A stretch of DNA of 64,000 nucleotides from an uncultured Candidatus Saccharibacteria bacterium (GTDB lineage: Bacteria; Patescibacteriota; Minisyncoccia; UBA6257; 2-01-FULL-56-20): contig CAZYEL010000001.1 of assembly GCA_964646415.1 (NCBI GenBank), forward strand, positions 394 through 64,393. The letters run 5' to 3'. Under the pieces are notes generated by a model. The model had not been told where the DNA came from. It made no database searches and was given only the letters and a program-made list of their open reading frames with translations. A program made the position numbers and the translations under genes. Below are positions 1 through 64,000 of the stretch, in pieces (positions within the stretch are counted from its first letter, which is position 1; each line of letters begins with the position of its first letter).

Positions 1-870
1 CAACAGGAAGCGGAGGAGAGGCGGCTACAAGAAGAGCAGGCGCGCAGGGGAAACCGGCGACAGGAACGGCAACAGCCTCTGGAAGATGAGAAACTGTTAC
101 CTCGTCCACAGGGAATGCCTCTCTGGGCGAAAATCACAGCGGCTATCGTCGGAGTGCTCGTAATCATCGCGATTTTCTACGCGGTAGTGAGCAACAACCG
201 CGCGCAGAAGAAAGCGATCGAAGCGCTCCAGGCGCAGATTGCCTCCCTCGTAGCGAATCCCCAATCGCAAGTGCAAGCCCAACAGCAAACGCTACCATCG
301 GGAATGGTGCCACCTCCGGGAATCACTGCCACTAACCCTCCGCAACCACAACAACCGTTGCGAGTGCAGGGACCGCCTCCAGGAACTGCGGCGATGTACC
401 AATTCGCGGCAACTGGCACCACTGGCACCGCCCCGCTCGTAAACGTCGTCGTGGACAACCGTTGGAGATTCAATGCCTCCGGCGGCGGAACAATGACGAA
501 CGCGGCGGGTGGGCAAGACACCGCCTCGGGGGACACGAAGCTGTTGGCGCTCGCGGGACAGGGAAGTGATTACCTTACATTCCCTGCCGGAACGAGATGG
601 GCAAGCCTCATCATTCCGCAGAACGCGACGACCAATGCCCCGACGGTGTGGGTGGTAATGCCGGACGGCGCAGACAGGTATGCGCCGGAATCGAAAACAG
701 ATATCTGGGTGCAAACCAAGTTTGCCGATAGGAGCGAGGGAGAGTGGATGAGAATGAGCCCCGTGGCTCAACTTCCATTCACTGCATCTCCAATCCGGGC
801 AATGAGGTTCGCGGTCGCGAATCCCACCACTCCGGTGCCGTTCACCATACGGTTTCGGGGACTCCAGTAA
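1..870 (+). CDS. hypothetical membrane-anchored protein (5' partial; frame is open from window edge)
   Basis: ORF 115..870 has no in-frame stop upstream to position 1, so the true start is probably outside the window. It has a single hydrophobic helix (AAIVGVLVIIAIFYAVV) followed by a Gln/Pro-rich segment. No known catalytic motifs. Confidence 0.4.
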   Translation, partial: QQEAEERRLQEEQARRGNRRQERQQPLEDEKLLPRPQGMPLWAKITAAIVGVLVIIAIFYAVVSNNRAQKKAIEALQAQIASLVANPQSQVQAQQQTLPSGMVPPPGITATNPPQPQQPLRVQGPPPGTAAMYQFAATGTTGTAPLVNVVVDNRWRFNASGGGTMTNAAGGQDTASGDTKLLALAGQGSDYLTFPAGTRWASLIIPQNATTNAPTVWVVMPDGADRYAPESKTDIWVQTKFADRSEGEWMRMSPVAQLPFTASPIRAMRFAVANPTTPVPFTIRFRGLQ

Positions 871-953
871 GAGTGCAGCGCAAAGTCATATCGAACAAAC
901 CTCTATTCAGCGATGAATAGGGGTTTGTACGTTTTAGGCGGCAAAAAACCAAC

Positions 954-990
954 GGCCCCGATGGAATTTCCATCGGGGCCGTGTGCGTTT
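954..990 (+). terminator. rho-independent terminator-like hairpin downstream of ORF 1..870
   Basis: The inverted repeat 'ggccccgatgg aattt ccatcggggcc' forms a GC-rich stem, followed by 'gtgtgcgttt'. Confidence 0.45.
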
Positions 991-1010
991 CGGGGAGCAC
1001 ACAAGGCTCC

Positions 1011-1061
1011 TCAATGTTTAGGAAGTCCGACTTCCTAAGGGAAGTCGGACTTCGGGGAAAC
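1011..1061. repeat. direct repeat copy A flanking the vapBC module (contains palindrome GGAAGTCCGACTTCC twice)
   Basis: 'tcaatgtttaggaagtccgacttcctaagggaagtccgacttcggggaaac' is ~90% identical to copy B at 1712..1760, in the same orientation. Confidence 0.7.
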
Positions 1062-1080
1062 GATGCAATAACTTATCGTT

Positions 1081-1452
1081 TCAAATCCGCCGCACGGAGA
1101 GACCCTTCACTTTCATAAAATCGCGGACGTTCCTCGTGAGCAAGATACTCCCCGTAAAAAGCGCAGTGGCGGCAATCACGCTGTCGGACACGCCCACCCG
1201 GTGCACACGGCGGACGCTCGCTGCCAGTCGGGCGATTTGAGAGTCCACAGGGATAAGGGCGACTGCGGCAAGCAATTCTTCAATGCGTGATGCTTCGGCG
1301 TCGGTGAGCGAGGGAAAGCTTAAAAGCTCGAGCTGGGTGATAACCGACACGTACACAGGGGCGTCTCCATCAAACGCTTCTTGCACTACCGACGTATTCA
1401 CCAACTGCCCTTTAAGGTGGTAAATGACCGCGTTGGTATCAAGCGTGAACAC
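1081..1452 (-). CDS. vapC: PIN-domain toxin VapC (type II toxin-antitoxin system); GTG start
   Basis: 123 aa. The N-terminal 'FTLDTNAVIYHL' and conserved acidic residues fit a PIN fold (MFTLDTN..., D at position 5, later E and D). 'RNVRDF' near the C-terminus is typical of VapC. Confidence 0.8.
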   Translation of the reverse strand: MFTLDTNAVIYHLKGQLVNTSVVQEAFDGDAPVYVSVITQLELLSFPSLTDAEASRIEELLAAVALIPVDSQIARLAASVRRVHRVGVSDSVIAATALFTGSILLTRNVRDFMKVKGLSVRRI

Positions 1453-1461
1453 AGCGGCTTA

Positions 1462-1635
1462 TTTCGCGCGACGCTCCCACTCCTTCCGAATCTGTTTGAG
1501 TTCTCGCAACGGGTCGGGGACGCGATGTTTCCACATCCCCCTTGCCTTTTCCCACACGGCGAGACGCTCGCGCCCGCGCAGAGGAAGGATGCGGGGACCA
1601 ATGGGTAGTTTTGTGCTTGTGCCTGTCTGTGGCAT
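1462..1635 (-). CDS. putative antitoxin (VapB-like), 58 aa, below the ORF-track length cutoff
   Basis: Manual translation of the minus strand gives MPQTGTSTKLPIGPRILPLRGRERLAVWEKARGMWKHRVPDPLRELKQIRKEWERRAK. It ends 7 nt before the vapC start. A small basic protein in the antitoxin position. Confidence 0.45.
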
Positions 1636-1711
1636 ACACTCATAGTACCTTTTCGCACCACCGCGTCAATTTCTGCGACGGGAATAAAAATCGGGAAGCA
1701 CTCAAGGTTTT

Positions 1712-1760
1712 TCAATATGAGGAAGTCCGACTTCCTTAAGGAATCCGGACTTCGGGGAAC
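1712..1760. repeat. direct repeat copy B flanking the vapBC module (promoter/operator side of vapB)
   Basis: 'ttcaatatgaggaagtccgacttccttaaggaatccggacttcggggaac' matches copy A at 1011..1061. Confidence 0.7.
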
Positions 1761-1784
1761 TTATCGCTTAACGCTTACCGCTAT

Positions 1785-4319
1785 TTATATCACCACCACG
1801 CCCGCAATTCTGTCTCCTGAACTCAAGTTCATAATCCGCACGCCTTGCGCGGAGCGGCCGGTCTGGCGGACGCTCTTTAGCTCCGTCCGAATCACCTGCC
1901 CCTTCGCCGAGAGCGCGAGCATTTCCATCTCCTCGCTCACCACCGTTCCCGCAACCACCTTTCCCGTCTTCGCGGTCACGTTCGCGGTCTTGATGCCGGA
2001 ACCGCCGCGGTTCTGGGTTTTATATTCCTTAAGCGGCGTCTGCTTCCCGAATCCGTTCGCCATAACCACCAAAAGTTTCGCGGTGTCCCCCTTCTTCACG
2101 ATGTCGCACCCCGCGACCGCGTCGCCCGTGCGAAGCCGGATGGCACGCACACCCGCCGCGCCGCGCCCCATGGGACGCGCTTGCGACTCCGCAAAACGGA
2201 CGGATTGCCCTTGTTCCGTTACCAGTATCACCTGCTCGTCGCCTTTCGAAATCCGCACCCACTTCAGCAGGTCGCCTTTTTTTCCGCCCGAGGCGGATCC
2301 GCCTTTGGTGGACAACTTAATCCCGATGATGCCCGTGCGGCGGATGTTTTCGAAATCCTTAAGCGCGGTCTTTTTCACTATCCCATGCTTGGTTACCATC
2401 ACAAGATAGATTCCCTTGTCGCTTGTCGCTTGTCGCTTGTCGCTCGATGGCAGGTTCACAATCGCGCTCACGCTTTCTTCGGCAGGAAGTTCGAGGAAGT
2501 TATGAATCGCTTTCCCTTTCGAGGTGCGGCTCGCGGCGGGGATTTCGTACGCACGCGTTTCGAATACTCTCCCGCGGTCGGTGAAGAAAAGAATCCGGTC
2601 GTGCGTGTTCGCGTGGAAGAAATGCGAAAGGAAATCCTCGTCCGCCACGTCCGACCCGATGAGCCCCTTCCCGCCCCGCCGCTGCGCTTTGAAGGAATCC
2701 GGCGGTACGCGTTTGATGTACCCGCTCGAAGAGAACGTCACAATAGCCTCCTCTTCGGGAACAAGGTCCTCGTCCGTCATTTCTTTGAGGGCAGAGTTCA
2801 CCACATGCGTCCGCCGCGCATCGCCGTATTTGGTTTTGAGTTCCGCAAGCTCCTGCTTCACCACCTCGAGCATCCGCGCGGGGCTCTTCAAAATAAGCGT
2901 GAGTTCTTTTATGAGCGCCCGTTTCTCCTTGAGTTCCGCATCGATTTTCTCACGCTCAAGCGCCGCCAAAGTCTGGAGCTTCATTTCCAAAATTGCCACC
3001 GCCTGGAGCTCCGAGAGCTTGAACCCTTTCATGAGGTTCATCCGCGCATCCTCGCGGTCCTTTGATTTCTTGATGGTTGCAATCACCTTGTCGATTACGT
3101 CCAAGGCCTTCGCAAGCCCTTCCAAAATATGCGCCCGCTCTTCCGCTTTCCTTAAATCGAACTGCGCGCGGCGGCGCACGATTTCCTTGCGATGCGCGAT
3201 GTAGGCGAGGAGCATCTCCTTCAGGGAGAAAAGCTCCGGCTGGATGCCGTCCCGCAAGGCAATCATATTGAAATGAAAATCCTTCTGGAGGTCGGAGTGC
3301 TGGTAGAGCTGGTTCAATACTTTCTGCGGCGCGGCGTCGGACTTGAGCTCCACCACAATCCGCAGGCCTTCGCGGTCGGACTCGTCGCGGAGGTCGCGGA
3401 TGCCTTCTACGCGCTTATCCGTAACGAGCATCGCAATGTGCTTCACAAGCTCGGACTTGTTCACCTGGTAGGGAATTTCCGTGATGACAATGTCGAACCC
3501 CCCCTGCCTGCCGGCAGGCAGGCGCGCACCACTCTCTCCCTTCTTGCGCTCCACAATCTCCGCTTTCGCGCGGGCCGTTACCGCGCCGCGCCCCGTCGCA
3601 TACGCCGTCCGAATAGCGGCGCGGTCGTAAATAACGCCGCCCGTCGGGAAATCCGGCCCCTTCACGTGCTCCAACAAATCCTCCCCCGTCGCGCCGGGCT
3701 TCTCCATAAGAAGAAGCGTCGCGTCCACCACCTCCACAAGGTTGTGCGGCGGGATACTCGTCGCCATCCCCACCGCGATTCCCAAAGTGCCGTTAATCAA
3801 AAGGTTGGGGAGCTTCGCGGGGAATACTTTCGGCTCCTCGCGGGTCGCGTCATAGTTCGGCAGCCAGTCCACCGTTTCTTTCTCGATATCAAAAAGCATC
3901 TCCTCCGCGACTTTCGAGAGACGCGCTTCCGTGTACCGCATCGCTGCGGGAGAATCCCCGTCGACGCTGCCGAAGTTTCCCTGCCCCTGCACAAGCGGGT
4001 ACCGGAGCGAGAAGTCCTGCGCCATCCGCGCGAGCGTGTCGTAAATCGCCACGTCGCCGTGCGGGTGGTATTTCGCCATCGTCTCGCCCACCACATTCGC
4101 CGATTTCCTGAACCTGGCGAGATGCGTGAGGCCGATGGACCACATGGTCCAAAGCACGCGCCGATGCACCGGCTTCAGCCCGTCGCGCACGTCCGGCAGG
4201 GCGCGCGCGACAATGACCGACATGGCATAGTCGAGGTAGGATTCGCTAAGCTCGCTCGTGATTGGACGTTTTTCTACGTTGTCTGGCATAGCATCGGATT
4301 TCGTGCTTCGGACTTTCAC
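1785..4319 (-). CDS. gyrA: DNA gyrase subunit A (probable true start at 4289, MPDNVEKRPITSEL...)
   Basis: Matches GyrA throughout: N-terminal 'YLDYAMSVIVARALPDVRDGLKPVHRRVLW', the active-site Tyr region and a C-terminal beta-pinwheel. Contains an in-frame (CGACAAG)4 heptad repeat at 2414..2444. Confidence 0.95.
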   Translation of the reverse strand: MKVRSTKSDAMPDNVEKRPITSELSESYLDYAMSVIVARALPDVRDGLKPVHRRVLWTMWSIGLTHLARFRKSANVVGETMAKYHPHGDVAIYDTLARMAQDFSLRYPLVQGQGNFGSVDGDSPAAMRYTEARLSKVAEEMLFDIEKETVDWLPNYDATREEPKVFPAKLPNLLINGTLGIAVGMATSIPPHNLVEVVDATLLLMEKPGATGEDLLEHVKGPDFPTGGVIYDRAAIRTAYATGRGAVTARAKAEIVERKKGESGARLPAGRQGGFDIVITEIPYQVNKSELVKHIAMLVTDKRVEGIRDLRDESDREGLRIVVELKSDAAPQKVLNQLYQHSDLQKDFHFNMIALRDGIQPELFSLKEMLLAYIAHRKEIVRRRAQFDLRKAEERAHILEGLAKALDVIDKVIATIKKSKDREDARMNLMKGFKLSELQAVAILEMKLQTLAALEREKIDAELKEKRALIKELTLILKSPARMLEVVKQELAELKTKYGDARRTHVVNSALKEMTDEDLVPEEEAIVTFSSSGYIKRVPPDSFKAQRRGGKGLIGSDVADEDFLSHFFHANTHDRILFFTDRGRVFETRAYEIPAASRTSKGKAIHNFLELPAEESVSAIVNLPSSDKRQATSDKGIYLVMVTKHGIVKKTALKDFENIRRTGIIGIKLSTKGGSASGGKKGDLLKWVRISKGDEQVILVTEQGQSVRFAESQARPMGRGAAGVRAIRLRTGDAVAGCDIVKKGDTAKLLVVMANGFGKQTPLKEYKTQNRGGSGIKTANVTAKTGKVVAGTVVSEEMEMLALSAKGQVIRTELKSVRQTGRSAQGVRIMNLSSGDRIAGVVVI
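2414..2444. repeat. heptanucleotide microsatellite (CTTGTCG)4 inside gyrA, encoding SDKRQATSDK
   Basis: Four perfect tandem 7-mers. The sense-strand 31-mer 'agcgacaagcgacaagcgacaagcgacaagg' is identical to 28826..28856 inside uvrD. Confidence 0.9.
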
Positions 4320-4624
4320 TTAAGAGGTTTCACAATATATTCGCGGGAGCCTTTGAACATTTCCCCGAAACGACCAATGGCGCCGGTAACATTTTCATAG
4401 AGTATCGCACTGCCACGCTGCATGGTTTGCCAGAATGACGCTTGCTGCTGCTCCTGCCCACTCGCAAGCCCGGTATTCTCTCCCGCGTCCACAAGAAGAT
4501 TGTTGAAATACGCGAGCCAGATATACAACACCACCACCATTGCGACCGCCGAACTGATAATCAATACGCGCCGCTTCGTAGCCGCATCCGCCCCCTGAAT
4601 TCGATTCAAAAAACCTTCCCTCAT
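4316..4624 (-). CDS. hypothetical small membrane protein
   Basis: 102 aa with one TM helix (VLIISSAVAMVVVLYIWLAYF). 4-nt overlap with the gyrA ORF start and with the upstream MBL gene, so it is co-transcribed. Confidence 0.45.
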   Translation of the reverse strand: MREGFLNRIQGADAATKRRVLIISSAVAMVVVLYIWLAYFNNLLVDAGENTGLASGQEQQQASFWQTMQRGSAILYENVTGAIGRFGEMFKGSREYIVKPLK

Positions 4625-5187
4625 GCGGGCTTCAACGCAATAGTTTTCGTCCCTTGCATAGCCTCCAGGTCTTTTTTGCGGAACACGAACTTTTCTTCAA
4701 CGCCCCCGCTCTCGCCCATTTCTTTGAGGAACGGCGCGGGCGACTTTTCGTACGCGGGAATCACCACCTTCGGCTCGATTTGGCGCACCAGTTTTTCCGC
4801 CGCTTCATCGCTCAAATACTTCCCGCCCAGCCGGAGAAACACCACATCCGGCTCATTCAGCTTTTCCAAGAGGTCGGCTTCGAGAACTTTTTCGAGAGGC
4901 CCCAGGAACGCGAACGTCACATCCTCCCACCGCACGAGATGCGCCGTGTACGCCCGCCCAGGCTTTGCCTCAAGCGCAATACCGCGCACTTCTATCCCTT
5001 TGGACTCGTATTCGCCGGGGAACGCAAACTCCGTTTGCGGGCCCGGCTCCGCGCCAGAGGCGGGAGTTTCCGCATCGGTTTTGAGCACGATATCGCCCTT
5101 CAAACGATTCGAAACGGGGTCCACAAGGACCGAAATTTCGCCACTCTGAATGCGGAATGAACCCTCGCCTTGATAGGTAATAACCAC
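4621..5187 (-). CDS. MBL-fold metallo-hydrolase (UPF0173/YtkL-like)
   Basis: 188 aa. The N-terminus 'MVITYQGEGSFRIQSGEISVLVDP' is typical of the UPF0173 beta-lactamase-fold hydrolase family. Confidence 0.55.
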   Translation of the reverse strand: MVITYQGEGSFRIQSGEISVLVDPVSNRLKGDIVLKTDAETPASGAEPGPQTEFAFPGEYESKGIEVRGIALEAKPGRAYTAHLVRWEDVTFAFLGPLEKVLEADLLEKLNEPDVVFLRLGGKYLSDEAAEKLVRQIEPKVVIPAYEKSPAPFLKEMGESGGVEEKFVFRKKDLEAMQGTKTIALKPA

Positions 5188-5207
5188 GGAGACAGTTTAT
5201 CAAAAAT

Positions 5208-5235
5208 TTGACTGAAACTCCAGTACCCGTATAAT
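5208..5235 (+). promoter_or_regulatory. sigma70-type promoter for rpsA (-35 TTGACT, 16-nt spacer, -10 TATAAT)
   Basis: 'tttgactgaaactccagtacccgtataatcttgg' ends 11 nt upstream of the rpsA ATG at 5247. Confidence 0.6.
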
Positions 5236-5246
5236 CTTGGACACAC

Positions 5247-6347
5247 ATGGCAGAATCGGCAAACAACAAACCGGCGCAGAGCACGCTTCTCGATGCCCTC
5301 AAAAACACCATTCCCCCAAGCGAGTGGCCGAAGGAAGGAAGCGTTGCCGAGGTGAAATTGCTCCGGAAAACAGACCGTAAGGTCTTTTTCGATATGGGGA
5401 AATTCGGCACCGGCATCGTGTGGGGAGCGGAACTCCTGAACGCACGGGAAATGGTGAAAGATTTGAAAGCCGGCGATGCCTGCCTCGCGAAAATAAAAGC
5501 CATCGAATCCGACGAGGGGTTCATTGAACTCTCGCTCGCCGAAGCCGGAAGGGAGCGGCTCTGGCAGCAAGCAAGAGAATTCCTTGAATCGGGTGAGCTT
5601 GTGAAAGTTAAAGTGGTGGGCGCGAACGCGGGAGGGCTCACTGCAACCCTTTTCGACCTCAAGGCGTTCCTTCCCGTTTCGCAACTTTCGCAGGAGCACT
5701 ACCCGCGCGTCGAGGACGGCGACCGCCAGAAAATTTTCGACGAACTCAAGAAATTTATCGGGCAGGAACTCACGGTGAAGGTAATCGACGTGAACCCGCG
5801 GCACAACAAGTTCATTCTTTCCGAGCGCGAGGTGGTGAGCGGGAACGTGAAGGAGCTTCTGAAGAAATACAAAACGGGCGACGAAATTCAGGGACTGGTG
5901 ACTGGCATTGCGGACTTTGGCGCGTTCGTGCGCTTCGTGGACGAGCCGCAGCTCGAGGGACTTATCCATATCTCCGAGCTTGCACATGCGCTCGTGGACA
6001 ATCCGAAAGACGTGCTCAAAGTGGATGAAACAGTAAAGGCAAAAATTATCGACATCCGCGAAGACGGGCGGGTGTTCCTCTCACTCAAGGCGCTCCAGGC
6101 GGACCCGTGGACGACGCTCGGCGACCGCTACAAGAAAGGAGATGAGGTAGAGGGCAAGGGCTACAAGCTCAATCCCTTCGGCGCCATCGTTGACCTCGGC
6201 GGCGGCATCCAGGGCACCGTCCACATTGCGGAATTTGAGTCCGCGGACACAATGAAAAAAATACTCACGCCAGGCGGCACACACAGGTTTGTGGTTGAAA
6301 CGGTGAAACCGGAGGAGAAAAGGATTGTACTCAAACTGAAGAAATAA
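5247..6347 (+). CDS. rpsA: 30S ribosomal protein S1 (short 4x S1-domain form)
   Basis: 366 aa with repeated S1 OB-fold motifs: 'GxVxGxVxxIxDFGAFVxF', 'EGLIHISELA', 'GAIVDLGGGIQGTVHIAEF'. Confidence 0.8.
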   Translation: MAESANNKPAQSTLLDALKNTIPPSEWPKEGSVAEVKLLRKTDRKVFFDMGKFGTGIVWGAELLNAREMVKDLKAGDACLAKIKAIESDEGFIELSLAEAGRERLWQQAREFLESGELVKVKVVGANAGGLTATLFDLKAFLPVSQLSQEHYPRVEDGDRQKIFDELKKFIGQELTVKVIDVNPRHNKFILSEREVVSGNVKELLKKYKTGDEIQGLVTGIADFGAFVRFVDEPQLEGLIHISELAHALVDNPKDVLKVDETVKAKIIDIREDGRVFLSLKALQADPWTTLGDRYKKGDEVEGKGYKLNPFGAIVDLGGGIQGTVHIAEFESADTMKKILTPGGTHRFVVETVKPEEKRIVLKLKK

Positions 6348-6374
6348 GGCGGAGTGTTGCAAAACCGAACCCCA

Positions 6375-6406
6375 GGGCTACACTTAAGAGGTAGCCTGTT
6401 TTATTT
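6375..6406 (+). terminator. rho-independent terminator after rpsA
   Basis: Stem 'ggctac acttaagag gtagcc' followed by 'tgttttatttt'. Confidence 0.6.
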
Positions 6407-6407
6407 T

Positions 6408-7103
6408 ATGAGAAAAGATAAAGAAGTCGCGCTCAAGTTGCGTCTGGGAGGAAAAAGTTATACCGAAATAAGCCAGACTCTTGACGTACCAAAATCCACT
6501 CTTTCCGCATGGCTTTCTAAAGTCGTTCTATCTCCTCGTGCGAACGAGAGAATAGCTGCGCGCACACGAGAAAAATCTCTCATAAGCATCCTCCGCCATA
6601 ATAGGCAACAAACAACCGCTGCCCGGAAACGTGCTTCGGATACTCGGAAATTAGCGGCGAGTTTCATCGGGAGACTGTCGGACCGAGACTTACTCATCCT
6701 TGGCGCTGCGCTGTATTGGGCAGAAGGATACAAAAGATTGAAGTGGAGGAAAGGCAAGGAGCTGACGGCTCACCCTGTGTCGCTTACGAACTCAGACCCG
6801 TTTCTTGTACAAGCATTCCTCAAATTCCTCCGGGGGAACATGGGGGTGCACAATGAGAAAATAAAAGCTGGCGTGCGCATATTTCAACATCATAACGAAC
6901 AAGAGTTATTGGATTTTTGGCAACGCATTACTGATATCCCACGAAAGAACTTTACAAAAACGTACGTGGGAATCAGCCAGTCGAGCAAAGGGAAACGGCC
7001 ATTCAATCGGCTACCGTATGGGACACTTCAAATCAACGTTTCCAGCACTCCTCTCTTTCATCAAATCATGGGCTATATTGAAGGATTGAAAGAAAACAGG
7101 TAA
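6408..7103 (+). CDS. HTH + LAGLIDADG-like homing-endonuclease-family protein (paralog 1)
   Basis: N-terminal helix-turn-helix 'GGKSYTEISQTLDVPKSTLSAWL' and a single LAGLIDADG-type motif 'LLILGAALYWAEGYK'. Paralog of 18156..18824. Ends 20 nt upstream of the intron-containing tRNA-Phe. Confidence 0.6.
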   Translation: MRKDKEVALKLRLGGKSYTEISQTLDVPKSTLSAWLSKVVLSPRANERIAARTREKSLISILRHNRQQTTAARKRASDTRKLAASFIGRLSDRDLLILGAALYWAEGYKRLKWRKGKELTAHPVSLTNSDPFLVQAFLKFLRGNMGVHNEKIKAGVRIFQHHNEQELLDFWQRITDIPRKNFTKTYVGISQSSKGKRPFNRLPYGTLQINVSSTPLFHQIMGYIEGLKENR

Positions 7104-7123
7104 GCTGGGTACTGCTAACGCAT

Positions 7124-7426
7124 GCCGCGGTAGCTCAGTGGTAGAGCATTCGCCTGAACTCTTCGGGCACCGATTCAGTAATGAATCGGCGAAAACTGGG
7201 TGAACTCGGGGAAACTTCTTTTTTAAAGAACAATCCCGAGCCAAGCCCCGACGCAAAATCGGGGAAGGTGTAGAGACTATCCCTTCGGGGAGTACTCTCC
7301 AACATGGGTCGGAGCGGAAGCGCCCAGCTCCCGTAATCGCACGGCGATTTTATGGGATGATGATATAGTCCAAACTTCGTAAGGAAGAGCGATTGGTCGG
7401 GTGTTCGATTCACCCCCGCGGCACCA
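7124..7426 (+). tRNA. tRNA-Phe(GAA) interrupted by a group I intron in the anticodon loop (encoded CCA)
   Basis: 5' exon GCCGCGGTAGCTCAGTGGTAGAGCATTCGCCT (7124-7155). 3' exon GAAGAGCGATTGGTCGGGTGTTCGATTCACCCCCGCGGCACCA (7384-7426). The acceptor stem is a perfect 7 bp, the T-arm is GGGTG/TTCGATT/CACCC, and the anticodon loop is CT-GAA-GA. Confidence 0.85.
7156..7383 (+). mobile_element. group I self-splicing intron (228 nt, no internal ORF) between tRNA-Phe positions 33 and 34
   Basis: Exon U33 precedes the 5' splice site. The internal guide sequence GGGC pairs with exon GCCU. Conserved R-like 'gtagagactat' and S-like 'gatgatatagtcc' elements form P7 (AGACUA/UAGUC). The intron ends with G (cgtaaG). 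Confidence 0.8.
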
Positions 7427-7484
7427 AAAAACTTCAAACTTCTCTGGCATTATTTTGATTTGAGAAAAGTTTCCTTGTTAAAAT

Positions 7485-8045
7485 CTATTGCAACGCGCAA
7501 TTTTTAAGATACATAGTTAAAACAGTGCGCCAAGCGATAACTCCAGAAAACCTAACTTTCTGTCCTATCTTTAGAGACGCAGCAGTTTTCTCCCAGTCTC
7601 CCGAAAAATCACAACTCAAATATGAGAACATATCCTTCTCATTCTTTGTAATCGAAACCGATATTGCATCACTAGAAAACTTATCCACGTCCAATACATA
7701 CCCCTCATCTTTTACAACCAACCCAATATACTTCTCAAAAACTCCTTCTTTCTCAAGGGATGTGCTTGATGATTTCTCTATCTCATTACGCAAAGAGAAA
7801 ACAGAGTACGGCAAGACACCAAGTTTTGAATCCTCTCTGCCGTTCGTCTCTGTAGAAGTGGGGGGAGTAAAGATTTGCTGGTAACTACCTATTGCAACAT
7901 TCTGCGCTGTGATCCCCCCACTCTGTTTTTCAGAAGAAACACCGCTCGAGTTTTCTCTCCCTATACCAAAAATATAGTAAAGCACGAGCGAGGCGAGTAC
8001 TGCTCCAAAGACTGCTACTGTCCAGGGATTTTTCAAGAACCACAT
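7485..8045 (-). CDS. hypothetical membrane-anchored protein in a low-GC (~42%) segment
   Basis: 186 aa with an N-terminal TM helix and no known motifs. Its GC is far below the flanking sequence, and it sits inside a tRNA cluster. Confidence 0.4.
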   Translation of the reverse strand: MWFLKNPWTVAVFGAVLASLVLYYIFGIGRENSSGVSSEKQSGGITAQNVAIGSYQQIFTPPTSTETNGREDSKLGVLPYSVFSLRNEIEKSSSTSLEKEGVFEKYIGLVVKDEGYVLDVDKFSSDAISVSITKNEKDMFSYLSCDFSGDWEKTAASLKIGQKVRFSGVIAWRTVLTMYLKNCALQ

Positions 8046-8087
8046 TGTTTTTATTCAGTATGATTTATCGAACTCGGTATAAACCCG

Positions 8088-8158
8088 TCGGGGAGCCGAG
8101 AATCGAACTCGGACTACGTGCTCCCAAAGCACGCGTACTACCACTATACGACTCCCCG
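8088..8158 (-). tRNA. tRNA-Pro(TGG)
   Basis: The reverse complement folds as CGGGGAG/CTCCCCG acceptor, anticodon stem CGTGC/GCACG, loop TTTGGGA and T-arm CCGAG-TTCGATT-CTCGG. No encoded CCA. Confidence 0.85.
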
Positions 8159-8241
8159 CTTTCGCTAACGCTTCGGTGAGGCAAAGCACCGCCTGCACTT
8201 CAAATTACGCTAATTTTATGCGAGAATCAACCGCGTCAGAA

Positions 8242-8313
8242 GCCCTCGTAGCTTAACGGATAAAGCAGGACTCTTCTAAGGTCTTGATGGGGGTTCAATT
8301 CCCTCCGAGGGCA
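8242..8313 (+). tRNA. tRNA-Arg(TCT)
   Basis: GCCCTCG...CGAGGGC acceptor, D-arm GCTT/AAGC, anticodon loop CTTCTAA, T-loop TTCAATT. Confidence 0.85.
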
Positions 8314-8321
8314 CATAGCGT

Positions 8322-9155
8322 ATGAAACTCATCTCGCTCAACATCTTCGGTGGCAAGCATTTTGAGCCGCTCATGGAGTTTGTCCGCAAGGAAGCGCCGA
8401 CAACGGACATCTTCTGTTTTCAGGAAGTGTTTCGCTCAAAAAGCAGCCGCATAGAGAGCCGTGGCATCCGCACACACCTTTATGAGGAGTTCGGGAAGGT
8501 TCTCGCCGACTTCCAAGGGTTCTTCGCCGCCGAGCAGGACGGATACGACTTTGAAGGCCCGGTGGATTTTGACATCTCAACGGGGCAGGCAACGTTTATA
8601 CGGAAGTCGATTCGCGTCGCATCAACGGAGGAAGTGTTCGTATATCGCGCCCGCAACACCGCGGGAAACAACGAAACCATCCCCGCGAACATGCTCTGCA
8701 CGCGCATCACCCAAGGAGCCAAAGCCTTCTCGGTCATAAACCTGCACGGCCTTGCGCATCCCCCCAAGGAACTCGCGCAGCTGGAGAAAATTCCCCACTT
8801 CCTCGGCCACCGCGACACCCCCGACCGCCTCGCGCAATCCGAGAAAATTTTGGCGTTTCTCAAGAAAGAACGCGGCCTGCCTACCGGACAGGCAAGCGCG
8901 ATAATTCTCTGCGGGGACTTCAACCTCCGTCCGGAAACGCAAAGCTTTGCGATGCTTGAGGCGGGCATGCGGAACCTTATGCGCGAGTTCCACGTGGAAC
9001 GGACGCGCAGCCGCCACTCCCTTCATTTCGGCAAAGAGGACTTCGACCCGCTGGTGGATTACGTCCTCGTATCGCACGACGTGGAAGCGCATAGCTTAAC
9101 TGCGCCAGACATTGATATCTCCGACCACTTGCCGCTCGTACTGGAATTCAGTTAG
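8322..9155 (+). CDS. endonuclease/exonuclease/phosphatase (EEP) family protein
   Basis: 277 aa. 'LISLNIFGG' near the N-terminus, 'ILCGDFNLRPET' and 'DHLPLVLEF' near the C-terminus are hallmark EEP motifs. Confidence 0.7.
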   Translation: MKLISLNIFGGKHFEPLMEFVRKEAPTTDIFCFQEVFRSKSSRIESRGIRTHLYEEFGKVLADFQGFFAAEQDGYDFEGPVDFDISTGQATFIRKSIRVASTEEVFVYRARNTAGNNETIPANMLCTRITQGAKAFSVINLHGLAHPPKELAQLEKIPHFLGHRDTPDRLAQSEKILAFLKKERGLPTGQASAIILCGDFNLRPETQSFAMLEAGMRNLMREFHVERTRSRHSLHFGKEDFDPLVDYVLVSHDVEAHSLTAPDIDISDHLPLVLEFS

Positions 9156-9169
9156 AATCTGGGAACTAC

Positions 9170-9241
9170 GCGCGCTTAGCTCAGTGGCAGAGCGACCCGT
9201 TTACACCGGGTAGGTCGGGGGTTCGATCCCCTCAGCGCGCA
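9170..9241 (+). tRNA. tRNA-Val(TAC)
   Basis: GCGCGCT...AGCGCGC acceptor, D-arm GCTC-AGTGGCA-GAGC, anticodon stem ACCCG/CGGGT with loop TTTACAC, T-arm GGGGG-TTCGATC-CCCTC. Confidence 0.85.
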
Positions 9242-9417
9242 CATGTTACAATAATTCCATGCTTCTCACTCGCCGCATCGCAACTTGGTCAAGTTTTGTA
9301 AAGATGTCCCTCCCCCCAACATCGAGAGGGTAGTTGCCAGCTCAACGCGCCGTCCGTTGAGCACCCGCCCTCTCTTGGAGCGGGTTTTCGTTTATTCACC
9401 ACCAACATGAAGGAAGT

Positions 9418-10032
9418 ATGGAATACAGAGCAGTCCGCAACCGGTGCGCAGCGATTCTTGATTCACTGTCGCTCCCCATATCGCAGAGCGATGCAATGGC
9501 AGTCCTCAACCAAAACGGATTCCGCGTCGTTGAAGAAACAAATCTCGTCGCGCTTGCAAGGAGATGCATCGGCACGTCCCGCTATCGCCGAGGCGCAAAA
9601 CCTTCGGAAGCTCCCGCAGTGGTCGACTGCTCGAGCTTCACAAAATGGCTCTACGGCCAGCGCGGAATTTGGCTACCGCGGAGATCGATACAACAGCGAG
9701 AACTCGGCGAACCTATCCCGCTCGAAAACGTTGCCGCGGAAGACCTCATATTCGTCTCCGGCAAAGTCGACTACTACATCACTGACCCCGCCGACGGAGT
9801 AGGGCATGTAGGAATCGCGAGCGGAGAAAACACCGTCATCCATGCTGCAAACAAAAAAACGGGAGTAATAGAAACTCCACTGCACCAGTTCATTGAAAAA
9901 AATATGTTCCGTGGCGCGCGGCGCTACATTCCGAAAAACAAGGAGGTGCTCACGTTTGAAACGCCGCCAGAACGGGAAATAGAGATTGCGGGCGACCTCC
10001 AATGGGTGATTCTGCAATCGCTGCCGCAGTAA
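9418..10032 (+). CDS. NlpC/P60 (C40) family cell-wall peptidase
   Basis: Catalytic Cys context 'DCSSFTKWLY' and downstream His 'GHVGIASG' are typical of the C40 papain-like fold. Confidence 0.65.
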   Translation: MEYRAVRNRCAAILDSLSLPISQSDAMAVLNQNGFRVVEETNLVALARRCIGTSRYRRGAKPSEAPAVVDCSSFTKWLYGQRGIWLPRRSIQQRELGEPIPLENVAAEDLIFVSGKVDYYITDPADGVGHVGIASGENTVIHAANKKTGVIETPLHQFIEKNMFRGARRYIPKNKEVLTFETPPEREIEIAGDLQWVILQSLPQ

Positions 10033-10095
10033 CGAAATCACGAAGGCGACCCCCTGAAGGTCGCCTTTTCTTTCCTGCGCGAGCGCACCCCCGCG

Positions 10096-11100
10096 TTATC
10101 GCGCCATGCTCTTCAAAACTTCAAGGTAGAGTTCCTCCACAATTCTCTCCTGCGCCCGTCCCGTCGCCGCATAGTGGTCGAGTCCCGGCGCGGCGTTTAC
10201 TTCAAGCACCCAGTACTCGTGCAGCTTCTCCGTGATGCTCCCCTTCACCATGAGGTCAACTCCGCAGAGGCGGAGCCCCATGTCGCGCGTGAGGCGCACC
10301 GCAATCCGGTGGAACGCCGGGTGTACGTTTTTCGTCACGTCCACGGAATCCCCTCCCGTCGAGAGATTCGCGTTGTCGAGCAAATAGATGCGCGCGCCCT
10401 TTGGAGGCACGGAGCGGAACGTGAGCCCCTGCCGCGCAAGCTTCAACGCAATACGCGGGTCATGCATTTTAATGCGTGTGTCGCGGCTCGCGGCGACGAA
10501 CCGACGCTGCTTCACTTGCAAAAGCTGCCGGATGGTGTGCTTCCCATCCCCCACCACATGAAGCGGGATGCGCTCATACGCCGATATCACCCGGCCATCA
10601 AGCACCACCACGCGATAATCCGTGCCACGCACCGGTTTCTGCACAAGCGCCACTCTGTCGCGGACAAACACGGCGCGCACGGCGCGGAAAAACTCAACTC
10701 TGTTGTATGCATACGCGACATTCGTCCCTTGGCTCCCGCTGTTCGGCTTTACCACCACCGGAAACCCGATGGTCTTTGCATAGCGGTATGCCGCATCAAT
10801 ATCCCGCCGCGACCCGATTGCCTTGCACCAGTCATACGAGAAAAATGCCCGTCCGGGAATCACGGGGTAGCCCATCCGCCGCATGAAAAAATTGGCGTAG
10901 TCTTTGTCTTTCGCGATGTCGGATGCGCCAAGCGGATTCAAGTCAAGACTCGAATAGCGGAAATAGCGCTTCCTGCCGTTCTTAAAAATTATCTGCCCGA
11001 CGATGTTCCACTCGGGCTCAAGCACCACGCGCGCCCCGATTTTCGGAGCGATTTTCTGCAACACCTTCCCCAAAAGCGGGGTCTGATAATTTCTTCGCAT
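10096..11100 (-). CDS. ATP-grasp family ligase (RimK/cyanophycin-synthetase-like)
   Basis: 'VVVKPNSGSQGTNV', 'DYRVVVLDGRVISAYER' and 'LCGVDLMV...VLEVNAAPGL' match ATP-grasp motifs. Confidence 0.6.
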   Translation of the reverse strand: MRRNYQTPLLGKVLQKIAPKIGARVVLEPEWNIVGQIIFKNGRKRYFRYSSLDLNPLGASDIAKDKDYANFFMRRMGYPVIPGRAFFSYDWCKAIGSRRDIDAAYRYAKTIGFPVVVKPNSGSQGTNVAYAYNRVEFFRAVRAVFVRDRVALVQKPVRGTDYRVVVLDGRVISAYERIPLHVVGDGKHTIRQLLQVKQRRFVAASRDTRIKMHDPRIALKLARQGLTFRSVPPKGARIYLLDNANLSTGGDSVDVTKNVHPAFHRIAVRLTRDMGLRLCGVDLMVKGSITEKLHEYWVLEVNAAPGLDHYAATGRAQERIVEELYLEVLKSMAR

Positions 11101-11118
11101 TGGAGATAGTTCTCCCGA

Positions 11119-11943
11119 TTACTTCTCGTTCAACGCGTAGAAATTCTCAAAAAGTTTCGCCACAAGGATAGGACCCGTGCCTCCGGGGGTAGGAGTATAT
11201 ACAACAGCTTCGAGCTTTAAGCTTTTAGCTTTAAGGGAATCAGGGTCGAAATCGCCAAGGAGTTTTCCGTCTACGGAGTCGTAGCCGAAATCAATCACGA
11301 GCGCATTTCCTTTAAGCATTGCTGCATTGAAAAGTTTTGCTTTGCCGACACCGGAAATTACCACGTCGCAATTCTTTAGTATGGCGAAATCCGCTCCGCG
11401 CCCCAGAATATAAAGCTCGCTCACCTTACGCATAAGCCAGACCGCAATGGGCTTTCCTATGAGCATCCCCGCGCCGATGACCACTGCCCGATTACCCTTC
11501 AAATCAAAGTTCGCGCACCGCAATACCTCTTCCACGGTGGCGACCGCAGGGTGGAGCACCTTCGCGCGATTGTTATAGTGTGCGCCCAGCGTCCGCTCAC
11601 TCAAGCAATCAGGGTCTTTCTCCGGCGGAATCGCATTCACGATGTATGTGGCGTTCAAGGGCTCAGGGAGCGGCAGCTGCACAATCACGCCGCCGCACGT
11701 TTTCCCCGCGGCGATTTTTCCCACTTCTTCCCGCAGCTTGTCGTTCCCGAGCGCGGGGTCGAGTTTATAGATGCGGTAGTCAATTCCCAACCCTTTCGCG
11801 GTGTCCTGTTTCAGCTTCTGGAAACTCGCGGACGCGGGGTCGTCCCCGATCAAAACCCCGGCGAAGAATTTCTTCGGCTTCGGTTGTTCTTTCAGCCGTG
11901 CGAGGAGTTCGGCGGCGATTTTTTTTCCGTCAATCACAATCAT
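11119..11943 (-). CDS. folD: bifunctional methylenetetrahydrofolate dehydrogenase/cyclohydrolase
   Basis: 274 aa with the conserved 'YTPTPGGTGPILVAKLFEN' C-terminal motif and the Rossmann 'VVIGAGMLIGKP'. Confidence 0.9.
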   Translation of the reverse strand: MIVIDGKKIAAELLARLKEQPKPKKFFAGVLIGDDPASASFQKLKQDTAKGLGIDYRIYKLDPALGNDKLREEVGKIAAGKTCGGVIVQLPLPEPLNATYIVNAIPPEKDPDCLSERTLGAHYNNRAKVLHPAVATVEEVLRCANFDLKGNRAVVIGAGMLIGKPIAVWLMRKVSELYILGRGADFAILKNCDVVISGVGKAKLFNAAMLKGNALVIDFGYDSVDGKLLGDFDPDSLKAKSLKLEAVVYTPTPGGTGPILVAKLFENFYALNEK

Positions 11944-12046
11944 CGAGTAAGTAGTAGGTAGTATGTGGTAGGTAGTAAAAAATGCAACAGTAGCGCTTGT
12001 TTTTGCCCATATTGCCCTACTACCTACTACTTACCACCTACTAGCG
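11944..12046. repeat. MITE-like element with imperfect terminal inverted repeats of (T)AGTAGGTAG units in the glyA-folD spacer
   Basis: Left arm 'agtaggtagtatgtggtaggtagt', right arm 'ctactacctactacttaccacctact'. The internal 'gcaacagtagcgcttgtttttgc' region has a T-tract. An exact 23-nt copy of the left arm recurs inverted at 17453..17475. Confidence 0.6.
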
Positions 12047-13297
12047 CTACGCATCGATCCCGGGCACGGGGAACTTGCGTGCAAACTCGGCAACGCGTGA
12101 TTTAATCTCCACAAGCTTCTCGTCACTCCCCCTATTCTGCAACGCTTCATCGATAAGCCCAGCAACGGTTTCCATGTCGGCTTCCGCAAGCCCCCGCGTC
12201 GTGACCGCCGGGGTGCCAAGGCGAACACCCGAAGGATCAACCGGCTTCCGGGGATCGTAGGGAATCATGTTTTTGTTTATGGAAATGCTCACCCGCTCCA
12301 GCGCACGCTCCGCTTCTTTCCCCGTAATCTGTTTGCTCCCAAACACATCCACAAGAAAGCTGTGATTGTCCGTGCCCCCCGAGATAACGCGATACCCCCG
12401 CTTGGTGAGGGCGACGGCGAATGCCCGTGCGTTCGTAATCACCCGCTTCGCATAATCCGCAAACTCCGGCTGAAGCGCTTCGCCGAACGCGACCGCCTTC
12501 GCCGCGGTAATGTGGTCGTGCGGACCGCCCTGAACGCCCGGGAACACCGCGCGGTCAATGTCTTTCGCAAATTTTTCTTTACACATGATAATGCCGCCCC
12601 GGGGACCCCGCAGCGTCTTGTGAGTCGTCGTTGACACCACATCGAAATACGGCACGGGGTTCTCAAGCTGCTTTCCCGCAATAAGCCCCGCGATGTGCGC
12701 AACGTCGGCAAACGTATACGCGCCAACCTTGTCCGCGATTTCTTTAAAGCGCTTCCAATCCAGGCTCCTGCTGTACGCGGAAAAACCGGCAAGTATCATC
12801 TTCGGCTTCTCGCGGAGCGCGATTGCTTCAACTTCATCCATATCAATCACTTCCGTATCGCGCCGCACCGTGTAGGGAATGATAGTATATAGCTTCCCTG
12901 AAAAATTGAGTGGGTGCCCGTGAGAAAGGTGCCCCCCCTGGTCAAGCGAGAATCCCAATACTTTATCACCCACCTTCAAGAGCGCCATGTACACTGCGAG
13001 GTTTGCCGGACTTCCCGAAAGCGGTTGGACATTCACGTGATCCGCGCCGAAAAGCTCTCTCGCGCGCGTTATGGCGAGCGTCTCCACTTCGTCAATAATT
13101 TCGTTCCCGCCGTAATAGCGTTTACCGGGGTACCCCTCGGAATACTTGTTAGTAAGCACGCTCCCCATCGCAGTCAATACTGCGCTCGAAACATAGTTCT
13201 CTGACGCGATGAGTTCGAGCCCCTCCTTCTGCCGTTTTTTTTCACGCTCGATGATTGCGGCTACCTCCGGGTCCTGTTGTGCAAGTGATGAATTCAT
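12047..13297 (-). CDS. glyA: serine hydroxymethyltransferase
   Basis: 416 aa with a PLP-binding region 'TTHKTLRGPRGG' and full-length SHMT homology. Confidence 0.95.
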   Translation of the reverse strand: MNSSLAQQDPEVAAIIEREKKRQKEGLELIASENYVSSAVLTAMGSVLTNKYSEGYPGKRYYGGNEIIDEVETLAITRARELFGADHVNVQPLSGSPANLAVYMALLKVGDKVLGFSLDQGGHLSHGHPLNFSGKLYTIIPYTVRRDTEVIDMDEVEAIALREKPKMILAGFSAYSRSLDWKRFKEIADKVGAYTFADVAHIAGLIAGKQLENPVPYFDVVSTTTHKTLRGPRGGIIMCKEKFAKDIDRAVFPGVQGGPHDHITAAKAVAFGEALQPEFADYAKRVITNARAFAVALTKRGYRVISGGTDNHSFLVDVFGSKQITGKEAERALERVSISINKNMIPYDPRKPVDPSGVRLGTPAVTTRGLAEADMETVAGLIDEALQNRGSDEKLVEIKSRVAEFARKFPVPGIDA

Positions 13298-13334
13298 ATC
13301 TTCATTATCATACTCATTCTTCTCCTCCCACCCA

Positions 13335-14066
13335 CTACTTCCCTTCTTTAATCTCCCAATCCATGTGCATCCGCGGGAGCATTGTCTCCGGCTTCCAGGT
13401 GAGTTTCAGTTCGTTTAAGTCTGAGCTTGCTTGATACTTCCCGCTGTCGGTCGCATAGTCCTTCGTGTTCGAAGTGAGTGGCGCCACTTCATAAAACACC
13501 ATCTGCCCGATGCGCCGCCCCACCACGAGCGGAATCGAAAAATTCTGGGAGTTGTTCGTCACTTCCATTGTCCACCGGTTGATGTACCCGATATCGCCCC
13601 ACCCCGCGTCTTTGCACACCTCGATGAAATTTCTGCCGAGCGACGAACGCGCGTACATTTTTGCGACGCAAATATCGCGCCCGCCGATGAACTCCTGCGT
13701 GTGCCCCAAAACCGTTTCCCCCGGCGCAAGGAGAACGATGCGCGCGCCGCGCGGGATGTTTTTGAACTTTTGGTTCAGCCGTCGCTCCACGACTTCCACC
13801 GCTTCCGCCTCGAAAGGGCCGTTCCAGACCGCCGCGGTAGACTCGGCATCGTACACATTGTGGATAGTCGCCCGCCCGCCCGGGTGCCGCTCGCGCCAAA
13901 ACCATGCACCAAGCGTCACATCGTAACTCGTCGTCTTCAGGTTCCGGTCCTCAAAGGGCTCGATAACAATCGTTCCCTGCTTCATATGCTTCAAAATCTG
14001 GTCGCGAGAAAGCAGCATGGAATAAGTTGGTTGCCGGTCGGCTAATTGGTTACAAGCGTACGGCAA
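13335..14066 (-). CDS. dcd: dCTP deaminase family protein (probable start MLLSRDQIL at 14021)
   Basis: 'SRDQILKHMKQGTIVIEP...SYDVTLG' and 'VLLAPGETVLGHTQEFIG' fit the dUTPase-like beta-barrel fold of Dcd. Confidence 0.6.
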   Translation of the reverse strand: MPYACNQLADRQPTYSMLLSRDQILKHMKQGTIVIEPFEDRNLKTTSYDVTLGAWFWRERHPGGRATIHNVYDAESTAAVWNGPFEAEAVEVVERRLNQKFKNIPRGARIVLLAPGETVLGHTQEFIGGRDICVAKMYARSSLGRNFIEVCKDAGWGDIGYINRWTMEVTNNSQNFSIPLVVGRRIGQMVFYEVAPLTSNTKDYATDSGKYQASSDLNELKLTWKPETMLPRMHMDWEIKEGK

Positions 14067-14090
14067 AAAAAGCCCCGCCGCAAGCCTGGG

Positions 14091-14729
14091 TCATCGGTTC
14101 TTGCTCGTCCAGAGGTTGTCCCACCATGCGGAAGGCTCCGTTTCGTAAATCGTTTTCCCGAGTTCTTTTGCCGACTTGAGTTTGAGTTTCTTGAGCTGCG
14201 CATTCGCGCGCAATTTACCCTTTCCTTCATAAAGCCACTTTACCGCTTCGCGGTTTCCCTGCCACTCGTACTCGCGGAGAAGGAGGATCTCGTCCAAAAG
14301 ATCCGCGTCTTTCGCAATAACCGCTTCTTTTGTCTTCCTCGCTTCGTATTCCTGCGCGAACACATGTACGTCGCCGAATGGCAGTCCGCTGAGCTGTTCC
14401 TCGATTATTTCGTCGTTGAAAATCTTTACATACCGCTTATGCACCCAGTTATGGTCGTTGCTCCGCGCCTCGCCCAAGTCGTGCGTGAGCGCCATCATCA
14501 CCACTTTGTAGGGATCGACTTTCTCCTTTTTCGCAAGCGCCCATGCAATCAAGGCTACGCGAAAAGAGTGGGAGGCGATGTTGTCCGACATGTCGTCGCT
14601 CAAAAGCGTCTGCCGGTGCACGCGCGAAAGCTTTCGGAGCGTGCCCGCCTCGAAAAGGAAATTCGCGATTTTTTGGTCGTTCGTGAGCCGAAGGTTTCGC
14701 CGCTTGGTCATGGAAGTAGGGTAACGCAT
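14091..14729 (-). CDS. HD-domain 5'-deoxynucleotidase (YfbR-like)
   Basis: HD motif 'HSFRVALIAWAL...THDLGEARSNDHNW'. Confidence 0.65.
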   Translation of the reverse strand: MRYPTSMTKRRNLRLTNDQKIANFLFEAGTLRKLSRVHRQTLLSDDMSDNIASHSFRVALIAWALAKKEKVDPYKVVMMALTHDLGEARSNDHNWVHKRYVKIFNDEIIEEQLSGLPFGDVHVFAQEYEARKTKEAVIAKDADLLDEILLLREYEWQGNREAVKWLYEGKGKLRANAQLKKLKLKSAKELGKTIYETEPSAWWDNLWTSKNR

Positions 14730-14757
14730 TCCGTCAGCTTGTTACACCGCTCTGCTT

Positions 14758-15171
14758 TCATAAAAGTGCCGAGAGGTTTCCGTTCAAAATCATCGGCTGC
14801 ACCGCTTCAAGCTCCGCGCGGTACGAAATATCAGGCAACGGGTTTACGCAACATAGTTTCTTCTTCAGCACATGCGCAAACGCCATCTCGATAAGAGTGT
14901 TGCCGCCGATGTATCCGGGGATACTTTTTTTCTCGGGATTCACCACCAATACCGCATCATACGTTTTCATCGCCTCATAATACCCGCGGATAAGGTCGTC
15001 CTCGATTTTCCGCCGGGCTTTTTCCGAAGAAGACGCGTCCAGCCCCTCCCACTCGCCTAAGTGCTTCACGCCTTCGGGGATCTCTACTTCATGCCCTTGC
15101 TCAACCAACTGATTCTTGGCTTTCAAGATATCGCTGGCCGCACTGATTGACCCACATATGATGACTTTCAC
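14758..15171 (-). CDS. nucleoside 2-deoxyribosyltransferase-like (PF05014-like) protein
   Basis: 137 aa. 'MKVIICGSISAA...' is a Rossmann-like N-terminus typical of the NDT/Rcl family. It starts 1 nt downstream of tRNA-His. Confidence 0.4.
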   Translation of the reverse strand: MKVIICGSISAASDILKAKNQLVEQGHEVEIPEGVKHLGEWEGLDASSSEKARRKIEDDLIRGYYEAMKTYDAVLVVNPEKKSIPGYIGGNTLIEMAFAHVLKKKLCCVNPLPDISYRAELEAVQPMILNGNLSALL

Positions 15172-15172
15172 T

Positions 15173-15247
15173 TGGGGTGCCCAACGGGAATCGAACCCGT
15201 GACGCCGCTGCCACAGAGCGGAGTTTTACCGCTAAACTATGGGCACC
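15173..15247 (-). tRNA. tRNA-His(GTG) with encoded G-1 and CCA
   Basis: Reverse complement is G-GTGCCCA...TGGGCAC-C-CCA. Anticodon loop CTGTGGC. The G-1:C73 pair is diagnostic of tRNA-His. Confidence 0.85.
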
Positions 15248-15365
15248 ATGCGCAAAACAGTGTAGATAATTTTGGCATTATCCGCAACCTCCCTTGTTTT
15301 GAGCCTCGTTTTTTCGTATGCTTAACCCGTCCTAAGTTCTAATGGCTAATTTCTAATCACTCCCC

Positions 15366-17198
15366 ATGTCCAACGTCGCCAAAAATGTTCTCTGGGCTAT
15401 CGTCACCCTGTTTTTTGTGTCCCTCGTGTTTTCTTCCTTTGCAGGGAACGCCCCCTCGCCTGAAAAATTAAGCTTGAGCCAACTCGCGCAGCGCGTGGCC
15501 GCAGGCGAGGTAAAAGAAATCGCCGTGAACGGCGATGACCTTGTCATCAAACTCCAAAATGACAAGACTGCCAATTCGAAAAAAGAAACGGAAGCGGGAC
15601 TCACGGAAACTTTCAAAAACCTGGGCGTGTCCGCCGACGCGATTCAAAAAGTAAGCGTGACCGTGCAGGGCCCTTCGGGGTTCCAATTTTGGGCGGGTAT
15701 TCTTATCCCCACGCTTCTTCCTATTTTCGCCATCGGCTTCTTCTTCTGGCTTATGTTCCGGCAGGCGCGCACGGGAGCAAGCCAGGCGTTCAGCTTCGGC
15801 CGGTCAAACGTCCGCCTTACCGCACCCGACAAGGAGAAAGTGCTTTTCAAGGACGTCGCAGGGCTCAAGGAAGCGAAAGAAGAACTTTTTGAAGTCGTCG
15901 ACTTTCTCAAAAACCCGAAGAAGTTTCTCGACCTCGGCGCGCGCATTCCCCGCGGCGTGCTTTTGATGGGCCCTCCCGGCACGGGGAAGACGCTCGTCGC
16001 GCGGGCAGTCGCAGGCGAGTCAAGCGTTCCTTTCTTCCACCTTTCCGCCTCAGAATTCGTGGAGATGTTCGTAGGCGTGGGCGCCTCGCGCACGCGCGAT
16101 GCGTTCGCCGTGGCGAAAAAAGCCGCACCCGCGATTCTCTTTATCGACGAGATTGACGCCGTCGGCCGCCAGCGCGGCGCGGGTTTGGGCGGCGGGAACG
16201 ACGAGCGAGAGCAAACCTTGAACCAAATCCTTGTCGAGCTCGACGGCTTCGACCGCGACACGCGCGTCATCGTGCTTGCGGCGACAAACCGTCCCGACAT
16301 CCTTGACCCCGCGCTTCTCCGGCCCGGACGATTCGACCGGCGCGTAGTACTCGACCTCCCCGACCTCAATGACCGCGAGGCAATACTTAAAATTCACGCG
16401 CGGGGAAAAGCAATCGCCTCCTCGGTAGATCTCCGAAAAGTTGCCGTACGCACTCCGGGGTTTTCCGGCGCAGACCTTGCCAATCTAATGAACGAAGGGG
16501 CGATTCTTGCCGCGCGGGAAAATAAGAAAGAAATTGGCCAAAACGAATTCTTCAGCGCCGTCGAGAAGGTACTCCTCGGCCCCGAGCGGAAAAGCCGCGC
16601 CATCAGCCCCCGCGAGAAAGAAATCACCGCGTACCACGAAGCAGGGCACGCCCTTGCTGCCGCATCCCTTAAAGACGCCGACCCCGTGCATAAGGTTTCC
16701 ATCATCAGCCGCGGTATGGCGGGCGGCTACACCATGAAACTCCCCATCGAGGAACAGCACCTCCGCACGCGGCGGCAATTCCTCACCGACCTCGCTATGA
16801 TGATGGGCGGCTACGTGTCGGAAAAACTTACATTTGGCGACGTTTCAACCGGCGCCTCAAACGACTTGCGGCAAGCGACGGAACTCGCACGGCGGCTTGT
16901 CACCAAATACGGCATGAGCGAAATGGGACCCCAAACCTTCGGCAAAGCTGAAGAGCTCGTGTTCCTCGGGCGCGAGATTGCCATGGAAAAAGACTACTCG
17001 GAAAAAGTGGCGGCACAGATTGACGAAGAAGTGCGCTCCTTTATCACGGGCGCCTACGCCACCGCCGAGAAGCTTTTGAAGACCCACAAGGCGGCGCTCA
17101 AGGCAATCGCCACAACGCTTGTCGAGAAAGAAACGCTCGAGCAGGAAGAATTCCTCGCAGTTTTGAAACCCTTCAAAATCAAACCGGTGGCGGCATAG
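15366..17198 (+). CDS. ftsH: ATP-dependent zinc metalloprotease FtsH
   Basis: 610 aa. AAA+ Walker A 'GPPGTGKT', second region of homology, Zn-binding 'HEAGHAL' and two N-terminal TM helices. Confidence 0.95.
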
Positions 17199-17256
17199 TG
17201 TGATGCACTAAAGGGAGTGCAGAGTACTTCCTTCCGAAAACTCTCAATGTCTAACT

Positions 17257-17330
17257 TGGTCGGCCTGGAAGGAATCGAACCTTCGTCAGACGTGTATAAG
17301 ACGTCGGCTTTACCATTAAGCTACAGGCCG
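17257..17330 (-). tRNA. tRNA-Ile(TAT) (anticodon UAU, AUA-reading); encoded CCA
   Basis: Reverse complement is CGGCCTG-TA-GCTT-AATGGTA-AAGC-C-GACGT-CTTATAC-ACGTC-TGAC-GAAGG-TTCGATT-CCTTC-CAGGCCG-ACCA. All four stems are Watson-Crick. Confidence 0.75.
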
Positions 17331-17452
17331 GCACTCCTATTTCTACCCGCCCTCGCTGCCAATTTCAAGACAATCGCTCTGCCGTCGAGCTGCGGACCGT
17401 TTGTCTTCTAGTGGTACCCTCGCCAGCGCGAATTTTAAGGCAGCTCTGTGTC

Positions 17453-17475
17453 GCTACCTACCACATACTACCTAC
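17453..17475. repeat. solo inverted copy of the 23-nt TAGTAGGTAG-type repeat arm
   Basis: 'ctacctaccacatactacctact' is the exact reverse complement of 11951..11973. Confidence 0.8.
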
Positions 17476-17478
17476 TCT

Positions 17479-18174
17479 CTATTGCTTTACTATCGCGTCA
17501 AACCGGTCCATTGCCTGACCAGCTTGGCCATTGAAGGTGTTGATTGCCTGCACTTCCGCGTTAATCTGGTTCACCAGCACTGCCACCTGCTTCGCCGAAC
17601 CCGGCACTCCATTGAATCGGTTCTTCAAGGCCTGAAGAAGATCGCTCAAGTAGTTGCTGTAATTAATGAGCTTGTTCAGAAGCGCAAGACGGCTCGCGAT
17701 AGACTCAAGCGCCGCTTGCCGCGCTTCGAACGACTGGATCCCCGAGAGCGCTTTCGTCATCACGCCAATTTCATCCGCGAGCGCCACCGCTTGATTGCGG
17801 ATATCCTCGCTCTTTTTTGCGGCATCAAACGTGATGGCGAGCGCGTCGGAGAATTTCCCCTCCTTATCGAGCGCGCTGATTTTCTCAATATTTTTCCTGG
17901 AATCATTCGAAAGGTTCACAATATTTTGCGCAATCAGCGCACCCCGAAGACGGGCATCCTGAAACTCCGAAGGAATCCCTTGGGAAAAAGAAAAGAGGCG
18001 GCTCGCGCCATATCCCCCCAGCACGATTACAGCAAATACTGCAAATATTGTGGTTCGACGCGACATACGTTTGCTCTCTTTGTACCGCATCCCGGGGAAA
18101 AACGCAACAAGAAGCGGAAGCCGAACTGGCTCATACGGTATGGTATAATGGTGATATGGTAAGAAATCCAACAC
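17479..18174 (-). CDS. hypothetical membrane-anchored protein (probable start MSRRTTIFAV at 18066)
   Basis: An N-terminal TM helix followed by a helical, Ala/Leu/Gln-rich domain. No catalytic motifs. Confidence 0.4.
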   Translation of the reverse strand: MLDFLPYHHYTIPYEPVRLPLLVAFFPGMRYKESKRMSRRTTIFAVFAVIVLGGYGASRLFSFSQGIPSEFQDARLRGALIAQNIVNLSNDSRKNIEKISALDKEGKFSDALAITFDAAKKSEDIRNQAVALADEIGVMTKALSGIQSFEARQAALESIASRLALLNKLINYSNYLSDLLQALKNRFNGVPGSAKQVAVLVNQINAEVQAINTFNGQAGQAMDRFDAIVKQ

Positions 18175-18824
18175 TACGAGAACAAGCGGGAAAGTTGAGG
18201 CAAGACGGATACTCGTACAACATGATCAACGAAAAAATCGGGGTTTCTAAAAGCACGCTGAGCGATTGGTTCAGAGATAAACCCTTTACCCCCAACCAAG
18301 AGGTTCTCCAGCGAATCCAATATGGCCCGATAAAGTCTGGGGCGTTGAAACATAATAAGAAAGTTGAAGAAGTCCGGAAGCTCCGCGAGGAAGGGGTACG
18401 AGAAATCGGAGCACTCACGAGGAGAGATTTGTGGTTACTGGGAATAGGACTCTATATCGGTGAAGGGTCAAAAACTCACGACATAATACGAGTTATCAAC
18501 TCCGACCCAAAGGTCATTAAATTAATGATGCGCTGGTTTCAAGAGGCGTGTAATGTAGAAAAAGGAAATATCACAGTGAGACTCTTCCTCTATCCGGACA
18601 ACGATCTGCGCGAGTGCACAGAATATTGGCGAAAAATTACCGGCCTCCCTTTCGCAAGTTTTAGGAAACCTCAAATCGACCAGCGGGCGAATAAATCCGA
18701 CTTAAATAAGAGAAAGTTGCCTTACGGCACTGCGCACGTTACCATTGTGTGCGGGAATGACCCTTCTAAAGGAGTGAGGCTCCATAGAAAAATAATGGGC
18801 TGGATCGCAGGCGCACTTTCCTAG
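18156..18824 (+). CDS. HTH + LAGLIDADG-like homing-endonuclease-family protein (paralog 2)
   Basis: HTH 'GYSYNMINEKIGVSKSTLSDWF' and LAGLIDADG-type motif 'LWLLGIGLYIGEGSK'. Extended -10 'TGgTATAAT' at 18141-18149. Ends 15 nt upstream of tRNA-Gly. Confidence 0.6.
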   Translation: MVRNPTLREQAGKLRQDGYSYNMINEKIGVSKSTLSDWFRDKPFTPNQEVLQRIQYGPIKSGALKHNKKVEEVRKLREEGVREIGALTRRDLWLLGIGLYIGEGSKTHDIIRVINSDPKVIKLMMRWFQEACNVEKGNITVRLFLYPDNDLRECTEYWRKITGLPFASFRKPQIDQRANKSDLNKRKLPYGTAHVTIVCGNDPSKGVRLHRKIMGWIAGALS

Positions 18825-18839
18825 CTAGAGAAAACAAAC

Positions 18840-18910
18840 GCGGGCGTAGTATAGTGGTAGTACGGAACCCTTCCAAGGTTCAGGTACGGGTTCAATTCCC
18901 GTCGCCCGCT
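18840..18910 (+). tRNA. tRNA-Gly(TCC)
   Basis: GCGGGCG...CGCCCGC acceptor, anticodon stem GAACC/GGTTC with loop CTTCCAA, T-arm ACGGG-TTCAATT-CCCGT. No encoded CCA. Confidence 0.85.
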
Positions 18911-18913
18911 CCC

Positions 18914-20176
18914 TTACAAAACTTTCACGCGAAAGAAGTGCCGTTTACCAATTTTTATAACATCGCCATCTTTCAAAAAAGCGCTCGCAGCCCACGGATT
19001 TCTCACTCTTACAATCTTGGATCCTTGCGTCACTTGGATAGCCCCTTGCTGAATTAGCCTTTGGACACTACTTTTGGTCGCCACTACTCCGGTTTTCAAA
19101 ATAACATCACGGAACTTTTTTTCCTTTGTGAGATTAACCTGTAGCAAAGGCAAGTCCGACAACATAATTGCTTCCTTCCGCGAAAAGAGCGCGTTGAATT
19201 TTTCCGCTGCCGCCACCGCCTCCTTCTCCCCGTGATAACGCCCAACCACCGCATGGGCAAGTTTCTCCTTAATGTCTTTCGGATTCGCGCGCCGGTCCGC
19301 GAGCGCGCGCTCAAACTCTTTTATTTCAGGCTCCGGAACTTCGGTTGCGAGCGTAAAGTAACGCACGATGAGCGAATCTGGAATGGACATCACCTTCCCA
19401 AACATTTCTGCGGGCTTTTCGTCTAAGCTTATGTAGTTGCCGAGACTCTTGCTCATTTTCTTTACTCCATCCAACCCTTCAAGCAAAGAAGTGGTCATAA
19501 CATCCTGTTCCCCCATCCCGAAGTGCCGCTGTACGCGACGCCCCATGAGCAAGTTAAAAAGCTGGTCTGTCCCCCCAAGTTCCACGTCTGCTTCCACTTT
19601 CACCGAATCATATCCCTGGAGCAAAGGGTACATGACCTCTAGAAGAGTGACATCCTGATCCGCGCGAAGACGCTTCCTAAAATCAGCACGCCGTAAAACC
19701 TGCTGTATGCTGCCGGCGCTCGCGAGCTGTATCAGTTTCCCCACTCCTTCAGTCGCGAACCACTCGCTGTTGTGCCGAATTTCCACCTTCTTGATGTCCA
19801 ATATCGTGCCCGCGTGAGCCACATATTTCTTTTGATTTGTGGCAATTTCTTTTTCGCTCAATACCTTCCGCGTCTCGGATCTTCCAGACGGATCTCCCAC
19901 CTGCGCCGTAAAGTCCCCGATGATAAGAACTATGGTGTGGTCAAGCTCCTGAAACTCGCGGAGCTTCCAGAGCACCACCGCGTGCCCAAGATGCAAATCC
20001 GGCGACGTGGGGTCAATTCCCAATTTCACTCGCAACTTCCTTCCGCTTCGGAGCGCCTCGGCAAGATGTCCGCGGTCAATAACTTTCTCCACGTTTCGCG
20101 CGAGGAGATGCTCAATTCTTTTTTCATCCACTTTCGCCATAACCTCTATTCTATACGAAAACCCCCGCCAGTCCAT
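18914..20176 (-). CDS. tyrS: tyrosine--tRNA ligase (probable start MAKVDEK at 20140)
   Basis: HIGH motif 'PTSPDLHLGHAV', KMSKS motif 'KMSKSLGN' and a C-terminal S4 domain. Confidence 0.9.
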   Translation of the reverse strand: MDWRGFSYRIEVMAKVDEKRIEHLLARNVEKVIDRGHLAEALRSGRKLRVKLGIDPTSPDLHLGHAVVLWKLREFQELDHTIVLIIGDFTAQVGDPSGRSETRKVLSEKEIATNQKKYVAHAGTILDIKKVEIRHNSEWFATEGVGKLIQLASAGSIQQVLRRADFRKRLRADQDVTLLEVMYPLLQGYDSVKVEADVELGGTDQLFNLLMGRRVQRHFGMGEQDVMTTSLLEGLDGVKKMSKSLGNYISLDEKPAEMFGKVMSIPDSLIVRYFTLATEVPEPEIKEFERALADRRANPKDIKEKLAHAVVGRYHGEKEAVAAAEKFNALFSRKEAIMLSDLPLLQVNLTKEKKFRDVILKTGVVATKSSVQRLIQQGAIQVTQGSKIVRVRNPWAASAFLKDGDVIKIGKRHFFRVKVL

Positions 20177-20222
20177 GGACTGGCGGGGCGAATCCTCACA
20201 GCTGACAGGCGCGCACGCGCAA

Positions 20223-20846
20223 TTACGACTTCTTCACAATTTGGTCAATCAAGCCGTACTCTTTCGCTTCCGCGGCGGTCATGTAGAAATCGCGGTCGGT
20301 GTCTTTCTCTATTTTCCCGATAGCCTGTCCCGTGTGCTTCGCGAGAATCTGGTTGATGTTGTCTTTAATCTTAATAATGTGCCGCGCGGTGATTTCCACT
20401 TCGGTTGCCTGGCCCTCGGCGCCACCCATGACCTGGTGCAGAAGAATTTCCGAGTTTGGCAACGTGAAGCGCTTCCCCTTCTTTCCCGCAGCGAGCAGCA
20501 CCGCGCCCATTGACGCCGCCATGCCTACGCACATCGTAACCACATCCGGCTTCACATACTGCATCGTGTCGTAAATCGCCATTCCCGCCGTTACCGACCC
20601 GCCGGGAGTATTCAGGTACAACTTAATATCTTTTTTCGAATCCTCATGCTCAAGGAACAGTAACTGGGCAATCACATTATTTGCCACCGCATCATTCACG
20701 GGTCCTCCCAAAAAAATGATGCGCTCTTTGAGAAGGCGGGAATAAATGTCGTACGCCCGTTCGCCATACTGGCTTTTTTCGATAACGGTGGGGATAAGAT
20801 TCATCTTGGCATAAATCCGAAACTCTAATTTCGAAATCCTAAACAA
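20223..20846 (-). CDS. clpP: ATP-dependent Clp protease proteolytic subunit (probable start MNLIPTV at 20804)
   Basis: Catalytic Ser region '[14 protein letters not shown]' and 'RIIFLGGPV'. Confidence 0.9.
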
Positions 20847-20940
20847 ATGACAAATTCTAAACTCGAATGCTCCAAACTTTGGAATTTAGATATTCGTGTT
20901 TGGAATTTGTTTAGAGTTTCGTGTTTCGATATTCGGATTT
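20824..20940. repeat. AT-rich palindromic intergenic element (cargo-less member of the TTGGAATTT/GAAATCCGAATATCGAAA repeat family)
   Basis: Left arm 'tcgaaatcctaaacaaat' and right arm 'atttgtttagagtttcgtgtttcgatattcggattt' are inverted. The right arm reverse complement shares an exact 18-mer 'gaaatccgaatatcgaaa' with 39972..39989. Confidence 0.7.
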
Positions 20941-22958
20941 TACAGGAAGGGTACTAGAAGTAAAGCAATGATGTTTATGATTTTGATCACCGGGTTGATT
21001 GCGGGACCAGCCGTGTCTTTATAAGGGTCGCCCACCGTATCGCCGGTCACCGCCGCTTTATGCGCCTGCGAACCCTTCCCGCCAAAATTCCCTTCTTCGA
21101 TATATTTCTTCGCATTGTCCCATGCAGCACCGCCGGACGTCATCGAGAGCGCGACGAAAAGCCCCGTCACAATCGAACCGAGGAGCAGCCCTCCCAACGC
21201 CTTGGGTCCCATAGTGAATGCGACCACAATCGGGATTGCCACCGGCAAGAGCGCAGGAATCACCATCTCCTTAATCGCCGCGCGCGTCACGATGTCCACG
21301 CATTTCGCATAATCCGGTTTCGCGGTCCCCGCCATGATCCCCGGAATTTCTTTAAACTGCCTCCGTACTTCCTGCACCACGCTCCCCGCAGCTTTCCCCA
21401 CGGCACGCATGGAGATTGAAGCGAATAAATAAGGGATCAGCCCCCCAATCAAAAGCCCGGCAATTACCTTGGGGTCGGTAAGGTCGAAAGACTGTCCCGC
21501 GTGCCGCGCGCCGAGATCGTGTACGTAGGAGGCGAAGAGCACTACCGCCGCAAGCCCTGCCGAACCGATCGCATACCCTTTCGTCACCGCCTTTGTCGTA
21601 TTCCCCACCGAGTCAAGCGCGTCCGTAACTTCCCGCACCGATTCCGGAAGCCCCGCCATTTCCGCAATACCGCCCGCATTGTCCGTAATCGGGCCGAACG
21701 CATCAATCGCAACAACAATGCCCGTCATCGAGAGCATGCTCATTACCGCAAGCGCCACGCCGTAGAGTCCTGCCGCAGCGTACGAACCGAGTATGCCTCC
21801 CACAATCACTAAAATCGGAAGCGCGGTCGCCTCCATCCCCACGGAGAGTCCCGCGATGATATTCGTGCCATGGCCGGTTTCGGATGCCTGCGCAATCGAG
21901 CGCACGGGACGGAACTTCTTTGAAGTGTAGTACTCGGTAATCAGCACAATGAGCGCGGTAACCGCAACTCCTATCGCCATCGGGACGAAAAGCTCCCACC
22001 GCCCCAATTCAAACGCCCCCGAAAAGCGCGCACTCACAAACCAAAATCCGGCGAGTGAGAGCACGCTTGAACTGATAAGCCCTTTGTAGAGCGCCCCCAT
22101 AATATTTGCGCTTTTTGCAGGGCTGCCCGCAACGCCTTGTTTATCGGCGGGCAAGCGCACAAAAAATATCCCCAGCACCGAGGCAATGGCCGCGATACCT
22201 CCCATAACGAGAGGCAATGTGACTGCCACCGCGTTCCCAGGGAACGTAAGCGCCCCCAGGATCATTGCCGCAATAGCGGTGACTGCATATGTTTCAAAAA
22301 GGTCCGCCGCCATCCCCGCACAGTCGCCCACATTGTCGCCCACATTATCCGCAATCACCGCAGGATTCCGCGGGTCGTCCTCCGGAATCCCCGCCTCCAC
22401 TTTCCCCACAAGGTCTGCTCCCACATCCGCTCCTTTTGTGAAAATTCCGCCGCCCAAACGGGCAAACACGGAAATCAAACTGCCGCCGAATCCAAGGCCG
22501 ATGAGCGCATTCACATCTCTCGTCGCCGCATAAAACCCGGTGACCGCGAGAAGTGCCAATCCCACCACAAGGAGCCCGGTGACCGCTCCCCCCTCGAATG
22601 CCACCGCGAGCGCCTCGCGCAACCCGCGCTTCGCGGCCTCGGCGGTTTTCACATTCGCGCGCACCGATACGTTCATTCCCACATACCCGGCCACGCCCGA
22701 AGCAATCGCGCCAATGACAAAACCAATCATCGTTGCTTTATTCACCAGCACACCTATAACCACCGCCACAATCACCGCAACCACCGCAATGGTTGTGTAC
22801 TGACGGTTCAGATATGCTTTTGCGCCGGTCCGTATCGCACTTGCAATTTCCTCCATCCGCTCATCCCCCCGCGCCCGCTTCGCAACACGCCTCCCCAACC
22901 ATGCCGCCGCGACTATAGATACCACACTCGCCCACACCGCAAACGTGACTGCTGACAT
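20940..22958 (-). CDS. hppA: membrane-bound proton-translocating pyrophosphatase (V-PPase)
   Basis: 672-aa polytopic protein with '[19 protein letters not shown]', '[19 protein letters not shown]' and '[12 protein letters not shown]' signature motifs. Confidence 0.9.
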
Positions 22959-22971
22959 AACAATCTTTTAG

Positions 22972-24273
22972 TTATTCCTTCGCTTCCTTGACCGAGGAAG
23001 CCTCATCGTTTTCTTTTTCATCTTTAACTTCGGGAATACCGGCTACTCCCCCCTCCTGCGTTTCTTCGGGACGGGTCTGGGAACGTACATCAAGCTTCCA
23101 TCCGGTAAGCTTCGCCGCGAGGCGGACATTCTGCCCGCCTCTCCCGATTGCAAGACTCAATTGGTCTTCGGGCACGTACACGCGCGCCTCCCGGCGAGGG
23201 AGTACTTCGACGCGCTCGGCTTTCGCGGGCGACAACGCATTGCCCACAAATTTCCCCGGGTCTTCTGACCATTCTATAATGTCCACCTTCTCCGGACCAA
23301 GCTCATTCGTAACCGCCATAACCCGCGTGCCGCGCTGCCCCACAAGCGCACCCACCGGATCCACCCCCTCCGCTTTCGATGCCGCGGCAATCTTCGTGCG
23401 GTTCCCCGCTTCCCGGGCAATCGCTTTTACTTCCACAACTCCTTCCGCAAGCTCGGGAACTTCAAGTTCAAAAAGTTTCGCGACGAACTTAGGATGCGAA
23501 CGTGAAAGCACGATGCCCGGCAGACGCGTGTCTTCTTGCACCGCAAGCACGAGAAAGCGCAGACGCTCTCCCGAGCGGTAATGCTCTCCCGGAATGGACT
23601 CGTTTGCAAACATCACCCCCACCGTGCGTCCAAGGTCGATGTACACATGTCCCCGCTCGAACCGCTGTACGATGCCGCTCACAATTTGCCCTTCTTTATC
23701 GCGCCATTCGGAGAGAATCGAGTCACGTTCCGATTCCCGCAATTTCTGGAGGATGATTTGCTTCGCAGTCTGGGCCGCGATGCGGCTGAAGTCCTCATGC
23801 GTCTCAAGCGGGAACAGCATCTCATCGCCAAGCTTCACGTTTGGTTTTACTTTCTTCGCTTCATCGAGCAATACATGCCGCTCGGCGTTGTAGCGGGGCA
23901 ACGCCGCTTCTCCTTGCTGCTCCGGAGATACTGCTTCGGGCACTGCTGCCTCCTCCGTTCCCTCCTCCACTATCCGCACCGTCGATTCGTCGACAATCGT
24001 CTTCACCTGCCAGAAACGCAACTCGCCCGATTTCGAGTCGAGCTTCGCTCTCACAATATCTCCACGCGTTCCGTATTCTTTTTTATACGCAGCCGCGATA
24101 GATGATTCGATCGCTTCAAGCACCCGTTCAGGCTCAAGCCCCTTTTCTTCGGCGACTTGTTTGAGCGCCCGGGATATATCTTTTATGTTCAGCATCGTAT
24201 TAATTAAAAATCCCGCATACGCGGAATTCATTCCTTGCCTATCCAGGCTACTCCAATGCGACGCAGGGGTCAA
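22972..24273 (-). CDS. nusA: transcription termination/antitermination factor NusA (probable start MLNIKDIS at 24195)
   Basis: NusA N-terminal domain, S1 domain and two KH domains ('AIGRGGQNVRLAAKLTGWKLDV'). Confidence 0.9.
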   Translation of the reverse strand: MTPASHWSSLDRQGMNSAYAGFLINTMLNIKDISRALKQVAEEKGLEPERVLEAIESSIAAAYKKEYGTRGDIVRAKLDSKSGELRFWQVKTIVDESTVRIVEEGTEEAAVPEAVSPEQQGEAALPRYNAERHVLLDEAKKVKPNVKLGDEMLFPLETHEDFSRIAAQTAKQIILQKLRESERDSILSEWRDKEGQIVSGIVQRFERGHVYIDLGRTVGVMFANESIPGEHYRSGERLRFLVLAVQEDTRLPGIVLSRSHPKFVAKLFELEVPELAEGVVEVKAIAREAGNRTKIAAASKAEGVDPVGALVGQRGTRVMAVTNELGPEKVDIIEWSEDPGKFVGNALSPAKAERVEVLPRREARVYVPEDQLSLAIGRGGQNVRLAAKLTGWKLDVRSQTRPEETQEGGVAGIPEVKDEKENDEASSVKEAKE

Positions 24274-24278
24274 CCCCT

Positions 24279-24698
24279 CTATCCGACATTTTCATAGTGC
24301 CGGATGGCAGACTTCTCTTCTTCTTCCATAGTGATTGCGACAAGGTCGATCTGCCACCCGCGCCTCTCACGGAGCAATTCATCATGCTCATTCGCGAAAA
24401 GCATGGAGGTGCGCCGCAGTTTTCGTATTTTAGCACCCGACATTTGATCTTCCGGCTGGAGACTCCCTCTGCGCATTGTCTTCACTTCCACGAAGACCAG
24501 CGTACCGTTTGGATGTTTTGCAATGATATCAATCTCCCCCCACGGCTTGCGGTAATTCCGCTCGATGATACGGTAGCCCTTTCTTGAAAGGAATCCGGAG
24601 GCAATGTCCTCGCCAAGTTTTCCAGTCTCCCCTTTCTTCATGCTATATAATAGTACTGTATGCGCGCCAACAGTTAAACTATGTTTCGTGATAAACAA
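24279..24698 (-). CDS. YraN-family (UPF0102) endonuclease (probable start MKKGETG at 24641)
   Basis: '[22 protein letters not shown]...GEIDIIA' is the YraN PD-(D/E)xK signature. Confidence 0.7.
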
Positions 24699-25477
24699 AT
24701 GCTCACTTACGACTACATAAGGGGATTAATAACGGGTGAGGGATGCTTCACATTTTGCAGCGTTAGACATAAGGAGAAAGGAATTGTAAGTAATATTCCC
24801 ACATTTGCATTGGGGATGAACGAAAGGGATAAGATTCTTGTAGAAATCGTAAAAGAGTCGCTAGGTCTGAGAAATAGGATTTACGCATACGCTCCGAGAA
24901 AAAGGAAGGATGGTTATAAAAGGGCAGGAAGCGTACACCTCATGGTAAGGGATTTCGGACAACTGAAAAATGTGATAGTGCCGCTCTGCTATAAGAAGTT
25001 AAAAGGGCATAAGTCAATACAATTCGAGGAATGGATATTTGCGATAGAAAGCGATCCAACGGTACCAAAAATATACAAACTCATACCAAAAATCTATAAG
25101 TCGGGATTTTATGAGAATATCAAAAAGTTTGATTAAAATTTTCCCATTTGTTTGTTGAATCACAAACCAAAATTTCCTAAATCATAGAAAACATCAAATA
25201 ATCTATATTTACCAATGGTTTGTCAGTGTTTATCAATAAATGCACATTTTCTGACAAACAAAAAAGTTTATCAGAAATATTAGCCTTCAATCTAAATCCT
25301 TTGTATATTCTATTTCCGGCAATAACTCAGCAGTATGTATTGCCGAATACTATTGCCGATTTAATCCATGGAAATGGGTTCCTTTGGGCTCCGAGGGCTT
25401 AAAGCATTCTGCTCTTTCGCCTTCGCCAAAATCAAAGATGTAAAGCGCTGTGAGTAAGCGATGAGGGACTATATGGT
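24642..25477. mobile_element. AT-rich (~32% GC) island: LAGLIDADG HEG plus 340-nt ORF-less structured tail
   Basis: Sharp GC drop relative to flanking yraN and dksA. The tail contains hairpins 'gtttgtcag...ctgacaaac' and 'cggcaata...tattgccg'. Confidence 0.5.
24681..25136 (+). CDS. LAGLIDADG homing endonuclease (single-motif, free-standing)
   Basis: The motif '[12 protein letters not shown]' at residues 13-24, 151 aa and low-GC codon usage mark this as a classic I-CreI-like single-motif enzyme. Confidence 0.75.
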
Positions 25478-25822
25478 ATGCTAGATTCCATGGACCAAAA
25501 AAATCTTTCGGAGTATCAGAGAAAATTAGAGGAGAGGAAGAAAGCGCTTCTTGCCGAGGTGAAGTCACATAACACTCCGGGAAGCTTCGGAAATGATGTC
25601 GACGCTTCAAGCGAAGAAACAGACCAGGCCGAAGAAGAGGGGAATCGGCAGGCAATCGCGGAATCGCTCCGAGACGACATTAACGAAGTGGACTCGGCGC
25701 TCGAGAAAATCCAGCGGGGAACGTACGGCGTATGCGAACAATGCGGCGCATCGATTGAAACCGACGTACTTGCAACCGCGCCTGAATCTGCGTTGTGCCG
25801 CTCATGCAAAAAAAAGAAGTAG
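25478..25822 (+). CDS. DksA/TraR-family C4-type zinc-finger protein
   Basis: An acidic coiled-coil followed by 'CEQCGASIETDVLATAPESALCRSC'. Confidence 0.7.
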   Translation: MLDSMDQKNLSEYQRKLEERKKALLAEVKSHNTPGSFGNDVDASSEETDQAEEEGNRQAIAESLRDDINEVDSALEKIQRGTYGVCEQCGASIETDVLATAPESALCRSCKKKK

Positions 25823-25864
25823 TGTCGTCCCATATGGTGCCCGCGGTGCAACTTTCCTAGTTTC

Positions 25865-27391
25865 ATGCGCGACCACCTTGCCCGCGTACACTCTGCAGAA
25901 CTTGAAGGGATTCACGCGCGCCCCATTGAGGTGGAAGTGGATTTGAATGTCGGGCTCCATTCGTTCACCATTGTCGGCCTTGCCGACAAAGCACTGAACG
26001 AAGCCCGCGAACGGGTGAACTCTTCACTTAAGAATTCGGGAGTAAAACCGCCCAACCGGGAGAACCGGAAAATCACGGTGAATCTCGCTCCTGCGGACGT
26101 AAAAAAAACCGGCTCGCAGTACGACCTTGCAATTGCAATCGGATATCTTCTTGCAACTCACCAGATACAAAAGTTCGAAACGCACGACAAGCTCTTTGTA
26201 GGGGAGCTTGCTTTGGACGGGCGGCTGCGACCGGTACGCGGCGCCTTGAGCATCAGTCATATGGCCGCTCAATCCGGATTCCGCTATGTATTTCTCCCCG
26301 CCTGCAACGCAAACGAAGCCTCGGTGGTTGCCGAAACACATGTGGTCCCGATTGAAACCCTGAACGATGCAATCGAGTTCCTTGAAAGCCGCCGGCCACT
26401 TGCGCGCCATGTATACCGCCCCGCGGAAGCTATCGCTTCGAATGTTCCGGACTTTGCCGACGTGAAAGGACAAGAAAATGCGAAGCGCGCACTCATCATC
26501 GCCGCGGCAGGAGGACACAACCTTCTAATGAGTGGGCCTCCAGGAGTAGGGAAGAGTCTTCTTGCCCAGGCAATGGTGAGCATCTTGCCGCCGATGGACC
26601 CCGAGGAATCCATCGAGGCCACCAAAATATGGAGTGCGGCGGGGCTTACCGTACAAGGACTTCTCACCGCGCGGCCTTTCCGCGCACCTCATCAAACCGC
26701 AACTCTTCCCGCAATCGTGGGAGGCGGCAGCGACCCAAAGCCGGGAGAAATCAGTCTTGCGCATCGCGGCGTACTCTTCCTCGACGAGTTTCCGGAGTTC
26801 CAACGGCATATTCTCGAAGCGCTCCGGGCACCCATGGAAACGGGCACAGTACATGTCGCCCGCGCAAAGGGCGCACTCACATTCCCCGCGCGTTTTACGC
26901 TTGTCGCCGCCATGAACCCCTGCCCATGCGGATACCATGGCGACCCAGAGAAAGACTGCAAATGCTCCCCGTACGAAGTAATTAAATATCAAAAGAAAAT
27001 CTCCGGACCGCTCACGGACCGGATTGACCTGCATGTGACCGTGCCCCGAGTACCGATCGCGCATCTCCGGGAATCACACACTTCCACGCTCACCAGTGCA
27101 GATGCCCGTGCGGCAATCACGGCCGCACGCGCCCGCCAGCGCACACGGCTTAGCCCGCGCCACATCACTACGAATGCCGATATGAACTCCAAACACGTCG
27201 AGTCTCTGCTCAACATGGATCGCACCGGCGAAGAATTCGTCGCCACACTCACGCACAGCGAACTCTCGCCTCGCGCATATTATCGCCTCCTCAAGACCGC
27301 CCGCACCGTTGCCGACCTCGAAGAATCCGAATTTGTTACCGCCTCACACCTTGCGGAAGCGTGGGGATATCGTGTCCGCGAGCAAGCGTAG
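25865..27391 (+). CDS. comM: YifB/ComM-family Mg-chelatase-like AAA+ ATPase
   Basis: An N-terminal Lon-like domain, Walker A 'GPPGVGKS', 'GVLFLDEFPEF' and a C-terminal Mg-chelatase ChlI domain. Confidence 0.85.
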   Translation: MRDHLARVHSAELEGIHARPIEVEVDLNVGLHSFTIVGLADKALNEARERVNSSLKNSGVKPPNRENRKITVNLAPADVKKTGSQYDLAIAIGYLLATHQIQKFETHDKLFVGELALDGRLRPVRGALSISHMAAQSGFRYVFLPACNANEASVVAETHVVPIETLNDAIEFLESRRPLARHVYRPAEAIASNVPDFADVKGQENAKRALIIAAAGGHNLLMSGPPGVGKSLLAQAMVSILPPMDPEESIEATKIWSAAGLTVQGLLTARPFRAPHQTATLPAIVGGGSDPKPGEISLAHRGVLFLDEFPEFQRHILEALRAPMETGTVHVARAKGALTFPARFTLVAAMNPCPCGYHGDPEKDCKCSPYEVIKYQKKISGPLTDRIDLHVTVPRVPIAHLRESHTSTLTSADARAAITAARARQRTRLSPRHITTNADMNSKHVESLLNMDRTGEEFVATLTHSELSPRAYYRLLKTARTVADLEESEFVTASHLAEAWGYRVREQA

Positions 27392-27503
27392 GAGTATCGA
27401 TGCTAATATACAAATTCTACTAATGCTACAAATGGGGTGCGGATGATCTCTACCTGTAATCCATTCGTATAATTAGTACCCATTAGTATATTGGCGTCGT
27501 GTA

Positions 27504-28607
27504 CTATTTAACAAACGGATTTGCCGCCCCCAATACTTCAAAATGCACATGGCACCCGGAAGCGTCTCCCGTATCGCCCATTGTACCGATTTGCTGCCCT
27601 TGTTTTACGTATTCTCCCACTTCCGTCGTTGCCTCTTTCAGGTGGGCATAGCGCGTCCGTATATTCGCTCCCGCCGGGTGCTCGATAAGCACAAATTTTC
27701 CGTAGCCTCCATTCCAGCCATCATTGCCCTCGCCGTATCGCTCATCCGGAATCACCAACCCCTCCGCAGCAGCGAGCACGGGGGTGCCGCACACGCCCGC
27801 GATATCCACCGCGCTCACCGGGTGTAGGCGCCCCCAATTAAACCCCGCCGCAGGAAAAATGAAATACCCTTTGAGGACGGGAAGCGGTTTTCCCTGCTCC
27901 GTTGCGCGCACCCCCGTCGCACCCGGGACGATCAGACGCGTACCCGGACCAATCATCGCGAGATTTACCGACCGGTTCACGCTTGCAATGTCTCCCGAAG
28001 CAACGCTGAAAATATCGGCAATGGATTCGAGAGTGTCGCCGTCTTTCGCGATATACACGACGCCGGACATCGGAGGAATCTGTAACGTTTCTCCTACGGT
28101 GAGCCGACTGGCCTTTACGCTCGGATTCGCCCTAAGCACGGTTTCCAAAGAAACCCCGAATTTCGCGGCAATTTTAGAGAAAGTATCGCCTCGTACCACT
28201 TTATATGAAACGAACTCTGCCCGTGGAGAAAATCCCGGTGCGGTTCCAAAATCATTCAACATTGTCGGTTGCGTCGTCTGCGCCTGCGCGGTGAGCAACT
28301 CTTCTCTGAAATCCGCGGCGTGCGCAGGAAACATCCCGAGCCGAGGCTGGCTTGCGACGAATGCGCCTGCGGCAAAAAAATTTCCCCATCGCGCCTGCGG
28401 CGCCGACCCGCCCACCGACCGCTCAAGGACGGAGCTGTGACGGGCTGGCCCGCCCCACACCCCTTTTTCAGCTCCTTGTACAGGCCCTATAAACACGCTT
28501 AAAAAGCTTGCGGCAACAAGCCCCGCAAGCAAAAAAACGGCCATAGCGAATGGCTTCTCCGCGCGCCAAAGTTCCCGTACAATAGCCTTACTGATAGGAT
28601 ACAGCAT
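27504..28607 (-). CDS. M23 family metallopeptidase with two LysM domains
   Basis: LysM repeats ('YKVVRGDTFSKIAAKFGVSLETVLRANP', 'YIAKDGDTLESIADIF') and the M23 motif 'GNDGWNGGYGKFVLIEH...GDASGCHVHFEV'. Confidence 0.75.
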   Translation of the reverse strand: MLYPISKAIVRELWRAEKPFAMAVFLLAGLVAASFLSVFIGPVQGAEKGVWGGPARHSSVLERSVGGSAPQARWGNFFAAGAFVASQPRLGMFPAHAADFREELLTAQAQTTQPTMLNDFGTAPGFSPRAEFVSYKVVRGDTFSKIAAKFGVSLETVLRANPSVKASRLTVGETLQIPPMSGVVYIAKDGDTLESIADIFSVASGDIASVNRSVNLAMIGPGTRLIVPGATGVRATEQGKPLPVLKGYFIFPAAGFNWGRLHPVSAVDIAGVCGTPVLAAAEGLVIPDERYGEGNDGWNGGYGKFVLIEHPAGANIRTRYAHLKEATTEVGEYVKQGQQIGTMGDTGDASGCHVHFEVLGAANPFVK

Positions 28608-28617
28608 ACCACGCTCT

Positions 28618-30456
28618 ATGGATTTATCTAACCTTGATCCTCAGCAACAACGCGCCGTACAATCTCCCCATGTTCCGCTCCTGATCGTCGCAGGAGCAGG
28701 AACGGGGAAAACACGCACGCTCACAAGCCGACTTCTTCTTTTTATCGAACAAGGGGTGGCGCCTTCCCGCATTTGCGCGCTCACCTTCACCAATAAAGCG
28801 GCGCGGGAGATGGCAGAGCGGGTCCAGCGACAAGCGACAAGCGACAAGCGACAAGGAGAACCGTTCATCGGCACATTCCACTCGCTTGGCGCACGAATCT
28901 TGCGCGCCGACGCGCGCGAGCTTGGCCGCACTCCGCACTTCACGATTTTCGACGACCATGATGCGCTCTCCGCAATAAAAAAAGTGCTGAAGGAATTGGA
29001 TATGAGAAGCACCAAGCCCGCACGCCTTCTTCAACTCATCTCTTTCACAAAAAGCGGCGCGGCGCGCGGAGAAAAATTCCACGCTAAGAACGAACAAGCG
29101 GCGCTGGAGCGTTACGAGACTTTCCTTGCGCGCAACAATGCTTTTGACTTCGACGACCTCATTGCAAAAACCGTATGGCTTTTCGAAAAGAAGCCCGCAA
29201 TTCTCGCAAAATACCGAGAGCGCTACACGCACATCCTCGTTGACGAATACCAAGACGTGAGCCCCGGGCAATACGCCCTCGTACGCCTCCTTGCGGGGCA
29301 ACGCAACCAAGTAAGCGTCGTGGGAGACGACGCGCAGATGATTTACGGATGGCGCTATGCGAACCTCGAAACCTTTCTCGGTTTCGAGCGGGATTGGCCA
29401 AATGCCCGCGTCGTTTTCCTCGAAGAAAACTACCGATCCACCGCAACAATCGTGCACGCAGCTTCCGCGGTCATCGCTCACAACAAAATAGCCCGCGAAA
29501 AGAATCTCTGGACGCAGAACCCCGACGGGGAACCGCTTGCCATTATTGAAACAGCCGATGAGAACGACGAAGCGGAGTGGGTGGCGCAGCGCATAGCTGC
29601 GCAGTATGAGAGTAAAAATAAACATGCCGAACCTCATTCTCATACCCATGCTTATTCTTCCCCTTCGACGGCCGTGCTCTACCGCACGAACGCCCAATCG
29701 CGCGCAATCGAGCAAGCGCTCCTGCGGCGCGGCATTCCATACCGTATCTATGGCGGTCTTAAATTCTACGAGCGCCGGGAAATAAAAGATATTATCGCCG
29801 CGCTTCGCCTCACCCTGAACCCCCAAGATGAGATAAGCCGTGAACGGCTCGAGAAAGCGTTCCGGGTGCGCACATTCCGCGAGCTCCTTCCCATACTCCT
29901 CGCAAACGGCAAAAAAAGTCCCGCCGCGGCAATCCAATCATTCCTCGCCGCAGCAGATTATTTCGATTACCTGGAACGGGAAATGACAAACTCCGAAGAG
30001 CGCCGCGAGAACATAAGCGAACTCATCCGCTTTGCGGAAGGGTTTGCCGAACTTGCACCCTTTCTTGAGCATGTCGCATTAGTGCAATCAACTGACGATA
30101 TGAATGCGAGCAAGCAATCGCTCTCCTCCGCAAACAAACCTGCCGCGCATCTTTCCACCATTCATCTCGCAAAAGGTCTTGAATTTGACCGGGTATTTCT
30201 CGTAGGGTGCGCGGAAGGGCTTCTTCCCCACGCACGCTCAATGGAAAGCGGAGAGGGAATAGAAGAGGAGCGCCGGCTTATGTACGTTGCCATGACGCGC
30301 GCGCGGCAGGAACTTGCAATCTCATTCTTTGGAATTCCTTCCCGGTTTATCGGTGAAATCCCCGCCGGTTTGCCACATTTCATACGAACCGAACACTCTT
30401 CCGATTTTGAAGCGGGAACCGGCGAAACCGAAATCCAGCTTCTGGACGAAGAATAG
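28618..30456 (+). CDS. uvrD: UvrD/PcrA-family ATP-dependent DNA helicase
   Basis: Motif I 'AGAGTGKTRTL', Ia 'TFTNKAAREM', II 'ILVDEYQDV' and motif VI region 'YVAMTRARQEL'. Contains the in-frame (GCGACAA)4 repeat at 28826..28856. Confidence 0.9.
   Translation: MDLSNLDPQQQRAVQSPHVPLLIVAGAGTGKTRTLTSRLLLFIEQGVAPSRICALTFTNKAAREMAERVQRQATSDKRQGEPFIGTFHSLGARILRADARELGRTPHFTIFDDHDALSAIKKVLKELDMRSTKPARLLQLISFTKSGAARGEKFHAKNEQAALERYETFLARNNAFDFDDLIAKTVWLFEKKPAILAKYRERYTHILVDEYQDVSPGQYALVRLLAGQRNQVSVVGDDAQMIYGWRYANLETFLGFERDWPNARVVFLEENYRSTATIVHAASAVIAHNKIAREKNLWTQNPDGEPLAIIETADENDEAEWVAQRIAAQYESKNKHAEPHSHTHAYSSPSTAVLYRTNAQSRAIEQALLRRGIPYRIYGGLKFYERREIKDIIAALRLTLNPQDEISRERLEKAFRVRTFRELLPILLANGKKSPAAAIQSFLAAADYFDYLEREMTNSEERRENISELIRFAEGFAELAPFLEHVALVQSTDDMNASKQSLSSANKPAAHLSTIHLAKGLEFDRVFLVGCAEGLLPHARSMESGEGIEEERRLMYVAMTRARQELAISFFGIPSRFIGEIPAGLPHFIRTEHSSDFEAGTGETEIQLLDEE
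28826..28856. repeat. heptanucleotide microsatellite (GCGACAA)4 inside uvrD, encoding RQATSDKRQ
   Basis: 'agcgacaagcgacaagcgacaagcgacaagg' is a 31-nt exact sense-strand match to the gyrA copy. Confidence 0.9.
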
Positions 30457-30461
30457 GCCTC

Positions 30462-31682
30462 CTAACTTGTCCCCGCCATATACAACTTCCCGTCATAATT
30501 ATCAACCGCACAACACTCACCTTCGCACACCGGCTGTTCGCACTGCCCCGACTCCCGGTTGTAAAGCCCGACAATATTTTGTCCCGCGTTCGGGTTTTTA
30601 TTGATATAGAAAAGTGGAGAGGCGAAAGTTGACCACGAAACAAAAAGAGCAAGGGAGCTGTCATTCACCGCGTTGTTGAGATGGATAACAAAACCGGTAT
30701 TGCATACCGAGCAGTCCATCCTGAAACTGATTTTGCCCCCAAATGGAGGTTTTCCTCCTACCTGCGCGTGCGCCCTTCTGACAAAGAAAGAAGAAAGTTG
30801 CGTGAGTACGTTGAAAATATCCGGAGCGTGGAACGATGTCTGCCACGCGCGTTTTCCAAACTCATTATTGTAATACGTCCCGGCGGCATCATACGCACTT
30901 ATTTTTTGCCGAAGTTGCACAGAGGGATTCCCGTCGCTCGCGAGAAGTTCATTAAGAAGTCCCTCGGTAAGCATATCGAATGCCACCATGGCGCGGGCAA
31001 GCTCCACTGCTCCGCCCGAAACTTTTACCGTTTTCACATACGCAATGCGCGCAGCGACAAAGTCGCGCACCGTAAGAAGCGAGGGCTTCGCCGCCGCCCA
31101 CCCTCCGGGCAAAAGAGCCATATCCATAAGATCGGCGACGGCGTAAGGAACCCCGTCACTTTCCCTTAAAATCGACACAAAGCGGGCACGCTCAAATTGC
31201 AACTTCGCCCCGGAATCCACGATGATGCCCGCAAACTCATCAAAACTTTGTACCCCGCCCAATGCAACCGACAATTCGCTGTCTCGAACCGGAGGAAGAG
31301 GGAGAGGGGACTCTGCGGGCAGTGCACTCTTTTTCACTTTCTTCAAAGTCGCCACACTCTCTTGCGGCGTACTAGTAAGCGAGGGGCTTGAGGGCATCGG
31401 TATTGCTAACTGCGGCAAGGAAGGAATCTCAAAAGACGGGATGCCGGAAATCGGCGCAAGTCTGTTTCGTCCCGAGGGCACAAATGCGTTTGGTGGGCTT
31501 GGCTTCGCCGGTTGCGGTGCCGGAGGTTGTTGCGCCAACGGAAGTTCTCCGTCCCCGCCGCGATGAGGGATAAACAAGGGGATAATCGCCACGGCAACGA
31601 CAAATGCGCCTGCGAGCATGAATGCCGCCCACCAAAGTTTCGAGCCATGCAACATCTCTCTATTATATATCCAACACTTCAC
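30462..31682 (-). CDS. hypothetical secreted/membrane-anchored protein with proline-rich linker (probable start MLHGSKLWW at 31655)
   Basis: An N-terminal TM helix, a Pro-rich spacer and a C-terminal Cys-containing domain. No known motif. Confidence 0.4.
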   Translation of the reverse strand: MKCWIYNREMLHGSKLWWAAFMLAGAFVVAVAIIPLFIPHRGGDGELPLAQQPPAPQPAKPSPPNAFVPSGRNRLAPISGIPSFEIPSLPQLAIPMPSSPSLTSTPQESVATLKKVKKSALPAESPLPLPPVRDSELSVALGGVQSFDEFAGIIVDSGAKLQFERARFVSILRESDGVPYAVADLMDMALLPGGWAAAKPSLLTVRDFVAARIAYVKTVKVSGGAVELARAMVAFDMLTEGLLNELLASDGNPSVQLRQKISAYDAAGTYYNNEFGKRAWQTSFHAPDIFNVLTQLSSFFVRRAHAQVGGKPPFGGKISFRMDCSVCNTGFVIHLNNAVNDSSLALFVSWSTFASPLFYINKNPNAGQNIVGLYNRESGQCEQPVCEGECCAVDNYDGKLYMAGTS

Positions 31683-31712
31683 ACTTCACACTCCACCGTT
31701 CATAATGCTCGC

Positions 31713-32627
31713 ATGTCCGGAGCACGTTTGGGTCAACACTTCCTCCACGACCGCGCAGTCTTACGCGTGGTTGCTGACGCGCTTCAGATTGCGCCGGGCG
31801 ACATAATCATCGAAATCGGCGCGGGGCATGGGGAACTTACAAGCGAGCTTCTAGCTTTAAGCGATAAGCTTCCCACAAAGCCTCCAAAGATTATCGCTCT
31901 CGAAAAAGATTCGAAACTCGCCGAACAACTACGAACAACGTTTTCAGCGAGAGGAGTGGAAATTATAGAAAGTGACGTGCGAGAAATTCTTCCTTCTCTC
32001 GCCTTAGAGCTTAAAGCGCAAAGCTATAAGTTGGTGGGGAACATTCCCTACTATCTCACCGGGTTTCTGCTCCGCATTGTGGGCGACCTCGCGCCGCTTC
32101 CGGCACGCGCGGTCTTCACGATGCAAAAGGAAGTAGCGGAGCGAATTGCTGCGCGCCCCTCCCACATGACCCGTTCGGCGCGCTCAGGGTCATCCCGAGC
32201 CTGCCGAGGAATGAACCAGCTTGCCGCGAGCGTGCAGTTCTGGGCGAAACCAAAAATTCTCGGCATTATTCCCCGCTCCGCATTCGTCCCGCCGCCCGAA
32301 GTCGACTCCGCCATCATTGTGCTCACGCCGCAGACCGACGCAGACATAACGCAGAAACACGCGGAAGGAGAGCGGGCAAATCCGGAGCGGTACTACGCCG
32401 CGGTGCACGCGCTTTTCCGCCAGCCGCGCAAGACGCTGCTCAACAACATCGTTGATGCGACCAACCTTCCGAAAAATAAAGTGGCCGCTGCGCTGGAGAG
32501 AATGGGAATTGGGTCCACGGCACGCCCTCATAATCTTTCTCTCTCGCAAATCTCCGCACTTGCCGCCGATTTTGCTTTCCCAGCCGCAAAAAGTCCCCGC
32601 GAAGAACGAAGAAGCGCCCGTAAGTAA
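31713..32627 (+). CDS. rsmA: 16S rRNA (adenine1518/1519-N6)-dimethyltransferase RsmA/KsgA
   Basis: 'GQHFLHD', SAM-binding 'IIEIGAGHGELT' and 'GNIPYYLT'. The ORF-track start at 31512 is an upstream extension. Confidence 0.85.
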   Translation: MSGARLGQHFLHDRAVLRVVADALQIAPGDIIIEIGAGHGELTSELLALSDKLPTKPPKIIALEKDSKLAEQLRTTFSARGVEIIESDVREILPSLALELKAQSYKLVGNIPYYLTGFLLRIVGDLAPLPARAVFTMQKEVAERIAARPSHMTRSARSGSSRACRGMNQLAASVQFWAKPKILGIIPRSAFVPPPEVDSAIIVLTPQTDADITQKHAEGERANPERYYAAVHALFRQPRKTLLNNIVDATNLPKNKVAAALERMGIGSTARPHNLSLSQISALAADFAFPAAKSPREERRSARK

Positions 32628-32646
32628 GGGGGACTCCCGCCTAAAA

Positions 32647-32663
32647 ACCCCGCCACACGCGGG
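32647..32663 (+). terminator. hairpin after rsmA (weak terminator candidate, no T-tract)
   Basis: 'ccccgc cacac gcgggg'. Confidence 0.25.
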
Positions 32664-32756
32664 GTGTGCATAATCTTGCGTGGTTTGTGCGGCGCACTCC
32701 CTCTATAATAGAGGTGGCGGAGTCTATCCACCGCCGTTCCACACCTTTTCCACATC

Positions 32757-35468
32757 ATGGTTCCCAATATAAAGAAGCTCACTGCGGGGTTTCTCGTCTT
32801 TGCCGCGCTCGCGACGATGCTTTCTTTGGGATTCTCGACGCTTCTTTCATCATCCTCTTCGCAACCCACTCCCTCCGCGACCGCTTCCATAGAATCCCGC
32901 GCAGGGGAGAATGCGTTCATTCCGAAAGACCAGGCCGGAGCAACTTCCCTCGCGGATGGAACGATGCCCGTGCTGGGCGGCGCCCCCGCCGCATCCACAA
33001 ATCTTACGCTGCGCCTGGGAAGTCTTCTTGCGCAGGAGGTCATCCACACCAACGACACACTGGGGACCCTCAACGCTCCGCCCGCAGGACTTGTGGCCCC
33101 GAAAAAGAAAGAGCTCGAAACCGCGATTCAAACGAGTCTCGCAAACCTTTCCGAGGCGAGCACATTCCTCCCGCAATTCGACGAGCCCATAACAAACAAC
33201 GCCCTCACTATTCTCGCCGCGCCGCGCGCGGAGGATTTTTCGCGCTATACCGACGCCACCTCGCGTGCGCTTGAAGAAACCGTCGGGAGCGCAACTTTTG
33301 AAAAATTGCTCGCCGGGAAAGCAAGCCTTGAAACGGCGTACGCCGCAACCGCGATGTACGGCAACCTCACACAAACTCTTGCCCTGATCCCCGTTCCCCA
33401 GCCGCTCATAGGATTCCACAAGAGCGTCATTGCTGCGGTACGAAACCGTAAAACGCTCGTCGATGTGGCCTTGGGGGATTTCTCCGACCCGCTGAAATCA
33501 CTCGCCACAATCCAAAGCCTTGAAAGCCGCGTCGAAGAAATTCTCGACCGCGACGCCGAAAACATAGAACGGGAAGCGGCGCGCGTCCGCAGCATTTCAT
33601 TCGCTGCTCCCGCGGACACGCGGGACATCCTTGCAACCATTTTCGGCATTGAGCGCGCATTCGCACAGGGAGCGGAGGTCCCCGTGAAAGATAAGATGCT
33701 CACCACGACTGCGAAAAGCCTGACCGGGGAGCAAAAGAAGTCCAACGCGCAGAATTGGTTGCGGCGCCTCTGGGATTTCACCCAAAAAGTGCTTCTCCAG
33801 GAACTCAAGAACCAGATCATCGCCATGCTTGAACAGCAAATCGTGAATTGGATAAACGGCGGCGGCAAGCCCCAGTTCGTCACCGACTGGAAAGGGTTTA
33901 TCGGGGACGCCTTCAACAACGCCGCAGGCGCGGCGATTGACAAAATACTCCCCGAACTCTGCATGCCGCTGAACGCCCGGACCTATATCAACTTTACGCT
34001 CCGGCCCCCTCTCATTCCAGTCTACACCGGCTGTACGCTGAATCAGGTAATCAATAACGTGAAGAACTTTGCAAATGATTTCAGGAACGGCGGCTGGCTT
34101 CAATACAGCGTAACCATACAGCCCACCGGCAATTACTTCGGCGGCCTCATCGAAGCGCATGATGCGGGGCTCTTCGCGGGACTTGCGGGGTCCGACGCCG
34201 CAAAGAACAAGGCGCTTGCGGGAGCCGGCTTCCTGGGAAGCGAGATATGTCCCTCAACCGGCAAGCCGCCCGACGAAGAAGGTTCGCTCTACGGCTACCC
34301 CTGCCCGGGAAACGAACAACCAATCACCCGGACTCCGGGGAAAGTGCTGGGAGACACGCTCACCAAAGGACTCTCCTTGCCCTCCGAACTTATTGTGAAC
34401 GCGAACGACATCGCCGGGCTCGTCGCGGTGGTGACCGATGCCGCGCTCACGCGGCTCATGGCGGTGGGCCTTAGCGCCGCGGGGAAAGCAACCGGCAAAG
34501 GTTTGAGCGACGTCCCGCCGAGAACGGCAACAACCGCCACAAACGTAACCGCCGCGGCTGCAGCCCAAAAAGCCGCCGCAGACAACCCAATTGCCCCGCC
34601 CACGGAGAGCGACGTGCAGAACGAAGTTGCAAAGAGCGTGGAAGTTGGCGATGCTGGAAACGAAACGTTCCCTCCCGCAGAAGCATTGGCATCAAGAATT
34701 GACTTGTCGAATATTTGTCTTCTTTGCGCCACGCAAAGCTACACAGAACCCCGTAGTGACGGGAGTGGTCCCGCCAGAGCGGCGATTGACGGCTCCCTAA
34801 GCACATTCTCAAGCACCTTTGGCAGTTCTCCCGCGTCGTGGGAAGTAGCCCTCCCCATCCCTCAATACCTTGATGAAATCCAGGTCCAAACTAACGCGGG
34901 GTATCCCATGTCCAAGTCCGCAGGGAACAACGGGCCTCTGCTTGTGCTCTACGAAGCGGGAACAAGCCCCCTTCGCCGCTACACCATCACACTGCCCAAC
35001 GCGACGTACAGTCGACGGATAAACCTCACCACGGAACGGATGCGGGATGCGAACGGCAATGAAGTTGCGACCCCTCCGAACAAAATTGAGGTGGCAAAAG
35101 TACGATTTGAAGCAAGCCAACTCCTTCTTGCCGAAGTGGAACTTTTCCGCCATATGAGCCCTGAAGTGGATATCTCGAAGGTCCCGTCCACGCTTACCAA
35201 AGCGGCTGCGGCAAACCTTGACCCCTTGCAGTGGGTGAGCGCCATCGCCTACCCGGCGCACAATAGCGCTCCGCAGCCCGCGCCCTTGGCCGTCATCACG
35301 GTTACCATCACCGAGAACAAGGAGCGCGACGCGAGCAGGATGGAACCTCTTAGCCAAAGCCCGCTCCGCTATGGCCTCGCCCCGGGCTCCTATCGCTTCA
35401 TCTACACCGCCACAGTCGGGGGAGAAACAACCGCGCCGCGTACGCGCACCGTCACGGTAACCGAATGA
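32757..35468 (+). CDS. large secreted protein of unknown function; first gene of T4SS-like operon
   Basis: 903 aa with an N-terminal signal/TM helix and Thr/Ala/Pro-rich regions. Its stop overlaps the next gene start (ATGA). Confidence 0.5.
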   Translation: MVPNIKKLTAGFLVFAALATMLSLGFSTLLSSSSSQPTPSATASIESRAGENAFIPKDQAGATSLADGTMPVLGGAPAASTNLTLRLGSLLAQEVIHTNDTLGTLNAPPAGLVAPKKKELETAIQTSLANLSEASTFLPQFDEPITNNALTILAAPRAEDFSRYTDATSRALEETVGSATFEKLLAGKASLETAYAATAMYGNLTQTLALIPVPQPLIGFHKSVIAAVRNRKTLVDVALGDFSDPLKSLATIQSLESRVEEILDRDAENIEREAARVRSISFAAPADTRDILATIFGIERAFAQGAEVPVKDKMLTTTAKSLTGEQKKSNAQNWLRRLWDFTQKVLLQELKNQIIAMLEQQIVNWINGGGKPQFVTDWKGFIGDAFNNAAGAAIDKILPELCMPLNARTYINFTLRPPLIPVYTGCTLNQVINNVKNFANDFRNGGWLQYSVTIQPTGNYFGGLIEAHDAGLFAGLAGSDAAKNKALAGAGFLGSEICPSTGKPPDEEGSLYGYPCPGNEQPITRTPGKVLGDTLTKGLSLPSELIVNANDIAGLVAVVTDAALTRLMAVGLSAAGKATGKGLSDVPPRTATTATNVTAAAAAQKAAADNPIAPPTESDVQNEVAKSVEVGDAGNETFPPAEALASRIDLSNICLLCATQSYTEPRSDGSGPARAAIDGSLSTFSSTFGSSPASWEVALPIPQYLDEIQVQTNAGYPMSKSAGNNGPLLVLYEAGTSPLRRYTITLPNATYSRRINLTTERMRDANGNEVATPPNKIEVAKVRFEASQLLLAEVELFRHMSPEVDISKVPSTLTKAAAANLDPLQWVSAIAYPAHNSAPQPAPLAVITVTITENKERDASRMEPLSQSPLRYGLAPGSYRFIYTATVGGETTAPRTRTVTVTE

Positions 35469-37996
35469 TGAAAGGGATTCTCCATATGTTTCTCGAAAAG
35501 GCGCGCCGCATGCGCCGGTTTCTCTCCGCGCACCGCGTTGCCGCGGTAGCCGTTCTCTCTTTATCCGGTATTGCTCTTGCGCTTCCCCAAACCACGGAAG
35601 CGACGATATTCGGATGGATGGCGGGCGCAGTGGGAAGCGTAGTGGGAGATGTCGCCGGGTCGGCAATCGGCTGGGCCGCATTCACCCTTGGCTACATCAT
35701 TGCCATGCTTGTGGGAGCGCTCATAGGCGTTGCCGCCTATGGCATCAATGTCGTTCTCCAACTCAACACACACGTAGTGGATGCCATTGCGGTCCAGCAG
35801 GGGTTCAGGGTGACGCTCTCCCTCGCAAACCTCGGCTTCGTACTCGCGATTATCGTCATCGCCATTGCAACCATCGTCCGCTACGAATCCTACGGGATGA
35901 AGAAGGTGCTTTGGAAGCTTATTGTCGCCGCACTCCTCGTAAACTTCAGTCTCGTGATTGCCGGAAGCATCATCAATTTTTCGGACCAGCTCTCTGGTTC
36001 ATTTATCACGGCGTTCCCGGGGCAACAAACAGGCGGCACGATGCTTGATGATGCGGGCGCGAAAGTTGCCGGAATTCATAACTTCGCATCCGGCCTTGCA
36101 GGCGCCTTCAACCCTCAACGCAGCTGGACATTTGCCGCCCTGGGGAAAGCCGACTCCGGGGCGCAGGCGGCATCTGCGGGCGGGCAAGGACTCGGCAAGC
36201 TTTTTGTCCCCTTCATCCAACTCATATTTACGGCAGTCACATCGATTTTCATCCTTTTCGCGCTCCTCTCCCTCATCGTGCTCCTGATGATCCGCTACAT
36301 CTACCTCGGCATCCTCCTTATCCTCATGCCGCTCGCCTGGCTCCTCTGGATTTTCCCCCTGACCGAGAAAAACTGGAGTAAATGGTGGGGAAAATTCATA
36401 AAATGGACGTTCTTTGCCCCCATTACCCTCTTCTTCCTCTGGCTCGTCATGCTTACCTCCTCCGCGATGAGCAAGAGTGGGGGCGATGACCCTATTGGAG
36501 GCTTGAGCGGATTGGGATATGTGCCCGCAGGAGGGGAGGGCATCCTTGCGGAGATCGGGGCGCTCTTCGGCGGAGCCATCAATCAGATACTTGGCAGCTT
36601 CCTCCAGGCCACGATTCTCGTGGCGCTCACCATTGCCGGATTCTTTGCCGCGAATGCGCTGGCGCTCGAAACTTCGAAAGCCGCGCAAAAAGTGATGCAC
36701 GCAGCGAATAGCTATGTCGGGCGGCGCATGGGCCATTACGGCGGTCGCGCGATGAACCGACTCGGAGCGCAAAGACTTGCGACAGCCGCACAACGACAGG
36801 GCCTGAGCGGACTCCGTAATTTCAGCAGTAATATTGGCGGAAACAGCCACCCAATACTCCAAAAAATCCTTAAGCCCGTCAATTGGGGGGTTAATACGTT
36901 AGTAAGGGGAACAGGATACGCCGCTTCCATCGTCCCAGGGGGGAACTACCTTACACGAGCGATGGGCCGCGGGGCGCAGGCCGGGCTCACCGCAACAGGC
37001 GCTGGGATAGTGGACGAAGAGGCAAAGCACGTCAAAAAAGAAACCAAAGGGTACACCGGCGCACAGAAAGGCTCGATACTCGCGGGCATGAATCCCGATG
37101 CCCAAAAAGCCCTGCTCGAGGATATGCTGAAAAAGAAAGAGTTAAAGCACGCGCTTTGGCAGGAAAAATTATGGGCGCCCGATACTAAAGAAGAATGGGA
37201 GCGTGTCGGCAAAGGAGAGGTGTACGACAAGCTCAACGAAGCATTCCCGGGAGGGCATGAGCGGACAACGGTGGAAAGGGCGGCAAAGGTGTACGAAGAA
37301 GCCCAGAAAACCGCGAGAGCGAACGCCGAAAAGACTGTTGCGGCGACTTTCACGAAAGAGGAACTTGACAAGACGCCTGCAAAAGATAAGGAAGCGCTCA
37401 TCGCCCAAGAAACTGACGAGGAGATGAGGAAAATGCAGAACAATCCGGAGTCCCCACTCAATAAAGGCGTCGAAATGCTTGCCAAAGCCGCGGGGGACGC
37501 AACAGAGGTGCCACCCATGGAAAAACTCCTGCATATCGCGGAGGAACAGCTTCGCGTGACGAAGAAAAATGCAAAGACCGTCATCGGCTCCTTCTTCGGC
37601 GAGAAGCCCGTGCCTGGATACACTATGGCGGAAACAAAGGTGATGAGCCGCGTCTATGTAACCACGGTCGCCAACGCGAACCCCACAATGGTCCCGAACC
37701 TGATAGCAAACATGAACTTCGCGGAAACAACGCAATTCGGCGCCGAGTACGGGGGTTATCTGACGAGTGAGATAGACCGCCTCAAGAAATCGAACGCCAA
37801 CCCAGAGCGTCTTAAGAAATTCCAAAAGAGCCTCAAGGACCTTGAAAGAATCATCGCCCGGCAAGGTTTCTCCGAAGGACCGCAAGAAAAAGAGGAGGGG
37901 GAAGAAAAAGAGGAGGGGGGCGACGACCACGGCGAAGAGAGCATCCACGTCAGCCCAGCCATAGATACGAGCGGCGGCGAACGTCCTCACTCATAA
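35465..37996 (+). CDS. VirB6/TrbL-like polytopic inner-membrane protein with large hydrophilic C-terminal domain
   Basis: 843 aa. The first ~430 aa hold at least 7 hydrophobic helices with a TrbL/VirB6-like architecture. It is co-operonic with the VirB4 ATPase. Confidence 0.5.
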   Translation: MMKGILHMFLEKARRMRRFLSAHRVAAVAVLSLSGIALALPQTTEATIFGWMAGAVGSVVGDVAGSAIGWAAFTLGYIIAMLVGALIGVAAYGINVVLQLNTHVVDAIAVQQGFRVTLSLANLGFVLAIIVIAIATIVRYESYGMKKVLWKLIVAALLVNFSLVIAGSIINFSDQLSGSFITAFPGQQTGGTMLDDAGAKVAGIHNFASGLAGAFNPQRSWTFAALGKADSGAQAASAGGQGLGKLFVPFIQLIFTAVTSIFILFALLSLIVLLMIRYIYLGILLILMPLAWLLWIFPLTEKNWSKWWGKFIKWTFFAPITLFFLWLVMLTSSAMSKSGGDDPIGGLSGLGYVPAGGEGILAEIGALFGGAINQILGSFLQATILVALTIAGFFAANALALETSKAAQKVMHAANSYVGRRMGHYGGRAMNRLGAQRLATAAQRQGLSGLRNFSSNIGGNSHPILQKILKPVNWGVNTLVRGTGYAASIVPGGNYLTRAMGRGAQAGLTATGAGIVDEEAKHVKKETKGYTGAQKGSILAGMNPDAQKALLEDMLKKKELKHALWQEKLWAPDTKEEWERVGKGEVYDKLNEAFPGGHERTTVERAAKVYEEAQKTARANAEKTVAATFTKEELDKTPAKDKEALIAQETDEEMRKMQNNPESPLNKGVEMLAKAAGDATEVPPMEKLLHIAEEQLRVTKKNAKTVIGSFFGEKPVPGYTMAETKVMSRVYVTTVANANPTMVPNLIANMNFAETTQFGAEYGGYLTSEIDRLKKSNANPERLKKFQKSLKDLERIIARQGFSEGPQEKEEGEEKEEGGDDHGEESIHVSPAIDTSGGERPHS

Positions 37997-38002
37997 TCAT
38001 TC

Positions 38003-39397
38003 ATGAATCTCAAGCCCACCACAATTCAAAGAAAGCAGCTCGCGCAGCGCTGGGACATGCTCCCCATAAACCTCCGTGAGGCAATGACCGACGAGCGCAA
38101 TTCCGAAATCCTCTGGAAAGTATGCACCGACGAGCACCTCTCCGAGGAGAAAACGCGCGAAGTCGCCCGCATCGCCGCATGGGTAATGATGGGCTTCCTC
38201 CACCCTGCGGATGTCGCAAATGAAGTAAAGCTCTCCATCGGCATCCACCCCGAGCTTGCGGCGACGATTGCGAACACGCTGAACGCAAAACTCTTCGCGC
38301 CGATGCGGGAAGAGCTTGAGGGAACCTATGCTCCTCCGGGAACCGAGCCGCATTACCAGGAGCCCGCCGCAGCCGCCACGTTTGAAGACATCAGGCCCCC
38401 AGAAGCATTGGAACAAACGCTCGCGAACATCAGCAAGGGCGCTCCTGCCGAACCGTTCTTTAAAGAAACGCCCGTGTCTCTCGACTCTCTGAACGCCGGA
38501 CCTTCGGGCTCCCAAGACCAGGCCTTGTACACGCCGCCCGCGTCTCCATTTGACCTCTCCTCGTTCTCCCCCGAACCCCCTCCGGCGCCCCCCGCTCCCT
38601 CGCAAAGCTCAAACTTCTCCACTAAAGGTGGATCCGCCTCTGGCGGAGAAGCGCAAAGTTCTCCTTTCATCCTCCACGAGGAGCCCGCCGCGCCTTCGCT
38701 CCCGAACGCCGGGGATTTCTCTCTCGACATCACACCCGAAGAGTTCGGCCCCTCGCAACCGGAATTCGAGAATATCCCTCAAGCGAACATCGAAATCGGC
38801 GGTGGGGCTACCGCCCCCGCCGAAACGCGCGGACGGGACGCGGAACAACGCGGAACCGGAACACAGGAGCCTCGCACCGTCCACTACGGGGATTTGCGCA
38901 CACCGCTTTCCGCATCCACCAAGGTTGAACCTTTAGGGGATTCTCAAGGTTCAACCTTAGAAACTCTGTCCTCACCGCCAAAGGCGAGTTCTCCGGGCGA
39001 CGTATTGCGCTTCTCCGATTTTGGCAAAGAACCAGAGGTCCCGCCCGCGCCTCCCGCAAACGCACCCGAAGCGGATTTGCCTCCGCCGCCACGCAAAACT
39101 CCCTATCTCGCCAAGGAACAGAAAAAGCCGGGGTTCTTCGCGCGCTTTTTTGGGAAAAAGGAGACGAGCGCATCGCCCGCGCCCGAAGAGATATCTCTGC
39201 CGTTGCCTCCACCCCCTCCACCTTCGGCCCGCTTCACCAAAGCTTCAGCGGGGCGAGTCGCCAAAGGGACCTTCCCTACCGCCAAGCCTTTGCCTGTGAT
39301 ACCTCCATTTCCTGACATACCCCCCTCTCCGCCGCCTCAACCCTCCGCAACAAAGCCAAAGGACAATGATGTGATTGATTTAAGCTCTTTGAAGTAA
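38003..39397 (+). CDS. proline-rich acidic protein of unknown function (T4SS-like operon)
   Basis: 464 aa with a structured N-terminal ~120 aa followed by PPAPPAP/PPPPPP low-complexity sequence. Confidence 0.45.
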   Translation: MNLKPTTIQRKQLAQRWDMLPINLREAMTDERNSEILWKVCTDEHLSEEKTREVARIAAWVMMGFLHPADVANEVKLSIGIHPELAATIANTLNAKLFAPMREELEGTYAPPGTEPHYQEPAAAATFEDIRPPEALEQTLANISKGAPAEPFFKETPVSLDSLNAGPSGSQDQALYTPPASPFDLSSFSPEPPPAPPAPSQSSNFSTKGGSASGGEAQSSPFILHEEPAAPSLPNAGDFSLDITPEEFGPSQPEFENIPQANIEIGGGATAPAETRGRDAEQRGTGTQEPRTVHYGDLRTPLSASTKVEPLGDSQGSTLETLSSPPKASSPGDVLRFSDFGKEPEVPPAPPANAPEADLPPPPRKTPYLAKEQKKPGFFARFFGKKETSASPAPEEISLPLPPPPPPSARFTKASAGRVAKGTFPTAKPLPVIPPFPDIPPSPPPQPSATKPKDNDVIDLSSLK

Positions 39398-39446
39398 TTT
39401 CCAACTTCCTACTTACCGCTTAAAGCTAAAAGCTTAACGCTATCCT

Positions 39447-39959
39447 ATGCAATTCCAAATTCCCCAATTCGTGGAAACGGAAGATAAGATTGTGGGCCCC
39501 CTCACGCTCAAGCAATTCATCTACGTTGCCATCGCGGGCGGCATCTCGCTCCTTCTCTATTTCATAGTCCAGATATGGCTGTGGCTTATACTCTCCATTC
39601 CCATCATCGGAATCGGCGTCGGCTTTGCATTTATAAAAGTCGGGGGGAGGGCGCTCCCCGCGATCGCCCGAGCGGCATTCTCCTACGTGTGGAGGCCCCA
39701 AACCTACGTGTGGCAACCAGAGAAGGCTCCTGCGACAAGCGGCAAGGGGCAAGAGGCAAGAGGCGAAGAAAAATCTGCGAGGCTTTCACTCGAAGAAGTC
39801 CTTTCGGGCTTCGCGCTCCGCCGGACATGGCAAAGACTCCAAACCGGCGCCAGCAAGGTTTCCCCGGGAATTTTCCTAGGCAAGTCCCAAGACCGCTACG
39901 CCATCTACCGCAAGCGCAGCGGGGAATTGGGAGCGGCGAGAAGAGTGGATTATAGGTAA
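39447..39959 (+). CDS. small 2-TM membrane protein, VirB3/PrgI-like candidate
   Basis: 170 aa. 'MQFQIPQFVETEDKIVGPLTLKQFIYVAIAGG' is followed by two hydrophobic helices, and the gene sits directly upstream of VirB4. It contains a degenerate heptad repeat at 39732..39768. Confidence 0.35.
   Translation: MQFQIPQFVETEDKIVGPLTLKQFIYVAIAGGISLLLYFIVQIWLWLILSIPIIGIGVGFAFIKVGGRALPAIARAAFSYVWRPQTYVWQPEKAPATSGKGQEARGEEKSARLSLEEVLSGFALRRTWQRLQTGASKVSPGIFLGKSQDRYAIYRKRSGELGAARRVDYR
39732..39768. repeat. degenerate heptanucleotide repeat (GNGRCRA)5 related to the gyrA/uvrD GCGACAA repeat
   Basis: 'gcgacaa gcggcaa ggggcaa gaggcaa gaggcga ag'. Confidence 0.6.
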
Positions 39960-39967
39960 TAGGAGAA

Positions 39968-40030
39968 GCACGAAATCCGAATATCGAAATCCTAAACAAA
40001 TCCGAATGAGCCAAATTCCAAATTCCAAAG
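39968..40030. repeat. upstream inverted-repeat arm of four-helix-bundle gene cassette (TTGGAATTT family)
   Basis: 'gcacgaaatccgaatatcgaaatcctaaacaaatccgaatgagccaaattccaaattccaaagg'. Shares the 'aatatcgaa ...(23-24 nt)... aaattccaa' layout with the reverse complement of 40381..40452 and an 18-mer with 20824..20940. Confidence 0.65.
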
Positions 40031-40380
40031 GGAAAACGTACGACCTCGAAGAGCGGGCGCTTCTGTTCACCAAACGAACAGCCCGATATGTAAATAAACT
40101 TCCGAAGACCATACCGAACGTAGAAAGCGGCAAGCAGCCTATGAGAGCTAGCGGTTCCGTCGGGGCAAACTACATTGAAGCGAATGAGTGTTTGGGCAAG
40201 AAAGACTTTGCAATGAAGATCAAAACATCAAAAAAGGAGGCGAAGGAAGCTAGATACTGGCTCGCAATCACCGAACCTGCGCCCGAGGAAGAAAAAGAGA
40301 AAGAGGCGCTTTCTCAAGAAGCTACAGAACTCATGAAGATCTTCGGGTCAATTCTCGAAAAGACGAAATGGGCGGTATAA
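40006..40380 (+). CDS. four-helix-bundle protein (23S rRNA intervening-sequence protein / TIGR02436 / Avd-like family)
   Basis: 124 aa. 'YDLEERALLFTKRTARYVNKLP...ASGSVGANYIEANE...SKKEAKEARYWL' matches the family signature. Confidence 0.6.
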   Translation: MSQIPNSKGKTYDLEERALLFTKRTARYVNKLPKTIPNVESGKQPMRASGSVGANYIEANECLGKKDFAMKIKTSKKEAKEARYWLAITEPAPEEEKEKEALSQEATELMKIFGSILEKTKWAV

Positions 40381-40452
40381 TGGGCTTGAAACTTCGTGCT
40401 TGGAATTTAGTAATTGTTTCGTGTTTTGATATTCGATATTAGAAATTTTCAC
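40381..40452. repeat. downstream inverted-repeat arm of the four-helix-bundle gene cassette
   Basis: 'tgggcttgaaacttcgtgcttggaatttagtaattgtttcgtgttttgatattcgatattagaaattttcacg'. Confidence 0.6.
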
Positions 40453-40455
40453 GCT

Positions 40456-41127
40456 ATGCCCAAAGAATTCGCCAACGCACAAGACCTCGTCGCGGTAAAA
40501 GAAATCCGGGAGGGGACGCTGCTCCTCAAAGACGGCAGTTTCCGGCAGGTACTTATGGTAAACGGCGTCAATTTCGCGCTGCGCTCGGAAGTGGAACAGA
40601 ACACCATCACCGCTTCCTACCAGAATTTTTTGAACACGCTCGATTTCCCGCTCCAGATTATCATCCATTCCCGCAAAATAAACATTGATAAATACCTTGA
40701 AAAACTCGCCGCGTGCGAGCAAGCGGAATCCACGCCAATCCTCCGCAGCCAGAATGCGGAATACCGGGAGTTTATCAGGGGGTTCGTGGAAAAAAACGCC
40801 ATTATGGAAAAAATATTTTTTGCGGTTGTCCCTTGGGTAACCGTATCTCTTCCCACCACGAAAAGCCTTATGCGGTTCATTCCGTTCCTGGGGCGGAGCA
40901 AAACCGCCGATGATGCCGAGGCAAAAGAGAAAGAAGAGTCATTTGAGGAATCCCTGGAGCAGCTCAAGCAGCGCGTTTCCCAAGTCGTTGAAGGGCTCGC
41001 CTCCGTCGGCCTTGAAGCAGTTCCCCTCGGCAACCGGGAGCTCGCCGAGATGCTCTATAACTTTTACAATCCCGAGTCCGTCGAGCGGGAAAATATCAAT
41101 TTGCCCGCCGAAGGCGCAAAGAACTAG
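40456..41127 (+). CDS. VirB4/TrbE-family N-terminal domain (separate ORF ending at in-frame TAG)
   Basis: 'LLKDGSFRQVLMVNGVNFALRSEVEQNTITASYQNFLNTLDFPLQIIIHSRK' aligns with the VirB4 N-terminus 'LLEDGSIMSIARIDGVAFELEE...RAFNTLFRNI...'. It is in the same frame as the 41140 ORF. Confidence 0.55.
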   Translation: MPKEFANAQDLVAVKEIREGTLLLKDGSFRQVLMVNGVNFALRSEVEQNTITASYQNFLNTLDFPLQIIIHSRKINIDKYLEKLAACEQAESTPILRSQNAEYREFIRGFVEKNAIMEKIFFAVVPWVTVSLPTTKSLMRFIPFLGRSKTADDAEAKEKEESFEESLEQLKQRVSQVVEGLASVGLEAVPLGNRELAEMLYNFYNPESVERENINLPAEGAKN

Positions 41128-41139
41128 AAATATATTTCT

Positions 41140-42873
41140 ATGTCAGACCCCGGAATTCCCGACATCTCAAAAATCATAGCCCCCGCAGGCGCGGAAGTGA
41201 CTCCAAACTATCTGAAGTTGGGCAACAAGCTCGCGAAAACATTCTTTGTGCTTTCCTACCCGCGCTATCTCACAACCGGATGGTTTGAGCCAATCGTAAA
41301 CTTGCCCAGCCTTCTCGATGTTTCCATTTTCATCAACCCCATGGACACGGGGGATGCCCTGAAAAATCTCCGGAAAAAGGCGGCGCAGCTTGAATCGCAA
41401 ATCTCGGACACGGAGGAAAAGGGGCTCGTCCGCGACCCGCTCCTTGAAACCGCCCTGCGCGATGTGGAATCCCTACGCGACACGCTCCAACAATCGGAAG
41501 AGAAACTCTTCAACGTCGCGCTCTATATCGCAATTTACGCCGATACCCCCGATGAACTCGCCCGGCTCGAGGGGCAAATCATTTCGCTCATGGAAGCAAA
41601 GCTGGTTTATATCAAGCCTGCGCTCTTTGAACAACTTGAAGCGTTGCTCTCCGTGTTCCCCTTCGGGAACGACCGCATCCGCATCGGCACCTCGATGAAC
41701 TCGAGTCCCATTTCCTCATTCTTCCCGTTTGTGTCCGAAGACCTCACCTCAAACGAAGGAATTATGTACGGCATCAACCGCCACAACAACAGTCTTGTCG
41801 TCTTCGACAGGTTTTCGCTTGAGAACGCAAATCAGGTAGTATTCGCCAAATCGGGTTCCGGAAAATCATACTCCACGAAACTCGAAATCATCAGGTCGCT
41901 CATGGTGGGCACCGAAATCATCGTGATTGACCCGGAGAATGAATACCAGCGGCTCGCCGAAGCTTTGGGCGGAAGCTTCTTCAATATTTCGCTTTCATCC
42001 GAGGAGCACATCAACCCCTTCGACATCCCCATCATCCCGGATGGAGAATCGCCTTCGGACATTCTCCGGTCGCACATCGTGAACCTCGCAAGTCTGGTGA
42101 AACTCATGCTCGGGAAAATCACGCCCGAGGAAGATTCGCTCCTCGACCGCGCGATTACCGAAACCTACGCCTCGCGCGAGATTGTGGCGGGAGAAGATTT
42201 CTCCGGCAAAGAAGCCCCGCTTCTTGAGGACCTTGAAACCGTGCTCCGGAACCTTGAGGGCGGCCGCGCGATGGCGGAGCGCCTTTATAAATACACGAAG
42301 GGTTCCTTCGCGGGATTCGTGGACCAACACACCAACATCGACATCAACAACCGCTTCATTGTCTTTTCCATCCGCGACCTCGAAGAAGAGCTTCGCCCCA
42401 TCGCGATGTTCGTCATTCTAAACTTCATCTGGAATCTTATCCGCGCACGCCTCAAGCGCCGCGTTCTCATCATTGATGAGGCGTGGATTATGATGAAAAA
42501 CGAGGATTCCGCCACCTTCCTCTTCGGACTTGTGAAACGCGCCAGAAAATATTATCTCGGCGTCTCCACCATCACGCAGGACGTCGAGGACTTCCTCCGC
42601 TCCCCGTACGGCAGGCCCATTATTACCAACTCTTCGCTTCAGTTGCTCCTTAAACAAGCACCCGCTACGATTGACGTCGTTGCAAAAGCGTTTGACCTCA
42701 CTGAAGCGGAGAAAGGGCTCCTCCTCGGCGCCGAAGTGGGCATGGGGCTTTTCTTCGCCGGGAAAAAGCATGTGGCAATCCAGATTGTCGCATCCTATTT
42801 CGAAGACCAGATCGTTACCACCAATCCTCAAGCGCTTCTCAACGAGAAAAGCGAGAAAGAAGGAGCGAAATAA
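41140..42873 (+). CDS. virB4: VirB4/TrbE/CagE-family T4SS ATPase (C-terminal ATPase portion)
   Basis: Walker A 'VFAKSGSGKSYSTKLEI', Walker B 'RRVLIIDEAWIMM' and the motif 'GVSTITQD'. Confidence 0.85.
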   Translation: MSDPGIPDISKIIAPAGAEVTPNYLKLGNKLAKTFFVLSYPRYLTTGWFEPIVNLPSLLDVSIFINPMDTGDALKNLRKKAAQLESQISDTEEKGLVRDPLLETALRDVESLRDTLQQSEEKLFNVALYIAIYADTPDELARLEGQIISLMEAKLVYIKPALFEQLEALLSVFPFGNDRIRIGTSMNSSPISSFFPFVSEDLTSNEGIMYGINRHNNSLVVFDRFSLENANQVVFAKSGSGKSYSTKLEIIRSLMVGTEIIVIDPENEYQRLAEALGGSFFNISLSSEEHINPFDIPIIPDGESPSDILRSHIVNLASLVKLMLGKITPEEDSLLDRAITETYASREIVAGEDFSGKEAPLLEDLETVLRNLEGGRAMAERLYKYTKGSFAGFVDQHTNIDINNRFIVFSIRDLEEELRPIAMFVILNFIWNLIRARLKRRVLIIDEAWIMMKNEDSATFLFGLVKRARKYYLGVSTITQDVEDFLRSPYGRPIITNSSLQLLLKQAPATIDVVAKAFDLTEAEKGLLLGAEVGMGLFFAGKKHVAIQIVASYFEDQIVTTNPQALLNEKSEKEGAK

Positions 42874-43650
42874 ATGGATGAAGAAGAGGGAAAACACAGC
42901 AAGATAGATTATTTCGGTCCGGGGATTGTTATGGCGTTTATCGCTGCGTTCGCGGGAGACCTTTTCTGGCTTCTGGTAATCGGGGCGTTCATCCCCCCGC
43001 CGCCTATAGGGCTCACGTTTCTTGCAGCAGGACTCCTCGCCCACTACCTCGCAGGGATGATGGTGGGCGGGTTCATTTTCTTTGAGTTGAAGCATTTCGT
43101 GCCTAAGGCTATTTTAGGAGCCGCGATACTTTTACCATTGCCGTTGCTTATGGTGGGTATGGGCATTGCGCTTATTGCCCAAAACCGGATTATAGAGATC
43201 CTGCTCATCCAAGCAGGGACGAAGCTGCTTGAGGCGGGTCTTGCCGCAACGGGTGTGGGGGCACTCGCGGCGGGAGCGGTTGAAGTGGCGGCGGACGCGA
43301 AAACCGTGCAGACTGTCGCCAGAGGCGCCAAAGCAGCCACCACAGTAGGGAAGGGTGGTCGTGCTGCAGAAACAACGGCGCAACGGGCAAAGCGCATCGC
43401 AAACCGCCTACAGCGGTACGCACCACAAGGTGGAGGAGGGGAGGAGGGATATGAAGACGAAGAGGAGGATGAGGGAGATGTGCCGGAAGAAGCATTTGGG
43501 GTGCAGAGAGGGCCCGTCGAAGAGCTCCAACAATCAACCATGGAAGAACTCCCACAAGTCGAAGAGGAACCAAAAGAAAGCGACGAGTCGGGAGAGGAAG
43601 AAAAAAAGCCCCCGCGGCTTGAGGACATACGCAAACCGGATAGTTTATAA
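42874..43650 (+). CDS. polytopic membrane protein with acidic C-terminal tail (T4SS-like operon)
   Basis: 258 aa with 4 predicted TM helices followed by an E/D-rich tail. Its start overlaps the virB4 stop (TAAATG). Confidence 0.45.
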   Translation: MDEEEGKHSKIDYFGPGIVMAFIAAFAGDLFWLLVIGAFIPPPPIGLTFLAAGLLAHYLAGMMVGGFIFFELKHFVPKAILGAAILLPLPLLMVGMGIALIAQNRIIEILLIQAGTKLLEAGLAATGVGALAAGAVEVAADAKTVQTVARGAKAATTVGKGGRAAETTAQRAKRIANRLQRYAPQGGGGEEGYEDEEEDEGDVPEEAFGVQRGPVEELQQSTMEELPQVEEEPKESDESGEEEKKPPRLEDIRKPDSL

Positions 43651-43657
43651 TTACTTT

Positions 43658-44377
43658 ATGGCGCGAATTTCTAAAAAAGCAGTGCGTGGGGCACTCGCCG
43701 TCGTAATACTCGGGGTGGGATACGGGTGGGCACTGTTGCTCGCACATGCCGCCACGCCGCCGCAGATAGTCATAAGCTGGCGCGCAGATACCTACACTCC
43801 TCCGGGCTATGCGGGTAAGGCGCTCCCCACCTCAAACTCCGTAATCGCGGCGTCTTTGGATATCCTTGCAAACAACAAGGGCACCGACCTTTCGGGGCAG
43901 CTTATCTATTGGTACGTAAACAACCGCCTTGCGGGAAGCGGGAAGGGGAGAACTTCAATAACATTCCGCGCACCTTCTGCCGCGCCGGACACTCTTGCGC
44001 TCCGCGTAGAAGTGCCTGGATACCCTGGTGGCGCCATAATCAAATCAATCAATATCCCCGTGGTGGTCCCCGAATCGGTGATTGTCGCTCCGCTCCCGCT
44101 CTTGCGCTTCACCCCGCCCTCCACAACGCTCACGGGGGCTCCTTACTTTTTTAATGTGCGCGACCCCCTCCTCCTCAAATTCGAGTGGGGAGCGAACTAC
44201 ACAGCCCTGCCTGCCGGACAAACCGATAACGCGCCGAAAGGCGACCCGCGCGTGCTCACACTCAACCTCAATCCCGACGCGCCCAAAGGCGCGCCGGTGC
44301 GCGTAACGCTCGGCATTACCAACCCATTAAGAGAGGCCGAGGGGGCACAATCATTTATTACGCTCACAACCCAATGA
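43658..44377 (+). CDS. secreted protein of unknown function (T4SS-like operon)
   Basis: 239 aa with a signal peptide 'AVRGALAVVILGVGYGWALLLAHAA'. Its stop overlaps the next start (ATGA). Confidence 0.45.
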   Translation: MARISKKAVRGALAVVILGVGYGWALLLAHAATPPQIVISWRADTYTPPGYAGKALPTSNSVIAASLDILANNKGTDLSGQLIYWYVNNRLAGSGKGRTSITFRAPSAAPDTLALRVEVPGYPGGAIIKSINIPVVVPESVIVAPLPLLRFTPPSTTLTGAPYFFNVRDPLLLKFEWGANYTALPAGQTDNAPKGDPRVLTLNLNPDAPKGAPVRVTLGITNPLREAEGAQSFITLTTQ

Positions 44378-45441
44378 TGCGGCGCATGCTCAATGCCATC
44401 TCGGCCATTCTGGGCTTCTGCCTCACGAGCGGAGTTGTCTTCGCAGTCACCATAAACACCAATCTCCCCGGCACCAATCCCACCGTAAACAACCCGGGCG
44501 GCTGGGTTGCCAACTTCTACCAATTCGCCCTTCTCCTCGGAGGACTCCTCGCCTTCGGCGCGATTGTCTACGGAGGAATGACGTATACGCTCTCGGCGGG
44601 GAATCCCGAAAAGCAGAGTGATGCGAAAAGCAGGATTACGCAGGCGCTCCTCGGGCTCACGCTCCTCCTCGGCGCCTACATCGTATTGAATTTCTTGAAT
44701 CCCAAACTCACCAATCTCCAGATTGACACGTACGGGCTCACGGCGGCCTGCCAGGGGACTTCGTGTGAAAACCCAGTTCCCCTCGACAAAGACGCTATGC
44801 AAAAAGCGCTGGATGCGGGCCTTGATACATACCTTGCGGAACGCGCCGAACAAGTCCGGGGAAAGGCCGCGGATCTCGACGCAGATGCAGATGAGTTAGA
44901 GGCAGAGGCGGACTTCGCCGCGACCTCGGTAGAAAGCGATGTCCTCATTGAAATGGCGAACGAACGGCGAGCACGGGCGGAACTCATGCGCCGGGAAGAA
45001 AGCGTCAGCGAATATTTTTACAAGACCACGGCAGCGGAGCAGACCAACAATGTAGAGGAAATAAAAAGACTCACAGGAGTGATGAACGCCTCTCTCGACT
45101 CAGGCATACAAGAGTTGAAAAGACTAGGGGACAATGCGGGAGCAGAGACGCTCGCGATCAAAAAATTCACCCACAACGTTTACTTTGACGCCCAGAAAGC
45201 TGCTGCCACAGTGCAGGCAGCCTTCCCAAATAAAGCCGGCCCTTTTGATACTATTGATACTGCAAAAGCTCGGGAGGCAGCGACTAATGCCGTAAAAGAC
45301 ATCGGGAAAAGAGTGCGAGAAGAGGCCAAAAGACTTGGGAATAACGTCCAAGACCCGAGTGTCAGCGAAGTATTTCGGTGGGGCGCGGCGGCAACTGAAA
45401 AGATACGGGACGCATGCGCCGCTAAAAATATTAAGTGCTGA
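44374..45441 (+). CDS. pilin-like (VirB2/TrbC-like N-terminus) protein with long coiled-coil C-terminal domain
   Basis: A signal peptide followed by two hydrophobic helices ('FYQFALLLGGLLAFGAIVYGG', 'ALLGLTLLLGAYIVLNFL'), as in T4SS pilins. The C-terminal 240 aa are a charged coiled-coil. Confidence 0.35.
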   Translation: MMRRMLNAISAILGFCLTSGVVFAVTINTNLPGTNPTVNNPGGWVANFYQFALLLGGLLAFGAIVYGGMTYTLSAGNPEKQSDAKSRITQALLGLTLLLGAYIVLNFLNPKLTNLQIDTYGLTAACQGTSCENPVPLDKDAMQKALDAGLDTYLAERAEQVRGKAADLDADADELEAEADFAATSVESDVLIEMANERRARAELMRREESVSEYFYKTTAAEQTNNVEEIKRLTGVMNASLDSGIQELKRLGDNAGAETLAIKKFTHNVYFDAQKAAATVQAAFPNKAGPFDTIDTAKAREAATNAVKDIGKRVREEAKRLGNNVQDPSVSEVFRWGAAATEKIRDACAAKNIKC

Positions 45442-45454
45442 AGCTGCTACTACG

Positions 45455-46684
45455 ATGAAACGTTTTCTCTACCTCTTCATTATCCTCGCGGCCATCGGCC
45501 TCGTGGTCGCCGCCGGGTTTTTTCTGCAGTACCGCAGCGAGCCCGCCCCGCAGCAACCGGAGGCGCAGCCCGCGGGGGATACTCTCCCCATAGCGCCCTC
45601 CCCATCATTTGAAGCTCCGCCCGCCGCACAAGACGAGCCCGCCGCCACAAACCTTCCCGAACCCGTCTTTCTTGGCAATGGCCTGCGCGTCCTCTCGCCG
45701 CGCCCAACATACGCCTTCGCAGTCCGCACGGACGGCAGCTTGCTCCTCGCGAGCCCCGACGGCACCATTTCCGAGTTGCGGGGCGCCACGCTCAATACGC
45801 TGAGCCCCACCGTCATCGCGGATATCCAAACAATCTCCTTCTCATTCGATGCATCCAAAATCCTCGCCGTCTTCGGCGACCGGAGCGAGCCCCAAGTCGC
45901 TCTCTTTGATGTGAAGTCAAAAACATGGCAACCGTTTCCCGCCGCCGCAACAAGCGCCGCGTGGTCCCCGAACGACCTCCGCGTGGCATATCTTTCGCAA
46001 AAAAGCGGGGCGGTGTCGCTCAACACTTTGAACATCGCCGACGCCAAAGCGAAGCCCCAGGAGCTCACTCGCGTTCGCTTCGCCGACGTGACCCTCGCGT
46101 GGAACAACCCTGACCAGATTCTCCTTCAGGAACGCGCAAGCGGCTTGGTGCCGACCTCGGCGTGGAACTGGGATACTAAGAAGAAAGCTCTCGTTTTGTT
46201 TGCCGAGGACCAGCGCGGTTTCGAAACCCGATGGGCTCCGGGCGCGGCGAATGGCCTTGCGTTCGTCGCGGGGGAGAGAGGCTATGGAGGCTCCTTCCTC
46301 CTCGTTTCACCCCAAGGGGACGTGCGCGAAACTTTCTCTTTCCTCACTTTCCCAGAAAAATGCGCGTTTGGCAGTATGCCGATACCCGCAGAATTGCGCT
46401 CCTCAAGCACCCCTTCGGGCGCAACGATTATAAATTCATTACGCTGCGCAGTCCCCCGAGACAGCACCGCGCTTGCGTCGGTAATTCTTCCTGATACCTA
46501 CCGCAAACGCGCCATATTTACCGTCGACGACTTCTATGAAATCGACCTTGCGACCGGCGCCACCCGCACCATACTTGCGGACCCCGGGCAAACCCTCGAC
46601 GCAATGAAGGTTGCCGCATCCGGCGACATGCTCTACTTCGTAAACCGCTACGACCAAAAGCTTTACTCGCTCCAAATAAAATAA
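45455..46684 (+). CDS. secreted beta-rich protein of unknown function (last gene of T4SS-like operon)
   Basis: 410 aa with a signal peptide/TM 'FLYLFIILAAIGLVVAAGFF', a Pro-rich linker and a repetitive beta-strand-like C-terminus. Confidence 0.4.
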   Translation: MKRFLYLFIILAAIGLVVAAGFFLQYRSEPAPQQPEAQPAGDTLPIAPSPSFEAPPAAQDEPAATNLPEPVFLGNGLRVLSPRPTYAFAVRTDGSLLLASPDGTISELRGATLNTLSPTVIADIQTISFSFDASKILAVFGDRSEPQVALFDVKSKTWQPFPAAATSAAWSPNDLRVAYLSQKSGAVSLNTLNIADAKAKPQELTRVRFADVTLAWNNPDQILLQERASGLVPTSAWNWDTKKKALVLFAEDQRGFETRWAPGAANGLAFVAGERGYGGSFLLVSPQGDVRETFSFLTFPEKCAFGSMPIPAELRSSSTPSGATIINSLRCAVPRDSTALASVILPDTYRKRAIFTVDDFYEIDLATGATRTILADPGQTLDAMKVAASGDMLYFVNRYDQKLYSLQIK

Positions 46685-46748
46685 GGAGCGGCGCGAATAT
46701 GGGTTTATAGCGCGAACCCACTCGCATTATTTGCGGCTATTCGCGATA

Positions 46749-47186
46749 TTAGCGATTACTCCCCATGGGTTTTACTATCACATACCGATCTTTCCCTTCT
46801 CCCACGCTCTCGGTGGTTACCTCCGGATGCACGGCAAGCGCCATGTGCACAATCCGCCGCTCGTATGAATTCATCGCGGGAAGAGACACTTCGGCTTTCG
46901 TGGTGTGTACTTTCTTCGCGGCCGCTTTGGCGAGCTCCGCAATCAAGTTCTCCCGCTCCTGCCGGTAGTTGTTAATATCAAAGACCACCGCCGGCGCATC
47001 GTGCTTTTTCCCCACAAGCTGCACGACGTGATTCACGCTCGCCACAAGTATTGGAAGGATTTCCTTGATAAGCGCCTCATCCTCATAAATAAAAACGGTG
47101 CCTCGGTTTTCTTCCTTCACTTCAACATGGAAGTCGCGGAAGCCCATCCGCTCAAAAAGTTGTTGTACAAAAGTTTGGAAATTCAT
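46749..47186 (-). CDS. jag: Jag/KhpB-family RNA-binding protein (KH + R3H)
   Basis: R3H motif 'MNSYERRIVHMALA'. Conserved position downstream of yidC. Confidence 0.8.
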   Translation of the reverse strand: MNFQTFVQQLFERMGFRDFHVEVKEENRGTVFIYEDEALIKEILPILVASVNHVVQLVGKKHDAPAVVFDINNYRQERENLIAELAKAAAKKVHTTKAEVSLPAMNSYERRIVHMALAVHPEVTTESVGEGKDRYVIVKPMGSNR

Positions 47187-47304
47187 CCCGTTAGAAGCAG
47201 GCCGCGGTTTTCCCGCTTTGCTGATAATTGTGACTAATAATCATAATTTGGTAACTTTTTGAACTAATCGCATCTCGTCAAGCGACTGCGGCTTCTAACG
47301 GGGT

Positions 47305-48015
47305 TCATGTCTGTTGGTGTGCGAGCTGCCGATTCACAATGAGCTGCTGCACGATTGAGAATATCGAGCTCACCGCCCAGTACAAGCTCACTGCGGCGGG
47401 GAACTGCCAGAAAACAAAGAGCGTGATAAGCGGTGCGATAAACATCATGTTCCGCCCCATCCGCTCGGCGTCACTCAACGCCTCTCCTTCCCTGCGCTTG
47501 GGGAGCGCCAGGCGCCCTTGTATATATTGGGCGAATGCCGCCAAACCCACCATGAAGATACTCTGCTCGCTTAGATTAATCAAGCCGAGGAAGCTCGGGT
47601 TGAGTGCTTCCGGCGCATGCACAAAAGCGTATATCGCCTTGGCAACTTCCTGGGGATTTAAGATGCCGGAGAACACCTGGTAGAGCGCGATCAAGACCGG
47701 CAGCTGTACGAGGAGTAAAAGGAATCCGGAAAAAGGATTGATGCGGTGCGAGCGGTAGAGTTCCATCATCGCTTTCGCCTGCCGTTCGCGATCTTTCGGA
47801 TGCTGCTCCTGGATTTTTTTCATCTCCGGCTGCAACCGCTGCATCACCGCCTGGTGCCGTACGCTTTTATGAAACAACGGGAAAAGAATGACCCGGATGA
47901 CAATGGTGAGAAATATGATCGCAAGCCCTAGGTCTTGGAAGGCGAGGGTGTTGTACAACGCCACAAGCGCATTCAGGAGCGGCTGATAGAAAAAAGTGTC
48001 GTAAAGATATCCCAT
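47305..48015 (-). CDS. yidC: membrane protein insertase YidC (short form)
   Basis: 236 aa with 5 TM helices and 'IIFLTIVIRVILFPL'. Position rnpA-yidC-jag. Confidence 0.85.
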   Translation of the reverse strand: MGYLYDTFFYQPLLNALVALYNTLAFQDLGLAIIFLTIVIRVILFPLFHKSVRHQAVMQRLQPEMKKIQEQHPKDRERQAKAMMELYRSHRINPFSGFLLLLVQLPVLIALYQVFSGILNPQEVAKAIYAFVHAPEALNPSFLGLINLSEQSIFMVGLAAFAQYIQGRLALPKRREGEALSDAERMGRNMMFIAPLITLFVFWQFPAAVSLYWAVSSIFSIVQQLIVNRQLAHQQT

Positions 48016-48035
48016 GTATAGCTAGCTTTTCAGCT

Positions 48036-48371
48036 TTAAGGTTTGGGGGTTAGTGCGAAAACTTTCTCCCGGACATGATCGAGTTCCGCGCGGAATTCCT
48101 GGCGCGAAAGCCGGGCGGCGGGGCGGGAAAGAATAAACACGAAGTCCGAAGGCAAACCTTTCCATTGCCGCACGTGCGCGAGCAGCACTCTCTTCAATAC
48201 GTGTCGGCGGACGGCGCGGGAGTCCACGCTCGTGCTTATCACCGCCCCAAACCGATTATGCGAGAGAAAATTACTCCTTGCTTTCACCGCCATAATGGAA
48301 GAGGCGTAGACGATCGGCATGCGCGAGCGCATAAGCGATGGGAGGGGAGCTCGTAGCCGCCTCGGGAGCAT
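48036..48371 (-). CDS. rnpA: ribonuclease P protein component
   Basis: 'FGAVISTSVDSRAVRRHVLKRVL' is the RnpA RNR-like motif. It lies between rpmH and yidC. Confidence 0.75.
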   Translation of the reverse strand: MLPRRLRAPLPSLMRSRMPIVYASSIMAVKARSNFLSHNRFGAVISTSVDSRAVRRHVLKRVLLAHVRQWKGLPSDFVFILSRPAARLSRQEFRAELDHVREKVFALTPKP

Positions 48372-48389
48372 CAGCGGAGCGCCTGCCTT

Positions 48390-48524
48390 CTACACGGCGA
48401 GGCGCCGCCGCTTCTTAAGGCGCCGACGACGCAACACTGCCCTTCCTCCCGGCCTCCGCTGTCGCGCAAGGAAACCGTGCGTACGGGCCCGCTTCTTCTT
48501 TTTCGGCTGGTAGGTCCGAGACAT
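48390..48524 (-). CDS. rpmH: 50S ribosomal protein L34 (44 aa; below ORF-track cutoff)
   Basis: Manual translation gives [44 protein letters not shown], the L34 consensus (TxQP...RxHGFxxR...GRxVLxxRRxKGRKxL). Confidence 0.8.
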
Positions 48525-48789
48525 TGCCCTATACTATCATGAGCCGCGCTTTCTGCCAACCCCTCGCCGGTCAGAAAACGCGATATGCACAGAAAGTCCC
48601 CAAACCTCCCCCCGGTCCCTTTTGACGACTCTCTGTTTCTCCATACAATTAACCACATCAGCCGCTTCTCCTCCCTCCTACGCTCATGCGGCTCTTCCAA
48701 AATATTCCGCGCATTGTCTGCCGCATCCATTTTGCCTTTCTTTCACCAATGAAAAAACAAAAAGTCGCGATTGCGCATCTTCTCGTACG

Positions 48790-50151
48790 ATGAGCCTCGA
48801 AGAACTGTGGCAATCAACTCTTGCCGAGATGGAAGTGCAGCTTTCGCGGGCGAATTTTTCGACCTGGCTCAAAAGCAGTAAGCTTGTGGATAAGCAGGAT
48901 GGGACTTTCTATATCGCCCTTCCCAACAATTTCGCTAAAGAATGGGTGGAAAACAAATACCATAAAAATTTATTGGGGATTATCCGCAACTTTGATACCA
49001 CTGCCCGCAAATTGGAGTTCGTGGTTGCCCCCCACCACCTTGAAGCCGGTCCGAAAGCAGAATCCATGGCGCACCATCCGCAACGAATAGAGGCGAACGT
49101 AGGAGGGCTTGACCTCAAAATCGACCCGGAGTCGAATCTTAATCCCCGGTACACGCTCTCTTCATTTGTCGTAGGCCCTTCGAACGAGCTTGCGTTCGCG
49201 GCTGCTTCCGCGATTGTGAACGACGTCGGAAGAAAATATAATCCGTTTTTCGTGTATGGAGGCGTGGGGCTTGGAAAAACCCACCTTATCCAGGCGATAG
49301 GGAACGAGATAAAACTAAAGTACCAAAACGCGGTGCGCCCAAAATATGTTTCTTCCGAGCGTTTCACGAGCGATGTGGTGTGGGCAATCCGCAATAAACG
49401 GATGGAGGATATTAAGAAAAGATATCGCGATGTAGATATCCTCATTATCGACGACATCCAATTCATCGGAGGGAAGGAAAAAACCGAGGAGGAGTTCTTC
49501 CATACGTTTAACGCGCTTTACGAAAGCAATAAGCAGATTATTATTTCTTCAGACCGGCCGCCACAGTCCATCCCCACGCTTGAAGAGCGGCTCCGTTCCC
49601 GGTTTGAAGGCGGGCTTATCGCGGACATCAGCTACCCGGAATATGAGATGCGAGTGGCCATCATCAAAGGCAAGCTCCAGGAAATGAACCAAACATTGCC
49701 CGATGGGGTGGTGGAAATCGTCGCGAAACGGGTGAAGAAAAACATCCGTGAACTTGAAGGAATTCTCAACAAAATCCTCTTTTATCAGGAGAAAAAACAA
49801 GTACAAATCTCCGAGGCGGCTGCGGAAGAAATTATAGAAAAATCAGCGCAAAGCCTCGCCCGGCGCGTGACGGACACCCAGATTCTCAAGGCGGTTGCGG
49901 AGTTTTTCAACATCAACATAACCGACCTCCTTAGCCACAACCGGAGAAAGGAGGTTGTCGAGCCGCGGCAGATTGCGATGTATCTTCTTCGGGATATGTT
50001 GGAGTTATCCTACCCATCCATTGGGGAAAGGCTGGGGAGAGACCACACCACTGCAATACACGCGTACGAAAAAATCAACAGAGATGTGAACAAGTTTGCA
50101 CTCCTTAACCAGAAGATCCTCATGATAAAAGATGTGGTTCGTAAGGGTTAA
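48790..50151 (+). CDS. dnaA: chromosomal replication initiator DnaA (start MSLEELWQ)
   Basis: The N-terminus 'LWQSTLAEMEVQLSRANFSTWL', AAA+ 'GGVGLGKTHL', 'IIDDIQF' and the C-terminal DnaA-box-binding domain. Confidence 0.95.
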   Translation: MSLEELWQSTLAEMEVQLSRANFSTWLKSSKLVDKQDGTFYIALPNNFAKEWVENKYHKNLLGIIRNFDTTARKLEFVVAPHHLEAGPKAESMAHHPQRIEANVGGLDLKIDPESNLNPRYTLSSFVVGPSNELAFAAASAIVNDVGRKYNPFFVYGGVGLGKTHLIQAIGNEIKLKYQNAVRPKYVSSERFTSDVVWAIRNKRMEDIKKRYRDVDILIIDDIQFIGGKEKTEEEFFHTFNALYESNKQIIISSDRPPQSIPTLEERLRSRFEGGLIADISYPEYEMRVAIIKGKLQEMNQTLPDGVVEIVAKRVKKNIRELEGILNKILFYQEKKQVQISEAAAEEIIEKSAQSLARRVTDTQILKAVAEFFNINITDLLSHNRRKEVVEPRQIAMYLLRDMLELSYPSIGERLGRDHTTAIHAYEKINRDVNKFALLNQKILMIKDVVRKG

Positions 50152-50295
50152 TACACACCTCATCCACACAAACCTTTTCTTTCATCCTTTATCTTCTATA
50201 CATTATCAGCACTTATCCCCATATCCACAGGACTAACAGTATCAACAGTAACAATAATCTTATTCAATTAATCTAATACTACTCTACTTACTACT
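50152..50295. other. oriC candidate (DnaA-box cluster plus AT-rich unwinding element) in dnaA-dnaN spacer
   Basis: TCATCCACA (50160-50168), TTATCCCCA (50213-50221) and ATATCCACA (50221-50229) are each 8/9 matches to TTATCCACA. TTATCAGCA and GTATCAACA are 7/9. An AT-rich 'aataatcttattcaattaatctaatact' follows. Confidence 0.55.
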
Positions 50296-51405
50296 ATGAA
50301 GACTGTTGTGTTGCGTGCGGGGATTATGGAAGCGATTTCGACGGTGGGGCGCGCTGCGGGAGGCGACAGCCTTCCCGCGCTCAAACACATACTCATCGAA
50401 GCCCAAAATAATAAGTTAGTATTTAAAGGGACTAATCTTGAGATAGCCATTCAACACAGCGTTTCCGCGAAGGTGCTCGAGGGGGGGAAGGTGACTGTGC
50501 CTGCGCGCGCTTTCGCCGAGGTACTCGCCGCATTGCGGAGTGAGCGGATTAATCTTGAGCAAAAAGGCGATAACCTTTCGCTTACTTCCGATAATTACCG
50601 CGCGACTTTCCAGGGCCTTCCCGCCGAGGACTTCCCCCTCATTCCCAAAATAAAAAACAACAGCACATGCATCGAGTGCAAGGCGGGTTCCTTGCGCGAT
50701 GCGCTTGGCGCTGTGCTTATTGCAACGGAGTTTTCCGATCTCCGGCCCGAATTAAACAGTGTCCTATTTCACTTTTCCCAAGAGCGCATAGTGCTCGCGG
50801 CAACCGACAGTTTCCGTCTTGCGGAGCAACAAATCCCGCCGTCACAGTTCTCTGCGAGCGGAGTCGGGGAATTTCGCGCATTAATTCCTCTCAAAACCAG
50901 CCAAGAACTCCTTCGTTTGCTGGGAGAGCAGGAAACGGTGAAAGTGTGCGCGGACGAAAACCAGATTCTCGTAGCCGCAGGCGCGGCGGAGTGCATTTCT
51001 CGCCTTATTGACGGAATATTCCCCGAGTATTCCGCCATTGTCCCCACATCGTTTAAGAGCGAGCTTGTGGTGGGGCGCGAAGACCTTGTTGAAGCAATAA
51101 AATTAGCGGGCGTATTCAACGACCGGAACAGCGAAGTCAGATTCGCATATATGCGGGAAAGAAAGGCGCTTGAGGTAAGCGCCGCCGCTCAGGGAGTGGG
51201 GGAGAATGTGTATGTTCTTCCTGCGGCCATCAAAGGAGAAGACGGGGATATTTTATTCAACGGGCGGTATGTGAGCGATATGTTGCGGGTAGGACGCGGC
51301 AGCGAAATCTTTTTGGGGTTAAACGATGAAGCCGCGCCCGCTCTTCTCCGGTCCCAAGGGGACGCGTCGTATTACTACATAGTAAAGCCGATACTCAAAA
51401 CCTAG
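50296..51405 (+). CDS. dnaN: DNA polymerase III beta sliding clamp
   Basis: 369 aa with a three-domain clamp architecture, immediately downstream of dnaA. Confidence 0.9.
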   Translation: MKTVVLRAGIMEAISTVGRAAGGDSLPALKHILIEAQNNKLVFKGTNLEIAIQHSVSAKVLEGGKVTVPARAFAEVLAALRSERINLEQKGDNLSLTSDNYRATFQGLPAEDFPLIPKIKNNSTCIECKAGSLRDALGAVLIATEFSDLRPELNSVLFHFSQERIVLAATDSFRLAEQQIPPSQFSASGVGEFRALIPLKTSQELLRLLGEQETVKVCADENQILVAAGAAECISRLIDGIFPEYSAIVPTSFKSELVVGREDLVEAIKLAGVFNDRNSEVRFAYMRERKALEVSAAAQGVGENVYVLPAAIKGEDGDILFNGRYVSDMLRVGRGSEIFLGLNDEAAPALLRSQGDASYYYIVKPILKT

Positions 51406-51407
51406 TC

Positions 51408-53888
51408 TTAGCGGTAGAAGATAACCTGCGTTCTTGCAATCATCCCATTTTCATCAGTCGCTTCCATTTCCAGAAGATTTTGCTGTTTTGCATTTGCGAG
51501 GGGGACAGTGAAGATAATTGGATTCTCCGCGGAGAACGGGCCGCGAAGATTTTCAAGAAGTTGTCCGTTTAAGCGGATGCCTATTCCCTGTGCGCTCCGT
51601 GAACCCGAAAGGCGCGCGCGGAGCGGGGAAGAAGCGCCTTGCAGCACGTCGCCGTTCCGGGGGGTTTCGATGGTGAGTTGCGCGAACCCCAGCGAAGAAG
51701 AAGCGGCGAGTAAGGTTCCTGTCGTGTTGCCCTGCCGGTTATATTCCGCGAAATCGGGCATGTTGCTTGCTGCCCAGCGCAGCACGCCCGTTTCCCAATT
51801 CTCAAACTGGGGGTCTTCCGCGGGGGCCTGTGGCGGCGGGCCGGTTGGGTCGCTCCGGTCTACGTAATAGAGAATGGAATGGATTTCGCGGTTTGCGCGG
51901 TAATCTCCTGCGAGAATCGGTTTTACCGGAGCAACGGGCTCCGGACGGGGAAAAGTTTCCACTGGGAAGTTCCGCGACGCATGCGCCGCCTGGAAGAATG
52001 CGCTCCATATGGGGACTGCCGCAAAAATACTCGTGCCGCTCTTGTGCATGGGCGCGTTGTCGTTGCTTCCCGCCCACACTCCCACCGCAAGCGAGGGCGT
52101 GTATCCGATCGACCACGCGTCGCGGTAGTCGTTTGAAGTTCCTGTTTTCATGGCAACGTCCCGATCGGAGAGTATGGTGTATGACGTGCTGTTGCCGAAA
52201 AGTTTCCGCCGCGCCTCAACGTCGCTTAAAATATCGTTCACGAGGCGGACATACTGCGGGTCAACGACTTGCTCGGAGGCATCTTGGTACGATTCAATAG
52301 TCACTCCTTTACTGTCTTTTACTTCAAGTACGTATGTTTGCGCATGCTTTATCCCGTCGTTCGCAAGTGTCGCGTAGGCACCGACAAGGTCGCTTAAGTG
52401 CACCGCCCCGCCGCCCAGCACGAGGGAAAGGCCGTATTCGCCAGGGTCGGTAAGCGTGGTGATGCCGAAGCGGCGGGTGTTTTCGAGGACGTCGCGTATG
52501 CCCGCAAGGTAGAGGAGCTTCACCGCAGGGAGATTCCGCGACATCGCCAAAGCTTCGCGGAGCGGCATCGGCCCGCGAAAAGAGCCGTCAAAGTTATGGG
52601 GATGAAAACAGGTTGTCACGGTGCTCGAAGCAGCCTCGTTTTCTTCGGCGGGGACTGCTGGACAATCGGGGTCGCGCGCCGCAAATTCGGTCGACACATC
52701 GAAAAGCACCGTGTCGGGCGTGTATCCTTTTTCGAACGCGGTGAGATACACAAACGGCTTCAGAGCCGATCCCGGTTGGCGCAACCCTTGGGTGGCGGCG
52801 TTGAAGTTCCCGTTGTGTTCGGTGTCGAAATAATCACGGGAACCGGCGAGCGCAAGGACGTGACCAGTTTTCGGGTCTTGCGCGACAAGCGCCGCGTTGT
52901 CGCCCCCGTACAATTCTTGGTTCCGTTGCGCTCCTTCGCGCACCGCGGCTTGTGCAAGTTGTTGTAAGTCCCAATCCAGCGTGGTGAGGACCTGAAGTCC
53001 TCCCCTTTGGACAAGGTCCTCGCCATACTTTTGCGTGAGGTAGTCTTGCGCAAGCATAACAAAATGAGGCGCCTTAATAGTCTGCCCTTGCGGCGCGAAC
53101 ACCACCCGCTCCTTTTGGGCAGTTAGGTATTCCTCTTCGCTAATTTTCCAAAGACTCCGCATCTTTTTCAGGATGAACTGGCCGCGCGCAAAGAGTTCTT
53201 CGCGGTGGGTCCCCCACGGCGAGTAGTAGGTGGGGGCTTTAGGGAGGGCGGCGAGCACCGCCGCTTCCCCGAGCGTGAGGTCCTTTGCAGTTTTCCCGAA
53301 GAAGGTTTGACTCGCCGCTTCTACGCCGTATGCGGTGGGCCCGTAGGGGATCTCATTCAGATACAGCTCCAAAATTTGGTCTTTTGTATACTGGCGGGCG
53401 AGATTGGTTGCAAGGATAAGCTCTTTAAGTTTCCTCGTGATGGTTTTTTCCGGAGTGAGGAACGCATTCTTGGCGAGCTGTTGAGTGATGGTGGACCCTC
53501 CCTGGACAATCTCGCCGCTTTTCAAATTCGCAAGGAGCGAGCGGACTATCGCTTTCCAGTCGAATGCGGGCTCGTTGTAAAAGTTGTCGTCTTCCACCGC
53601 CACGGCTGCATCTTTGAGATATTGAGGGACGTCCGCAATTGGGATTATGGTCCTTCGCTCGCCGGCGCTGATTTCATAGAGAAGCACTTTGCCGCTGCGG
53701 TCGTAAATTTTTGTGGATTGAGCCACCTGCCGGTGGAGCATTTCTTCGACTGAGGGAAGGTTCCTTTGAAGTGCGGAGTATGCGAAGAACCCGGCGATTA
53801 TTGCGAGCGCAACTCCGCTGAGGGTGGCGATAAGAGCGCGGAGCGCCCACGTGCGAGCTGAAGATGCGCGGCGATGGCGGGGAGACAT
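51408..53888 (-). CDS. class A penicillin-binding protein (PBP1A-type transglycosylase/transpeptidase)
   Basis: GT51 motifs 'EDDNFYNEP...GGSTITQQLAKN'. Transpeptidase 'SALKPF' (SxxK), 'SRN' and 'KTGT'. Extra C-terminal domain. Confidence 0.9.
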   Translation of the reverse strand: MSPRHRRASSARTWALRALIATLSGVALAIIAGFFAYSALQRNLPSVEEMLHRQVAQSTKIYDRSGKVLLYEISAGERRTIIPIADVPQYLKDAAVAVEDDNFYNEPAFDWKAIVRSLLANLKSGEIVQGGSTITQQLAKNAFLTPEKTITRKLKELILATNLARQYTKDQILELYLNEIPYGPTAYGVEAASQTFFGKTAKDLTLGEAAVLAALPKAPTYYSPWGTHREELFARGQFILKKMRSLWKISEEEYLTAQKERVVFAPQGQTIKAPHFVMLAQDYLTQKYGEDLVQRGGLQVLTTLDWDLQQLAQAAVREGAQRNQELYGGDNAALVAQDPKTGHVLALAGSRDYFDTEHNGNFNAATQGLRQPGSALKPFVYLTAFEKGYTPDTVLFDVSTEFAARDPDCPAVPAEENEAASSTVTTCFHPHNFDGSFRGPMPLREALAMSRNLPAVKLLYLAGIRDVLENTRRFGITTLTDPGEYGLSLVLGGGAVHLSDLVGAYATLANDGIKHAQTYVLEVKDSKGVTIESYQDASEQVVDPQYVRLVNDILSDVEARRKLFGNSTSYTILSDRDVAMKTGTSNDYRDAWSIGYTPSLAVGVWAGSNDNAPMHKSGTSIFAAVPIWSAFFQAAHASRNFPVETFPRPEPVAPVKPILAGDYRANREIHSILYYVDRSDPTGPPPQAPAEDPQFENWETGVLRWAASNMPDFAEYNRQGNTTGTLLAASSSLGFAQLTIETPRNGDVLQGASSPLRARLSGSRSAQGIGIRLNGQLLENLRGPFSAENPIIFTVPLANAKQQNLLEMEATDENGMIARTQVIFYR

Positions 53889-53933
53889 TGTTATCGTATT
53901 GTAGCGTGACAGGGTCGGGCTTTCAAAACGAAA

Positions 53934-53960
53934 CCCCGTCCCGCAGTATGCGGGACGGGG
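53934..53960. terminator. strong GC hairpin (11-bp stem) between small acidic ORF and PBP1A start
   Basis: 'ccccgtcccgc agtat gcgggacgggg'. Confidence 0.4.
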
Positions 53961-53981
53961 TAAGAACCGCCGAGGGAACCC

Positions 53982-54164
53982 TTACTCGTTCAGTCCGAAG
54001 CGGTCCTCTTGTCGCTGCCCTCCTCCTTCTTCCTCGCGTTCCAAGCCTTCTTCCGAGGGGAGCGTTGTTTCTTCCAATTCGTCGTCGAATGACGCGAGGC
54101 CGTCGTTCTCGTCTTCTTCGTCGCTCAAGCCCCGCGACAACTTAAATTGATGAACCCGTTCCAT
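53982..54164 (-). CDS. small acidic hypothetical protein (60 aa)
   Basis: The only long frame in the ruvC-PBP spacer. It is followed on the same strand by the hairpin at 53934-53960. Highly acidic low-complexity sequence, so it could be non-coding. Confidence 0.25.
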   Translation of the reverse strand: MERVHQFKLSRGLSDEEDENDGLASFDDELEETTLPSEEGLEREEEGGGQRQEDRFGLNE

Positions 54165-54261
54165 GAGTAGTACGTTTTTTCCGACCTTTCAGCGTACCAG
54201 ACCCAGTCTTATCACTTTGTTATAGAGGAGTCTATTCTGTTGTCAATCCCCAGACATCCCA

Positions 54262-54804
54262 TTATGCCACGAATGCTTTTGTAAGGTGTGCAACAAGCGC
54301 GATGGCGAGCGCATCGCTCGCGTCATCAATCACGGCGAGCGCGGGGCAATTAAGCACAAGGCGCACCATCTTTGCGACGGCTACCTTGTCCGCAAGGCCA
54401 TACCCGGTGAGGTGCGATTTTATTTCTCCCGGGCCGAACTCGGCGATGGGAAGGTTGTGTTCTGCGGCGGCAAGGAGAATAACGCCCCTCGCTTGCGCCA
54501 CCGCAACCCCCGTTTTCTGGTTCTTCGTGATGTAGAGCTTCTCAACAGCAACCCCCGAGGGATGGAACTTCCTAATCATCGCATCCATCCCTTTCTTGAT
54601 ATCCAGGAGACGCAGGTACGCGTTCTCGCGGCGCACCGGGAGAAGCCCCGCGGAAAGGAAGCGGCATTCGTTGCGAGTGCTCTCTATGACGCCGTAGCCT
54701 GCGCGGTGCGTGCCGGGGTCGATGCCGAGGATAACCATAAGAGAATTTCTAATTATTCTAATTGACCTAATTTCTAAAGAAATCCCAATGAATGAAAATC
54801 TCAC
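54262..54804 (-). CDS. ruvC: crossover junction endodeoxyribonuclease RuvC (probable start MVILGIDPGT at 54738)
   Basis: 'ILGIDPGTHRAGYGV' and the catalytic Asp/Glu pattern. Conserved yebC-ruvC adjacency. Confidence 0.85.
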   Translation of the reverse strand: MRFSFIGISLEIRSIRIIRNSLMVILGIDPGTHRAGYGVIESTRNECRFLSAGLLPVRRENAYLRLLDIKKGMDAMIRKFHPSGVAVEKLYITKNQKTGVAVAQARGVILLAAAEHNLPIAEFGPGEIKSHLTGYGLADKVAVAKMVRLVLNCPALAVIDDASDALAIALVAHLTKAFVA

Positions 54805-54840
54805 GTTGAGACATTCGTGCTTGGGATTTACTTAGGTTAA

Positions 54841-55371
54841 TTAGGATTTTGCATTGGTGTACACTTCCTGCACGTCCAGATGCTCTTCAAGCGTGGCGAT
54901 GAGCACGGCGAGTTTCGCTGCATCTTCCGGCGCGAGGGAGAGGGGGAACGTTGCGTGCCGCCCCCCCTCTTTTTCTTCAAATGCCCATGTGACGCTTCCT
55001 GGTTCCGCCCATTTTCCCTCATGCGCGGTAAGTACATGCTTCACTTCGGAAACGGTTCTGTTGCGGTTGTCCGTCGTCGCTTCGATGAGGAGGGCGGTGC
55101 CGCCGGGACCGTATGCCTCAAAGAGGAGTTCTTCGATTGCGTCGCCGGCTTCGCGAGCTCGCCCAATGGCCCGTGCGATGTTCTCCGCAGGCACATTTTC
55201 CGCGCGCGCTTTTTCAACCGCAGTCCGCAGGCGCGGGTTGAAGTCCGGGTTTGGGTCCTTTTTCGCCGCCGCGGTTATGAGCGCGAGAAGCTTTGAGAAT
55301 ACGACCCCTCGCTTTTTGTCCGTAATCTCTTTTTTGTGCTTGATACCCGCCCAGTGGGAATGGCCTGACAT
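54841..55371 (-). CDS. yebC: YebC/PmpR-family transcriptional regulator (short form)
   Basis: 'MSGHSHWAGIKHKK' is the YebC N-terminal signature. Confidence 0.8.
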   Translation of the reverse strand: MSGHSHWAGIKHKKEITDKKRGVVFSKLLALITAAAKKDPNPDFNPRLRTAVEKARAENVPAENIARAIGRAREAGDAIEELLFEAYGPGGTALLIEATTDNRNRTVSEVKHVLTAHEGKWAEPGSVTWAFEEKEGGRHATFPLSLAPEDAAKLAVLIATLEEHLDVQEVYTNAKS

Positions 55372-55528
55372 ACTGCCAGCATAGCCGGAAAGTTCTAAAT
55401 TTCAAATCCCAAATTCCAAAAATCTCAAAACCAAAACCTCCAATTACTTCAAACTGTGCGCCGATCATTCGGTTGGAATTTGGAGCTTGGGGATTGGAAT
55501 TTGTAAGGTGTGGGGTATAGTGGGAAGA

Positions 55529-57208
55529 ATGAATCAAGCTGTCCCCACGCCCCTAAACGAAGAACTTGAAAAACTGCGCCGCGAAGGCGAAGAGCGTGCG
55601 GCAAAACGCCTCGCAGAAGAGTTGGGGTATCCGTATGTGGACATCAGCAAAACCCCCGCGTCTTTCGAGGCGATTACCGCCGTTCCGGAGTTTCAAGCCC
55701 GGGGGGCTTTTTTGGCGGGACTTGAGCGTGGCGATCGGACGCTTGCAGTGGCGGTAGCCGATCCGCGTCTTCCCCCGACCATGAGACTTCTTGTCGAACT
55801 CAAGAAGGAATTTTCCGGGCTTAAAATAGTGATGGCATCGCGCTCGGGGATCTCCCAGCTATGGCACATGTACGCCTTTGCCGCAAAGGAGGCAAAGGGC
55901 ATCACGGGAAGGGTCGAGTTTGAGGAGCGGCTTGCGGAGCTTACGCAGAAGCTCATAAGTTTCCATGCGGCGAAGGAAACGTTTGACGGTCTCGATTTCA
56001 CAAAGACGAGCACGACGGAGCTCCTTGAAATGCTTCTTGCGGGGGCTTTTGCAAACGACGCCTCCGACGTGCATTGCGAAGCAGAAGAGAAATATGCGAA
56101 GTTCCGTCTACGCATCGACGGTCGTCTCCACGACGTGGCGACTACGGTCCCCATAAAAAATTACGAGTCCCTCCTCGCGCGCTTCAAGCTTCTTGCGGGG
56201 ATGAAGATGAACGTTCGCGACGAAGCGCAAGATGGGAGGTTCGCCGTGCGCACGGCGAAGGATAGGGAAATAGAAATTCGCGTTTCGATTGTCCCCTCCG
56301 AATTCGGCGAGACGGTGGTGATGCGGCTTCTTGATCCCAAAGCCATCAATCTGAAGTTCGCGGACCTTGGGCTTCGAGACGATGACCTCGCTATTGTAAG
56401 CGCCGAACTTGCGAGGCCGAACGGCCTTATTCTGAATACCGGCCCCACCGGTTCCGGGAAAACCACCACGCTGTACACGTTTCTGCGGAAGCTGAACGAC
56501 CCCGAGGTGAAGGTTATTACCGTCGAGGACCCGATCGAGTATCAGGTGGAGGGCATTGAACAGACGCAGGTGGATGTCGAGGCGGGGTACACCTTCGCGA
56601 GTGGACTGCGCGCGATTGTGCGGCAGGACCCCGATGTGATTCTTGTGGGAGAAATCCGCGACATGGAAACTGCGGACATCGCGCTTCAGGCTGCGCTTAC
56701 CGGCCACCTCGTACTCTCGACTTTGCACACGAACGACGCGGTGGGCGCGGTGCCGAGGCTCACCAATCTCGGCATAAAACCCGCAACGATAGGGGCGGCA
56801 ATGTCGCTCGTAATTGCGCAGCGCCTTGTACGGAAGCTTTGCGCGGCGTGCAGGAAGGAAGTCCCTATTGCGCCGGAGATGGAGCGGCAGATTCAGTCAT
56901 TTCTCAAAAAAATTCCCGCGCGGGTGGATCGTAAGGGATACGAGTACCCCACGATTTTTGAGCCCGTCGGGTGCGACGCGTGCAATCACTTCGGTTACAA
57001 AGGGCGCGTCGGGATTTTCGAGTTTTTCCGCGGAGGACCGGAACTTGAAGAAGCGATTCTTCGGGAAGTTGCGGAAACGGTGCTCACGCAGCTTGCGGCG
57101 AAGCAGGGAATGGTGACTATGCAGGAGGATGGCGTCTTGAAGGCTTTCTGTGGTATCACTAGTTTGAAGGAGGTGGAGGAAGTGACGGGCCCTTTGAAAT
57201 GGGGATAG
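55529..57208 (+). CDS. pilB: GspE/PilB-family type IV pilus/type II secretion assembly ATPase
   Basis: Walker A 'GPTGSGKTTTLY', Asp box, Walker B 'ILVGEIRD', His box 'GHLVLSTLHTN' and a tetracysteine 'CAAC...CDAC'. Confidence 0.85.
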   Translation: MNQAVPTPLNEELEKLRREGEERAAKRLAEELGYPYVDISKTPASFEAITAVPEFQARGAFLAGLERGDRTLAVAVADPRLPPTMRLLVELKKEFSGLKIVMASRSGISQLWHMYAFAAKEAKGITGRVEFEERLAELTQKLISFHAAKETFDGLDFTKTSTTELLEMLLAGAFANDASDVHCEAEEKYAKFRLRIDGRLHDVATTVPIKNYESLLARFKLLAGMKMNVRDEAQDGRFAVRTAKDREIEIRVSIVPSEFGETVVMRLLDPKAINLKFADLGLRDDDLAIVSAELARPNGLILNTGPTGSGKTTTLYTFLRKLNDPEVKVITVEDPIEYQVEGIEQTQVDVEAGYTFASGLRAIVRQDPDVILVGEIRDMETADIALQAALTGHLVLSTLHTNDAVGAVPRLTNLGIKPATIGAAMSLVIAQRLVRKLCAACRKEVPIAPEMERQIQSFLKKIPARVDRKGYEYPTIFEPVGCDACNHFGYKGRVGIFEFFRGGPELEEAILREVAETVLTQLAAKQGMVTMQEDGVLKAFCGITSLKEVEEVTGPLKWG

Positions 57209-57242
57209 CCCCGGATGCGGGGTTACTTGAGGGAACAGTCGA

Positions 57243-57390
57243 CTGAGATCTGAGGGCATAATCCGACTTGCGTCGGACGATGGGTCTGTCCGGTTTACAC
57301 CGGGCAGGATAGAATTACTTCGAGGAGAAGCTTCGCCGAAGCCAAGCTGTCCTGAAAAATTTAGAAATAATTCCAGCCCTCAGATCTCAG
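57243..57390 (+). ncRNA. candidate structured RNA closed by 15-bp long-range stem (function unknown)
   Basis: 'gactgagatctgagggc' (57241-57257) pairs with 'gccctcagatctcag' (57376-57390). Internal hairpins 'ccgacttgcgtcgg' and 'gtccggtttacaccgggc'. No ORF. Lies in the pilB-ruvB spacer. Confidence 0.3.
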
Positions 57391-57435
57391 GCGAGTGTCA
57401 TTACGGTGCGGAGATGGTAGCATAAAAAATATTTA

Positions 57436-58449
57436 TTGTCAAGTATGTCAAGCATACCTCCCCGGAAGCTCAAAAACGACGATGGAGCGGCTGACCAGGC
57501 GCTCCGCCCCACCACGTGGGATACGTACGTAGGGCAGAAACGGGTGAAAGACAATTTAAAGATTCTTATTGAGGCCGCAAAGCGACGGGGAGAGGCGGCG
57601 GACCACCTTCTTTTCTCCGGACCCGCTGGTTTGGGGAAAACGACGCTTGCCCACCTTGTTGCGCGTGAGCTTGGGAGCCCCGTCAAAATAACTTCGGGCC
57701 CCGCGATTGAGAAAATGGGCGACCTTGCAGCGATTTTGACCAATCTCGAGTCCGGCGAGGTACTCTTCATCGACGAAGCGCATCGCATCAACCGGATGAT
57801 CGAAGAAGTGCTCTATCCCGCGATGGAGATGCGCAAGCTTCATGTAGTGGTGGGGAAAGGTCCCTCTGCGCGCACGCTCACGCTTGATCTTCCCGCCTTC
57901 ACTCTCATAGCTGCGACTACGCGCGAGAACTTGCTTTCGCAGCCCTTGCGGTCGCGCTTTGGCGCCACGTTCCGGTTGGAGTATTACCGGGCTTCCGATA
58001 TCGCCCGGATTCTCGAGCGTTCTGCGGGAATACTTAATATGGCGATTGATGCGGAAGGAATCAATGTGCTTGCGCGTGCATCGCGCGGCACGCCGCGGGT
58101 CGCGAACCGGCTTCTCCGCCGCGCCAGGGATTATGCGGAGGTGCACGGAAAAACGGTGATTGATAAGGAGGTGAGTCAGGGCACTCTCGGGCTTCTCGAA
58201 GTGGATGAACTGGGACTCGAGCCGCAGGACAGGAAGCTGCTTCAGATTATCATCACGAAGTTCGGCGGCGGACCGGTGGGAGTAGGGACGCTTGCGGCGG
58301 CGTTAAACGAAGAGCGTGGCGTGATTGAGGACATTTATGAGCCGTATCTTATGGCATTGGGATTCTTGCAGCGCTCGGCGGCGGGGCGCATTGTGTTGCC
58401 CCCCGCGTATGACCACCTCGGAGTCGCGCGGCGCGGCGATTTGTTGTAA
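57436..58449 (+). CDS. ruvB: Holliday junction branch migration helicase RuvB
   Basis: Walker A 'GPAGLGKTTLA', 'LFIDEAHR', sensor 2 'RGTPRVANRLL' and a winged-helix C-terminus. Confidence 0.95.
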   Translation: MSSMSSIPPRKLKNDDGAADQALRPTTWDTYVGQKRVKDNLKILIEAAKRRGEAADHLLFSGPAGLGKTTLAHLVARELGSPVKITSGPAIEKMGDLAAILTNLESGEVLFIDEAHRINRMIEEVLYPAMEMRKLHVVVGKGPSARTLTLDLPAFTLIAATTRENLLSQPLRSRFGATFRLEYYRASDIARILERSAGILNMAIDAEGINVLARASRGTPRVANRLLRRARDYAEVHGKTVIDKEVSQGTLGLLEVDELGLEPQDRKLLQIIITKFGGGPVGVGTLAAALNEERGVIEDIYEPYLMALGFLQRSAAGRIVLPPAYDHLGVARRGDLL

Positions 58450-58452
58450 CGT

Positions 58453-58896
58453 ATGCGCTCCATCAGCACTTCCCCTCGGGAGACGGAGCGCCTCGGGTTT
58501 GAACTTGCGCGGCGCCTGAAGAGAAGGCGGCGCGGCGCGGCGATTATTGCTCTTGAGGGCTCTTTGGGTGCGGGGAAAACGACTTTTGTGCGCGGCGCGC
58601 TTCGTGCGCTCGGCGTGCGGCGCCGCGTGACAAGCCCCACTTTTATACTCGTGAAGCGTGTCGCGATTTCTTCTCCGCGTCGCAGGGAGTTTTCTTTTGC
58701 GTATCATGCCGACCTCTACCGAATTCGCAGTATGCATGCCGCGCGGGCGCTGGAACTTCGGGATATTCTGGACAATCCCCAAAACGCGGTATTTATTGAA
58801 TGGGCGGGGAACGCGCCCCGGCTTCTCCCGCGGCATACGGTGCGTGTGTTGTTCGAGCATGGGGCGAGCGAGAAGGAGCGATGGATCACTATCTAG
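58453..58896 (+). CDS. tsaE: tRNA threonylcarbamoyladenosine biosynthesis protein TsaE (YjeE)
   Basis: P-loop 'LEGSLGAGKTTFVRG' and 'SPTFILV'. Confidence 0.75.
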   Translation: MRSISTSPRETERLGFELARRLKRRRRGAAIIALEGSLGAGKTTFVRGALRALGVRRRVTSPTFILVKRVAISSPRRREFSFAYHADLYRIRSMHAARALELRDILDNPQNAVFIEWAGNAPRLLPRHTVRVLFEHGASEKERWITI

Positions 58897-58897
58897 C

Positions 58898-61411
58898 ATG
58901 AACAACGCAAAAAAAGACGACATATTTCTGATTGACGCGAATTCGCTCATCCACCGGGCGTTTCATGCGTTGCCGCCTTTAACCTCACCCGACGGCGCGC
59001 CGGTGCAAGCGCTCTACGGCGTGGCAAGCATTCTTTTAAAGTTATGGAAGGAAGAGAAGCTGCGGTACGCGGCGGCGCTCTTCGATCGTCCGGAGCCCAC
59101 GTTCCGGAAGGAATGGTACGAGGCGTATAAAGCGCAGCGCGCGAAAGCGCCCGATGAACTGGTTTCGCAGCTCATCGAAGCCCACCGGCTCTTTGAAGTG
59201 TTTGGCATACCGGTTTTCGAAGCTCCCGGGTGGGAAGCGGACGACCTGATTGCCACGCTCGCACGCCGATTCGGAAACGCTTCGGATGCGCGAGTGGTGA
59301 TTCTGACAGGCGACCTCGATACGCTCCAGCTTGTCGAGGACGACCACGTCGTGGTGAGGGCTTTGAAAACCGGGATCAGCGACACCGTGCTCTATGACGA
59401 AGCGGCGGTCAAGGCCCGGTATGGGTTGGCGCCGCGCCAGTTGATTGATTACAAGGCGCTTGTGGGCGACGCGTCGGACAACGTAAAAGGAGTGCCAGGG
59501 GTGGGGCCGAAGACCGCCGCCCAGCTTCTCCAAAAGTTCGGGACGCTTGAGAAGTTTTATGCTGCCGCATCAAGCGATGAAAGACTCGCGAAGAAGGTTT
59601 TGCCGCACCGCGACGCGGCAGCGCTTGCGAAGATTCTCGTTACTCTCCGGGACGATGCGCCTCTTATTCCCACGCCGCGGGAAGCGCTTGCGGTGCCGCC
59701 CACGGCGGATGGCGCCCGCGCGTATTTCGAAAAATTCGGTTTCCGCGCGCTCATAAAAAGGATGGGAGGGGAAATCTCCGCGGCTCTTCCTGCGGTGGAA
59801 ACAATTGCGACTAATAAAAAGGACGTGCCCGCCGTAGCCTTGCCCGCCCATCGTAGCTTTGGCGAAGCGAAGGCGCTTCCCGCGCACGCAGTGGTACGGG
59901 ACGATGCGGCGCGCCCGTTCCCTTCGGGAGATGTGGTTAAAGTGGGATTTGGCATAAAAAATATTCTGAAGCGCGCGTGGCGAGCGGAGAAAGATTTGCC
60001 GCCTCCCTATTGGGATCTGGGTGTGGCGGCGTGGCTCCTTGACCCCGATTCTCACGCGCAAGAACCCGCACAGATATTCCAAAGGCTTGCACATGCTGCA
60101 TGGGGCGGCTCCGACGCACACCATGAAGCGCTCTTTGCGCATGAGCATCGGGCACTTGCCGAGGCGGGGCTCCTCGACGTCTTCCGCGAGCTCGAGATGC
60201 CGCTCCTTCGGGTGCTCGGAGAAATGGAGCAAACGGGAATTATTCTCTCCCGTGAGCAGCTTGCCACGCTTCTCGCGAAGACCGACGATCACTTGGCGCT
60301 CCTTGAGCGGGGGATATTCCGGCTCGCCGGGGAGGAATTCAATCTGAACTCGCCTCGGGAGGTAGGGAAGATTCTTTTTGAAAAGCTCGGTATCCACGGC
60401 GCGCAAATGAAAACCCCCGGCGGGAAACGCTCCACGCGGGAAGAAGCGCTTCTCTCTCTTGCGGACGGGCACCCGATTGTGAAATCGATTCTCGAGCATC
60501 GCGAGTTTTTCAAAATCCGCTCAACCTACCTCGCGCCACTTCTCGCGCGCATCGAGAAAGACGGCCGCGTGCGGACGGAATTTCTCCAGACTGGAGCCGC
60601 GACGGGGCGGTTGAGTTCGCAGGCGCCAAACCTTCAAAACATTCCGCAGAACTTCATCTGGGCAAAAGAATTGCGCGCGGCATTCGTGGCGCCCGCGGAC
60701 TGGTCGTTCCTCACCCTCGATTACACGCAGCTCGAGCTTCGCATCCTAGCCGCGGTTTCGGGGGACCCCGAGCTCATCGGTGCCTGCGCGCGTGGTGAAG
60801 ACCTCCACCGCCTTACCGCCTCGCGCGCGCTCGGCATTCCCCTGGAGAATGTGGGGGATAAAGAGCGCCGGCTTGCGAAGACGCTGAACTTCGGATTGGC
60901 GTACGGGATGGGCGCGCGCGCATTCGCGCAGGCTGCGGGAATCAGCGGGGAAGAAGCGAAGCGTTTCATCGCCCGGTATTTTAAGACGTTCACGCATGTG
61001 AAGGAGTGGCAGGAATCCGTGAAGGCGGAGGCGCGGGCCACGGGGTTTGTGCAGACGTTTTCTGGCAGGCGCCGCTACCTTCCCGCGATTCTTTCTCCTG
61101 CGCCGCAGTTCCGCGCGGAGGCGGAACGGGCGGCAATCAATCACCCCATTCAGGGGCTTGGCGCCGACATTATGAAACGGGCGATGATTGGTATGCGGGA
61201 GGAATTCCGCGCGCGCGGGTGGGATGAAACGGCGCACCTCCTGCTCTCCATTCATGATGAATTGTTGCTCGAAGTGCGCGATGATATGATGGAGGCAATC
61301 GCGCCCCGCGCGCGGGCAATTATGGAGCAGGCATATCCGCTTAAAGTGCCGCTCACCGTGAAGGTGGCGGCGGGGAAGGACTGGGGGCATTTAACGCCAG
61401 TCAATGGTTGA
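58898..61411 (+). CDS. polA: DNA polymerase I (5'-3' exonuclease + polymerase domains; start MNNAKKDD)
   Basis: 5' nuclease 'LIDANSLIHRAFHAL'. Pol A motifs 'DYTQLELRILA', 'RRLAKTLNFGLAYGM' and 'IHDELLLEV'. Confidence 0.9.
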   Translation: MNNAKKDDIFLIDANSLIHRAFHALPPLTSPDGAPVQALYGVASILLKLWKEEKLRYAAALFDRPEPTFRKEWYEAYKAQRAKAPDELVSQLIEAHRLFEVFGIPVFEAPGWEADDLIATLARRFGNASDARVVILTGDLDTLQLVEDDHVVVRALKTGISDTVLYDEAAVKARYGLAPRQLIDYKALVGDASDNVKGVPGVGPKTAAQLLQKFGTLEKFYAAASSDERLAKKVLPHRDAAALAKILVTLRDDAPLIPTPREALAVPPTADGARAYFEKFGFRALIKRMGGEISAALPAVETIATNKKDVPAVALPAHRSFGEAKALPAHAVVRDDAARPFPSGDVVKVGFGIKNILKRAWRAEKDLPPPYWDLGVAAWLLDPDSHAQEPAQIFQRLAHAAWGGSDAHHEALFAHEHRALAEAGLLDVFRELEMPLLRVLGEMEQTGIILSREQLATLLAKTDDHLALLERGIFRLAGEEFNLNSPREVGKILFEKLGIHGAQMKTPGGKRSTREEALLSLADGHPIVKSILEHREFFKIRSTYLAPLLARIEKDGRVRTEFLQTGAATGRLSSQAPNLQNIPQNFIWAKELRAAFVAPADWSFLTLDYTQLELRILAAVSGDPELIGACARGEDLHRLTASRALGIPLENVGDKERRLAKTLNFGLAYGMGARAFAQAAGISGEEAKRFIARYFKTFTHVKEWQESVKAEARATGFVQTFSGRRRYLPAILSPAPQFRAEAERAAINHPIQGLGADIMKRAMIGMREEFRARGWDETAHLLLSIHDELLLEVRDDMMEAIAPRARAIMEQAYPLKVPLTVKVAAGKDWGHLTPVNG

Positions 61412-61514
61412 AGGTCATAGAGGCGGGTATAGTCATCGGTAAAATGTCTTTGGCACGCAGGCTCTACGACCACCAACTCATTTCCAAACCCGCTTCCAAG
61501 ACGTATAACCAATT

Positions 61515-62855
61515 ATGGATATTCAACAACGAAAAACTGAACAGGCAGCTCCTCCGGCAGAGAGCCGTCTCAAACTTGTGTGGCTCGGGTGTGTGCCGCT
61601 TGCTGTGGCGATTGTGATTGGTGGTTTTTTTCTCCCCATATTCCTTCTCCTTGCGCAGGCGGTCTTGCTTGTGGGAGCCGCGCTTATCATGGCGCGGGGA
61701 GTGGGCGAGGGAGGGGCATCAGCAGCGCCCGCGGCGCAGGAATTCTCGCCAAACGCATTCCGCATGGTGCTTGAGCGGCTAGGCGACGCGCTCTTCGTCT
61801 ACGACAAGGATTTCAAGGTGACCTTCTGGAATCCGGCGGCGGAGCGCGTGTTCAGCCTTCCCTCCGCGGAAGTGCTGGGGCGGGCGCTTACGCCGCAGGA
61901 CGCGGAAAATCCGCGGCGGCGGCTCTTGGCGCAGGTGGCGTTTCCTTCGCTTGCCCCGGGAATGGTTGCGCGCTCGGAGGCGGGCGCGTACCCCCAAGTG
62001 ACCGACCTCTCTTTCACCGACCCCTTCCTTGAACTCCGCGTCACCTCACTTTCTTTGGGAGCCGATGTGGCGGGCATGCCCCTAGGATTTGCGAAAGTCA
62101 TCCGCGACCGCACGCGCGAGATGAGTTTGATGAAATCCAAAAACGAGTTTGTGACCATCGCTTCGCACCAGCTGCGGACGCCCGTGACCGGACTCCATTG
62201 GGCGCTCGAATCGCTCCGCAAGACGGAAGGGCTCGACGCAACCACAAAGATGCTTGTGGACGGCTCATTCACGCAGTCCGAAATTCTTTTGAGAATCATC
62301 GACGACCTTCTGGGCATTGCGAAAATCGAGGAGGGGCGGTTTGGATATGCCTTCGCGAGTACGGACCTCGTGGAATTTCTGAATAAAATTCTGGGGCAGA
62401 TTTTTCCCATCGCGCAGCATGCGAGTGTTTCGCTCTATTTCGACAAGCCTGCCGAGAAGCTCCCGCCCGTCATCGCCGACCCGCAGAAGCTCGCGATGGT
62501 GGTCTCGAACCTCGTCGAGAATGCTATTCGCTACAACGTGAAGAACGGGAGTGTGACGGTGGGACTGAAGCACGCCGCCGAGGGACCGTTTGTGGAAGTG
62601 ACGGTGAAAGACACCGGCATCGGGATTTCTCCGGAGGATGTGAAACGGCTTTTCACGAAGTTCTTCCGTGCGGAAAACGCGGTGAAGCTCCAGACGGAGG
62701 GGAGCGGCCTCGGTCTCTACATCGTGCGGAACATTATTCAGGCGCACGGGGGAACGATTTGGGCGGAGTCCGAGCGCGAACGGGGGACGACATTCCACTT
62801 TACGCTTGCGACCGACCCGAACAGGGTGCCGCGGCACGAGGTGCCGTTGGGGTAG
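61515..62855 (+). CDS. PAS-domain sensor histidine kinase
   Basis: Two N-terminal TM helices, a PAS domain, H-box 'FVTIASHQLRTPVTG' and HATPase 'GSGLGLYIVRNIIQAHGG'. Confidence 0.8.
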   Translation: MDIQQRKTEQAAPPAESRLKLVWLGCVPLAVAIVIGGFFLPIFLLLAQAVLLVGAALIMARGVGEGGASAAPAAQEFSPNAFRMVLERLGDALFVYDKDFKVTFWNPAAERVFSLPSAEVLGRALTPQDAENPRRRLLAQVAFPSLAPGMVARSEAGAYPQVTDLSFTDPFLELRVTSLSLGADVAGMPLGFAKVIRDRTREMSLMKSKNEFVTIASHQLRTPVTGLHWALESLRKTEGLDATTKMLVDGSFTQSEILLRIIDDLLGIAKIEEGRFGYAFASTDLVEFLNKILGQIFPIAQHASVSLYFDKPAEKLPPVIADPQKLAMVVSNLVENAIRYNVKNGSVTVGLKHAAEGPFVEVTVKDTGIGISPEDVKRLFTKFFRAENAVKLQTEGSGLGLYIVRNIIQAHGGTIWAESERERGTTFHFTLATDPNRVPRHEVPLG

Positions 62856-63098
62856 AAAATAGAACCTAGTAAAGTGGTAGGAGATACACTCGTGCCATTC
62901 ATTTAGGCATGAGTGTGAAGTAGCTCCAATCGTAATTAAAATTAAGCGTCAAGGCTTCCTTTAGAAATGGCTTCTCAAGTGCGCAATCGTATAAAGATTC
63001 GTAGACCACTCTGTTTTTCATAAGCCCGTTTAAAACTAATACTGGCTGCCCTTCACCTAATAAATTGCACCTCCCTTTTTCTTGTGGAGAAATGGTAG

Positions 63099-63611
63099 TT
63101 ATTTTGGAGAGTCAGTGCCTATAGCGATGCCGATCCTTACAGCAACTTTTGTGTGGTAGCCATCGTCCAACTTCTGATTCACTGGCGTAAAAGCTACAAA
63201 CTCAAGCTTGGGATCCGGAGTTCTGTCATCTACTAATTCTGACCGCAAATACTCTACCTCAAGGCTTGAGCTTGGGTTAGTATTTTTTTGGGGCGAAGTT
63301 GTGTCTGCTCCATTCACCGTCACATTCACAGCGAGTTGGGAATTTTCAAGCGAAACTTTTCCTACCACCATACCCACTACGCCCTCATTTAGCGTGCTCT
63401 CGCTTGTGCCTGCGCTCTTAGCTTCTTGCGTTTGTGGTGCCTTCCCTAATTCTGGGGCCAGACCACTTCCTAAGTTGTAGAAAAAACCCGCAAAAAAGAT
63501 TCCTGAAGCAATAAATAACCCGATAAAGATTGTTTTACGAGGGCTCCGGCGTATCGCCGCGATTGCTTTATCATAGGACCTCTCAGTGGAACTGAATTTG
63601 TCCTCACTCAT
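63099..63611 (-). CDS. hypothetical membrane-anchored protein in low-GC segment
   Basis: 170 aa with one TM helix and a Ser/Thr/Asn-rich ectodomain. GC is markedly lower than the neighbouring sequence. Confidence 0.35.
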   Translation of the reverse strand: MSEDKFSSTERSYDKAIAAIRRSPRKTIFIGLFIASGIFFAGFFYNLGSGLAPELGKAPQTQEAKSAGTSESTLNEGVVGMVVGKVSLENSQLAVNVTVNGADTTSPQKNTNPSSSLEVEYLRSELVDDRTPDPKLEFVAFTPVNQKLDDGYHTKVAVRIGIAIGTDSPK

Positions 63612-63706
63612 ATATTTTATTGTATCACCTCCTTACTTAGCTCTATAGCATACAGGGAAAAATAAAAACTTGCGTTCTTTTTCTAAATGACGACAATATA
63701 TGCATT

Positions 63707-64000
63707 ATGGCAGCGGGGAAGAAACAAAATAAGAAATACATTTTTGTAGTCGGGGGCGTTATGTCCTCTGTGGGAAAAGGAGTCGCCGCAGCTTCCATCG
63801 GAAAAATCTTGCAGTCTCGAGGATATCGCGTGGCGAATTTGAAGGCCGACATGTATGTGAATGTGGATGCGGGCACCATCCGCCCCGCCGAGCACGGGGA
63901 AGTGTTTGTGGGCGAAGATGGTGTGGAAGCTGACCAGGACTTGGGTAACTACGAGCGGTTTACTGACCAGGTTTCCACCCGGGAGGATTACATCACGACC
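63707..64000 (+). CDS. pyrG: CTP synthase, N-terminal fragment (3' partial at window edge)
   Basis: Manual translation gives [85 protein letters not shown], the PyrG N-terminal consensus. Confidence 0.8.

Follow-up and report, generated by a model that had tools for sequence, protein, structure and literature searches.

Direct repeats around a vapBC module downstream of gyrA: a probable duplication of resident DNA that carries a REP-like palindrome

Downstream of gyrA in an uncultured Candidatus Saccharibacteria bacterium, a vapBC module is enclosed by two copies of a direct repeat. Our preferred explanation, to which we assign a probability of roughly 70%, is that about 70-80 bp of the post-gyrA intergenic DNA were duplicated locally, giving the two repeats, as vapBC inserted beside a REP-like palindrome. 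The palindrome itself is not specific to vapBC, and it is a member of a REP-like family linked to IS200/RAYT-like genes. All coordinates refer to the 64-kb stretch of DNA that was analyzed, which we call the window, and the locus is laid out as follows.

892..931, plus strand: hairpin with 18-bp arms followed by TTTT (inverted repeat, from reading the sequence)
942..982, minus strand: canonical intrinsic terminator with a GC-rich stem of 14-15 bp followed by TGGTTTTTTG; kept in the related loci L128, L129 and L221
990..1059: repeat copy A, between the vapC stop and the terminator; flank TCGGGGAGCACACAAGGCTCCTCAATGTTTAG (locus-specific), the 32-nt palindrome at 1022-1053 and GGGGAA
1070..1081: AACTTATCGTTT, short outer block of the repeated unit in copy A, adjoining the vapC stop codon (direct-repeat match)
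1081..1452, minus strand: vapC, a 123-aa PIN-domain toxin (Pfam PIN, E 1e-16)
1459..1635, minus strand: vapB-like 58-aa ORF in the antitoxin position (ORF list; homology to an ORF in L133)
1642..1669, minus strand: sigma-70-like promoter, TTGACG-16 nt-TACTAT (motif reading)
1691..1759: repeat copy B, 24 nt past the gyrA stop; unit as in copy A, palindrome at 1722-1753 with two arm mismatches
1758..1769: AACTTATCGCTT, outer block of the repeated unit in copy B (direct-repeat match)
1785..4319, minus strand: gyrA, an ORF of 844 aa from the first start codon (834 aa in the NCBI annotation)

A first, sequence-only reading of this DNA had described the two copies as similar repeats in the same orientation, and they are indeed found where it had placed them, 700 bp apart, with 90% identity over 40 nt without gaps. 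A gapped alignment stretches them to 990-1059 (A) and 1691-1759 (B), which amounts to 70 nt with one gap, and an extra 12-nt match, AACTTATCGYTT, is located at 1070-1081 and 1758-1769; in copy A, an indel of ~10 nt separates the AACTTATCGTTT block from the palindrome block. No other local direct repeat in the window is as long as this pair. Allowing up to two mismatches, the 15-mer GGAAGTCCGACTTCC is present in the 64 kb only in copies A and B, with 6 strand-hits against 0.09 expected, a count reached in 0 of 100 shuffles of the window. When the palindrome is left out, the left flanks of A and B still align, with a score equalled in 0 of 2000 shuffles, and the right-hand 12-mer match was equalled in 29 of 2000. 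The two copies diverge by ~10-15%, besides the one ~10-nt indel, which indicates that the event is not recent or that the copies are of different sources.

Each repeat contains a palindrome of 32 nt, GAAGTCCGACTTCC-N4-GGAAGTCGGACTTC, with 14-bp arms and a 4-nt centre. The palindromes had been noted before, but as two separate tandem ones per copy; these are in fact mutual reverse complements that form a single palindrome, each arm of which is a palindrome in its own right. The palindrome of copy A is perfect (predicted RNA fold of -25.5 kcal/mol, z -5.4), and that of copy B is 88% complementary (-18.4 kcal/mol, z -2.7). An Rfam scan of positions 700-2000, with E up to 1, returned only a chance microRNA match, and a literature search on exact 11-13-mers of the palindrome gave only unrelated shRNA and primer matches. 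The motif also resembles the TCCGACTT/AAGTCGGA ends of MGI adapters. We rejected a sequencing-adapter artefact, as the match covers only 8 nt and the palindrome is present in many independent assemblies, among them several sequencing runs of the source population, whose contigs are all 100% identical, and the early, Illumina-sequenced GW2011/RIFCSP assemblies.

The genes enclosed by the repeats are vapC and the 58-aa ORF, as had been claimed. By inspection, VapC has the acidic residues D5, E42 and D90 and an NVRD motif; its NCBIfam VapC matches are sub-threshold, and NCBI annotates it as a VapC family toxin. The 58-aa ORF, for which no family match was found, has no recognisable DNA-binding domain. 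Its end is 6 nt short of the vapC start and one promoter serves both genes, so the locus has the PIN-domain toxin and the small upstream partner gene, in one operon, of a VapBC system, with a putative antitoxin role for the partner as judged from the gene order. In type II VapBC modules, too, one promoter drives a small ORF and then, overlapping it or directly adjoining, the gene of a PIN-domain toxin; the present module differs from them in that the protein in the antitoxin position has no detectable DNA-binding domain and in that there is no palindrome at the promoter. Because the -10 box ends 6 nt ahead of the vapB ATG, the mRNA is probably leaderless. From its own promoter through the vapC stop, the module between the repeats measures 610 bp and is sited between gyrA and the terminator. 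The sequence-only reading had set its limits at the gyrA stop, which holds, and at the terminator of the upstream gene, which does not: the T-run of the hairpin at 982-952 is on the minus strand, and this makes the hairpin the terminator of the gyrA/vapBC transcript rather than that of the plus-strand gene at 115-870. The latter has its own hairpin at 892-931, which is probably its terminator.

The same reading had proposed to look in relatives for an empty site, and one is found in the closest of them, L128, whose GyrA is 83% identical and which has the same S1 / Lactamase_B_3 / 102-aa / gyrA synteny. Between gyrA and the next gene, L128 has a single CAGAAGTCCGACTTCCGTAAGGAAGTCGGACTTCC, 38 nt past gyrA, then TAATATTGA, GAAACG and the orthologous terminator hairpin, and no vapBC. 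It is rare for an empty site to be documented so cleanly in a sister genome. Nor is vapBC present at the gyrA site in relatives L129, L130, L221 and L223; GyrA identity to the five relatives that do not have it there is 79-83%, and three of the five have other hairpins in the slot.

An empty site may also arise by loss. Had vapBC between two units been the ancestral state, recombination between the direct repeats would have removed it from the relatives and left one unit behind. Direct repeats often recombine and delete what lies between them, and exactly the one unit of L128 would remain. Against this stand the absence of vapBC from the site in five of five relatives, with other hairpins in three, and the different locus at which the vapBC homologue of the L128 genome is located. 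Moreover, the non-palindromic parts of A and B are closer to each other, and the flanks much closer, than either is to L128, as would be expected if the duplication postdates the split. Gene conversion between A and B might make the duplication look younger than it is, and this leaves room for the loss of vapBC in the relatives, which we nevertheless regard as quite improbable; we infer insertion rather than loss.

The palindrome is widespread. The same 13-mer doublet was found at at least 120 loci in Patescibacteria, Chloroflexota and Cyanobacteria, and it defines a class, GAAGTC-S-GACTTC, with an element size of 31-33 bp. Among the dispersed copies the flanks are not conserved, and the centres vary but stay self-complementary. 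The window has two copies of the palindrome in 64 kb; in other genomes, the exact doublets number at least 5-9 per genome. A crude motif scan and a broader profile built from metagenome loci detected no Y1 gene in the window. With two copies and no Y1 gene in 64 kb, the palindrome may be a low-copy relic in the source genome.

The link to transposase-like genes comes from related loci. In L034, L143, L145 and L148, the GAAGTCSGACTTC palindrome is located both around and inside Y1-like genes, and the L034 gene has identical hairpins on both sides, in direct orientation. A recurrent palindrome of their own was found in 50 of 80 homologous Y1 genes and in none of 89 control windows; from this we conclude that the palindrome behaves as REP elements do. 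Of the 50 genes, 37 have their own palindrome on both sides and 24 have it inside the gene as well. The family is characterized by an HUH motif (NH[YF]H) and Y---NP, and the internal copy of the palindrome is located upstream of the HUH motif. Pairs of Y1 genes with an identical palindrome arm encode proteins that are 5 points more identical (2 of 5000 permutations), and graded arm similarity showed no correlation with protein identity (r = -0.05). PF01797 is the precomputed family of the Y1 homologues, although the L034 protein, at 21.7 bits, is just under its 23-bit cut-off. The best match of the Y1 proteins is NCBIfam NF047646 (RAYT), yet with 35.5, 32.2 and 22 bits against a cut-off of 80, and a PDB sequence search returned only a marginal match to ISDra2 TnpA (E 0.09). 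The family comprises at least 7,697 proteins that are named only 'transposase'. The broader profile detected no further Y1 genes in the fetched Chloroflexota and cyanobacterial loci or in the loci of the relatives.

Several features of these loci are known from REP sequences, which flank tnpA_REP genes, are found downstream of ORFs, form dimers and occur in-frame inside replication and repair genes and inside the transposase gene (PMC6006769; PMC3733652). Genomes with REPs and without the transposase gene also occur (PMC6006769). As in REP/REPIN-RAYT systems, where the palindromes measure about 20-40 nt, the palindrome described here is short, can form a stem-loop and often occurs as inverted dimers; the same palindrome surrounds single Y1 genes in the related loci, where in-frame copies are present in the transposase gene and in replication and repair genes; and in the window and in L128 it is located just downstream of ORFs, in 3′ UTRs, a location described for REPs (PMC3733652). 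There are differences as well. The foot of REP hairpins carries a conserved GTAG or CGTC tetranucleotide (PMC3733652), whereas no such tag is found at the present hairpin and its flanks are not conserved. The arms are perfect, each itself palindromic, and the same 13-mer is shared across phyla; doublets in Patescibacteria are mostly intragenic (36 of 49 lie within long stop-free frames), whereas REPs are mostly extragenic, downstream of convergent or co-directional ORFs; and the window has only two copies. The Y1 proteins fall under the NCBIfam cut-off for RAYT, as given above. Genes of subclass 2.4 transposases have an internal palindrome between HUH and Y, unlike the Y1 genes studied here. 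A palindrome class common to three phyla, together with a barely annotated Y1 family, extends REP/RAYT biology to lineages that are missing from published surveys.

The unit shared by A and B is larger than this element. The A/B flank sequence is not enriched beside palindromes of other genomes, and in the position-specific composition of 175 palindrome flanks the one bias was a preference for purines at position -1; a conserved tag was not found. We considered an 'ATTGA' flank as part of the mobile unit and rejected it, as it was present in 8 of 185 cases against about 3 expected, which is no enrichment. In nine other palindrome pairs, flank similarity was absent save for one cyanobacterial 47-nt unit. 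As the A/B flanks are locus- and lineage-specific and not enriched in other genomes, the duplicated DNA is resident DNA, which would have been copied on the arrival of vapBC. The alternative of two independent insertions of a mobile REP/MITE-like element, by chance on either side of vapBC, would agree with the turnover of palindromes in this slot among the relatives and with the dispersed nature of the palindrome, often just past stop codons (PMC3733652). Nevertheless, we hold it to be very unlikely, because the copies share ~30 nt of non-palindromic flank and AACTTATCG, which the element lacks in other genomes, and because they are the sole two copies in 64 kb, 700 bp apart and in the same orientation.

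A different role, that of operators for autoregulation by VapB or VapBC, would be expected from the habit of type II antitoxins, which usually bind palindromes near their own promoter, and copy B is indeed upstream of the vapBC promoter. However, its palindrome is positioned 53-84 nt ahead of the -35 box, copy A is downstream of vapC, and the 58-aa ORF has no detected DNA-binding domain. The closest vapBC homologue provides a further comparison. It is found in L133, from the same relative MAG as L128 but on another contig, and has a VapC that is 83% identical, preceded by an ORF homologous to the 58-aa ORF and by a promoter, TTGACA-17-TATAAT, in the same place as TTGACG-16-TACTAT here. The REP-like palindrome was not found at the L133 vapBC, and it is present in L128 without vapBC at the site, as it is among the at least 120 loci mentioned above. 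These observations agree with the earlier suggestion that the repeats are not an operator alone; we rejected a VapB operator, which we consider barely credible as an explanation of the repeats.

That suggestion had gone together with a cassette-type insertion, integron-like or by site-specific recombination. The first part, an insertion product, is supported by the empty site in L128. The second is not. Integron attC sites have bulged bases and imperfect pairing, and apart from short conserved core sites their sequence varies from cassette to cassette; they work together with an adjacent intI/attI, and the cassettes are usually promoterless. The locus does share with integron cassettes a small toxin-antitoxin module between structured repeats and a one-repeat empty site in a relative; it differs in that the palindrome is conserved in sequence across phyla, the module has its own promoter and the window has no integrase motif. 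The search for an integrase or tyrosine recombinase, suggested at the time, yielded no box I plus box II pattern in a crude motif scan of the window ORFs of at least 150 aa. An attC site was rejected on the grounds that the 13-mer arms are identical across phyla and the copy A hairpin is perfect. Besides, the duplicated DNA reaches past the palindrome into locus-specific sequence, which argues for target duplication and not for exchange at a core site. What had looked like a cassette is best read as a toxin-antitoxin module that inserted next to a REP-like hairpin and duplicated an unusually long stretch of its target.

The palindrome units could still be recombination sites, with a circular vapBC-plus-unit molecule integrated at a resident unit and able to be excised again, through a Y1/RAYT-like HUH enzyme acting in trans, a tyrosine recombinase, or RecA via the shared repeat. 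A Campbell-type integration would be expected to turn a single unit, as at the empty site, into two that surround the insert; the module is highly compact, and its end coincides with the unit; and Y1 HUH enzymes work on hairpins of this kind (PMC6006769). A direct repeat (24 nt, 83% identity, 919 bp apart) likewise surrounds the vapBC of L133, but it is unrelated in sequence to the A/B repeats. The similarity of A and B runs ~30 nt past the palindrome into locus- and lineage-specific sequence, so a donor circle would already need the same locus structure, and the model only shifts the origin one step back. Furthermore, other palindrome pairs in the fetched loci share the palindrome alone and enclose no cassettes, neither a recombinase nor a Y1 gene was found in the window, and no excised or empty-site variant was found in the source population, where the contigs encoding VapC, the 58-aa ORF and GyrA are all identical. 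We consider integration of a circle unlikely. The broader proposal, that REP-like units are capture and excision sites for small modules such as vapBC, which would enter at a resident unit, come to be flanked by two units and could later be relocated or lost again via a Y1/RAYT-like HUH enzyme in trans or host recombination, we regard as doubtful at best. If true, it would amount to an integrase-free cassette system in the small genomes of Patescibacteria.

IS200/IS605 elements and their non-autonomous derivatives (PATEs), whose boundaries are left and right subterminal hairpins, offer another comparison, as in them too a segment lies between two similar hairpins in the same orientation, and the Y1 proteins of the related loci belong with their family, PF01797, and are weakly similar to ISDra2 TnpA. 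Such elements insert on the 3′ side of a specific tetra- or pentanucleotide without target duplication, and their ends share the hairpin only. In the present locus, in contrast, ~30 nt of locus-specific flank are duplicated with the hairpin, in a unit of 70-80 nt, and one hairpin is ancestral at the site.

For a local duplication accompanying the insertion of vapBC, the following course of events may be proposed. In the ancestor, the gyrA stop would have been followed by a short spacer, a single 32-nt palindrome, some 35 nt and the canonical terminator. The gyrA 3′ untranslated region would be the ancestral home of this copy of a palindrome that, as GAAGTC-S-GACTTC, is also the cognate flanking and internal hairpin of some Y1 HUH (IS200/RAYT-like) genes. 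After the split from the closest sequenced relative, the 610-bp module would have inserted beside the palindrome, with the resident unit then present on both sides of it, much as in a target-site duplication, but a very long one. To our knowledge, no transposition or repair mechanism is documented to yield a target duplication of 70-80 bp; our conjecture is that a staggered break at the palindrome was repaired or that replication went wrong there, the most likely routes. Copy B is now part of the gyrA 3′ UTR, upstream of the vapBC promoter, and copy A of the vapC 3′ UTR, before the old terminator; both would be transcribed as stable stem-loops, which may have a role in RNA stability at the 3′ end, and later exchange between the two copies is possible.

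The palindrome is a possible marker of insertion hot spots in these reduced genomes. Among the relatives, different palindromes replace one another in the post-gyrA slot. In Patescibacteria the palindrome is located mostly within housekeeping genes, and in-frame copies were observed in RecG, UvrA, Mfd and DnaG. Rickettsia palindromic elements (RPEs) occur in-frame inside housekeeping genes as well (cited in PMC3733652). This likeness holds for the Patescibacteria loci and not for the window. RPEs measure 100-150 bp and are confined to Rickettsia, whereas the element described here is 31-33 bp long and is found across phyla.

The repeats that flank the vapBC module are real: copies A and B lie in direct orientation, 700 bp apart, with 90% identity over 40 ungapped nt, and a gapped alignment extends them to 70 nt (copy A, 990-1059; copy B, 1691-1759), with an extra 12-nt match, AACTTATCGYTT, at 1070-1081 (copy A) and 1758-1769 (copy B). 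They form the longest local direct repeat within the 64-kb window, where the core 15-mer occurs at these two sites and nowhere else, a hit count reached by 0 of 100 shuffles. The sequence-only reading had described two tandem palindromes in each copy. Both sequences are present, but they are reverse complements of each other and therefore form a single 32-nt palindrome, GAAGTCCGACTTCC-N4-GGAAGTCGGACTTC, which is perfect in copy A and carries two arm mismatches in copy B (RNA folds of -25.5 kcal/mol, z -5.4, and -18.4 kcal/mol, z -2.7, respectively).

We scanned one genome per species with the pattern GAAGTCCGACTTC-N(4-12)-CGGACTTC and found the doublet in at least 120 loci. The matches listed include Patescibacteria (Giovannoni-, Saccharibacteria, Ryan-, Sung-, Lipton-, Moran-, Wolfe- and Brennerbacteria), Chloroflexota (Caldilineaceae and Anaerolineae, on contigs of up to 337 kb), Cyanobacteria (Caldora and Symploca) and one Ignavibacterium MAG, and several genomes hold at least 5-9 copies each. 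The conserved part of the family is the 13-15-mer R-GAAGTC-S-GACTTC-Y only; the flanks are random, and the variable centre of 5-7 nt stays self-complementary, fully so in 32 of 53 five-nt centres. Neither a literature search nor Rfam returned a match to the palindrome sequence. In Patescibacteria, 36 of 49 doublets lie within long open frames; the ten intragenic hosts scanned were RecG (four times), UvrA, Mfd, DnaG, class I aminoacyl-tRNA synthetases and a glycosyltransferase. This placement, with replication and repair genes among the hosts, is in line with the published architecture of REP elements. In the RecG of three Giovannonibacteria (L038, 5908-5938; L078, 6170-6200; L033, 2845-2875), the palindrome sits at the identical place, just after the CPRIE motif, and is read in two frames (EVRLLREVGLP vs RKSDFxGKSDFL), so it is the DNA palindrome that is conserved and not the peptide. 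Copies in Chloroflexota and Cyanobacteria form the centre or the end of longer, genome-specific repeat units (L009, L022, L024, L120 and L032, L090, Caldilineaceae ABC1.76; L089, Symploca), for example units that end in ACTAGTACAC inverted repeats, or one of 47 nt that includes a GATCGC motif. Two such units in Symploca (at 1687 and 2773) flank a 201-aa ORF that on inspection resembles a Uma2/DUF820-type endonuclease, and that adjoins a gene pair resembling, by eye, a DUF433/PIN-like toxin-antitoxin module.

Three loci (L034, L083 and L117) contain an ORF of 220-240 aa with a palindrome on both sides and a third copy inside; the flanking palindrome is that of the window itself in L034, a close variant (GGAAGTSSSACTTCC) in L083 and CAGTGGTCGGA... 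in L117. The encoded proteins, of the Y1 family of IS200/RAYT-like transposases, contain the motifs HUH (NH[YF]H) and Y-I-x-x-N-P, match Y1_Tnp weakly in Pfam, have 'REP-associated tyrosine transposase' as their best, sub-threshold NCBIfam match, and, in the PDB, resemble ISDra2 TnpA marginally. The family has at least 7,697 homologues, for most of which a PF01797 match has been precomputed; only a few bear a name in any source, which is then 'transposase', 'putative transposase' or 'hypothetical protein'. Of 80 homologous metagenome loci, 50 have a gene with its own recurrent palindrome (on both sides of the gene in 37, also within it in 24), compared with 0 of 89 size-matched control windows. 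The palindrome core varies among these genes: GAAGTCSGACTTC in L143, L145 and L148, and elsewhere GGAGGTTSAACCTC (the type that follows gyrA in the relative L129), GGTGTCSGACACC, GAGGTCSGACCTC and others. Y1 genes with identical arms encode proteins that are 5 points more similar (2 of 5000 permutations); a graded correlation between palindrome arms and Y1 protein similarity was not detected.

REPs flank the RAYT/TnpA_REP gene and can insert in frame inside it; they also lie downstream of ORFs, form inverted dimers and occur within replication and repair genes (PMC6006769, PMC3733652). The palindrome and the Y1 genes are arranged as has been published for REP elements and RAYT/TnpA_REP genes, and by most REP criteria the palindrome works like a REP. 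It differs in that it has no GTAG/CGTC tag, its arms are themselves palindromes and common to several phyla, it is mostly intragenic in Patescibacteria, and its Y1 partners score under the curated RAYT threshold. In L034 (515-1231), L083 (4169-4876), L117 (7140-7805) and 24 of the 80 metagenome loci (L141-L220), the in-frame copy of the flanking palindrome precedes the HUH motif and lies ~170-200 nt from the gene start; in the published case, subclass 2.4, such inserts are located between HUH and Y (PMC6006769).

Organization of the gyrA-vapBC region
4319-1785, minus strand: gyrA
24 nt, minus-strand reading: spacer from gyrA to unit B
Between the gyrA spacer and the vapBC promoter: unit B, which follows gyrA in the minus-strand reading
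1669-1642, minus strand: sigma-70-like promoter TTGACG-16-TACTAT, stopping 6 nt ahead of the next start codon
1635-1459, minus strand: 58-aa ORF without a family match
1452-1081, minus strand: PIN-domain VapC (Pfam E 1e-16)
From 1-3 nt past the vapC stop, minus-strand reading: unit A
982-952, minus strand: canonical terminator, followed by a T-run
892-931: separate hairpin of the plus-strand neighbour gene

Only ~610 bp are not duplicated, a stretch that begins ~20 nt before the -35 box and ends with the vapC stop. The hairpin next to copy A had been taken for the terminator of the upstream gene; it is the minus-strand terminator, and the plus-strand neighbour has its own. Both palindromic hairpins would be part of the RNA, one in the 3' region of gyrA and the other in that of vapC, before the single canonical terminator, and by analogy with what has been proposed for REPs they may protect the 3' ends of these transcripts. 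The type of hairpin, the module's own promoter and the absence of an integrase signal in a crude motif scan of the window all speak against an integron-like attC cassette, which we reject.

A GyrA search gave the five closest relatives (79-83% identity), whose contigs were examined. The upstream order S1 protein, Lactamase_B_3 protein, ~102-aa protein, gyrA is kept in all five, and vapBC follows gyrA in none of them. The closest relative (L128, GCA_016186635.1) carries a single palindrome, CAGAAGTCCGACTTCCGTAAGGAAGTCGGACTTCC, 38 nt past the gyrA stop, and 3' of it TAATATTGA..., GAAACG and the orthologous terminator hairpin ACGGCCCC...GGCCGT, which is the empty site (one repeat copy, no vapBC) that the sequence-only reading had proposed to look for. 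Loss of vapBC in the five relatives, instead of gain in the window lineage, would be the less parsimonious history. The window and L128 have identical palindrome arms within intergenic DNA that can hardly be aligned, which means that the palindrome is under constraint or has been renewed. Other relatives have different hairpins in the same slot, namely the nested palindrome GAGGTTCAACCTT-N10-AAGGTTGAACCTC in L129 (8452-8496), CCTCCGAC-CAAA-GTCGGAGG in L221 (5119-5150) and yet another in L130 (8455-8503), and the downstream terminator of the window is kept in L129 and L221; thus, palindromic elements are subject to turnover in the slot immediately before the gyrA terminator. The L129 palindrome (AAGGTTSAACCTT) is of a separate class, one that flanks Y1 genes as well (L175, L210).

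The nearest VapC (83% identical) is encoded in the same MAG as the empty gyrA site, on another contig (L133), where the vapBC homologue has an IS256-type transposase and a ParE toxin as neighbours. The ORF upstream of this vapC is a homologue of the 58-aa ORF, the promoter position is unchanged, and similarity to the window reaches no further than the -35 box on one side and the stop codon on the other. No GAAGTC palindrome was found at this vapBC, so the palindrome does not travel with the module and is not its operator. Position and independence from vapBC thus lead us to reject a VapB operator, and the view that the repeats are more than an operator alone holds. The L133 module is bracketed by a 24-nt direct repeat (4733-4756 and 5652-5675; 83% identical, 919 bp apart, core AAGGGTTTGAGGGGC), unrelated in sequence to that of the window. 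In both vapBC copies (window 1635-1642; L133 4840-4851) the -10 box ends 6-8 nt ahead of the antitoxin start without a Shine-Dalgarno sequence, which suggests that both mRNAs are leaderless.

The flanks of the single L128 unit have their orthologues in the outer flanks of the two window copies, on the gyrA side of copy B and on the terminator side of copy A. The non-palindromic part of the unit, TCGGGRAGCACWCAAGGYTYYTCAAT, is common to A and B (0 of 2000 shuffles), absent from L128 and not found beside palindromes in other genomes, and the duplicated DNA is therefore resident and lineage-specific. Had a circle with the unit integrated in the Campbell manner, its donor would already have needed the identical locus structure, so the original event must have included a duplication of 70-80 bp of target DNA surrounding the palindrome. 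This duplication would have accompanied insertion of the 610-bp module, possibly through staggered-break repair or a replication accident at the long palindrome. REPs are targeted by DNA gyrase and are insertion targets for IS elements (PMC3733652). Since the event, A and B have diverged by about 10-15% plus one ~10-nt indel, and recombination between them should be able to delete vapBC. That palindrome units are capture sites for small cassettes seems improbable to us.

The AT-rich repeats CGAAATCCTAAACAAAT / TTGGAATTTGT, which recur in direct and inverted orientation at window 20818-20940, 39971-40449 and 55390-55504, are a second repeat family of this genome, unrelated to the palindrome. 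In Giovannonibacteria (L064, 1-2811; L043, 2-2038), class I aminoacyl-tRNA synthetase ORFs have a complete His_Phos_1 (histidine-phosphatase) domain nested in the catalytic domain. Finally, a tandem heptamer, (GCGACAA) x4, occurs on the sense strand and in frame in two DNA-metabolism genes of the window, the two runs forming a 97% complementary inverted pair 26 kb apart:
2412-2447, minus strand: run inside gyrA, encoding ...SDKRQATSDK...
28823-28856, plus strand: run inside the 612-aa UvrD/PcrA-like helicase ORF (28618-30456), encoding ...QRQATSDKRQ...

Follow-up and report, generated by a model that had tools for sequence, protein, structure and literature searches.

Several families of dispersed heptameric repeats have been described, and the STRR of cyanobacteria are one of them. 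Heptanucleotides are the commonest class of long simple sequence repeats (SSRs) in many prokaryotes (Mrazek, Guo and Shah 2007, summarised in PMC4679880). According to that summary, long SSRs with 7-nt units are sporadic across phyla, polymerase slippage with a 7-nt register has been proposed for them, and units that are not triplets are rare inside genes. The heptamer GGGNATC is dispersed in Xanthomonas and Nostoc, where its preference for four units has been put down to the formation of G-quadruplexes (Rehm et al. 2015, PMC4692102), and TAACTGA is dispersed in Beggiatoaceae and cyanobacteria (MacGregor 2015, PMC4679880). The dispersed families (GGGNATC, TAACTGA and STRR) sit chiefly between genes and are depleted from coding sequence, whereas the copies of the heptamer GCGACAA described here are translated.

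In Rickettsia, palindromic elements are inserted in frame in protein-coding genes, as Ogata and colleagues reportedly found in 2000. Tautz, Trick and Dover are said to have described cryptic simplicity in 1986, with hypervariable regions generated by slippage. Contingency loci are generally known as the phase-variable SSRs of pathogens, for example Haemophilus and Neisseria (PMC2651432). Within a gene, a microsatellite whose unit is not a triplet is commonly taken for an on/off switch; the 7-nt repeat described here is stable, in frame and placed in the loops of housekeeping proteins.

The window is a stretch of 64,000 nucleotides from an uncultured Candidatus Saccharibacteria bacterium (contig CAZYEL010000001.1), and within the source genome the analysis reached over this 64-kb window and about 10 kb more. 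The analysis placed the genome, that of an ultra-small groundwater organism, as a MAG within Candidatus Liptonbacteria (Patescibacteria/CPR). Two genes in the window carry the same tract:

1785..4289, minus strand: coding sequence of gyrA, in an ORF that stays open to 4319; the public protein P0001 begins at a Met 10 codons in
2414..2444, minus strand: perfect heptanucleotide array, translated as SDKRQATSDK within a C-terminal domain loop of GyrA
28618..30456, plus strand: coding sequence of a UvrD/PcrA-family helicase (P0121; Pfam: UvrD-family helicase)
28826..28856, plus strand: identical tract in the helicase gene, translated as (Q)RQATSDKRQ(G) within the loop that joins motif Ia to GTFHS

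On the sense strand of both genes the tract is the 31-mer AGCGACAAGCGACAAGCGACAAGCGACAAGG, that is A(GCGACAA)4GG, and each tract consists of 4.3 perfect tandem copies of the 7-nt unit arranged head to tail. The claim of the initial annotation that an identical 31-nt tract lies in frame in gyrA and uvrD is borne out at both coordinates. The two tracts are in frame but their frames differ, and the translations across them read ..PSSDKRQATSDKGI.. in GyrA and ..VQRQATSDKRQGE.. in the helicase. They lie on opposite genomic strands because the repeat sits on the coding strand. A repeat search of the window scored the pair at 34 nt and 97%, and no other perfect array of at least three copies was found in the window at periods of 6-15. 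With up to two mismatches allowed, GCGACAAGCGACAA has nine matches in the window against 0.59 expected, a count that none of 100 shuffles reached.

The gyrA product matches DNA_topoisoIV and six DNA_gyraseA_C repeats in Pfam. Alignment to the solved GyrA 8S7K agrees with the earlier placement in the C-terminal domain and locates the tract in a loop of the C-terminal beta-pinwheel, which is 7 residues longer than in the solved protein. In this loop the relative L188 reads CCATCGAGTAACAAGGAA and the window reads CCATCG-AGCGACAAG-(CGACAAG)x3-GGAA; compared with L188, the window has a seed plus exactly 21 nt. Simple single-unit slippage does not predict a one-step gain that takes 1.3 units to 4.3. 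Other heptamer arrays occupy the gyrA loop in relatives (GCTYAAA x4.4 in L337; CTCATCR x4 and NNNCAAG x3 in L188), and heptamer arrays at this loop are confined to the Liptonbacteria clade. Across Parcubacteria the loop is rich in K and has no general 7-residue periodicity and no specific offset.

The helicase tract lies between FTNKAAREM (motif Ia) and GTFHS, as had been proposed, in a loop only 2 residues longer than that of PcrA 1PJR. Turnover of this loop is evident: between flanks that are about 80-90% identical, it measures 36 nt in the window, 87 nt in L121 and 72 nt in L122, and the three sequences are unrelated. Neither a donor array nor an intermediate was observed for the uvrD tract. 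A different UvrD loop holds the 31-mer in another relative, L335; identity between the two uvrD sites runs on for 4 of 5 nt beyond the 31-mer, and a third homologue has ATSDKRQ in a third loop. The notion of a lineage-specific insertion is supported in spirit, in that the loop sequences of orthologues are unrelated and often hold other heptamer arrays; the same peptide written in other codons was not found among them.

Heptanucleotide tandem repeats are abundant in the source genome and in its Liptonbacteria relatives. The window holds 11 period-7 arrays against 1.7 in shuffles, an enrichment of about sixfold, and the relatives L335 and L337 hold 12 in 21.9 kb and 6 in 22.4 kb, respectively. 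In 0.9 Mb of related loci, perfect arrays of at least three copies number 191 at period 7 and 8, 4, 5 and 1 at periods 5, 6, 8 and 9. Further arrays in the window are the following:

1760..1781, minus strand: array GCGGTAA GCGTTAA GCGATAA, 3 nt after the gyrA stop codon, with units that resemble GCGACAA
11213..11235, minus strand: period-7 array, GCTWAAA on the gene strand, inside a FolD-type ORF and encoding KAKSLKL
11946..12043: two heptamer arrays in inverted orientation, AGTAGGT x4.6 and CCTACTA x4, that form an intergenic hairpin
15332..15357, plus strand: array of CTAATTT x3.7 just upstream of the ORF starting at 15366
31674..31696: array of ACACTTC x3.3 at the start of ORF 30462-31682
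39732..39768, plus strand: degenerate array GCGACAA GCGGCAA GGGGCAA GAGGCAA GAGGCGA in the part of a PrgI-family ORF (39447-39959) that encodes its C-terminal tail; 4.7 copies with 88% matches by TRF
40011..40029, plus strand: array of CCAAATT x2.7 in the first codons of ORF 40006-40380
43931..43949, plus strand: array of GCGGGAA x2.9 inside ORF 43355-44377

Several of these arrays lie within tens of bases of gene starts or stops. The degenerate array at 39732-39768 had been noted as a third copy and is indeed present, in an ORF called VirB3-like at the time and assigned to the PrgI family by Pfam; the orthologous array in L335 has another unit variant, GACAAAG x4.6. At the place syntenic to 31674..31696, L121 carries ACACTTC in 2.6 copies. 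The unit CACTCAT is common to L188 (two loci) and L335, and arrays with many other units (TCACTCA, GCAAGAA, AATTTCC) show the same 30-nt architecture.

GCGACAA arrays were found at 120 or more loci in genomes and at 120 or more in metagenomes, and the matches of the genome scan include Burkholderia, Xanthomonas, actinobacteria and cyanobacteria. The same unit clusters within genomes: 11 matched genomes hold 2-4 separate GCGACAA loci, with mostly unrelated flanks. Among the low-GC loci, 46 of the 66 short arrays lie within ORFs on the sense strand, and the short (GCGACAA)n arrays in ORFs are biased towards that strand (46 sense vs 3 antisense, p = 7e-11). These in-ORF arrays encode the stop-free hydrophilic cycle ATSDKRQ in ArgRS, GatA, GatB, TrmD, RuvC and LigA. 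CPR bacteria have the same architecture in aminoacyl-tRNA synthetases, the GatA and GatB amidotransferase subunits, RuvC, TrmD and LigA, and DPANN archaea have it in IleRS and GatE-type genes. A literature search found nothing on the unit GCGACAA or on heptamer repeats in Patescibacteria.

The run lengths of the arrays peak at 30-34 nt and drop sharply above, in agreement with the published four-unit preference of dispersed heptameric repeats (PMC4692102). A three-base periodicity of run lengths, with multiples of 3 favoured, looked suggestive and was rejected as not robust once the arrays were split by ORF context. Since arrays of 30 nt are present outside ORFs too (L188 1467-1496), a reading-frame filter alone is not a sufficient explanation of this size. 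A step of three units is seen directly between L233 (34 nt) and L320 (55 nt), which differ by 21 nt between flanks that are 100% and 99% identical; this difference, at a locus other than gyrA and uvrD, lends support in spirit to the earlier suggestion of a hypermutable tract under unusual constraint. At orthologous sites of GatA, RuvC, IleRS, TrmD and ArgRS the arrays are perfect with flanks only 58-87% identical, for which selection on the nucleotide sequence could be an alternative cause. In the GatA loop of 103 homologues, residue identity at offset 7 is 24.4% against 5-7% at other offsets, and the units at this site differ by lineage, with (AATTTCC)4.7 in L336 and (GCGACAA)4.4 in L319.

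We consider it probable, at roughly 60%, that the two tracts are members of a dispersed, lineage-persistent family of heptanucleotide tandem repeats that is homogenised by slippage or template switching and acts as near-neutral loop filler. Arrays of about 30 nt (4.3 units) would arise and stay uniform by replication slippage or template switching in a 7-nt register; we infer both this enzymology and the copying between loci. Where an ORF is indispensable, selection would let through net changes of 21 nt alone (three units, seven codons), and the array would therefore jump only between about 1.3, 4.3 and 7.3 units. Every sense-strand frame gives one stop-free, hydrophilic cycle, A-T-S-D-K-R-Q, because 7 and 3 share no factor; the opposite strand of the repeat would read L-S-L-V-A-C-R. 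Copies would be retained only on the sense strand and only in surface loops where any sequence is tolerated, and the tract would be a near-neutral, self-homogenising filler of the GyrA and helicase loops, not a switch. The occurrence of the same unit, and of the same 31-mer, at non-orthologous sites probably reflects templated copying from an existing array onto short matching seeds elsewhere in the genome.

Set beside the known systems, these arrays resemble the long SSRs of the summary cited at the outset in their 7-nt unit, in the excess of period 7 over all neighbouring periods and in their sporadic distribution over phyla; unlike the SSRs as summarised there, most of the short low-GC arrays are found within housekeeping ORFs of CPR and DPANN organisms, where they are in frame and sense-oriented. 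With the GGGNATC, TAACTGA and STRR families they share the dispersal of one heptamer over many loci, a preference for about four units and many copies near gene starts or stops. Measured against a dispersed heptanucleotide SSR family (LSSR- or STRR-like), they have the tandem units, the period-7 excess, the same unit at unlinked loci and the preference for about four units, and they depart from it in not being mainly intergenic. The G-quadruplex account of the four-unit preference given for GGGNATC cannot apply to GCGACAA. As in cryptic simplicity, slippage-like turnover would build and homogenise simple sequence in the unconstrained parts of genes, with concerted evolution, whereas here a strict 7-nt register gives a 7-residue protein superperiod and the 21-nt step rule. 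What is new in these arrays is their in-frame residence in loops of essential genes (presumed essential in the case of the uvrD-like gene). If general, this would amount to a mutational engine that drives the turnover of loops where genomes are streamlined, to a four-unit heptamer preference independent of G-quadruplexes, and to a testable rule (21-nt steps, sense strand only) for annotating such tracts and telling them from true contingency loci.

An unlikely reading is that a discrete mobile micro-cassette of about 30 nt, A(GCGACAA)4G, is pasted by dedicated transposase-, integrase- or reverse-transcriptase-like machinery and that the copies in frame in loops survive. It would account for the identical 31-mer at three non-orthologous sites in two genomes, with the additional identity between the uvrD sites, and for the multiple GCGACAA loci of several genomes. 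In an unbiased scan the exact 30-mer is the commonest form (9 of 13 arrays of 30 nt), and in both ArgRS (three CPR classes) and TrmD the site of the array is the same each time. For some in-ORF arrays, such as the 22-nt one of GatB in L040, the flanks show nothing recognisable as a seed, and these arrays look like block insertions rather than local expansions. However, 114 insertion sites showed no conserved base at -12 to +12, no flank motif and no target-site duplication, and the arrays have no terminal structure; the proposal of a target or footprint of a site-specific system is not supported by these sites. No mobility machinery, element ends or candidate enzyme was found next to the arrays, the 30-nt architecture is common to many other units, and the seed of the gyrA site exists in L188. 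In viral contigs, control heptamers of the same composition as GCGACAA are about equally frequent (GACGCAA at 5 loci, GCAGACA at 23, GCACGAA at 4 and GCGGCAA at 12, vs 19 for GCGACAA). With these controls, one universal element behind the wide taxonomic spread was rejected.

Of the spreading micro-insertion suggested before, the spread is supported by the relative's different UvrD loop and by the same-unit clustering, while the machinery and ends of an element did not turn up. Like the Rickettsia palindromic elements, the tracts are short repeated DNA in frame in essential genes of a reduced genome, at surface positions that spare the fold. The Rickettsia elements are 100-150 bp long and form one palindromic family with recognisable ends, whereas here a 30-nt tandem heptamer has neither ends nor palindromy and exists in many unit types. 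Compared with MITE- or RPE-like elements, the defined length and the identical copies at three non-homologous sites are present, and terminal inverted repeats, a duplication and a target motif are absent. It is possible, although we lean against it, that four-unit heptamer cassettes of about 30 nt are DNA of a selfish or functional kind that propagates itself, or depend on a templating activity not yet recognised, and that they colonise and continually rewrite the surface loops of essential genes in ultra-small prokaryotes (CPR, DPANN) and beyond, kept perfect at orthologous sites despite 25-40% divergence of the flanks and moving in 21-nt quanta. If such a cassette reading were true, it would mean a previously undescribed route from non-triplet microsatellites to the diversity of protein loops.

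We also doubt that the arrays are independent local expansions without exchange between loci, GCGACAA being unusually prone to expansion or unusually tolerated when translated. Read in sense, the repeat gives ATSDKRQ, an ideal disordered linker; the unit turns up again in many phyla and proteins, and L188 has the gyrA seed. Against this, the GCGACAA class is ordinary among the 7-mers of the window (97 single copies, rank 286/2344), five GCGACAAG sites in the window remain unexpanded, and the probability that two independent arrays would share a unit, judged by seed frequency, is about 1 in 1300. The gyrA and helicase arrays share phase and length too, and CACTCAT, a unit that is not hydrophilic, recurs at several loci, non-coding ones included.

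Quite improbable is a functional nucleic-acid motif, with (GCGACAA)4 as a binding platform for protein or RNA, on DNA or mRNA, conserved at the nucleotide level and lodged in coding loops as tiny genomes have little intergenic space. The perfect, identical arrays at orthologous sites between diverged flanks would fit such a motif, as would the preferred size of about 4 units, its presence in two DNA-metabolism genes and the many other arrays right at gene starts or ends. But the positions vary among close Liptonbacteria relatives, and the one orthologous GatA site has wholly different units between lineages. The idea of a folded or already known RNA at the tracts was rejected, since folding gave no significant structure (z = 0.39 and -1.04), with no palindromy in the tract, and an Rfam search had no match at either tract. 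A replichore-polar function was likewise rejected: the two tracts are oppositely oriented and lie on the same side of dnaA and dnaN (48.6-51.4 kb) and of the GC-skew minimum (near 50 kb).

That single-unit slippage toggles gyrA and uvrD as a phase-variable contingency locus, the classic architecture seen by the initial annotation, is very improbable. The array is perfect, lies inside an ORF and has a unit length that is not a multiple of 3, as contingency loci do. Contingency tracts, however, are long, polymorphic in populations, near the 5' end and located in surface, restriction-modification or LPS genes, whereas the GCGACAA tract has only 4.3 units, is invariant in all assemblies and lies in internal, dispensable loops that tolerate any sequence, not near the N-terminus. 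Both hosts, GyrA and the UvrD/PcrA-type helicase, are housekeeping proteins and not of surface, host-interaction or restriction function. Contigs and consensus of at least 10 read sets from two projects had four identical units throughout and no copy-number variant, and a search of JGI metagenomes with the gyrA left junction for other copy-number alleles gave no matches. At such loci no length difference other than one of 21 nt was seen; the statement that any change of units shifts the frame holds for one or two units, but three units stay in frame.

An assembly or scaffolding artefact is hardly credible: de Bruijn assemblers can be confused by a shared 31-mer, and per-run contigs do break at the tract, but the ORFs are intact on either side, the peptide is present in the public proteins P0001 and P0121, the left junction and 4 units were recovered at both loci in independent Logan assemblies of those same read sets, and hundreds of loci from unrelated projects, long-read MAGs included, have the same architecture. 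The per-run Logan contigs (L194, L210-L214 and others; SRR121133xx-4xx, SRR4343428/30) are 100% identical to the window. They end exactly at the tract, which is to be expected where one 31-mer is common to two loci in the Logan graph, which we take to be of k=31; shared 31-mers such as this one break k=31 assemblies at essential genes. In the protein collection, nothing but P0001 itself is more than 90% identical to P0001. One more feature was observed in gyrA:

3503..3522: perfect 20-nt palindrome CCTGCCTGCCGGCAGGCAGG, part of a 21-nt in-frame insertion relative to L188

This insertion with its palindrome is a template-switch-like signature in the gene that also carries the tract.

The GCGACAA tract belongs to a dispersed family of heptanucleotide repeats, here with copies that are in frame and coding. 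Families of this kind are already known; new are the setting in essential-gene loops of ultra-small bacteria and archaea (CPR and DPANN) and the rule of sense strand only and 21-nt steps. The identical 31-mer described in the initial annotation was found again in gyrA (minus strand) and uvrD (plus strand), as was the degenerate third array, whose host is a PrgI-family ORF.

Features of the two tracts and their host genes
1785-4319, minus strand: GyrA ORF
2414-2444, minus strand: tract copy 1, AGCGACAAGCGACAAGCGACAAGCGACAAGG, inside gyrA
28618-30456, plus strand: UvrD/PcrA-family helicase ORF
28826-28856, plus strand: tract copy 2, AGCGACAAGCGACAAGCGACAAGCGACAAGG, inside the helicase gene
39732-39768: degenerate third array, in the tail of the PrgI-family ORF

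The repeat is confirmed and lies far beyond chance. A repeat search of the window returned the tract pair as 34 nt at 97% identity, and the two tracts are its sole perfect tandem arrays with at least three copies at periods of 6-15. The two-unit 14-mer, allowing up to two mismatches, has 9 matches in the window against 0.59 expected, a number reached by 0 of 100 shuffles. Both tracts are in frame and encode permutations of ATSDKRQ, as had been proposed; the reading frames differ (..PSSDKRQATSDKGI.. in GyrA, ..VQRQATSDKRQGE.. in the helicase), and the peptides are present in the public proteins of both genes (P0001 and P0121).

The tracts are not an artefact, and no variation in them is visible. 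Logan assemblies made run by run for at least 10 SRA runs, belonging to two accession series, match the window at 100% identity, and their contigs enter both tracts, covering the left junction and four units. The contigs stop inside the tract (L194 at window position 2415, L210-L214 at 28853 or 28855) because the 31-mer is common to two loci and Logan assemblies are built with k=31; the shared 31-mer thus fragments k=31 assemblies at both genes. At the contig level, no other copy-number alleles were seen in these per-run assemblies, and the reading of the tracts as contingency loci is not supported.

Judged by alignment, both tracts sit in loops that turn over. The sites assigned to them earlier, the C-terminal domain of GyrA and the helicase loop before GTFHS, agree with solved structures. 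In GyrA, the position is a loop in the C-terminal beta-pinwheel, 7 residues longer than in 8S7K and ranging from 7 to 35 residues across relatives. FTNKAAREM..RV and (P)FIGTFHS bracket the helicase loop that the tract occupies, a loop with only 2 residues more than its counterpart in PcrA 1PJR. Between flanks that are about 80-90% identical, the helicase loop measures 36 nt in the window and 87 and 72 nt in the related loci L121 (88% amino-acid identity) and L122; the three loop sequences are mutually unrelated, each with short tandem repeats. The gyrA loop reads CCATCG-AGTAACAAG-GAA in the related locus L188 and CCATCG-AGCGACAAG-(CGACAAG)x3-GGAA in the window, so that the window has exactly 21 nt on top of what is either a seed or a collapsed remnant. 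The same loop is made of CTCATCR x4 and NNNCAAG x3 in L188 and of GCTYAAA x4.4 in another relative, L337. Orthologous loops, being unrelated in sequence or made of other heptamers, thus do not code for this peptide through different codons, and the objection anticipated in the initial annotation falls away.

Among low-GC loci, mostly of CPR and DPANN, the arrays of at most 35 nt are sense within long ORFs in 46 cases, antisense within them in 3 and unclear in 17 (p = 7e-11); arrays above 35 nt are mostly non-coding. The sense strand yields the A-T-S-D-K-R-Q cycle whatever the frame, and antisense translation would give L-S-L-V-A-C-R. The hosts are housekeeping proteins, some confirmed by Pfam (ArgRS, GatA, GatB, TrmD, RuvC, LigA) and others known by sequence motifs only (ValRS, LeuRS, IleRS, RecG, PheT). 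Run lengths have their bulk at 30-34 nt with a sharp fall above, and this preference for about 30 nt holds outside ORFs too. At one locus sampled in two metagenomes (L233 and L320), flanks 100% and 99% identical enclose arrays of 34 and 55 nt, differing by 21 nt or three units; a second array, ACAGCGA x3, comes after the first. In the ValRS ORF (972 aa) of L011, a Liptonbacteria locus, the tract stands in for the usual GWP region after WFSS..STL, and the gene also appears to hold an inserted histidine-phosphatase-like segment (..FLIRHGETDWN..).

Arrays at orthologous sites of related loci
GatA, L319 and L324: flank identity 71-78%; arrays identical, 31 nt
RuvC, L237 and L284: flank identity 70-87%; arrays identical, 31 nt
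IleRS, L098 and L320: flank identity 83%; arrays 31 and 33 nt
TrmD, L105 and L223: flank identity 58-62%; arrays 30 and 31 nt
ArgRS, L023 (Azambacteria), L055 (Saccharibacteria) and L119 (Harrisonbacteria): flank identity 58-70%; arrays 27, 30 and 31 nt

At these sites the arrays are perfect despite diverged flanks. Across 103 homologues, residue identity within the GatA loop is 24.4% at offset 7 versus 5-7% at offsets 2-6, 8 and 9, and its units depend on lineage, with a perfect (AATTTCC)4.7 in L336 at the very position of a perfect (GCGACAA)4.4 in L319. In the related locus L335, the window's array in the PrgI tail likewise has an orthologue, with another unit variant. Array perfection together with unit replacement is the pattern of concerted evolution, in which continuing slippage or conversion would homogenise every array even as its unit drifts or gives way to another. 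The ArgRS arrays (about four units) share one site in three CPR classes, just past YVQYAHAR..IL(R/K), and the L023 gene holds three arrays, whose units (GCGACAA, GCGGCAA and GCGACAT) are related. The GatA gene of L336 (P0249; 1001-2500) carries 5-6 heptamer arrays in 1.5 kb.

The window as a whole holds 11 period-7 arrays in TRF against 1.7 in dinucleotide shuffles, and its relatives hold 12 in 21.9 kb (L335) and 6 in 22.4 kb (L337). One (GCGGTAA GCGTTAA GCGATAA) lies directly past the gyrA stop, several are at, or just 5' of, start codons, and others lie within a FolD-type ORF and one other ORF. Between two minus-strand genes, the inverted pair AGTAGGT x4.6 and CCTACTA x4 (11946-12043) would form a long intergenic hairpin; L014, L038 and L088 hold similar pairs. 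In many prokaryotes, no class of long SSR is reported to be commoner than heptanucleotides (PMC4679880), and dispersed single-unit heptamer families preferring four units have been described from Xanthomonas, Nostoc and Beggiatoaceae (PMC4679880; PMC4692102); the window and its relatives are similarly rich in heptamer repeats.

(GCGACAA)3 has 120 or more matching loci, spread over reference genomes from highly diverse phyla. In viral contigs, same-composition control heptamers have 4-23 loci versus 19 for GCGACAA, and from this similar frequency the wide spread is a general heptamer phenomenon; GCGACAA is not universally special. Within the window the unit class is also ordinary (97 single copies, rank 286/2344). 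Yet GCGACAA clusters within genomes and lineages. The chance of two independent arrays having the same unit is about 1 in 1300. L335 carries the identical 31-mer in another UvrD loop, with a degenerate GACANGN array elsewhere on that contig, and ATSDKRQ turns up in a third loop of a third UvrD homologue. The unit CACTCAT is common to L188 (5' of gyrA and within the gyrA loop) and L335, and 11 genomes among the matches listed have 2-4 GCGACAA loci each, with mostly unrelated flanks.

The analysis establishes the anatomy of the tracts, an excess of period 7, filtering for the sense strand, turnover of the loops, the 21-nt quantum and same-unit clustering. In the proposed mechanism, arrays would be born and homogenised through slippage or template switching that keeps a 7-nt register, and where an ORF is indispensable, survival would be limited to net changes of 21 nt. 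One unit would spread by templating, with arrays already in place directing the growth of short matching seeds at other sites; such growth would take 1.3 units to 4.3 in one step, and some copies may instead be seedless block insertions. Compared with L188, a perfect 20-nt palindrome in gyrA, CCTGCCTGCCGGCAGGCAGG (3503-3522), forms another in-frame insertion of 21 nt, an independent template-switch-like signature. A second palindrome, GGCGGATCCGCC (2292-2303), lies within another GyrA insertion (STKGGSASGGKK), also a template-switch-like micro-insertion. A dedicated mobile or functional cassette behind the tracts is unlikely: no target motif or target duplication was found at array sites, no RNA structure or Rfam family at the tracts, and no replichore logic for the two. 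Both lie on one replichore in opposite orientations; dnaA and dnaN (48622-51405) are at the cumulative GC skew minimum, which probably places the replication origin near 48.5 kb.

Other repeats were noted in the window. A 40-nt hairpin element, AGGAAGTCCGACTTCC..GGAAGTCGGACTTCGGGGAA, has two copies 90% identical (1020-1059 and 1720-1759), one directly downstream of gyrA, and resembles a REP element or a shared terminator. A period-14 element, CGAAATCC..AAATCCTAAACAAAT, is found at 39970-40030 and 20818-20848; at 40006 it enters the start of a 23S rRNA intervening-sequence protein ORF, which has a CCAAATT x2.7 array as its first codons. A group I intron match in Rfam (7146-7389, plus strand; 61 bits, gathering score 50) sits in a lower-GC stretch (47%) beside several tRNA genes. 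The low-GC region 24000-26000 (45%) contains a small LAGLIDADG-type ORF, kept in relatives (L210 3720-4175, L122 4093-4527) adjoining an Mg-chelatase/MCM-like gene; this ORF may be a free-standing homing endonuclease.

Follow-up and report, generated by a model that had tools for sequence, protein, structure and literature searches.

Two HTH-LAGLIDADG-like genes directly upstream of tRNA genes belong to a largely undescribed family of predicted free-standing homing endonucleases

LAGLIDADG enzymes are known to have evolved from homodimers to single-chain forms, and some LAGLIDADG proteins are group I intron maturases. A scaffold of this type has also been domesticated in the regulator WhiA, which combines two degenerate domains lacking catalytic residues with a C-terminal HTH DNA-binding domain and is near-universal in Gram-positive bacteria. 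[quoted passage not shown] Collaborative (trans) homing by free-standing endonucleases is established in two phage systems, one of which involves an endonuclease targeting the intron insertion site of cyanophage psbA (PMC3984707).

Here we describe two genes, ORF1 and ORF2, in a 64-kb window of a Candidatus Liptonbacteria genome, the window being the whole stretch of DNA that was analysed. On the sequence evidence below, we regard their family as real and for the most part undescribed: a variant of the free-standing homing endonucleases that is tied to tRNA genes and whose activity is predicted. The features concerned are the following.

6365..6370, + strand: CCGAAC box 5′ of ORF1, a sequence element of putative function
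6376..6407, + strand: palindrome GGCTAC-N9-GTAGCC (6376..6396) with a T-run behind it (6399..6407) that touches the ORF1 ATG
6408..7103, + strand: ORF1, 231 aa; HTH at residues 2-36, long helix at 43-86, LAGLIDADG-like core at 92-229
6690..6734, + strand: codons of the ORF1 motif LLILGAALYWAEGYK, with Glu106 at 6723..6725
7104..7123, + strand: spacer of 20 nt separating ORF1 from tRNA-Phe; neither a promoter nor a terminator matched
7124..7155, + strand: tRNA-Phe(GAA) exon 1, ending in U33; 33/33 identical to L161, L163 and L167
7156..7383, + strand: group I intron of 228 nt without an ORF (Rfam RF00028, 61.1 bits), ending in G
7384..7426, + strand: exon 2 of tRNA-Phe, in which the CCA end is encoded
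18121..18149, + strand: ORF2 promoter; CCGAAC at 18121..18126 and TGgTATAAT at 18141..18149, the spacing between the boxes being given as 17 nt
18156..18824, + strand: ORF2, 222 aa; domains arranged as in ORF1
18429..18473, + strand: codons of the ORF2 motif LWLLGIGLYIGEGSK, with Glu103 at 18462..18464
18825..18839, + strand: spacer of 15 nt between ORF2 and tRNA-Gly
18840..18912, + strand: tRNA-Gly(UCC)

An earlier note, made from the window alone, had proposed that the two genes are paralogs with an N-terminal HTH and a LAGLIDADG-type motif, and these points agree with the present results. ORF1 and ORF2 were 28% identical over their full length (BLASTP, E 1e-25), and the two family profiles aligned with a probability of 100% (hhalign, E 2e-44), which confirms at the sequence level that they are true paralogs; a search of the 64-kb window yielded no family member besides these two. 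ORF1 is 100% identical to HYY10_02660, a hypothetical protein of Candidatus Liptonbacteria. The HTH of ORF2 matched Pfam HTH_3 with 24.2 bits (cutoff 23) and that of ORF1 gave weaker Pfam matches, while residues 2-36 formed three short helices in the AlphaFold2 model. A linker helix of 44 residues joins the HTH to the core.

The core carries the motif in the form GxxLY[WI]xEG. Its Glu-Gly was invariant (165/165 members) and a Lys three residues further on was present in 162/165, so that the acidic residue whose loss would have marked a catalytically dead motif is retained throughout. The Glu and Lys align with Glu117 and Lys120 of I-DmoI. The C-terminal LAGLIDADG domain of this enzyme was the sole non-HTH match of profiles A2 and A6, at borderline E values (4e-3 and 8e-4, respectively), and hhalign gave a probability of 59-78%; profiles A1 and A5 did not reach I-DmoI, and I-CreI gave no match to the family. 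As in I-DmoI and I-CreI-type enzymes, the motif helix ends in Glu-Gly with a Lys three residues later, and a strand followed by an 'NSDP..I..F..FL' helix corresponds to I-DmoI residues 97-146. Like the single-motif I-CreI-type homodimers, the family has one domain per chain, which would imply a dimer, and tandem-fused forms exist. Unlike these enzymes, its members have the N-terminal HTH, the linker helix and, inserted between strands 3 and 4 of the core in the AlphaFold2 model, a long loop with an additional helix; their genes lie in neither introns nor inteins, but in cellular genomes, where they abut the 5′ end of tRNA genes. The core also differs in that it was recognised neither by Pfam (LAGLIDADG models included), PHROG or NCBIfam nor by Foldseek. 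With both AlphaFold2 models, Foldseek returned no significant LAGLIDADG structure; OmpA-like or IspF folds were the top matches (E ~0.01), I-DmoI was at E ~0.8, and structure comparison did not recover the αββαββα arrangement, leaving the fold unconfirmed.

Both ORFs end shortly before a same-strand tRNA gene (20 nt for ORF1 and 15 nt for ORF2), as had been noticed, and we found this arrangement throughout the family. A same-strand tRNA started within ~35 nt of the stop codon at 145/154 evaluable homolog loci, compared with 40/449 control ORFs drawn from the same loci. Of the 75 evaluable ORF1-family loci, 68 had a same-strand tRNA between -21 and +34 nt relative to the stop, with a median of 10, and for the ORF2 family 77 of the 79 evaluable loci had a same-strand tRNA (median 5), with Gly(UCC) after 77/79. 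In a neighbour-joining tree, the clades matched tRNA identity, namely Gly-UCC, Phe with or without an intron, and Gly-GCC, with Pro, Val and Arg being rarer. The linked tRNAs were almost always occupied (Gly-TCC 76/78, Gly-GCC 20/25), whereas bystander tRNAs at the same loci seldom were (Arg-TCT 0/44, His 0/20, Pro-TGG 2/47). The flanks are not conserved, neighbouring genes varying among loci, and in other genomes the unit of ORF1 and tRNA-Phe is inverted en bloc relative to S1. Adjacency to the tRNA is therefore no accident, but a family-wide and clade-specific rule.

The extended -10 element reported upstream of ORF2 (TGgTATAAT) is present and conserved across the ORF2 family, for which 65 distinct upstream regions gave the consensus TTGAAC-N17-TGnTATGAT-N5/6-ATG. 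The ORF2 ATG lies 6 nt past the -10 element, which implies a leaderless mRNA. By eye, a (T/C)(T/C)GAAC box followed by a TATACT/TATAAT-like element was seen in many of the ORF1-family upstream regions, in the examples listed, and inverted repeats of 7 bp or more spanning part of the -10-like TATACT occurred at 14% of ORF1-family loci and in 2.8% of shuffles. The GGCTAC palindrome with its T-run could be a terminator of S1, an operator, or both. In the spacers of both families, no conserved promoter or terminator was found between ORF and tRNA, which makes it probable that the promoter of the cassette also drives the tRNA.

ORF1 was missing from four syntenic Liptonbacteria (L161, L163, L165 and L167) whose S1 is 79-88% identical, and is thus dispensable. 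In L161, ~45 nt of the ORF1 3′ end remain; the last 28 nt of ORF1 together with the 20-nt spacer matched this remnant at 47/48 positions, compared with only ~80% identity of the flanking genes. Alignment to the ORF1-free alleles ends at the 5′ end of the tRNA. The family copy in L034 carries an in-frame stop. Using S1 as the host marker in a small sample, we found that the family proteins do not follow their hosts, the S1 proteins of L023 and L061 being 93% identical and the family proteins 51% (85% and 57%, respectively, for L009 and L023). The absence in syntenic relatives, the remnant and the incongruence are, as far as sequence comparison tells, signatures of mobile homing-endonuclease genes. 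The distribution is patchy as well, a pattern-limited scan having detected 296 relatives among 185,579 species genomes.

Taken with the tRNA linkage, these data lead us to consider it rather likely that ORF1 and ORF2 come from a large superfamily, unannotated so far, of homing-endonuclease genes that are free-standing and LAGLIDADG-like, with every clade specialised for a single tRNA gene, and the family probably consists of DNA-cutting selfish genes. That the two ORFs are free-standing homing-endonuclease genes targeting tRNA genes had been proposed in the earlier note. The position outside the intron, the tRNA link, the absence of ORF1 from syntenic relatives and the incongruent phylogeny support this, while the LAGLIDADG identity comes down to the borderline match with I-DmoI, to which Foldseek lent no support. 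In the mechanism we envisage, a cassette of promoter and ORF, which adjoins the 5′ edge of its tRNA gene, would encode an enzyme whose single core would need to dimerise if both strands are to be cut. This enzyme would recognise the conserved tRNA gene sequence in cassette-free genomes and break the DNA there, and the cassette would be copied into the break during repair. The carrier genome would be protected because its site would be disrupted, either by the insertion itself or, at tRNA-Phe, possibly by the group I intron. The tRNA, probably transcribed from the promoter of the cassette, would be freed by RNase P, and such co-transcription would slow loss of the cassette. Two observations are difficult for this mechanism. 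Alleles that carry ORF1 have the same tRNA exons as alleles that lack it, so that exon sequence does not account for how the carrier would escape self-cleavage. In addition, the insertion point is conserved between species only on the tRNA side, and this is difficult to reconcile with classical two-sided homing from one species to another.

The tRNA-Phe beside ORF1 is interrupted, for which reason ARAGORN misses it. The insertion in the anticodon loop is a group I intron by its score (61.1 bits; the gathering score is 50), by its ends (the final U of the 5′ exon pairs with a G in P1, and the terminal base of the intron is G) and by its exons, which matched the intronless tRNA-Phe of L167 at 100% (33/33 for exon 1 and 45/45 for exon 2). 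It was noted before that this intron lacks an endonuclease ORF, which is correct, and collaborative homing had been suggested from it. For ORF1 as a special case, the protein would cut intronless tRNA-Phe at U33/G34, and the ORF-less intron would protect the carrier and be copied along with the gene ~50 bp away. The anatomy of the window fits this exactly, and at least 35 ORF1-family genes are followed by an intron-bearing tRNA-Phe in which the intron likewise comes directly after U33. However, L161, L163 and L165 have the intron but not the gene, at 14 loci the tRNA-Phe behind the gene is intronless, and the Gly-UCC and Gly-GCC tRNAs beside those clades are intronless according to ARAGORN. 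The intron is thus neither necessary nor sufficient family-wide, which rules out collaborative homing as the general mechanism. The family also differs from the phage systems in that, among relatives, either the gene or the intron can be present without the other, and in that no intron accompanies most of the clades. For ORF1 itself, we consider this mechanism possible, though rather unlikely.

A different view is that these are domesticated DNA-binding proteins, in which the HTH and an inactive or repurposed LAGLIDADG-like scaffold make up a cis-encoded, autoregulated factor for the adjacent tRNA operon, inherited vertically and kept by co-transcription. The family resembles WhiA in joining a LAGLIDADG-type scaffold to an HTH. 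The conserved promoter of the ORF2 family, the palindromes over the -10-like element of the ORF1 family, the probable single transcript of ORF and tRNA, and the nuclease fold left unconfirmed by Foldseek are all consistent with such a role. ORF1 and ORF2 are both fixed within the species and identity within clades is 45-65%, and a host function would fit these observations too. Nevertheless, four close syntenic relatives live without the gene and one retains a remnant, the family tree disagrees with the host marker, the distribution is patchy, relatives occur in virus-classified contigs, and the Glu that matches the catalytic residue of I-DmoI is invariant and the Lys nearly so. In the retained Glu and Lys, the patchy distribution and the N-terminal HTH, the family is unlike WhiA; neither the catalytic loss nor the near-universal vertical inheritance of a WhiA-like regulator was found. 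We therefore judge domestication unlikely, a little more so than collaborative homing at ORF1.

ORF1 adjoins an intron-containing tRNA, which would fit a role directed to RNA, either in maturase-like assistance to splicing at tRNA-Phe or in processing of the co-transcribed pre-tRNA; most clades, however, accompany intronless tRNAs, relatives that lack the protein splice this intron as well, and the N-terminal HTH is of the DNA-binding type, so that we hold this to be very improbable. Least probable of all is a small transposon, or an element resembling an IS, that its HTH protein would direct to the upstream border of tRNA genes: the HTH does resemble those of transposases (Sleeping Beauty PAI with the superfamily profile, E 1.8e-4; IS630/IS3 family HTH matches) and a 12-nt inverted repeat flanks ORF1 (6395..6406 and 7089..7100), but Pfam, PHROG and NCBIfam detected HTH matches only and no transposase catalytic domain, bracketing repeats across the family were as frequent as in the shuffled control, leaving no conserved terminal inverted repeats, and there is one copy per target with no multicopy spread.

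The two ORFs are part of a large group: the superfamily comprises ~6,900 clusters at 50% identity and occurs in ultra-small bacteria (Patescibacteria), in some actinomycetes and in virus-classified contigs, where the relatives lie within tRNA arrays. A precedent is T4 SegB, which likewise stands free among tRNA genes. The family differs from SegB in its catalytic family and in being known here from sequence, with cleavage predicted, and it consists of many clades, each keeping to one tRNA species in a fixed position and orientation, mainly on bacterial chromosomes. A further-reaching reading, which we offer tentatively and with less confidence than membership itself, is an undescribed superfamily of active homing endonucleases in which every clade has specialised on the 5′ border of a single tRNA gene, in large virus-classified contigs as well as in Patescibacteria and Actinomadura. 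Promoter capture of an essential tRNA would then make the cassette hard to lose, and target switches, for example from Phe to Gly-GCC, would give rise to new clades. In three Actinomadura species, tandem-fused HTH-core-HTH-core proteins are encoded 43-101 nt upstream of tRNA-Gln, in parallel with the known evolution of LAGLIDADG homodimers into single chains.

ORF1 and ORF2, two genes that the earlier note had taken for paralogs, are indeed related: their products are 28% identical over the full length by BLASTP (E 1e-25), the profiles of the two families align with an hhalign probability of 100%, and a search for further paralogs within the window returned only these two. A hypothetical protein from Candidatus Liptonbacteria (Patescibacteria, CPR) matches the ORF1 product at 100% identity. 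The claimed gap of 15-20 nt between each gene and a tRNA was also found, with 20 nt from the ORF1 stop to tRNA-Phe and 15 nt from the ORF2 stop to tRNA-Gly. The positions in the window are as follows.

6376..6407: hairpin and T-run adjoining the ORF1 ATG
6408..7103: ORF1, 231 aa
7124..7155: tRNA-Phe(GAA) exon 1, last base U33 (junction read from sequence)
7156..7383: group I intron in tRNA-Phe (Rfam), 228 nt, final G, ORF-less
7384..7426: tRNA-Phe(GAA) exon 2
18121..18126: upstream box of ORF2, CCGAAC
18141..18149: extended -10 of ORF2, TGgTATAAT
18156..18824: ORF2, 222 aa
18840..18912: tRNA-Gly(UCC)

The group I intron without an ORF of its own, likewise claimed before, scored 61.1 bits in Rfam against a threshold of 50, and because it splits the tRNA, ARAGORN misses tRNA-Phe(GAA). 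Each exon is a 100% match to the intronless tRNA-Phe of L167, a syntenic Liptonbacteria relative. Among assemblies of the window's species (L169-L175), five independent ones end at 7147/7151, just 5′ of the intron insertion site, and two end at the tRNA-Phe 3′ end, 7425; co-occurring relatives with the same tRNA exons and a different intron and flanks are the likely cause.

The association with tRNA was determined in 80 genome loci of the ORF1 family and 80 metagenome loci of the ORF2 family, each of which is a large orthologous group (identity 45-67%) spread over many CPR lineages. A same-strand tRNA was located beside the stop codon in 77 of the 79 evaluable ORF2-family loci, every one tRNA-Gly(UCC), at a distance of -15 to +75 nt (median 5 nt), and in 68/75 evaluable ORF1-family loci at -21 to +34 nt (median 10 nt). 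The stop codon falls within the tRNA in several loci. For control ORFs of the same tRNA-rich loci, the frequency of a same-strand tRNA within -40 to +100 nt was 40/449. ORF1-family partners were tRNA-Phe with the intron (at least 35 loci, identified by reading the sequence) or without it (14 loci), tRNA-Gly(GCC) (20 loci), Pro(UGG) (2 loci) and Val(UAC) (1 locus). Bystander tRNAs in the same loci were hardly ever occupied (Arg-UCU 0/44, His 0/20, Pro-UGG 2/47), and the flanking protein genes were not conserved, the biggest neighbour cluster comprising 8 of 70 loci. In six other genomes, the ORF1 and tRNA-Phe block is inverted as one unit relative to S1, the gene upstream of ORF1 used here as host marker. 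A neighbour-joining tree of 165 members was grouped by tRNA identity, with the Gly-GCC clade next to the Phe-intron clades; Arg(UCG), Arg(CCU) and Val(GAC) follow paralogs that are more distantly related. The tRNA link is the rule across the family, and the clades are specific for their tRNA. Members associated with tRNA-Glu(UUC) (L201:460-1271; L189:594-1351) have the tRNA directly upstream of the gene, not downstream, and therefore the orientation rule is not the same in all clades.

Close relatives were reached via S1 (79-88% identical); they keep the GyrA-MBL-S1 neighbourhood, and most have Exo_endo_phos downstream. The family gene was missing from L161, L163/L164, L165/L166 and L167. The spacers of the ORF1-less L163 and L167 are short (83 and 77 nt) and unrelated, and similarity to the window starts where the tRNA does, at its first bases. 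L161 keeps the final ~45 nt of ORF1 and agrees with the window at 84/85 positions of an 85-nt block; tblastn aligned FTHVLSCIEGLKEN to ORF1 residues 217-230, and this 3′ piece is a deletion remnant. Remnant and spacer together (48 nt; window 7076-7123 vs L161:6258-6305) are 47/48 identical, whereas L161 and the window are 80-85% identical in S1, in the MBL gene and in the intron. The 47/48 identity reflects either constraint, with the stretch serving as leader or promoter of the tRNA, or a recent gene conversion event. L161, L163 and L165, all without ORF1, have the tRNA-Phe intron and L167 lacks it, indicating that intron and gene vary independently. In genomes having both S1 and the family gene, host and family-gene distances disagree: L023 and L061 are 93% identical in S1 and 51% in the family protein, and L009 and L023 85% and 57%. 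The distribution is patchy, with 296 relatives in 185,579 species genomes by a pattern-limited scan. No within-species polymorphism was observed, as every contig with an identical S1 or TyrRS protein carries the genes; ORF1 and ORF2 are both fixed within the window's own species. Across species, the family genes are dispensable and mobile.

The L023 locus (2914-3780) differs from L061 in family-gene lineage, tRNA-Phe orientation and intron presence, and is a rearrangement hotspot. In L163, a 93-aa GIY-YIG domain ORF (6640-6921) lies ~100 nt downstream of the intron-containing tRNA-Phe, a second endonuclease-type gene at the tRNA-Phe locus in a genome lacking ORF1, and this relative alone has a PhdYeFM/ParE toxin-antitoxin pair (L163:10361-10874) inserted within the syntenic block.

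The N-terminal helix-turn-helix (HTH) proposed earlier was recovered by Pfam HTH_3 above cutoff for ORF2, by a match of the superfamily profile to the Sleeping Beauty PAI subdomain (E 1.8e-4), and as helices at residues 2-36 in the AlphaFold2 model. The C-terminal ~135 residues matched no model in Pfam, PHROG or NCBIfam, which recognise only the HTH. When two independent profiles, of the ORF2 family (A2) and of 110 diverse superfamily representatives (A6), were compared with all PDB sequences, the sole non-HTH match was the second LAGLIDADG domain of I-DmoI (E 4e-3 and 8e-4, respectively), aligning GLYIGEGSKT..IRIINSDP..WF of the family with GLYVAEGDKT..LRIWNKNK..WL. The hhalign probability to I-DmoI was 59-78%, with residues 91-146 of the I-DmoI sequence used being verified by the PDB alignments. 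Two other profiles, A1 and A5, gave no LAGLIDADG signal against PDB, nor did hhalign to I-CreI. The family Glu and Lys align with Glu117 and Lys120 of I-DmoI (alignment numbering), and PDB entries carry the I-DmoI mutant names E117A and K120M. Loss of the acidic residue, which would have suggested catalytically dead proteins, was not found: 165/165 members have the Glu and the Gly, and 162/165 the Lys. The predicted order of helix, strands, helix, strand, inserted helix and loop, strand, helix (AlphaFold2) is compatible with a LAGLIDADG core bearing an insertion. The family proteins are putative nucleases, presumably acting as dimers.

When 1.84 billion cluster representatives were searched with a profile, there were 6,873 matches at E <= 1e-3, 3,954 at E <= 1e-10 and 794 at E <= 1e-30. 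Three random distant representatives had tRNA-Phe downstream, tRNA-Pro downstream and tRNA-Glu upstream of the gene. Tandem HTH-core-HTH-core fusions of 424-576 aa occur among the members, paralleling the known evolutionary route of LAGLIDADG enzymes from homodimer to single chain. Three of them, from Actinomadura atramentaria, A. parmotrematis and A. flavalba, are each encoded 43-101 nt upstream of tRNA-Gln(UUG)-glmU-prs and place the family in culturable organisms. Relatives are also encoded on 10 IMG/VR contigs of 17-497 kb, 8 of which keep the G..LYW.EG.K motif; tRNAs were found in 9/9 of these loci scanned, and in 7 the family gene directly abuts the tRNA, on either side and either strand. 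Since GenBank phages yielded no homolog, the viral classification of these contigs calls for caution. Literature searches found no description of this family.

The extended -10 that had been noted for ORF2 is general to its family, where TTGAAC-N17-TGnTATGAT is conserved with the ATG 5-6 nt past the -10, implying leaderless mRNA. Upstream regions of the ORF1 family often contain a GAAC box and a palindrome overlapping a TATACT element, and inverted repeats >=7 bp were found in 14% of loci versus 2.8% of shuffles. Between ORF and tRNA there was no position-specific conserved promoter and no conserved terminator, generic scans being uninformative, and therefore the simplest inference is that the two are co-transcribed, with RNase P releasing the tRNA; the tRNA would in this way have been captured by the promoter of the element. 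The ORF2 -10/start region GTATAATGGTGATA (approximately 18143-18156) resembles the tRNA-Gly D-arm GTATAGTGGTAGTA (approximately 18846-18859) at 11/14 positions. The likeness may have arisen by chance, the sequence being AT-rich, or may mark a target-mimicking operator, such as I-TevI reportedly has.

The earlier note had interpreted the genes as free-standing homing-endonuclease genes targeting tRNAs. Linkage, absence with a remnant and incongruence support this interpretation; nuclease activity, target site and immunity of carrier genomes are inferred. In combination, one clade per target at a precise and constant position beside it, a gene that close relatives have or lack, in one case with a remnant, a phylogeny at odds with that of the host, catalytic-type residues that are almost invariant, virus-classified contigs and the tandem-fusion series are what such genes show. 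A direct precedent is T4 SegB, a free-standing endonuclease that recognises the TψC motif of tRNA (PMC2330249). Collaborative homing, the mechanism also suggested before, is possible for ORF1 with the tRNA-Phe intron (PMC3984707) and cannot be the general one. The main rival, that the proteins are a domesticated regulator, is disfavoured because the genes are dispensable and the active-site residues are kept. A 12-nt inverted repeat (11/12 complementary; 6395-6406 and 7089-7100) brackets ORF1 almost exactly; it is missing from other family loci, which dismisses a transposon model, and is probably due to chance. A pseudo-palindrome across the tRNA 5′ junction of L163 was rejected as target site, being absent, as judged by eye, from L167.

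Targeting of tRNA genes by homing endonucleases has until now been known mainly from individual phage examples, T4 SegB among them. If the proteins are active, cellular tRNA genes would be systematic targets of a large, clade-per-tRNA homing endonuclease family, explaining the frequent rearrangements around Patescibacteria tRNA genes, some of the 'hypothetical HTH protein' entries in such small genomes and why tRNA introns without an ORF persist, and providing hundreds of natural long-site nucleases of modular HTH-plus-core design. An essential tRNA that probably relies on the promoter of the element would give a selfish gene a simple means of being retained. The culturable Actinomadura members make the hypothesis directly testable.

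Bacteria usually decode AUA by a modified CAU tRNA, and a UAU anticodon is unusual there. ARAGORN called a tRNA-Ile with this anticodon at 17257-17330 (-) of the window, and the call recurs in the Patescibacteria loci L024, L026, L030, L048, L056 and L058.
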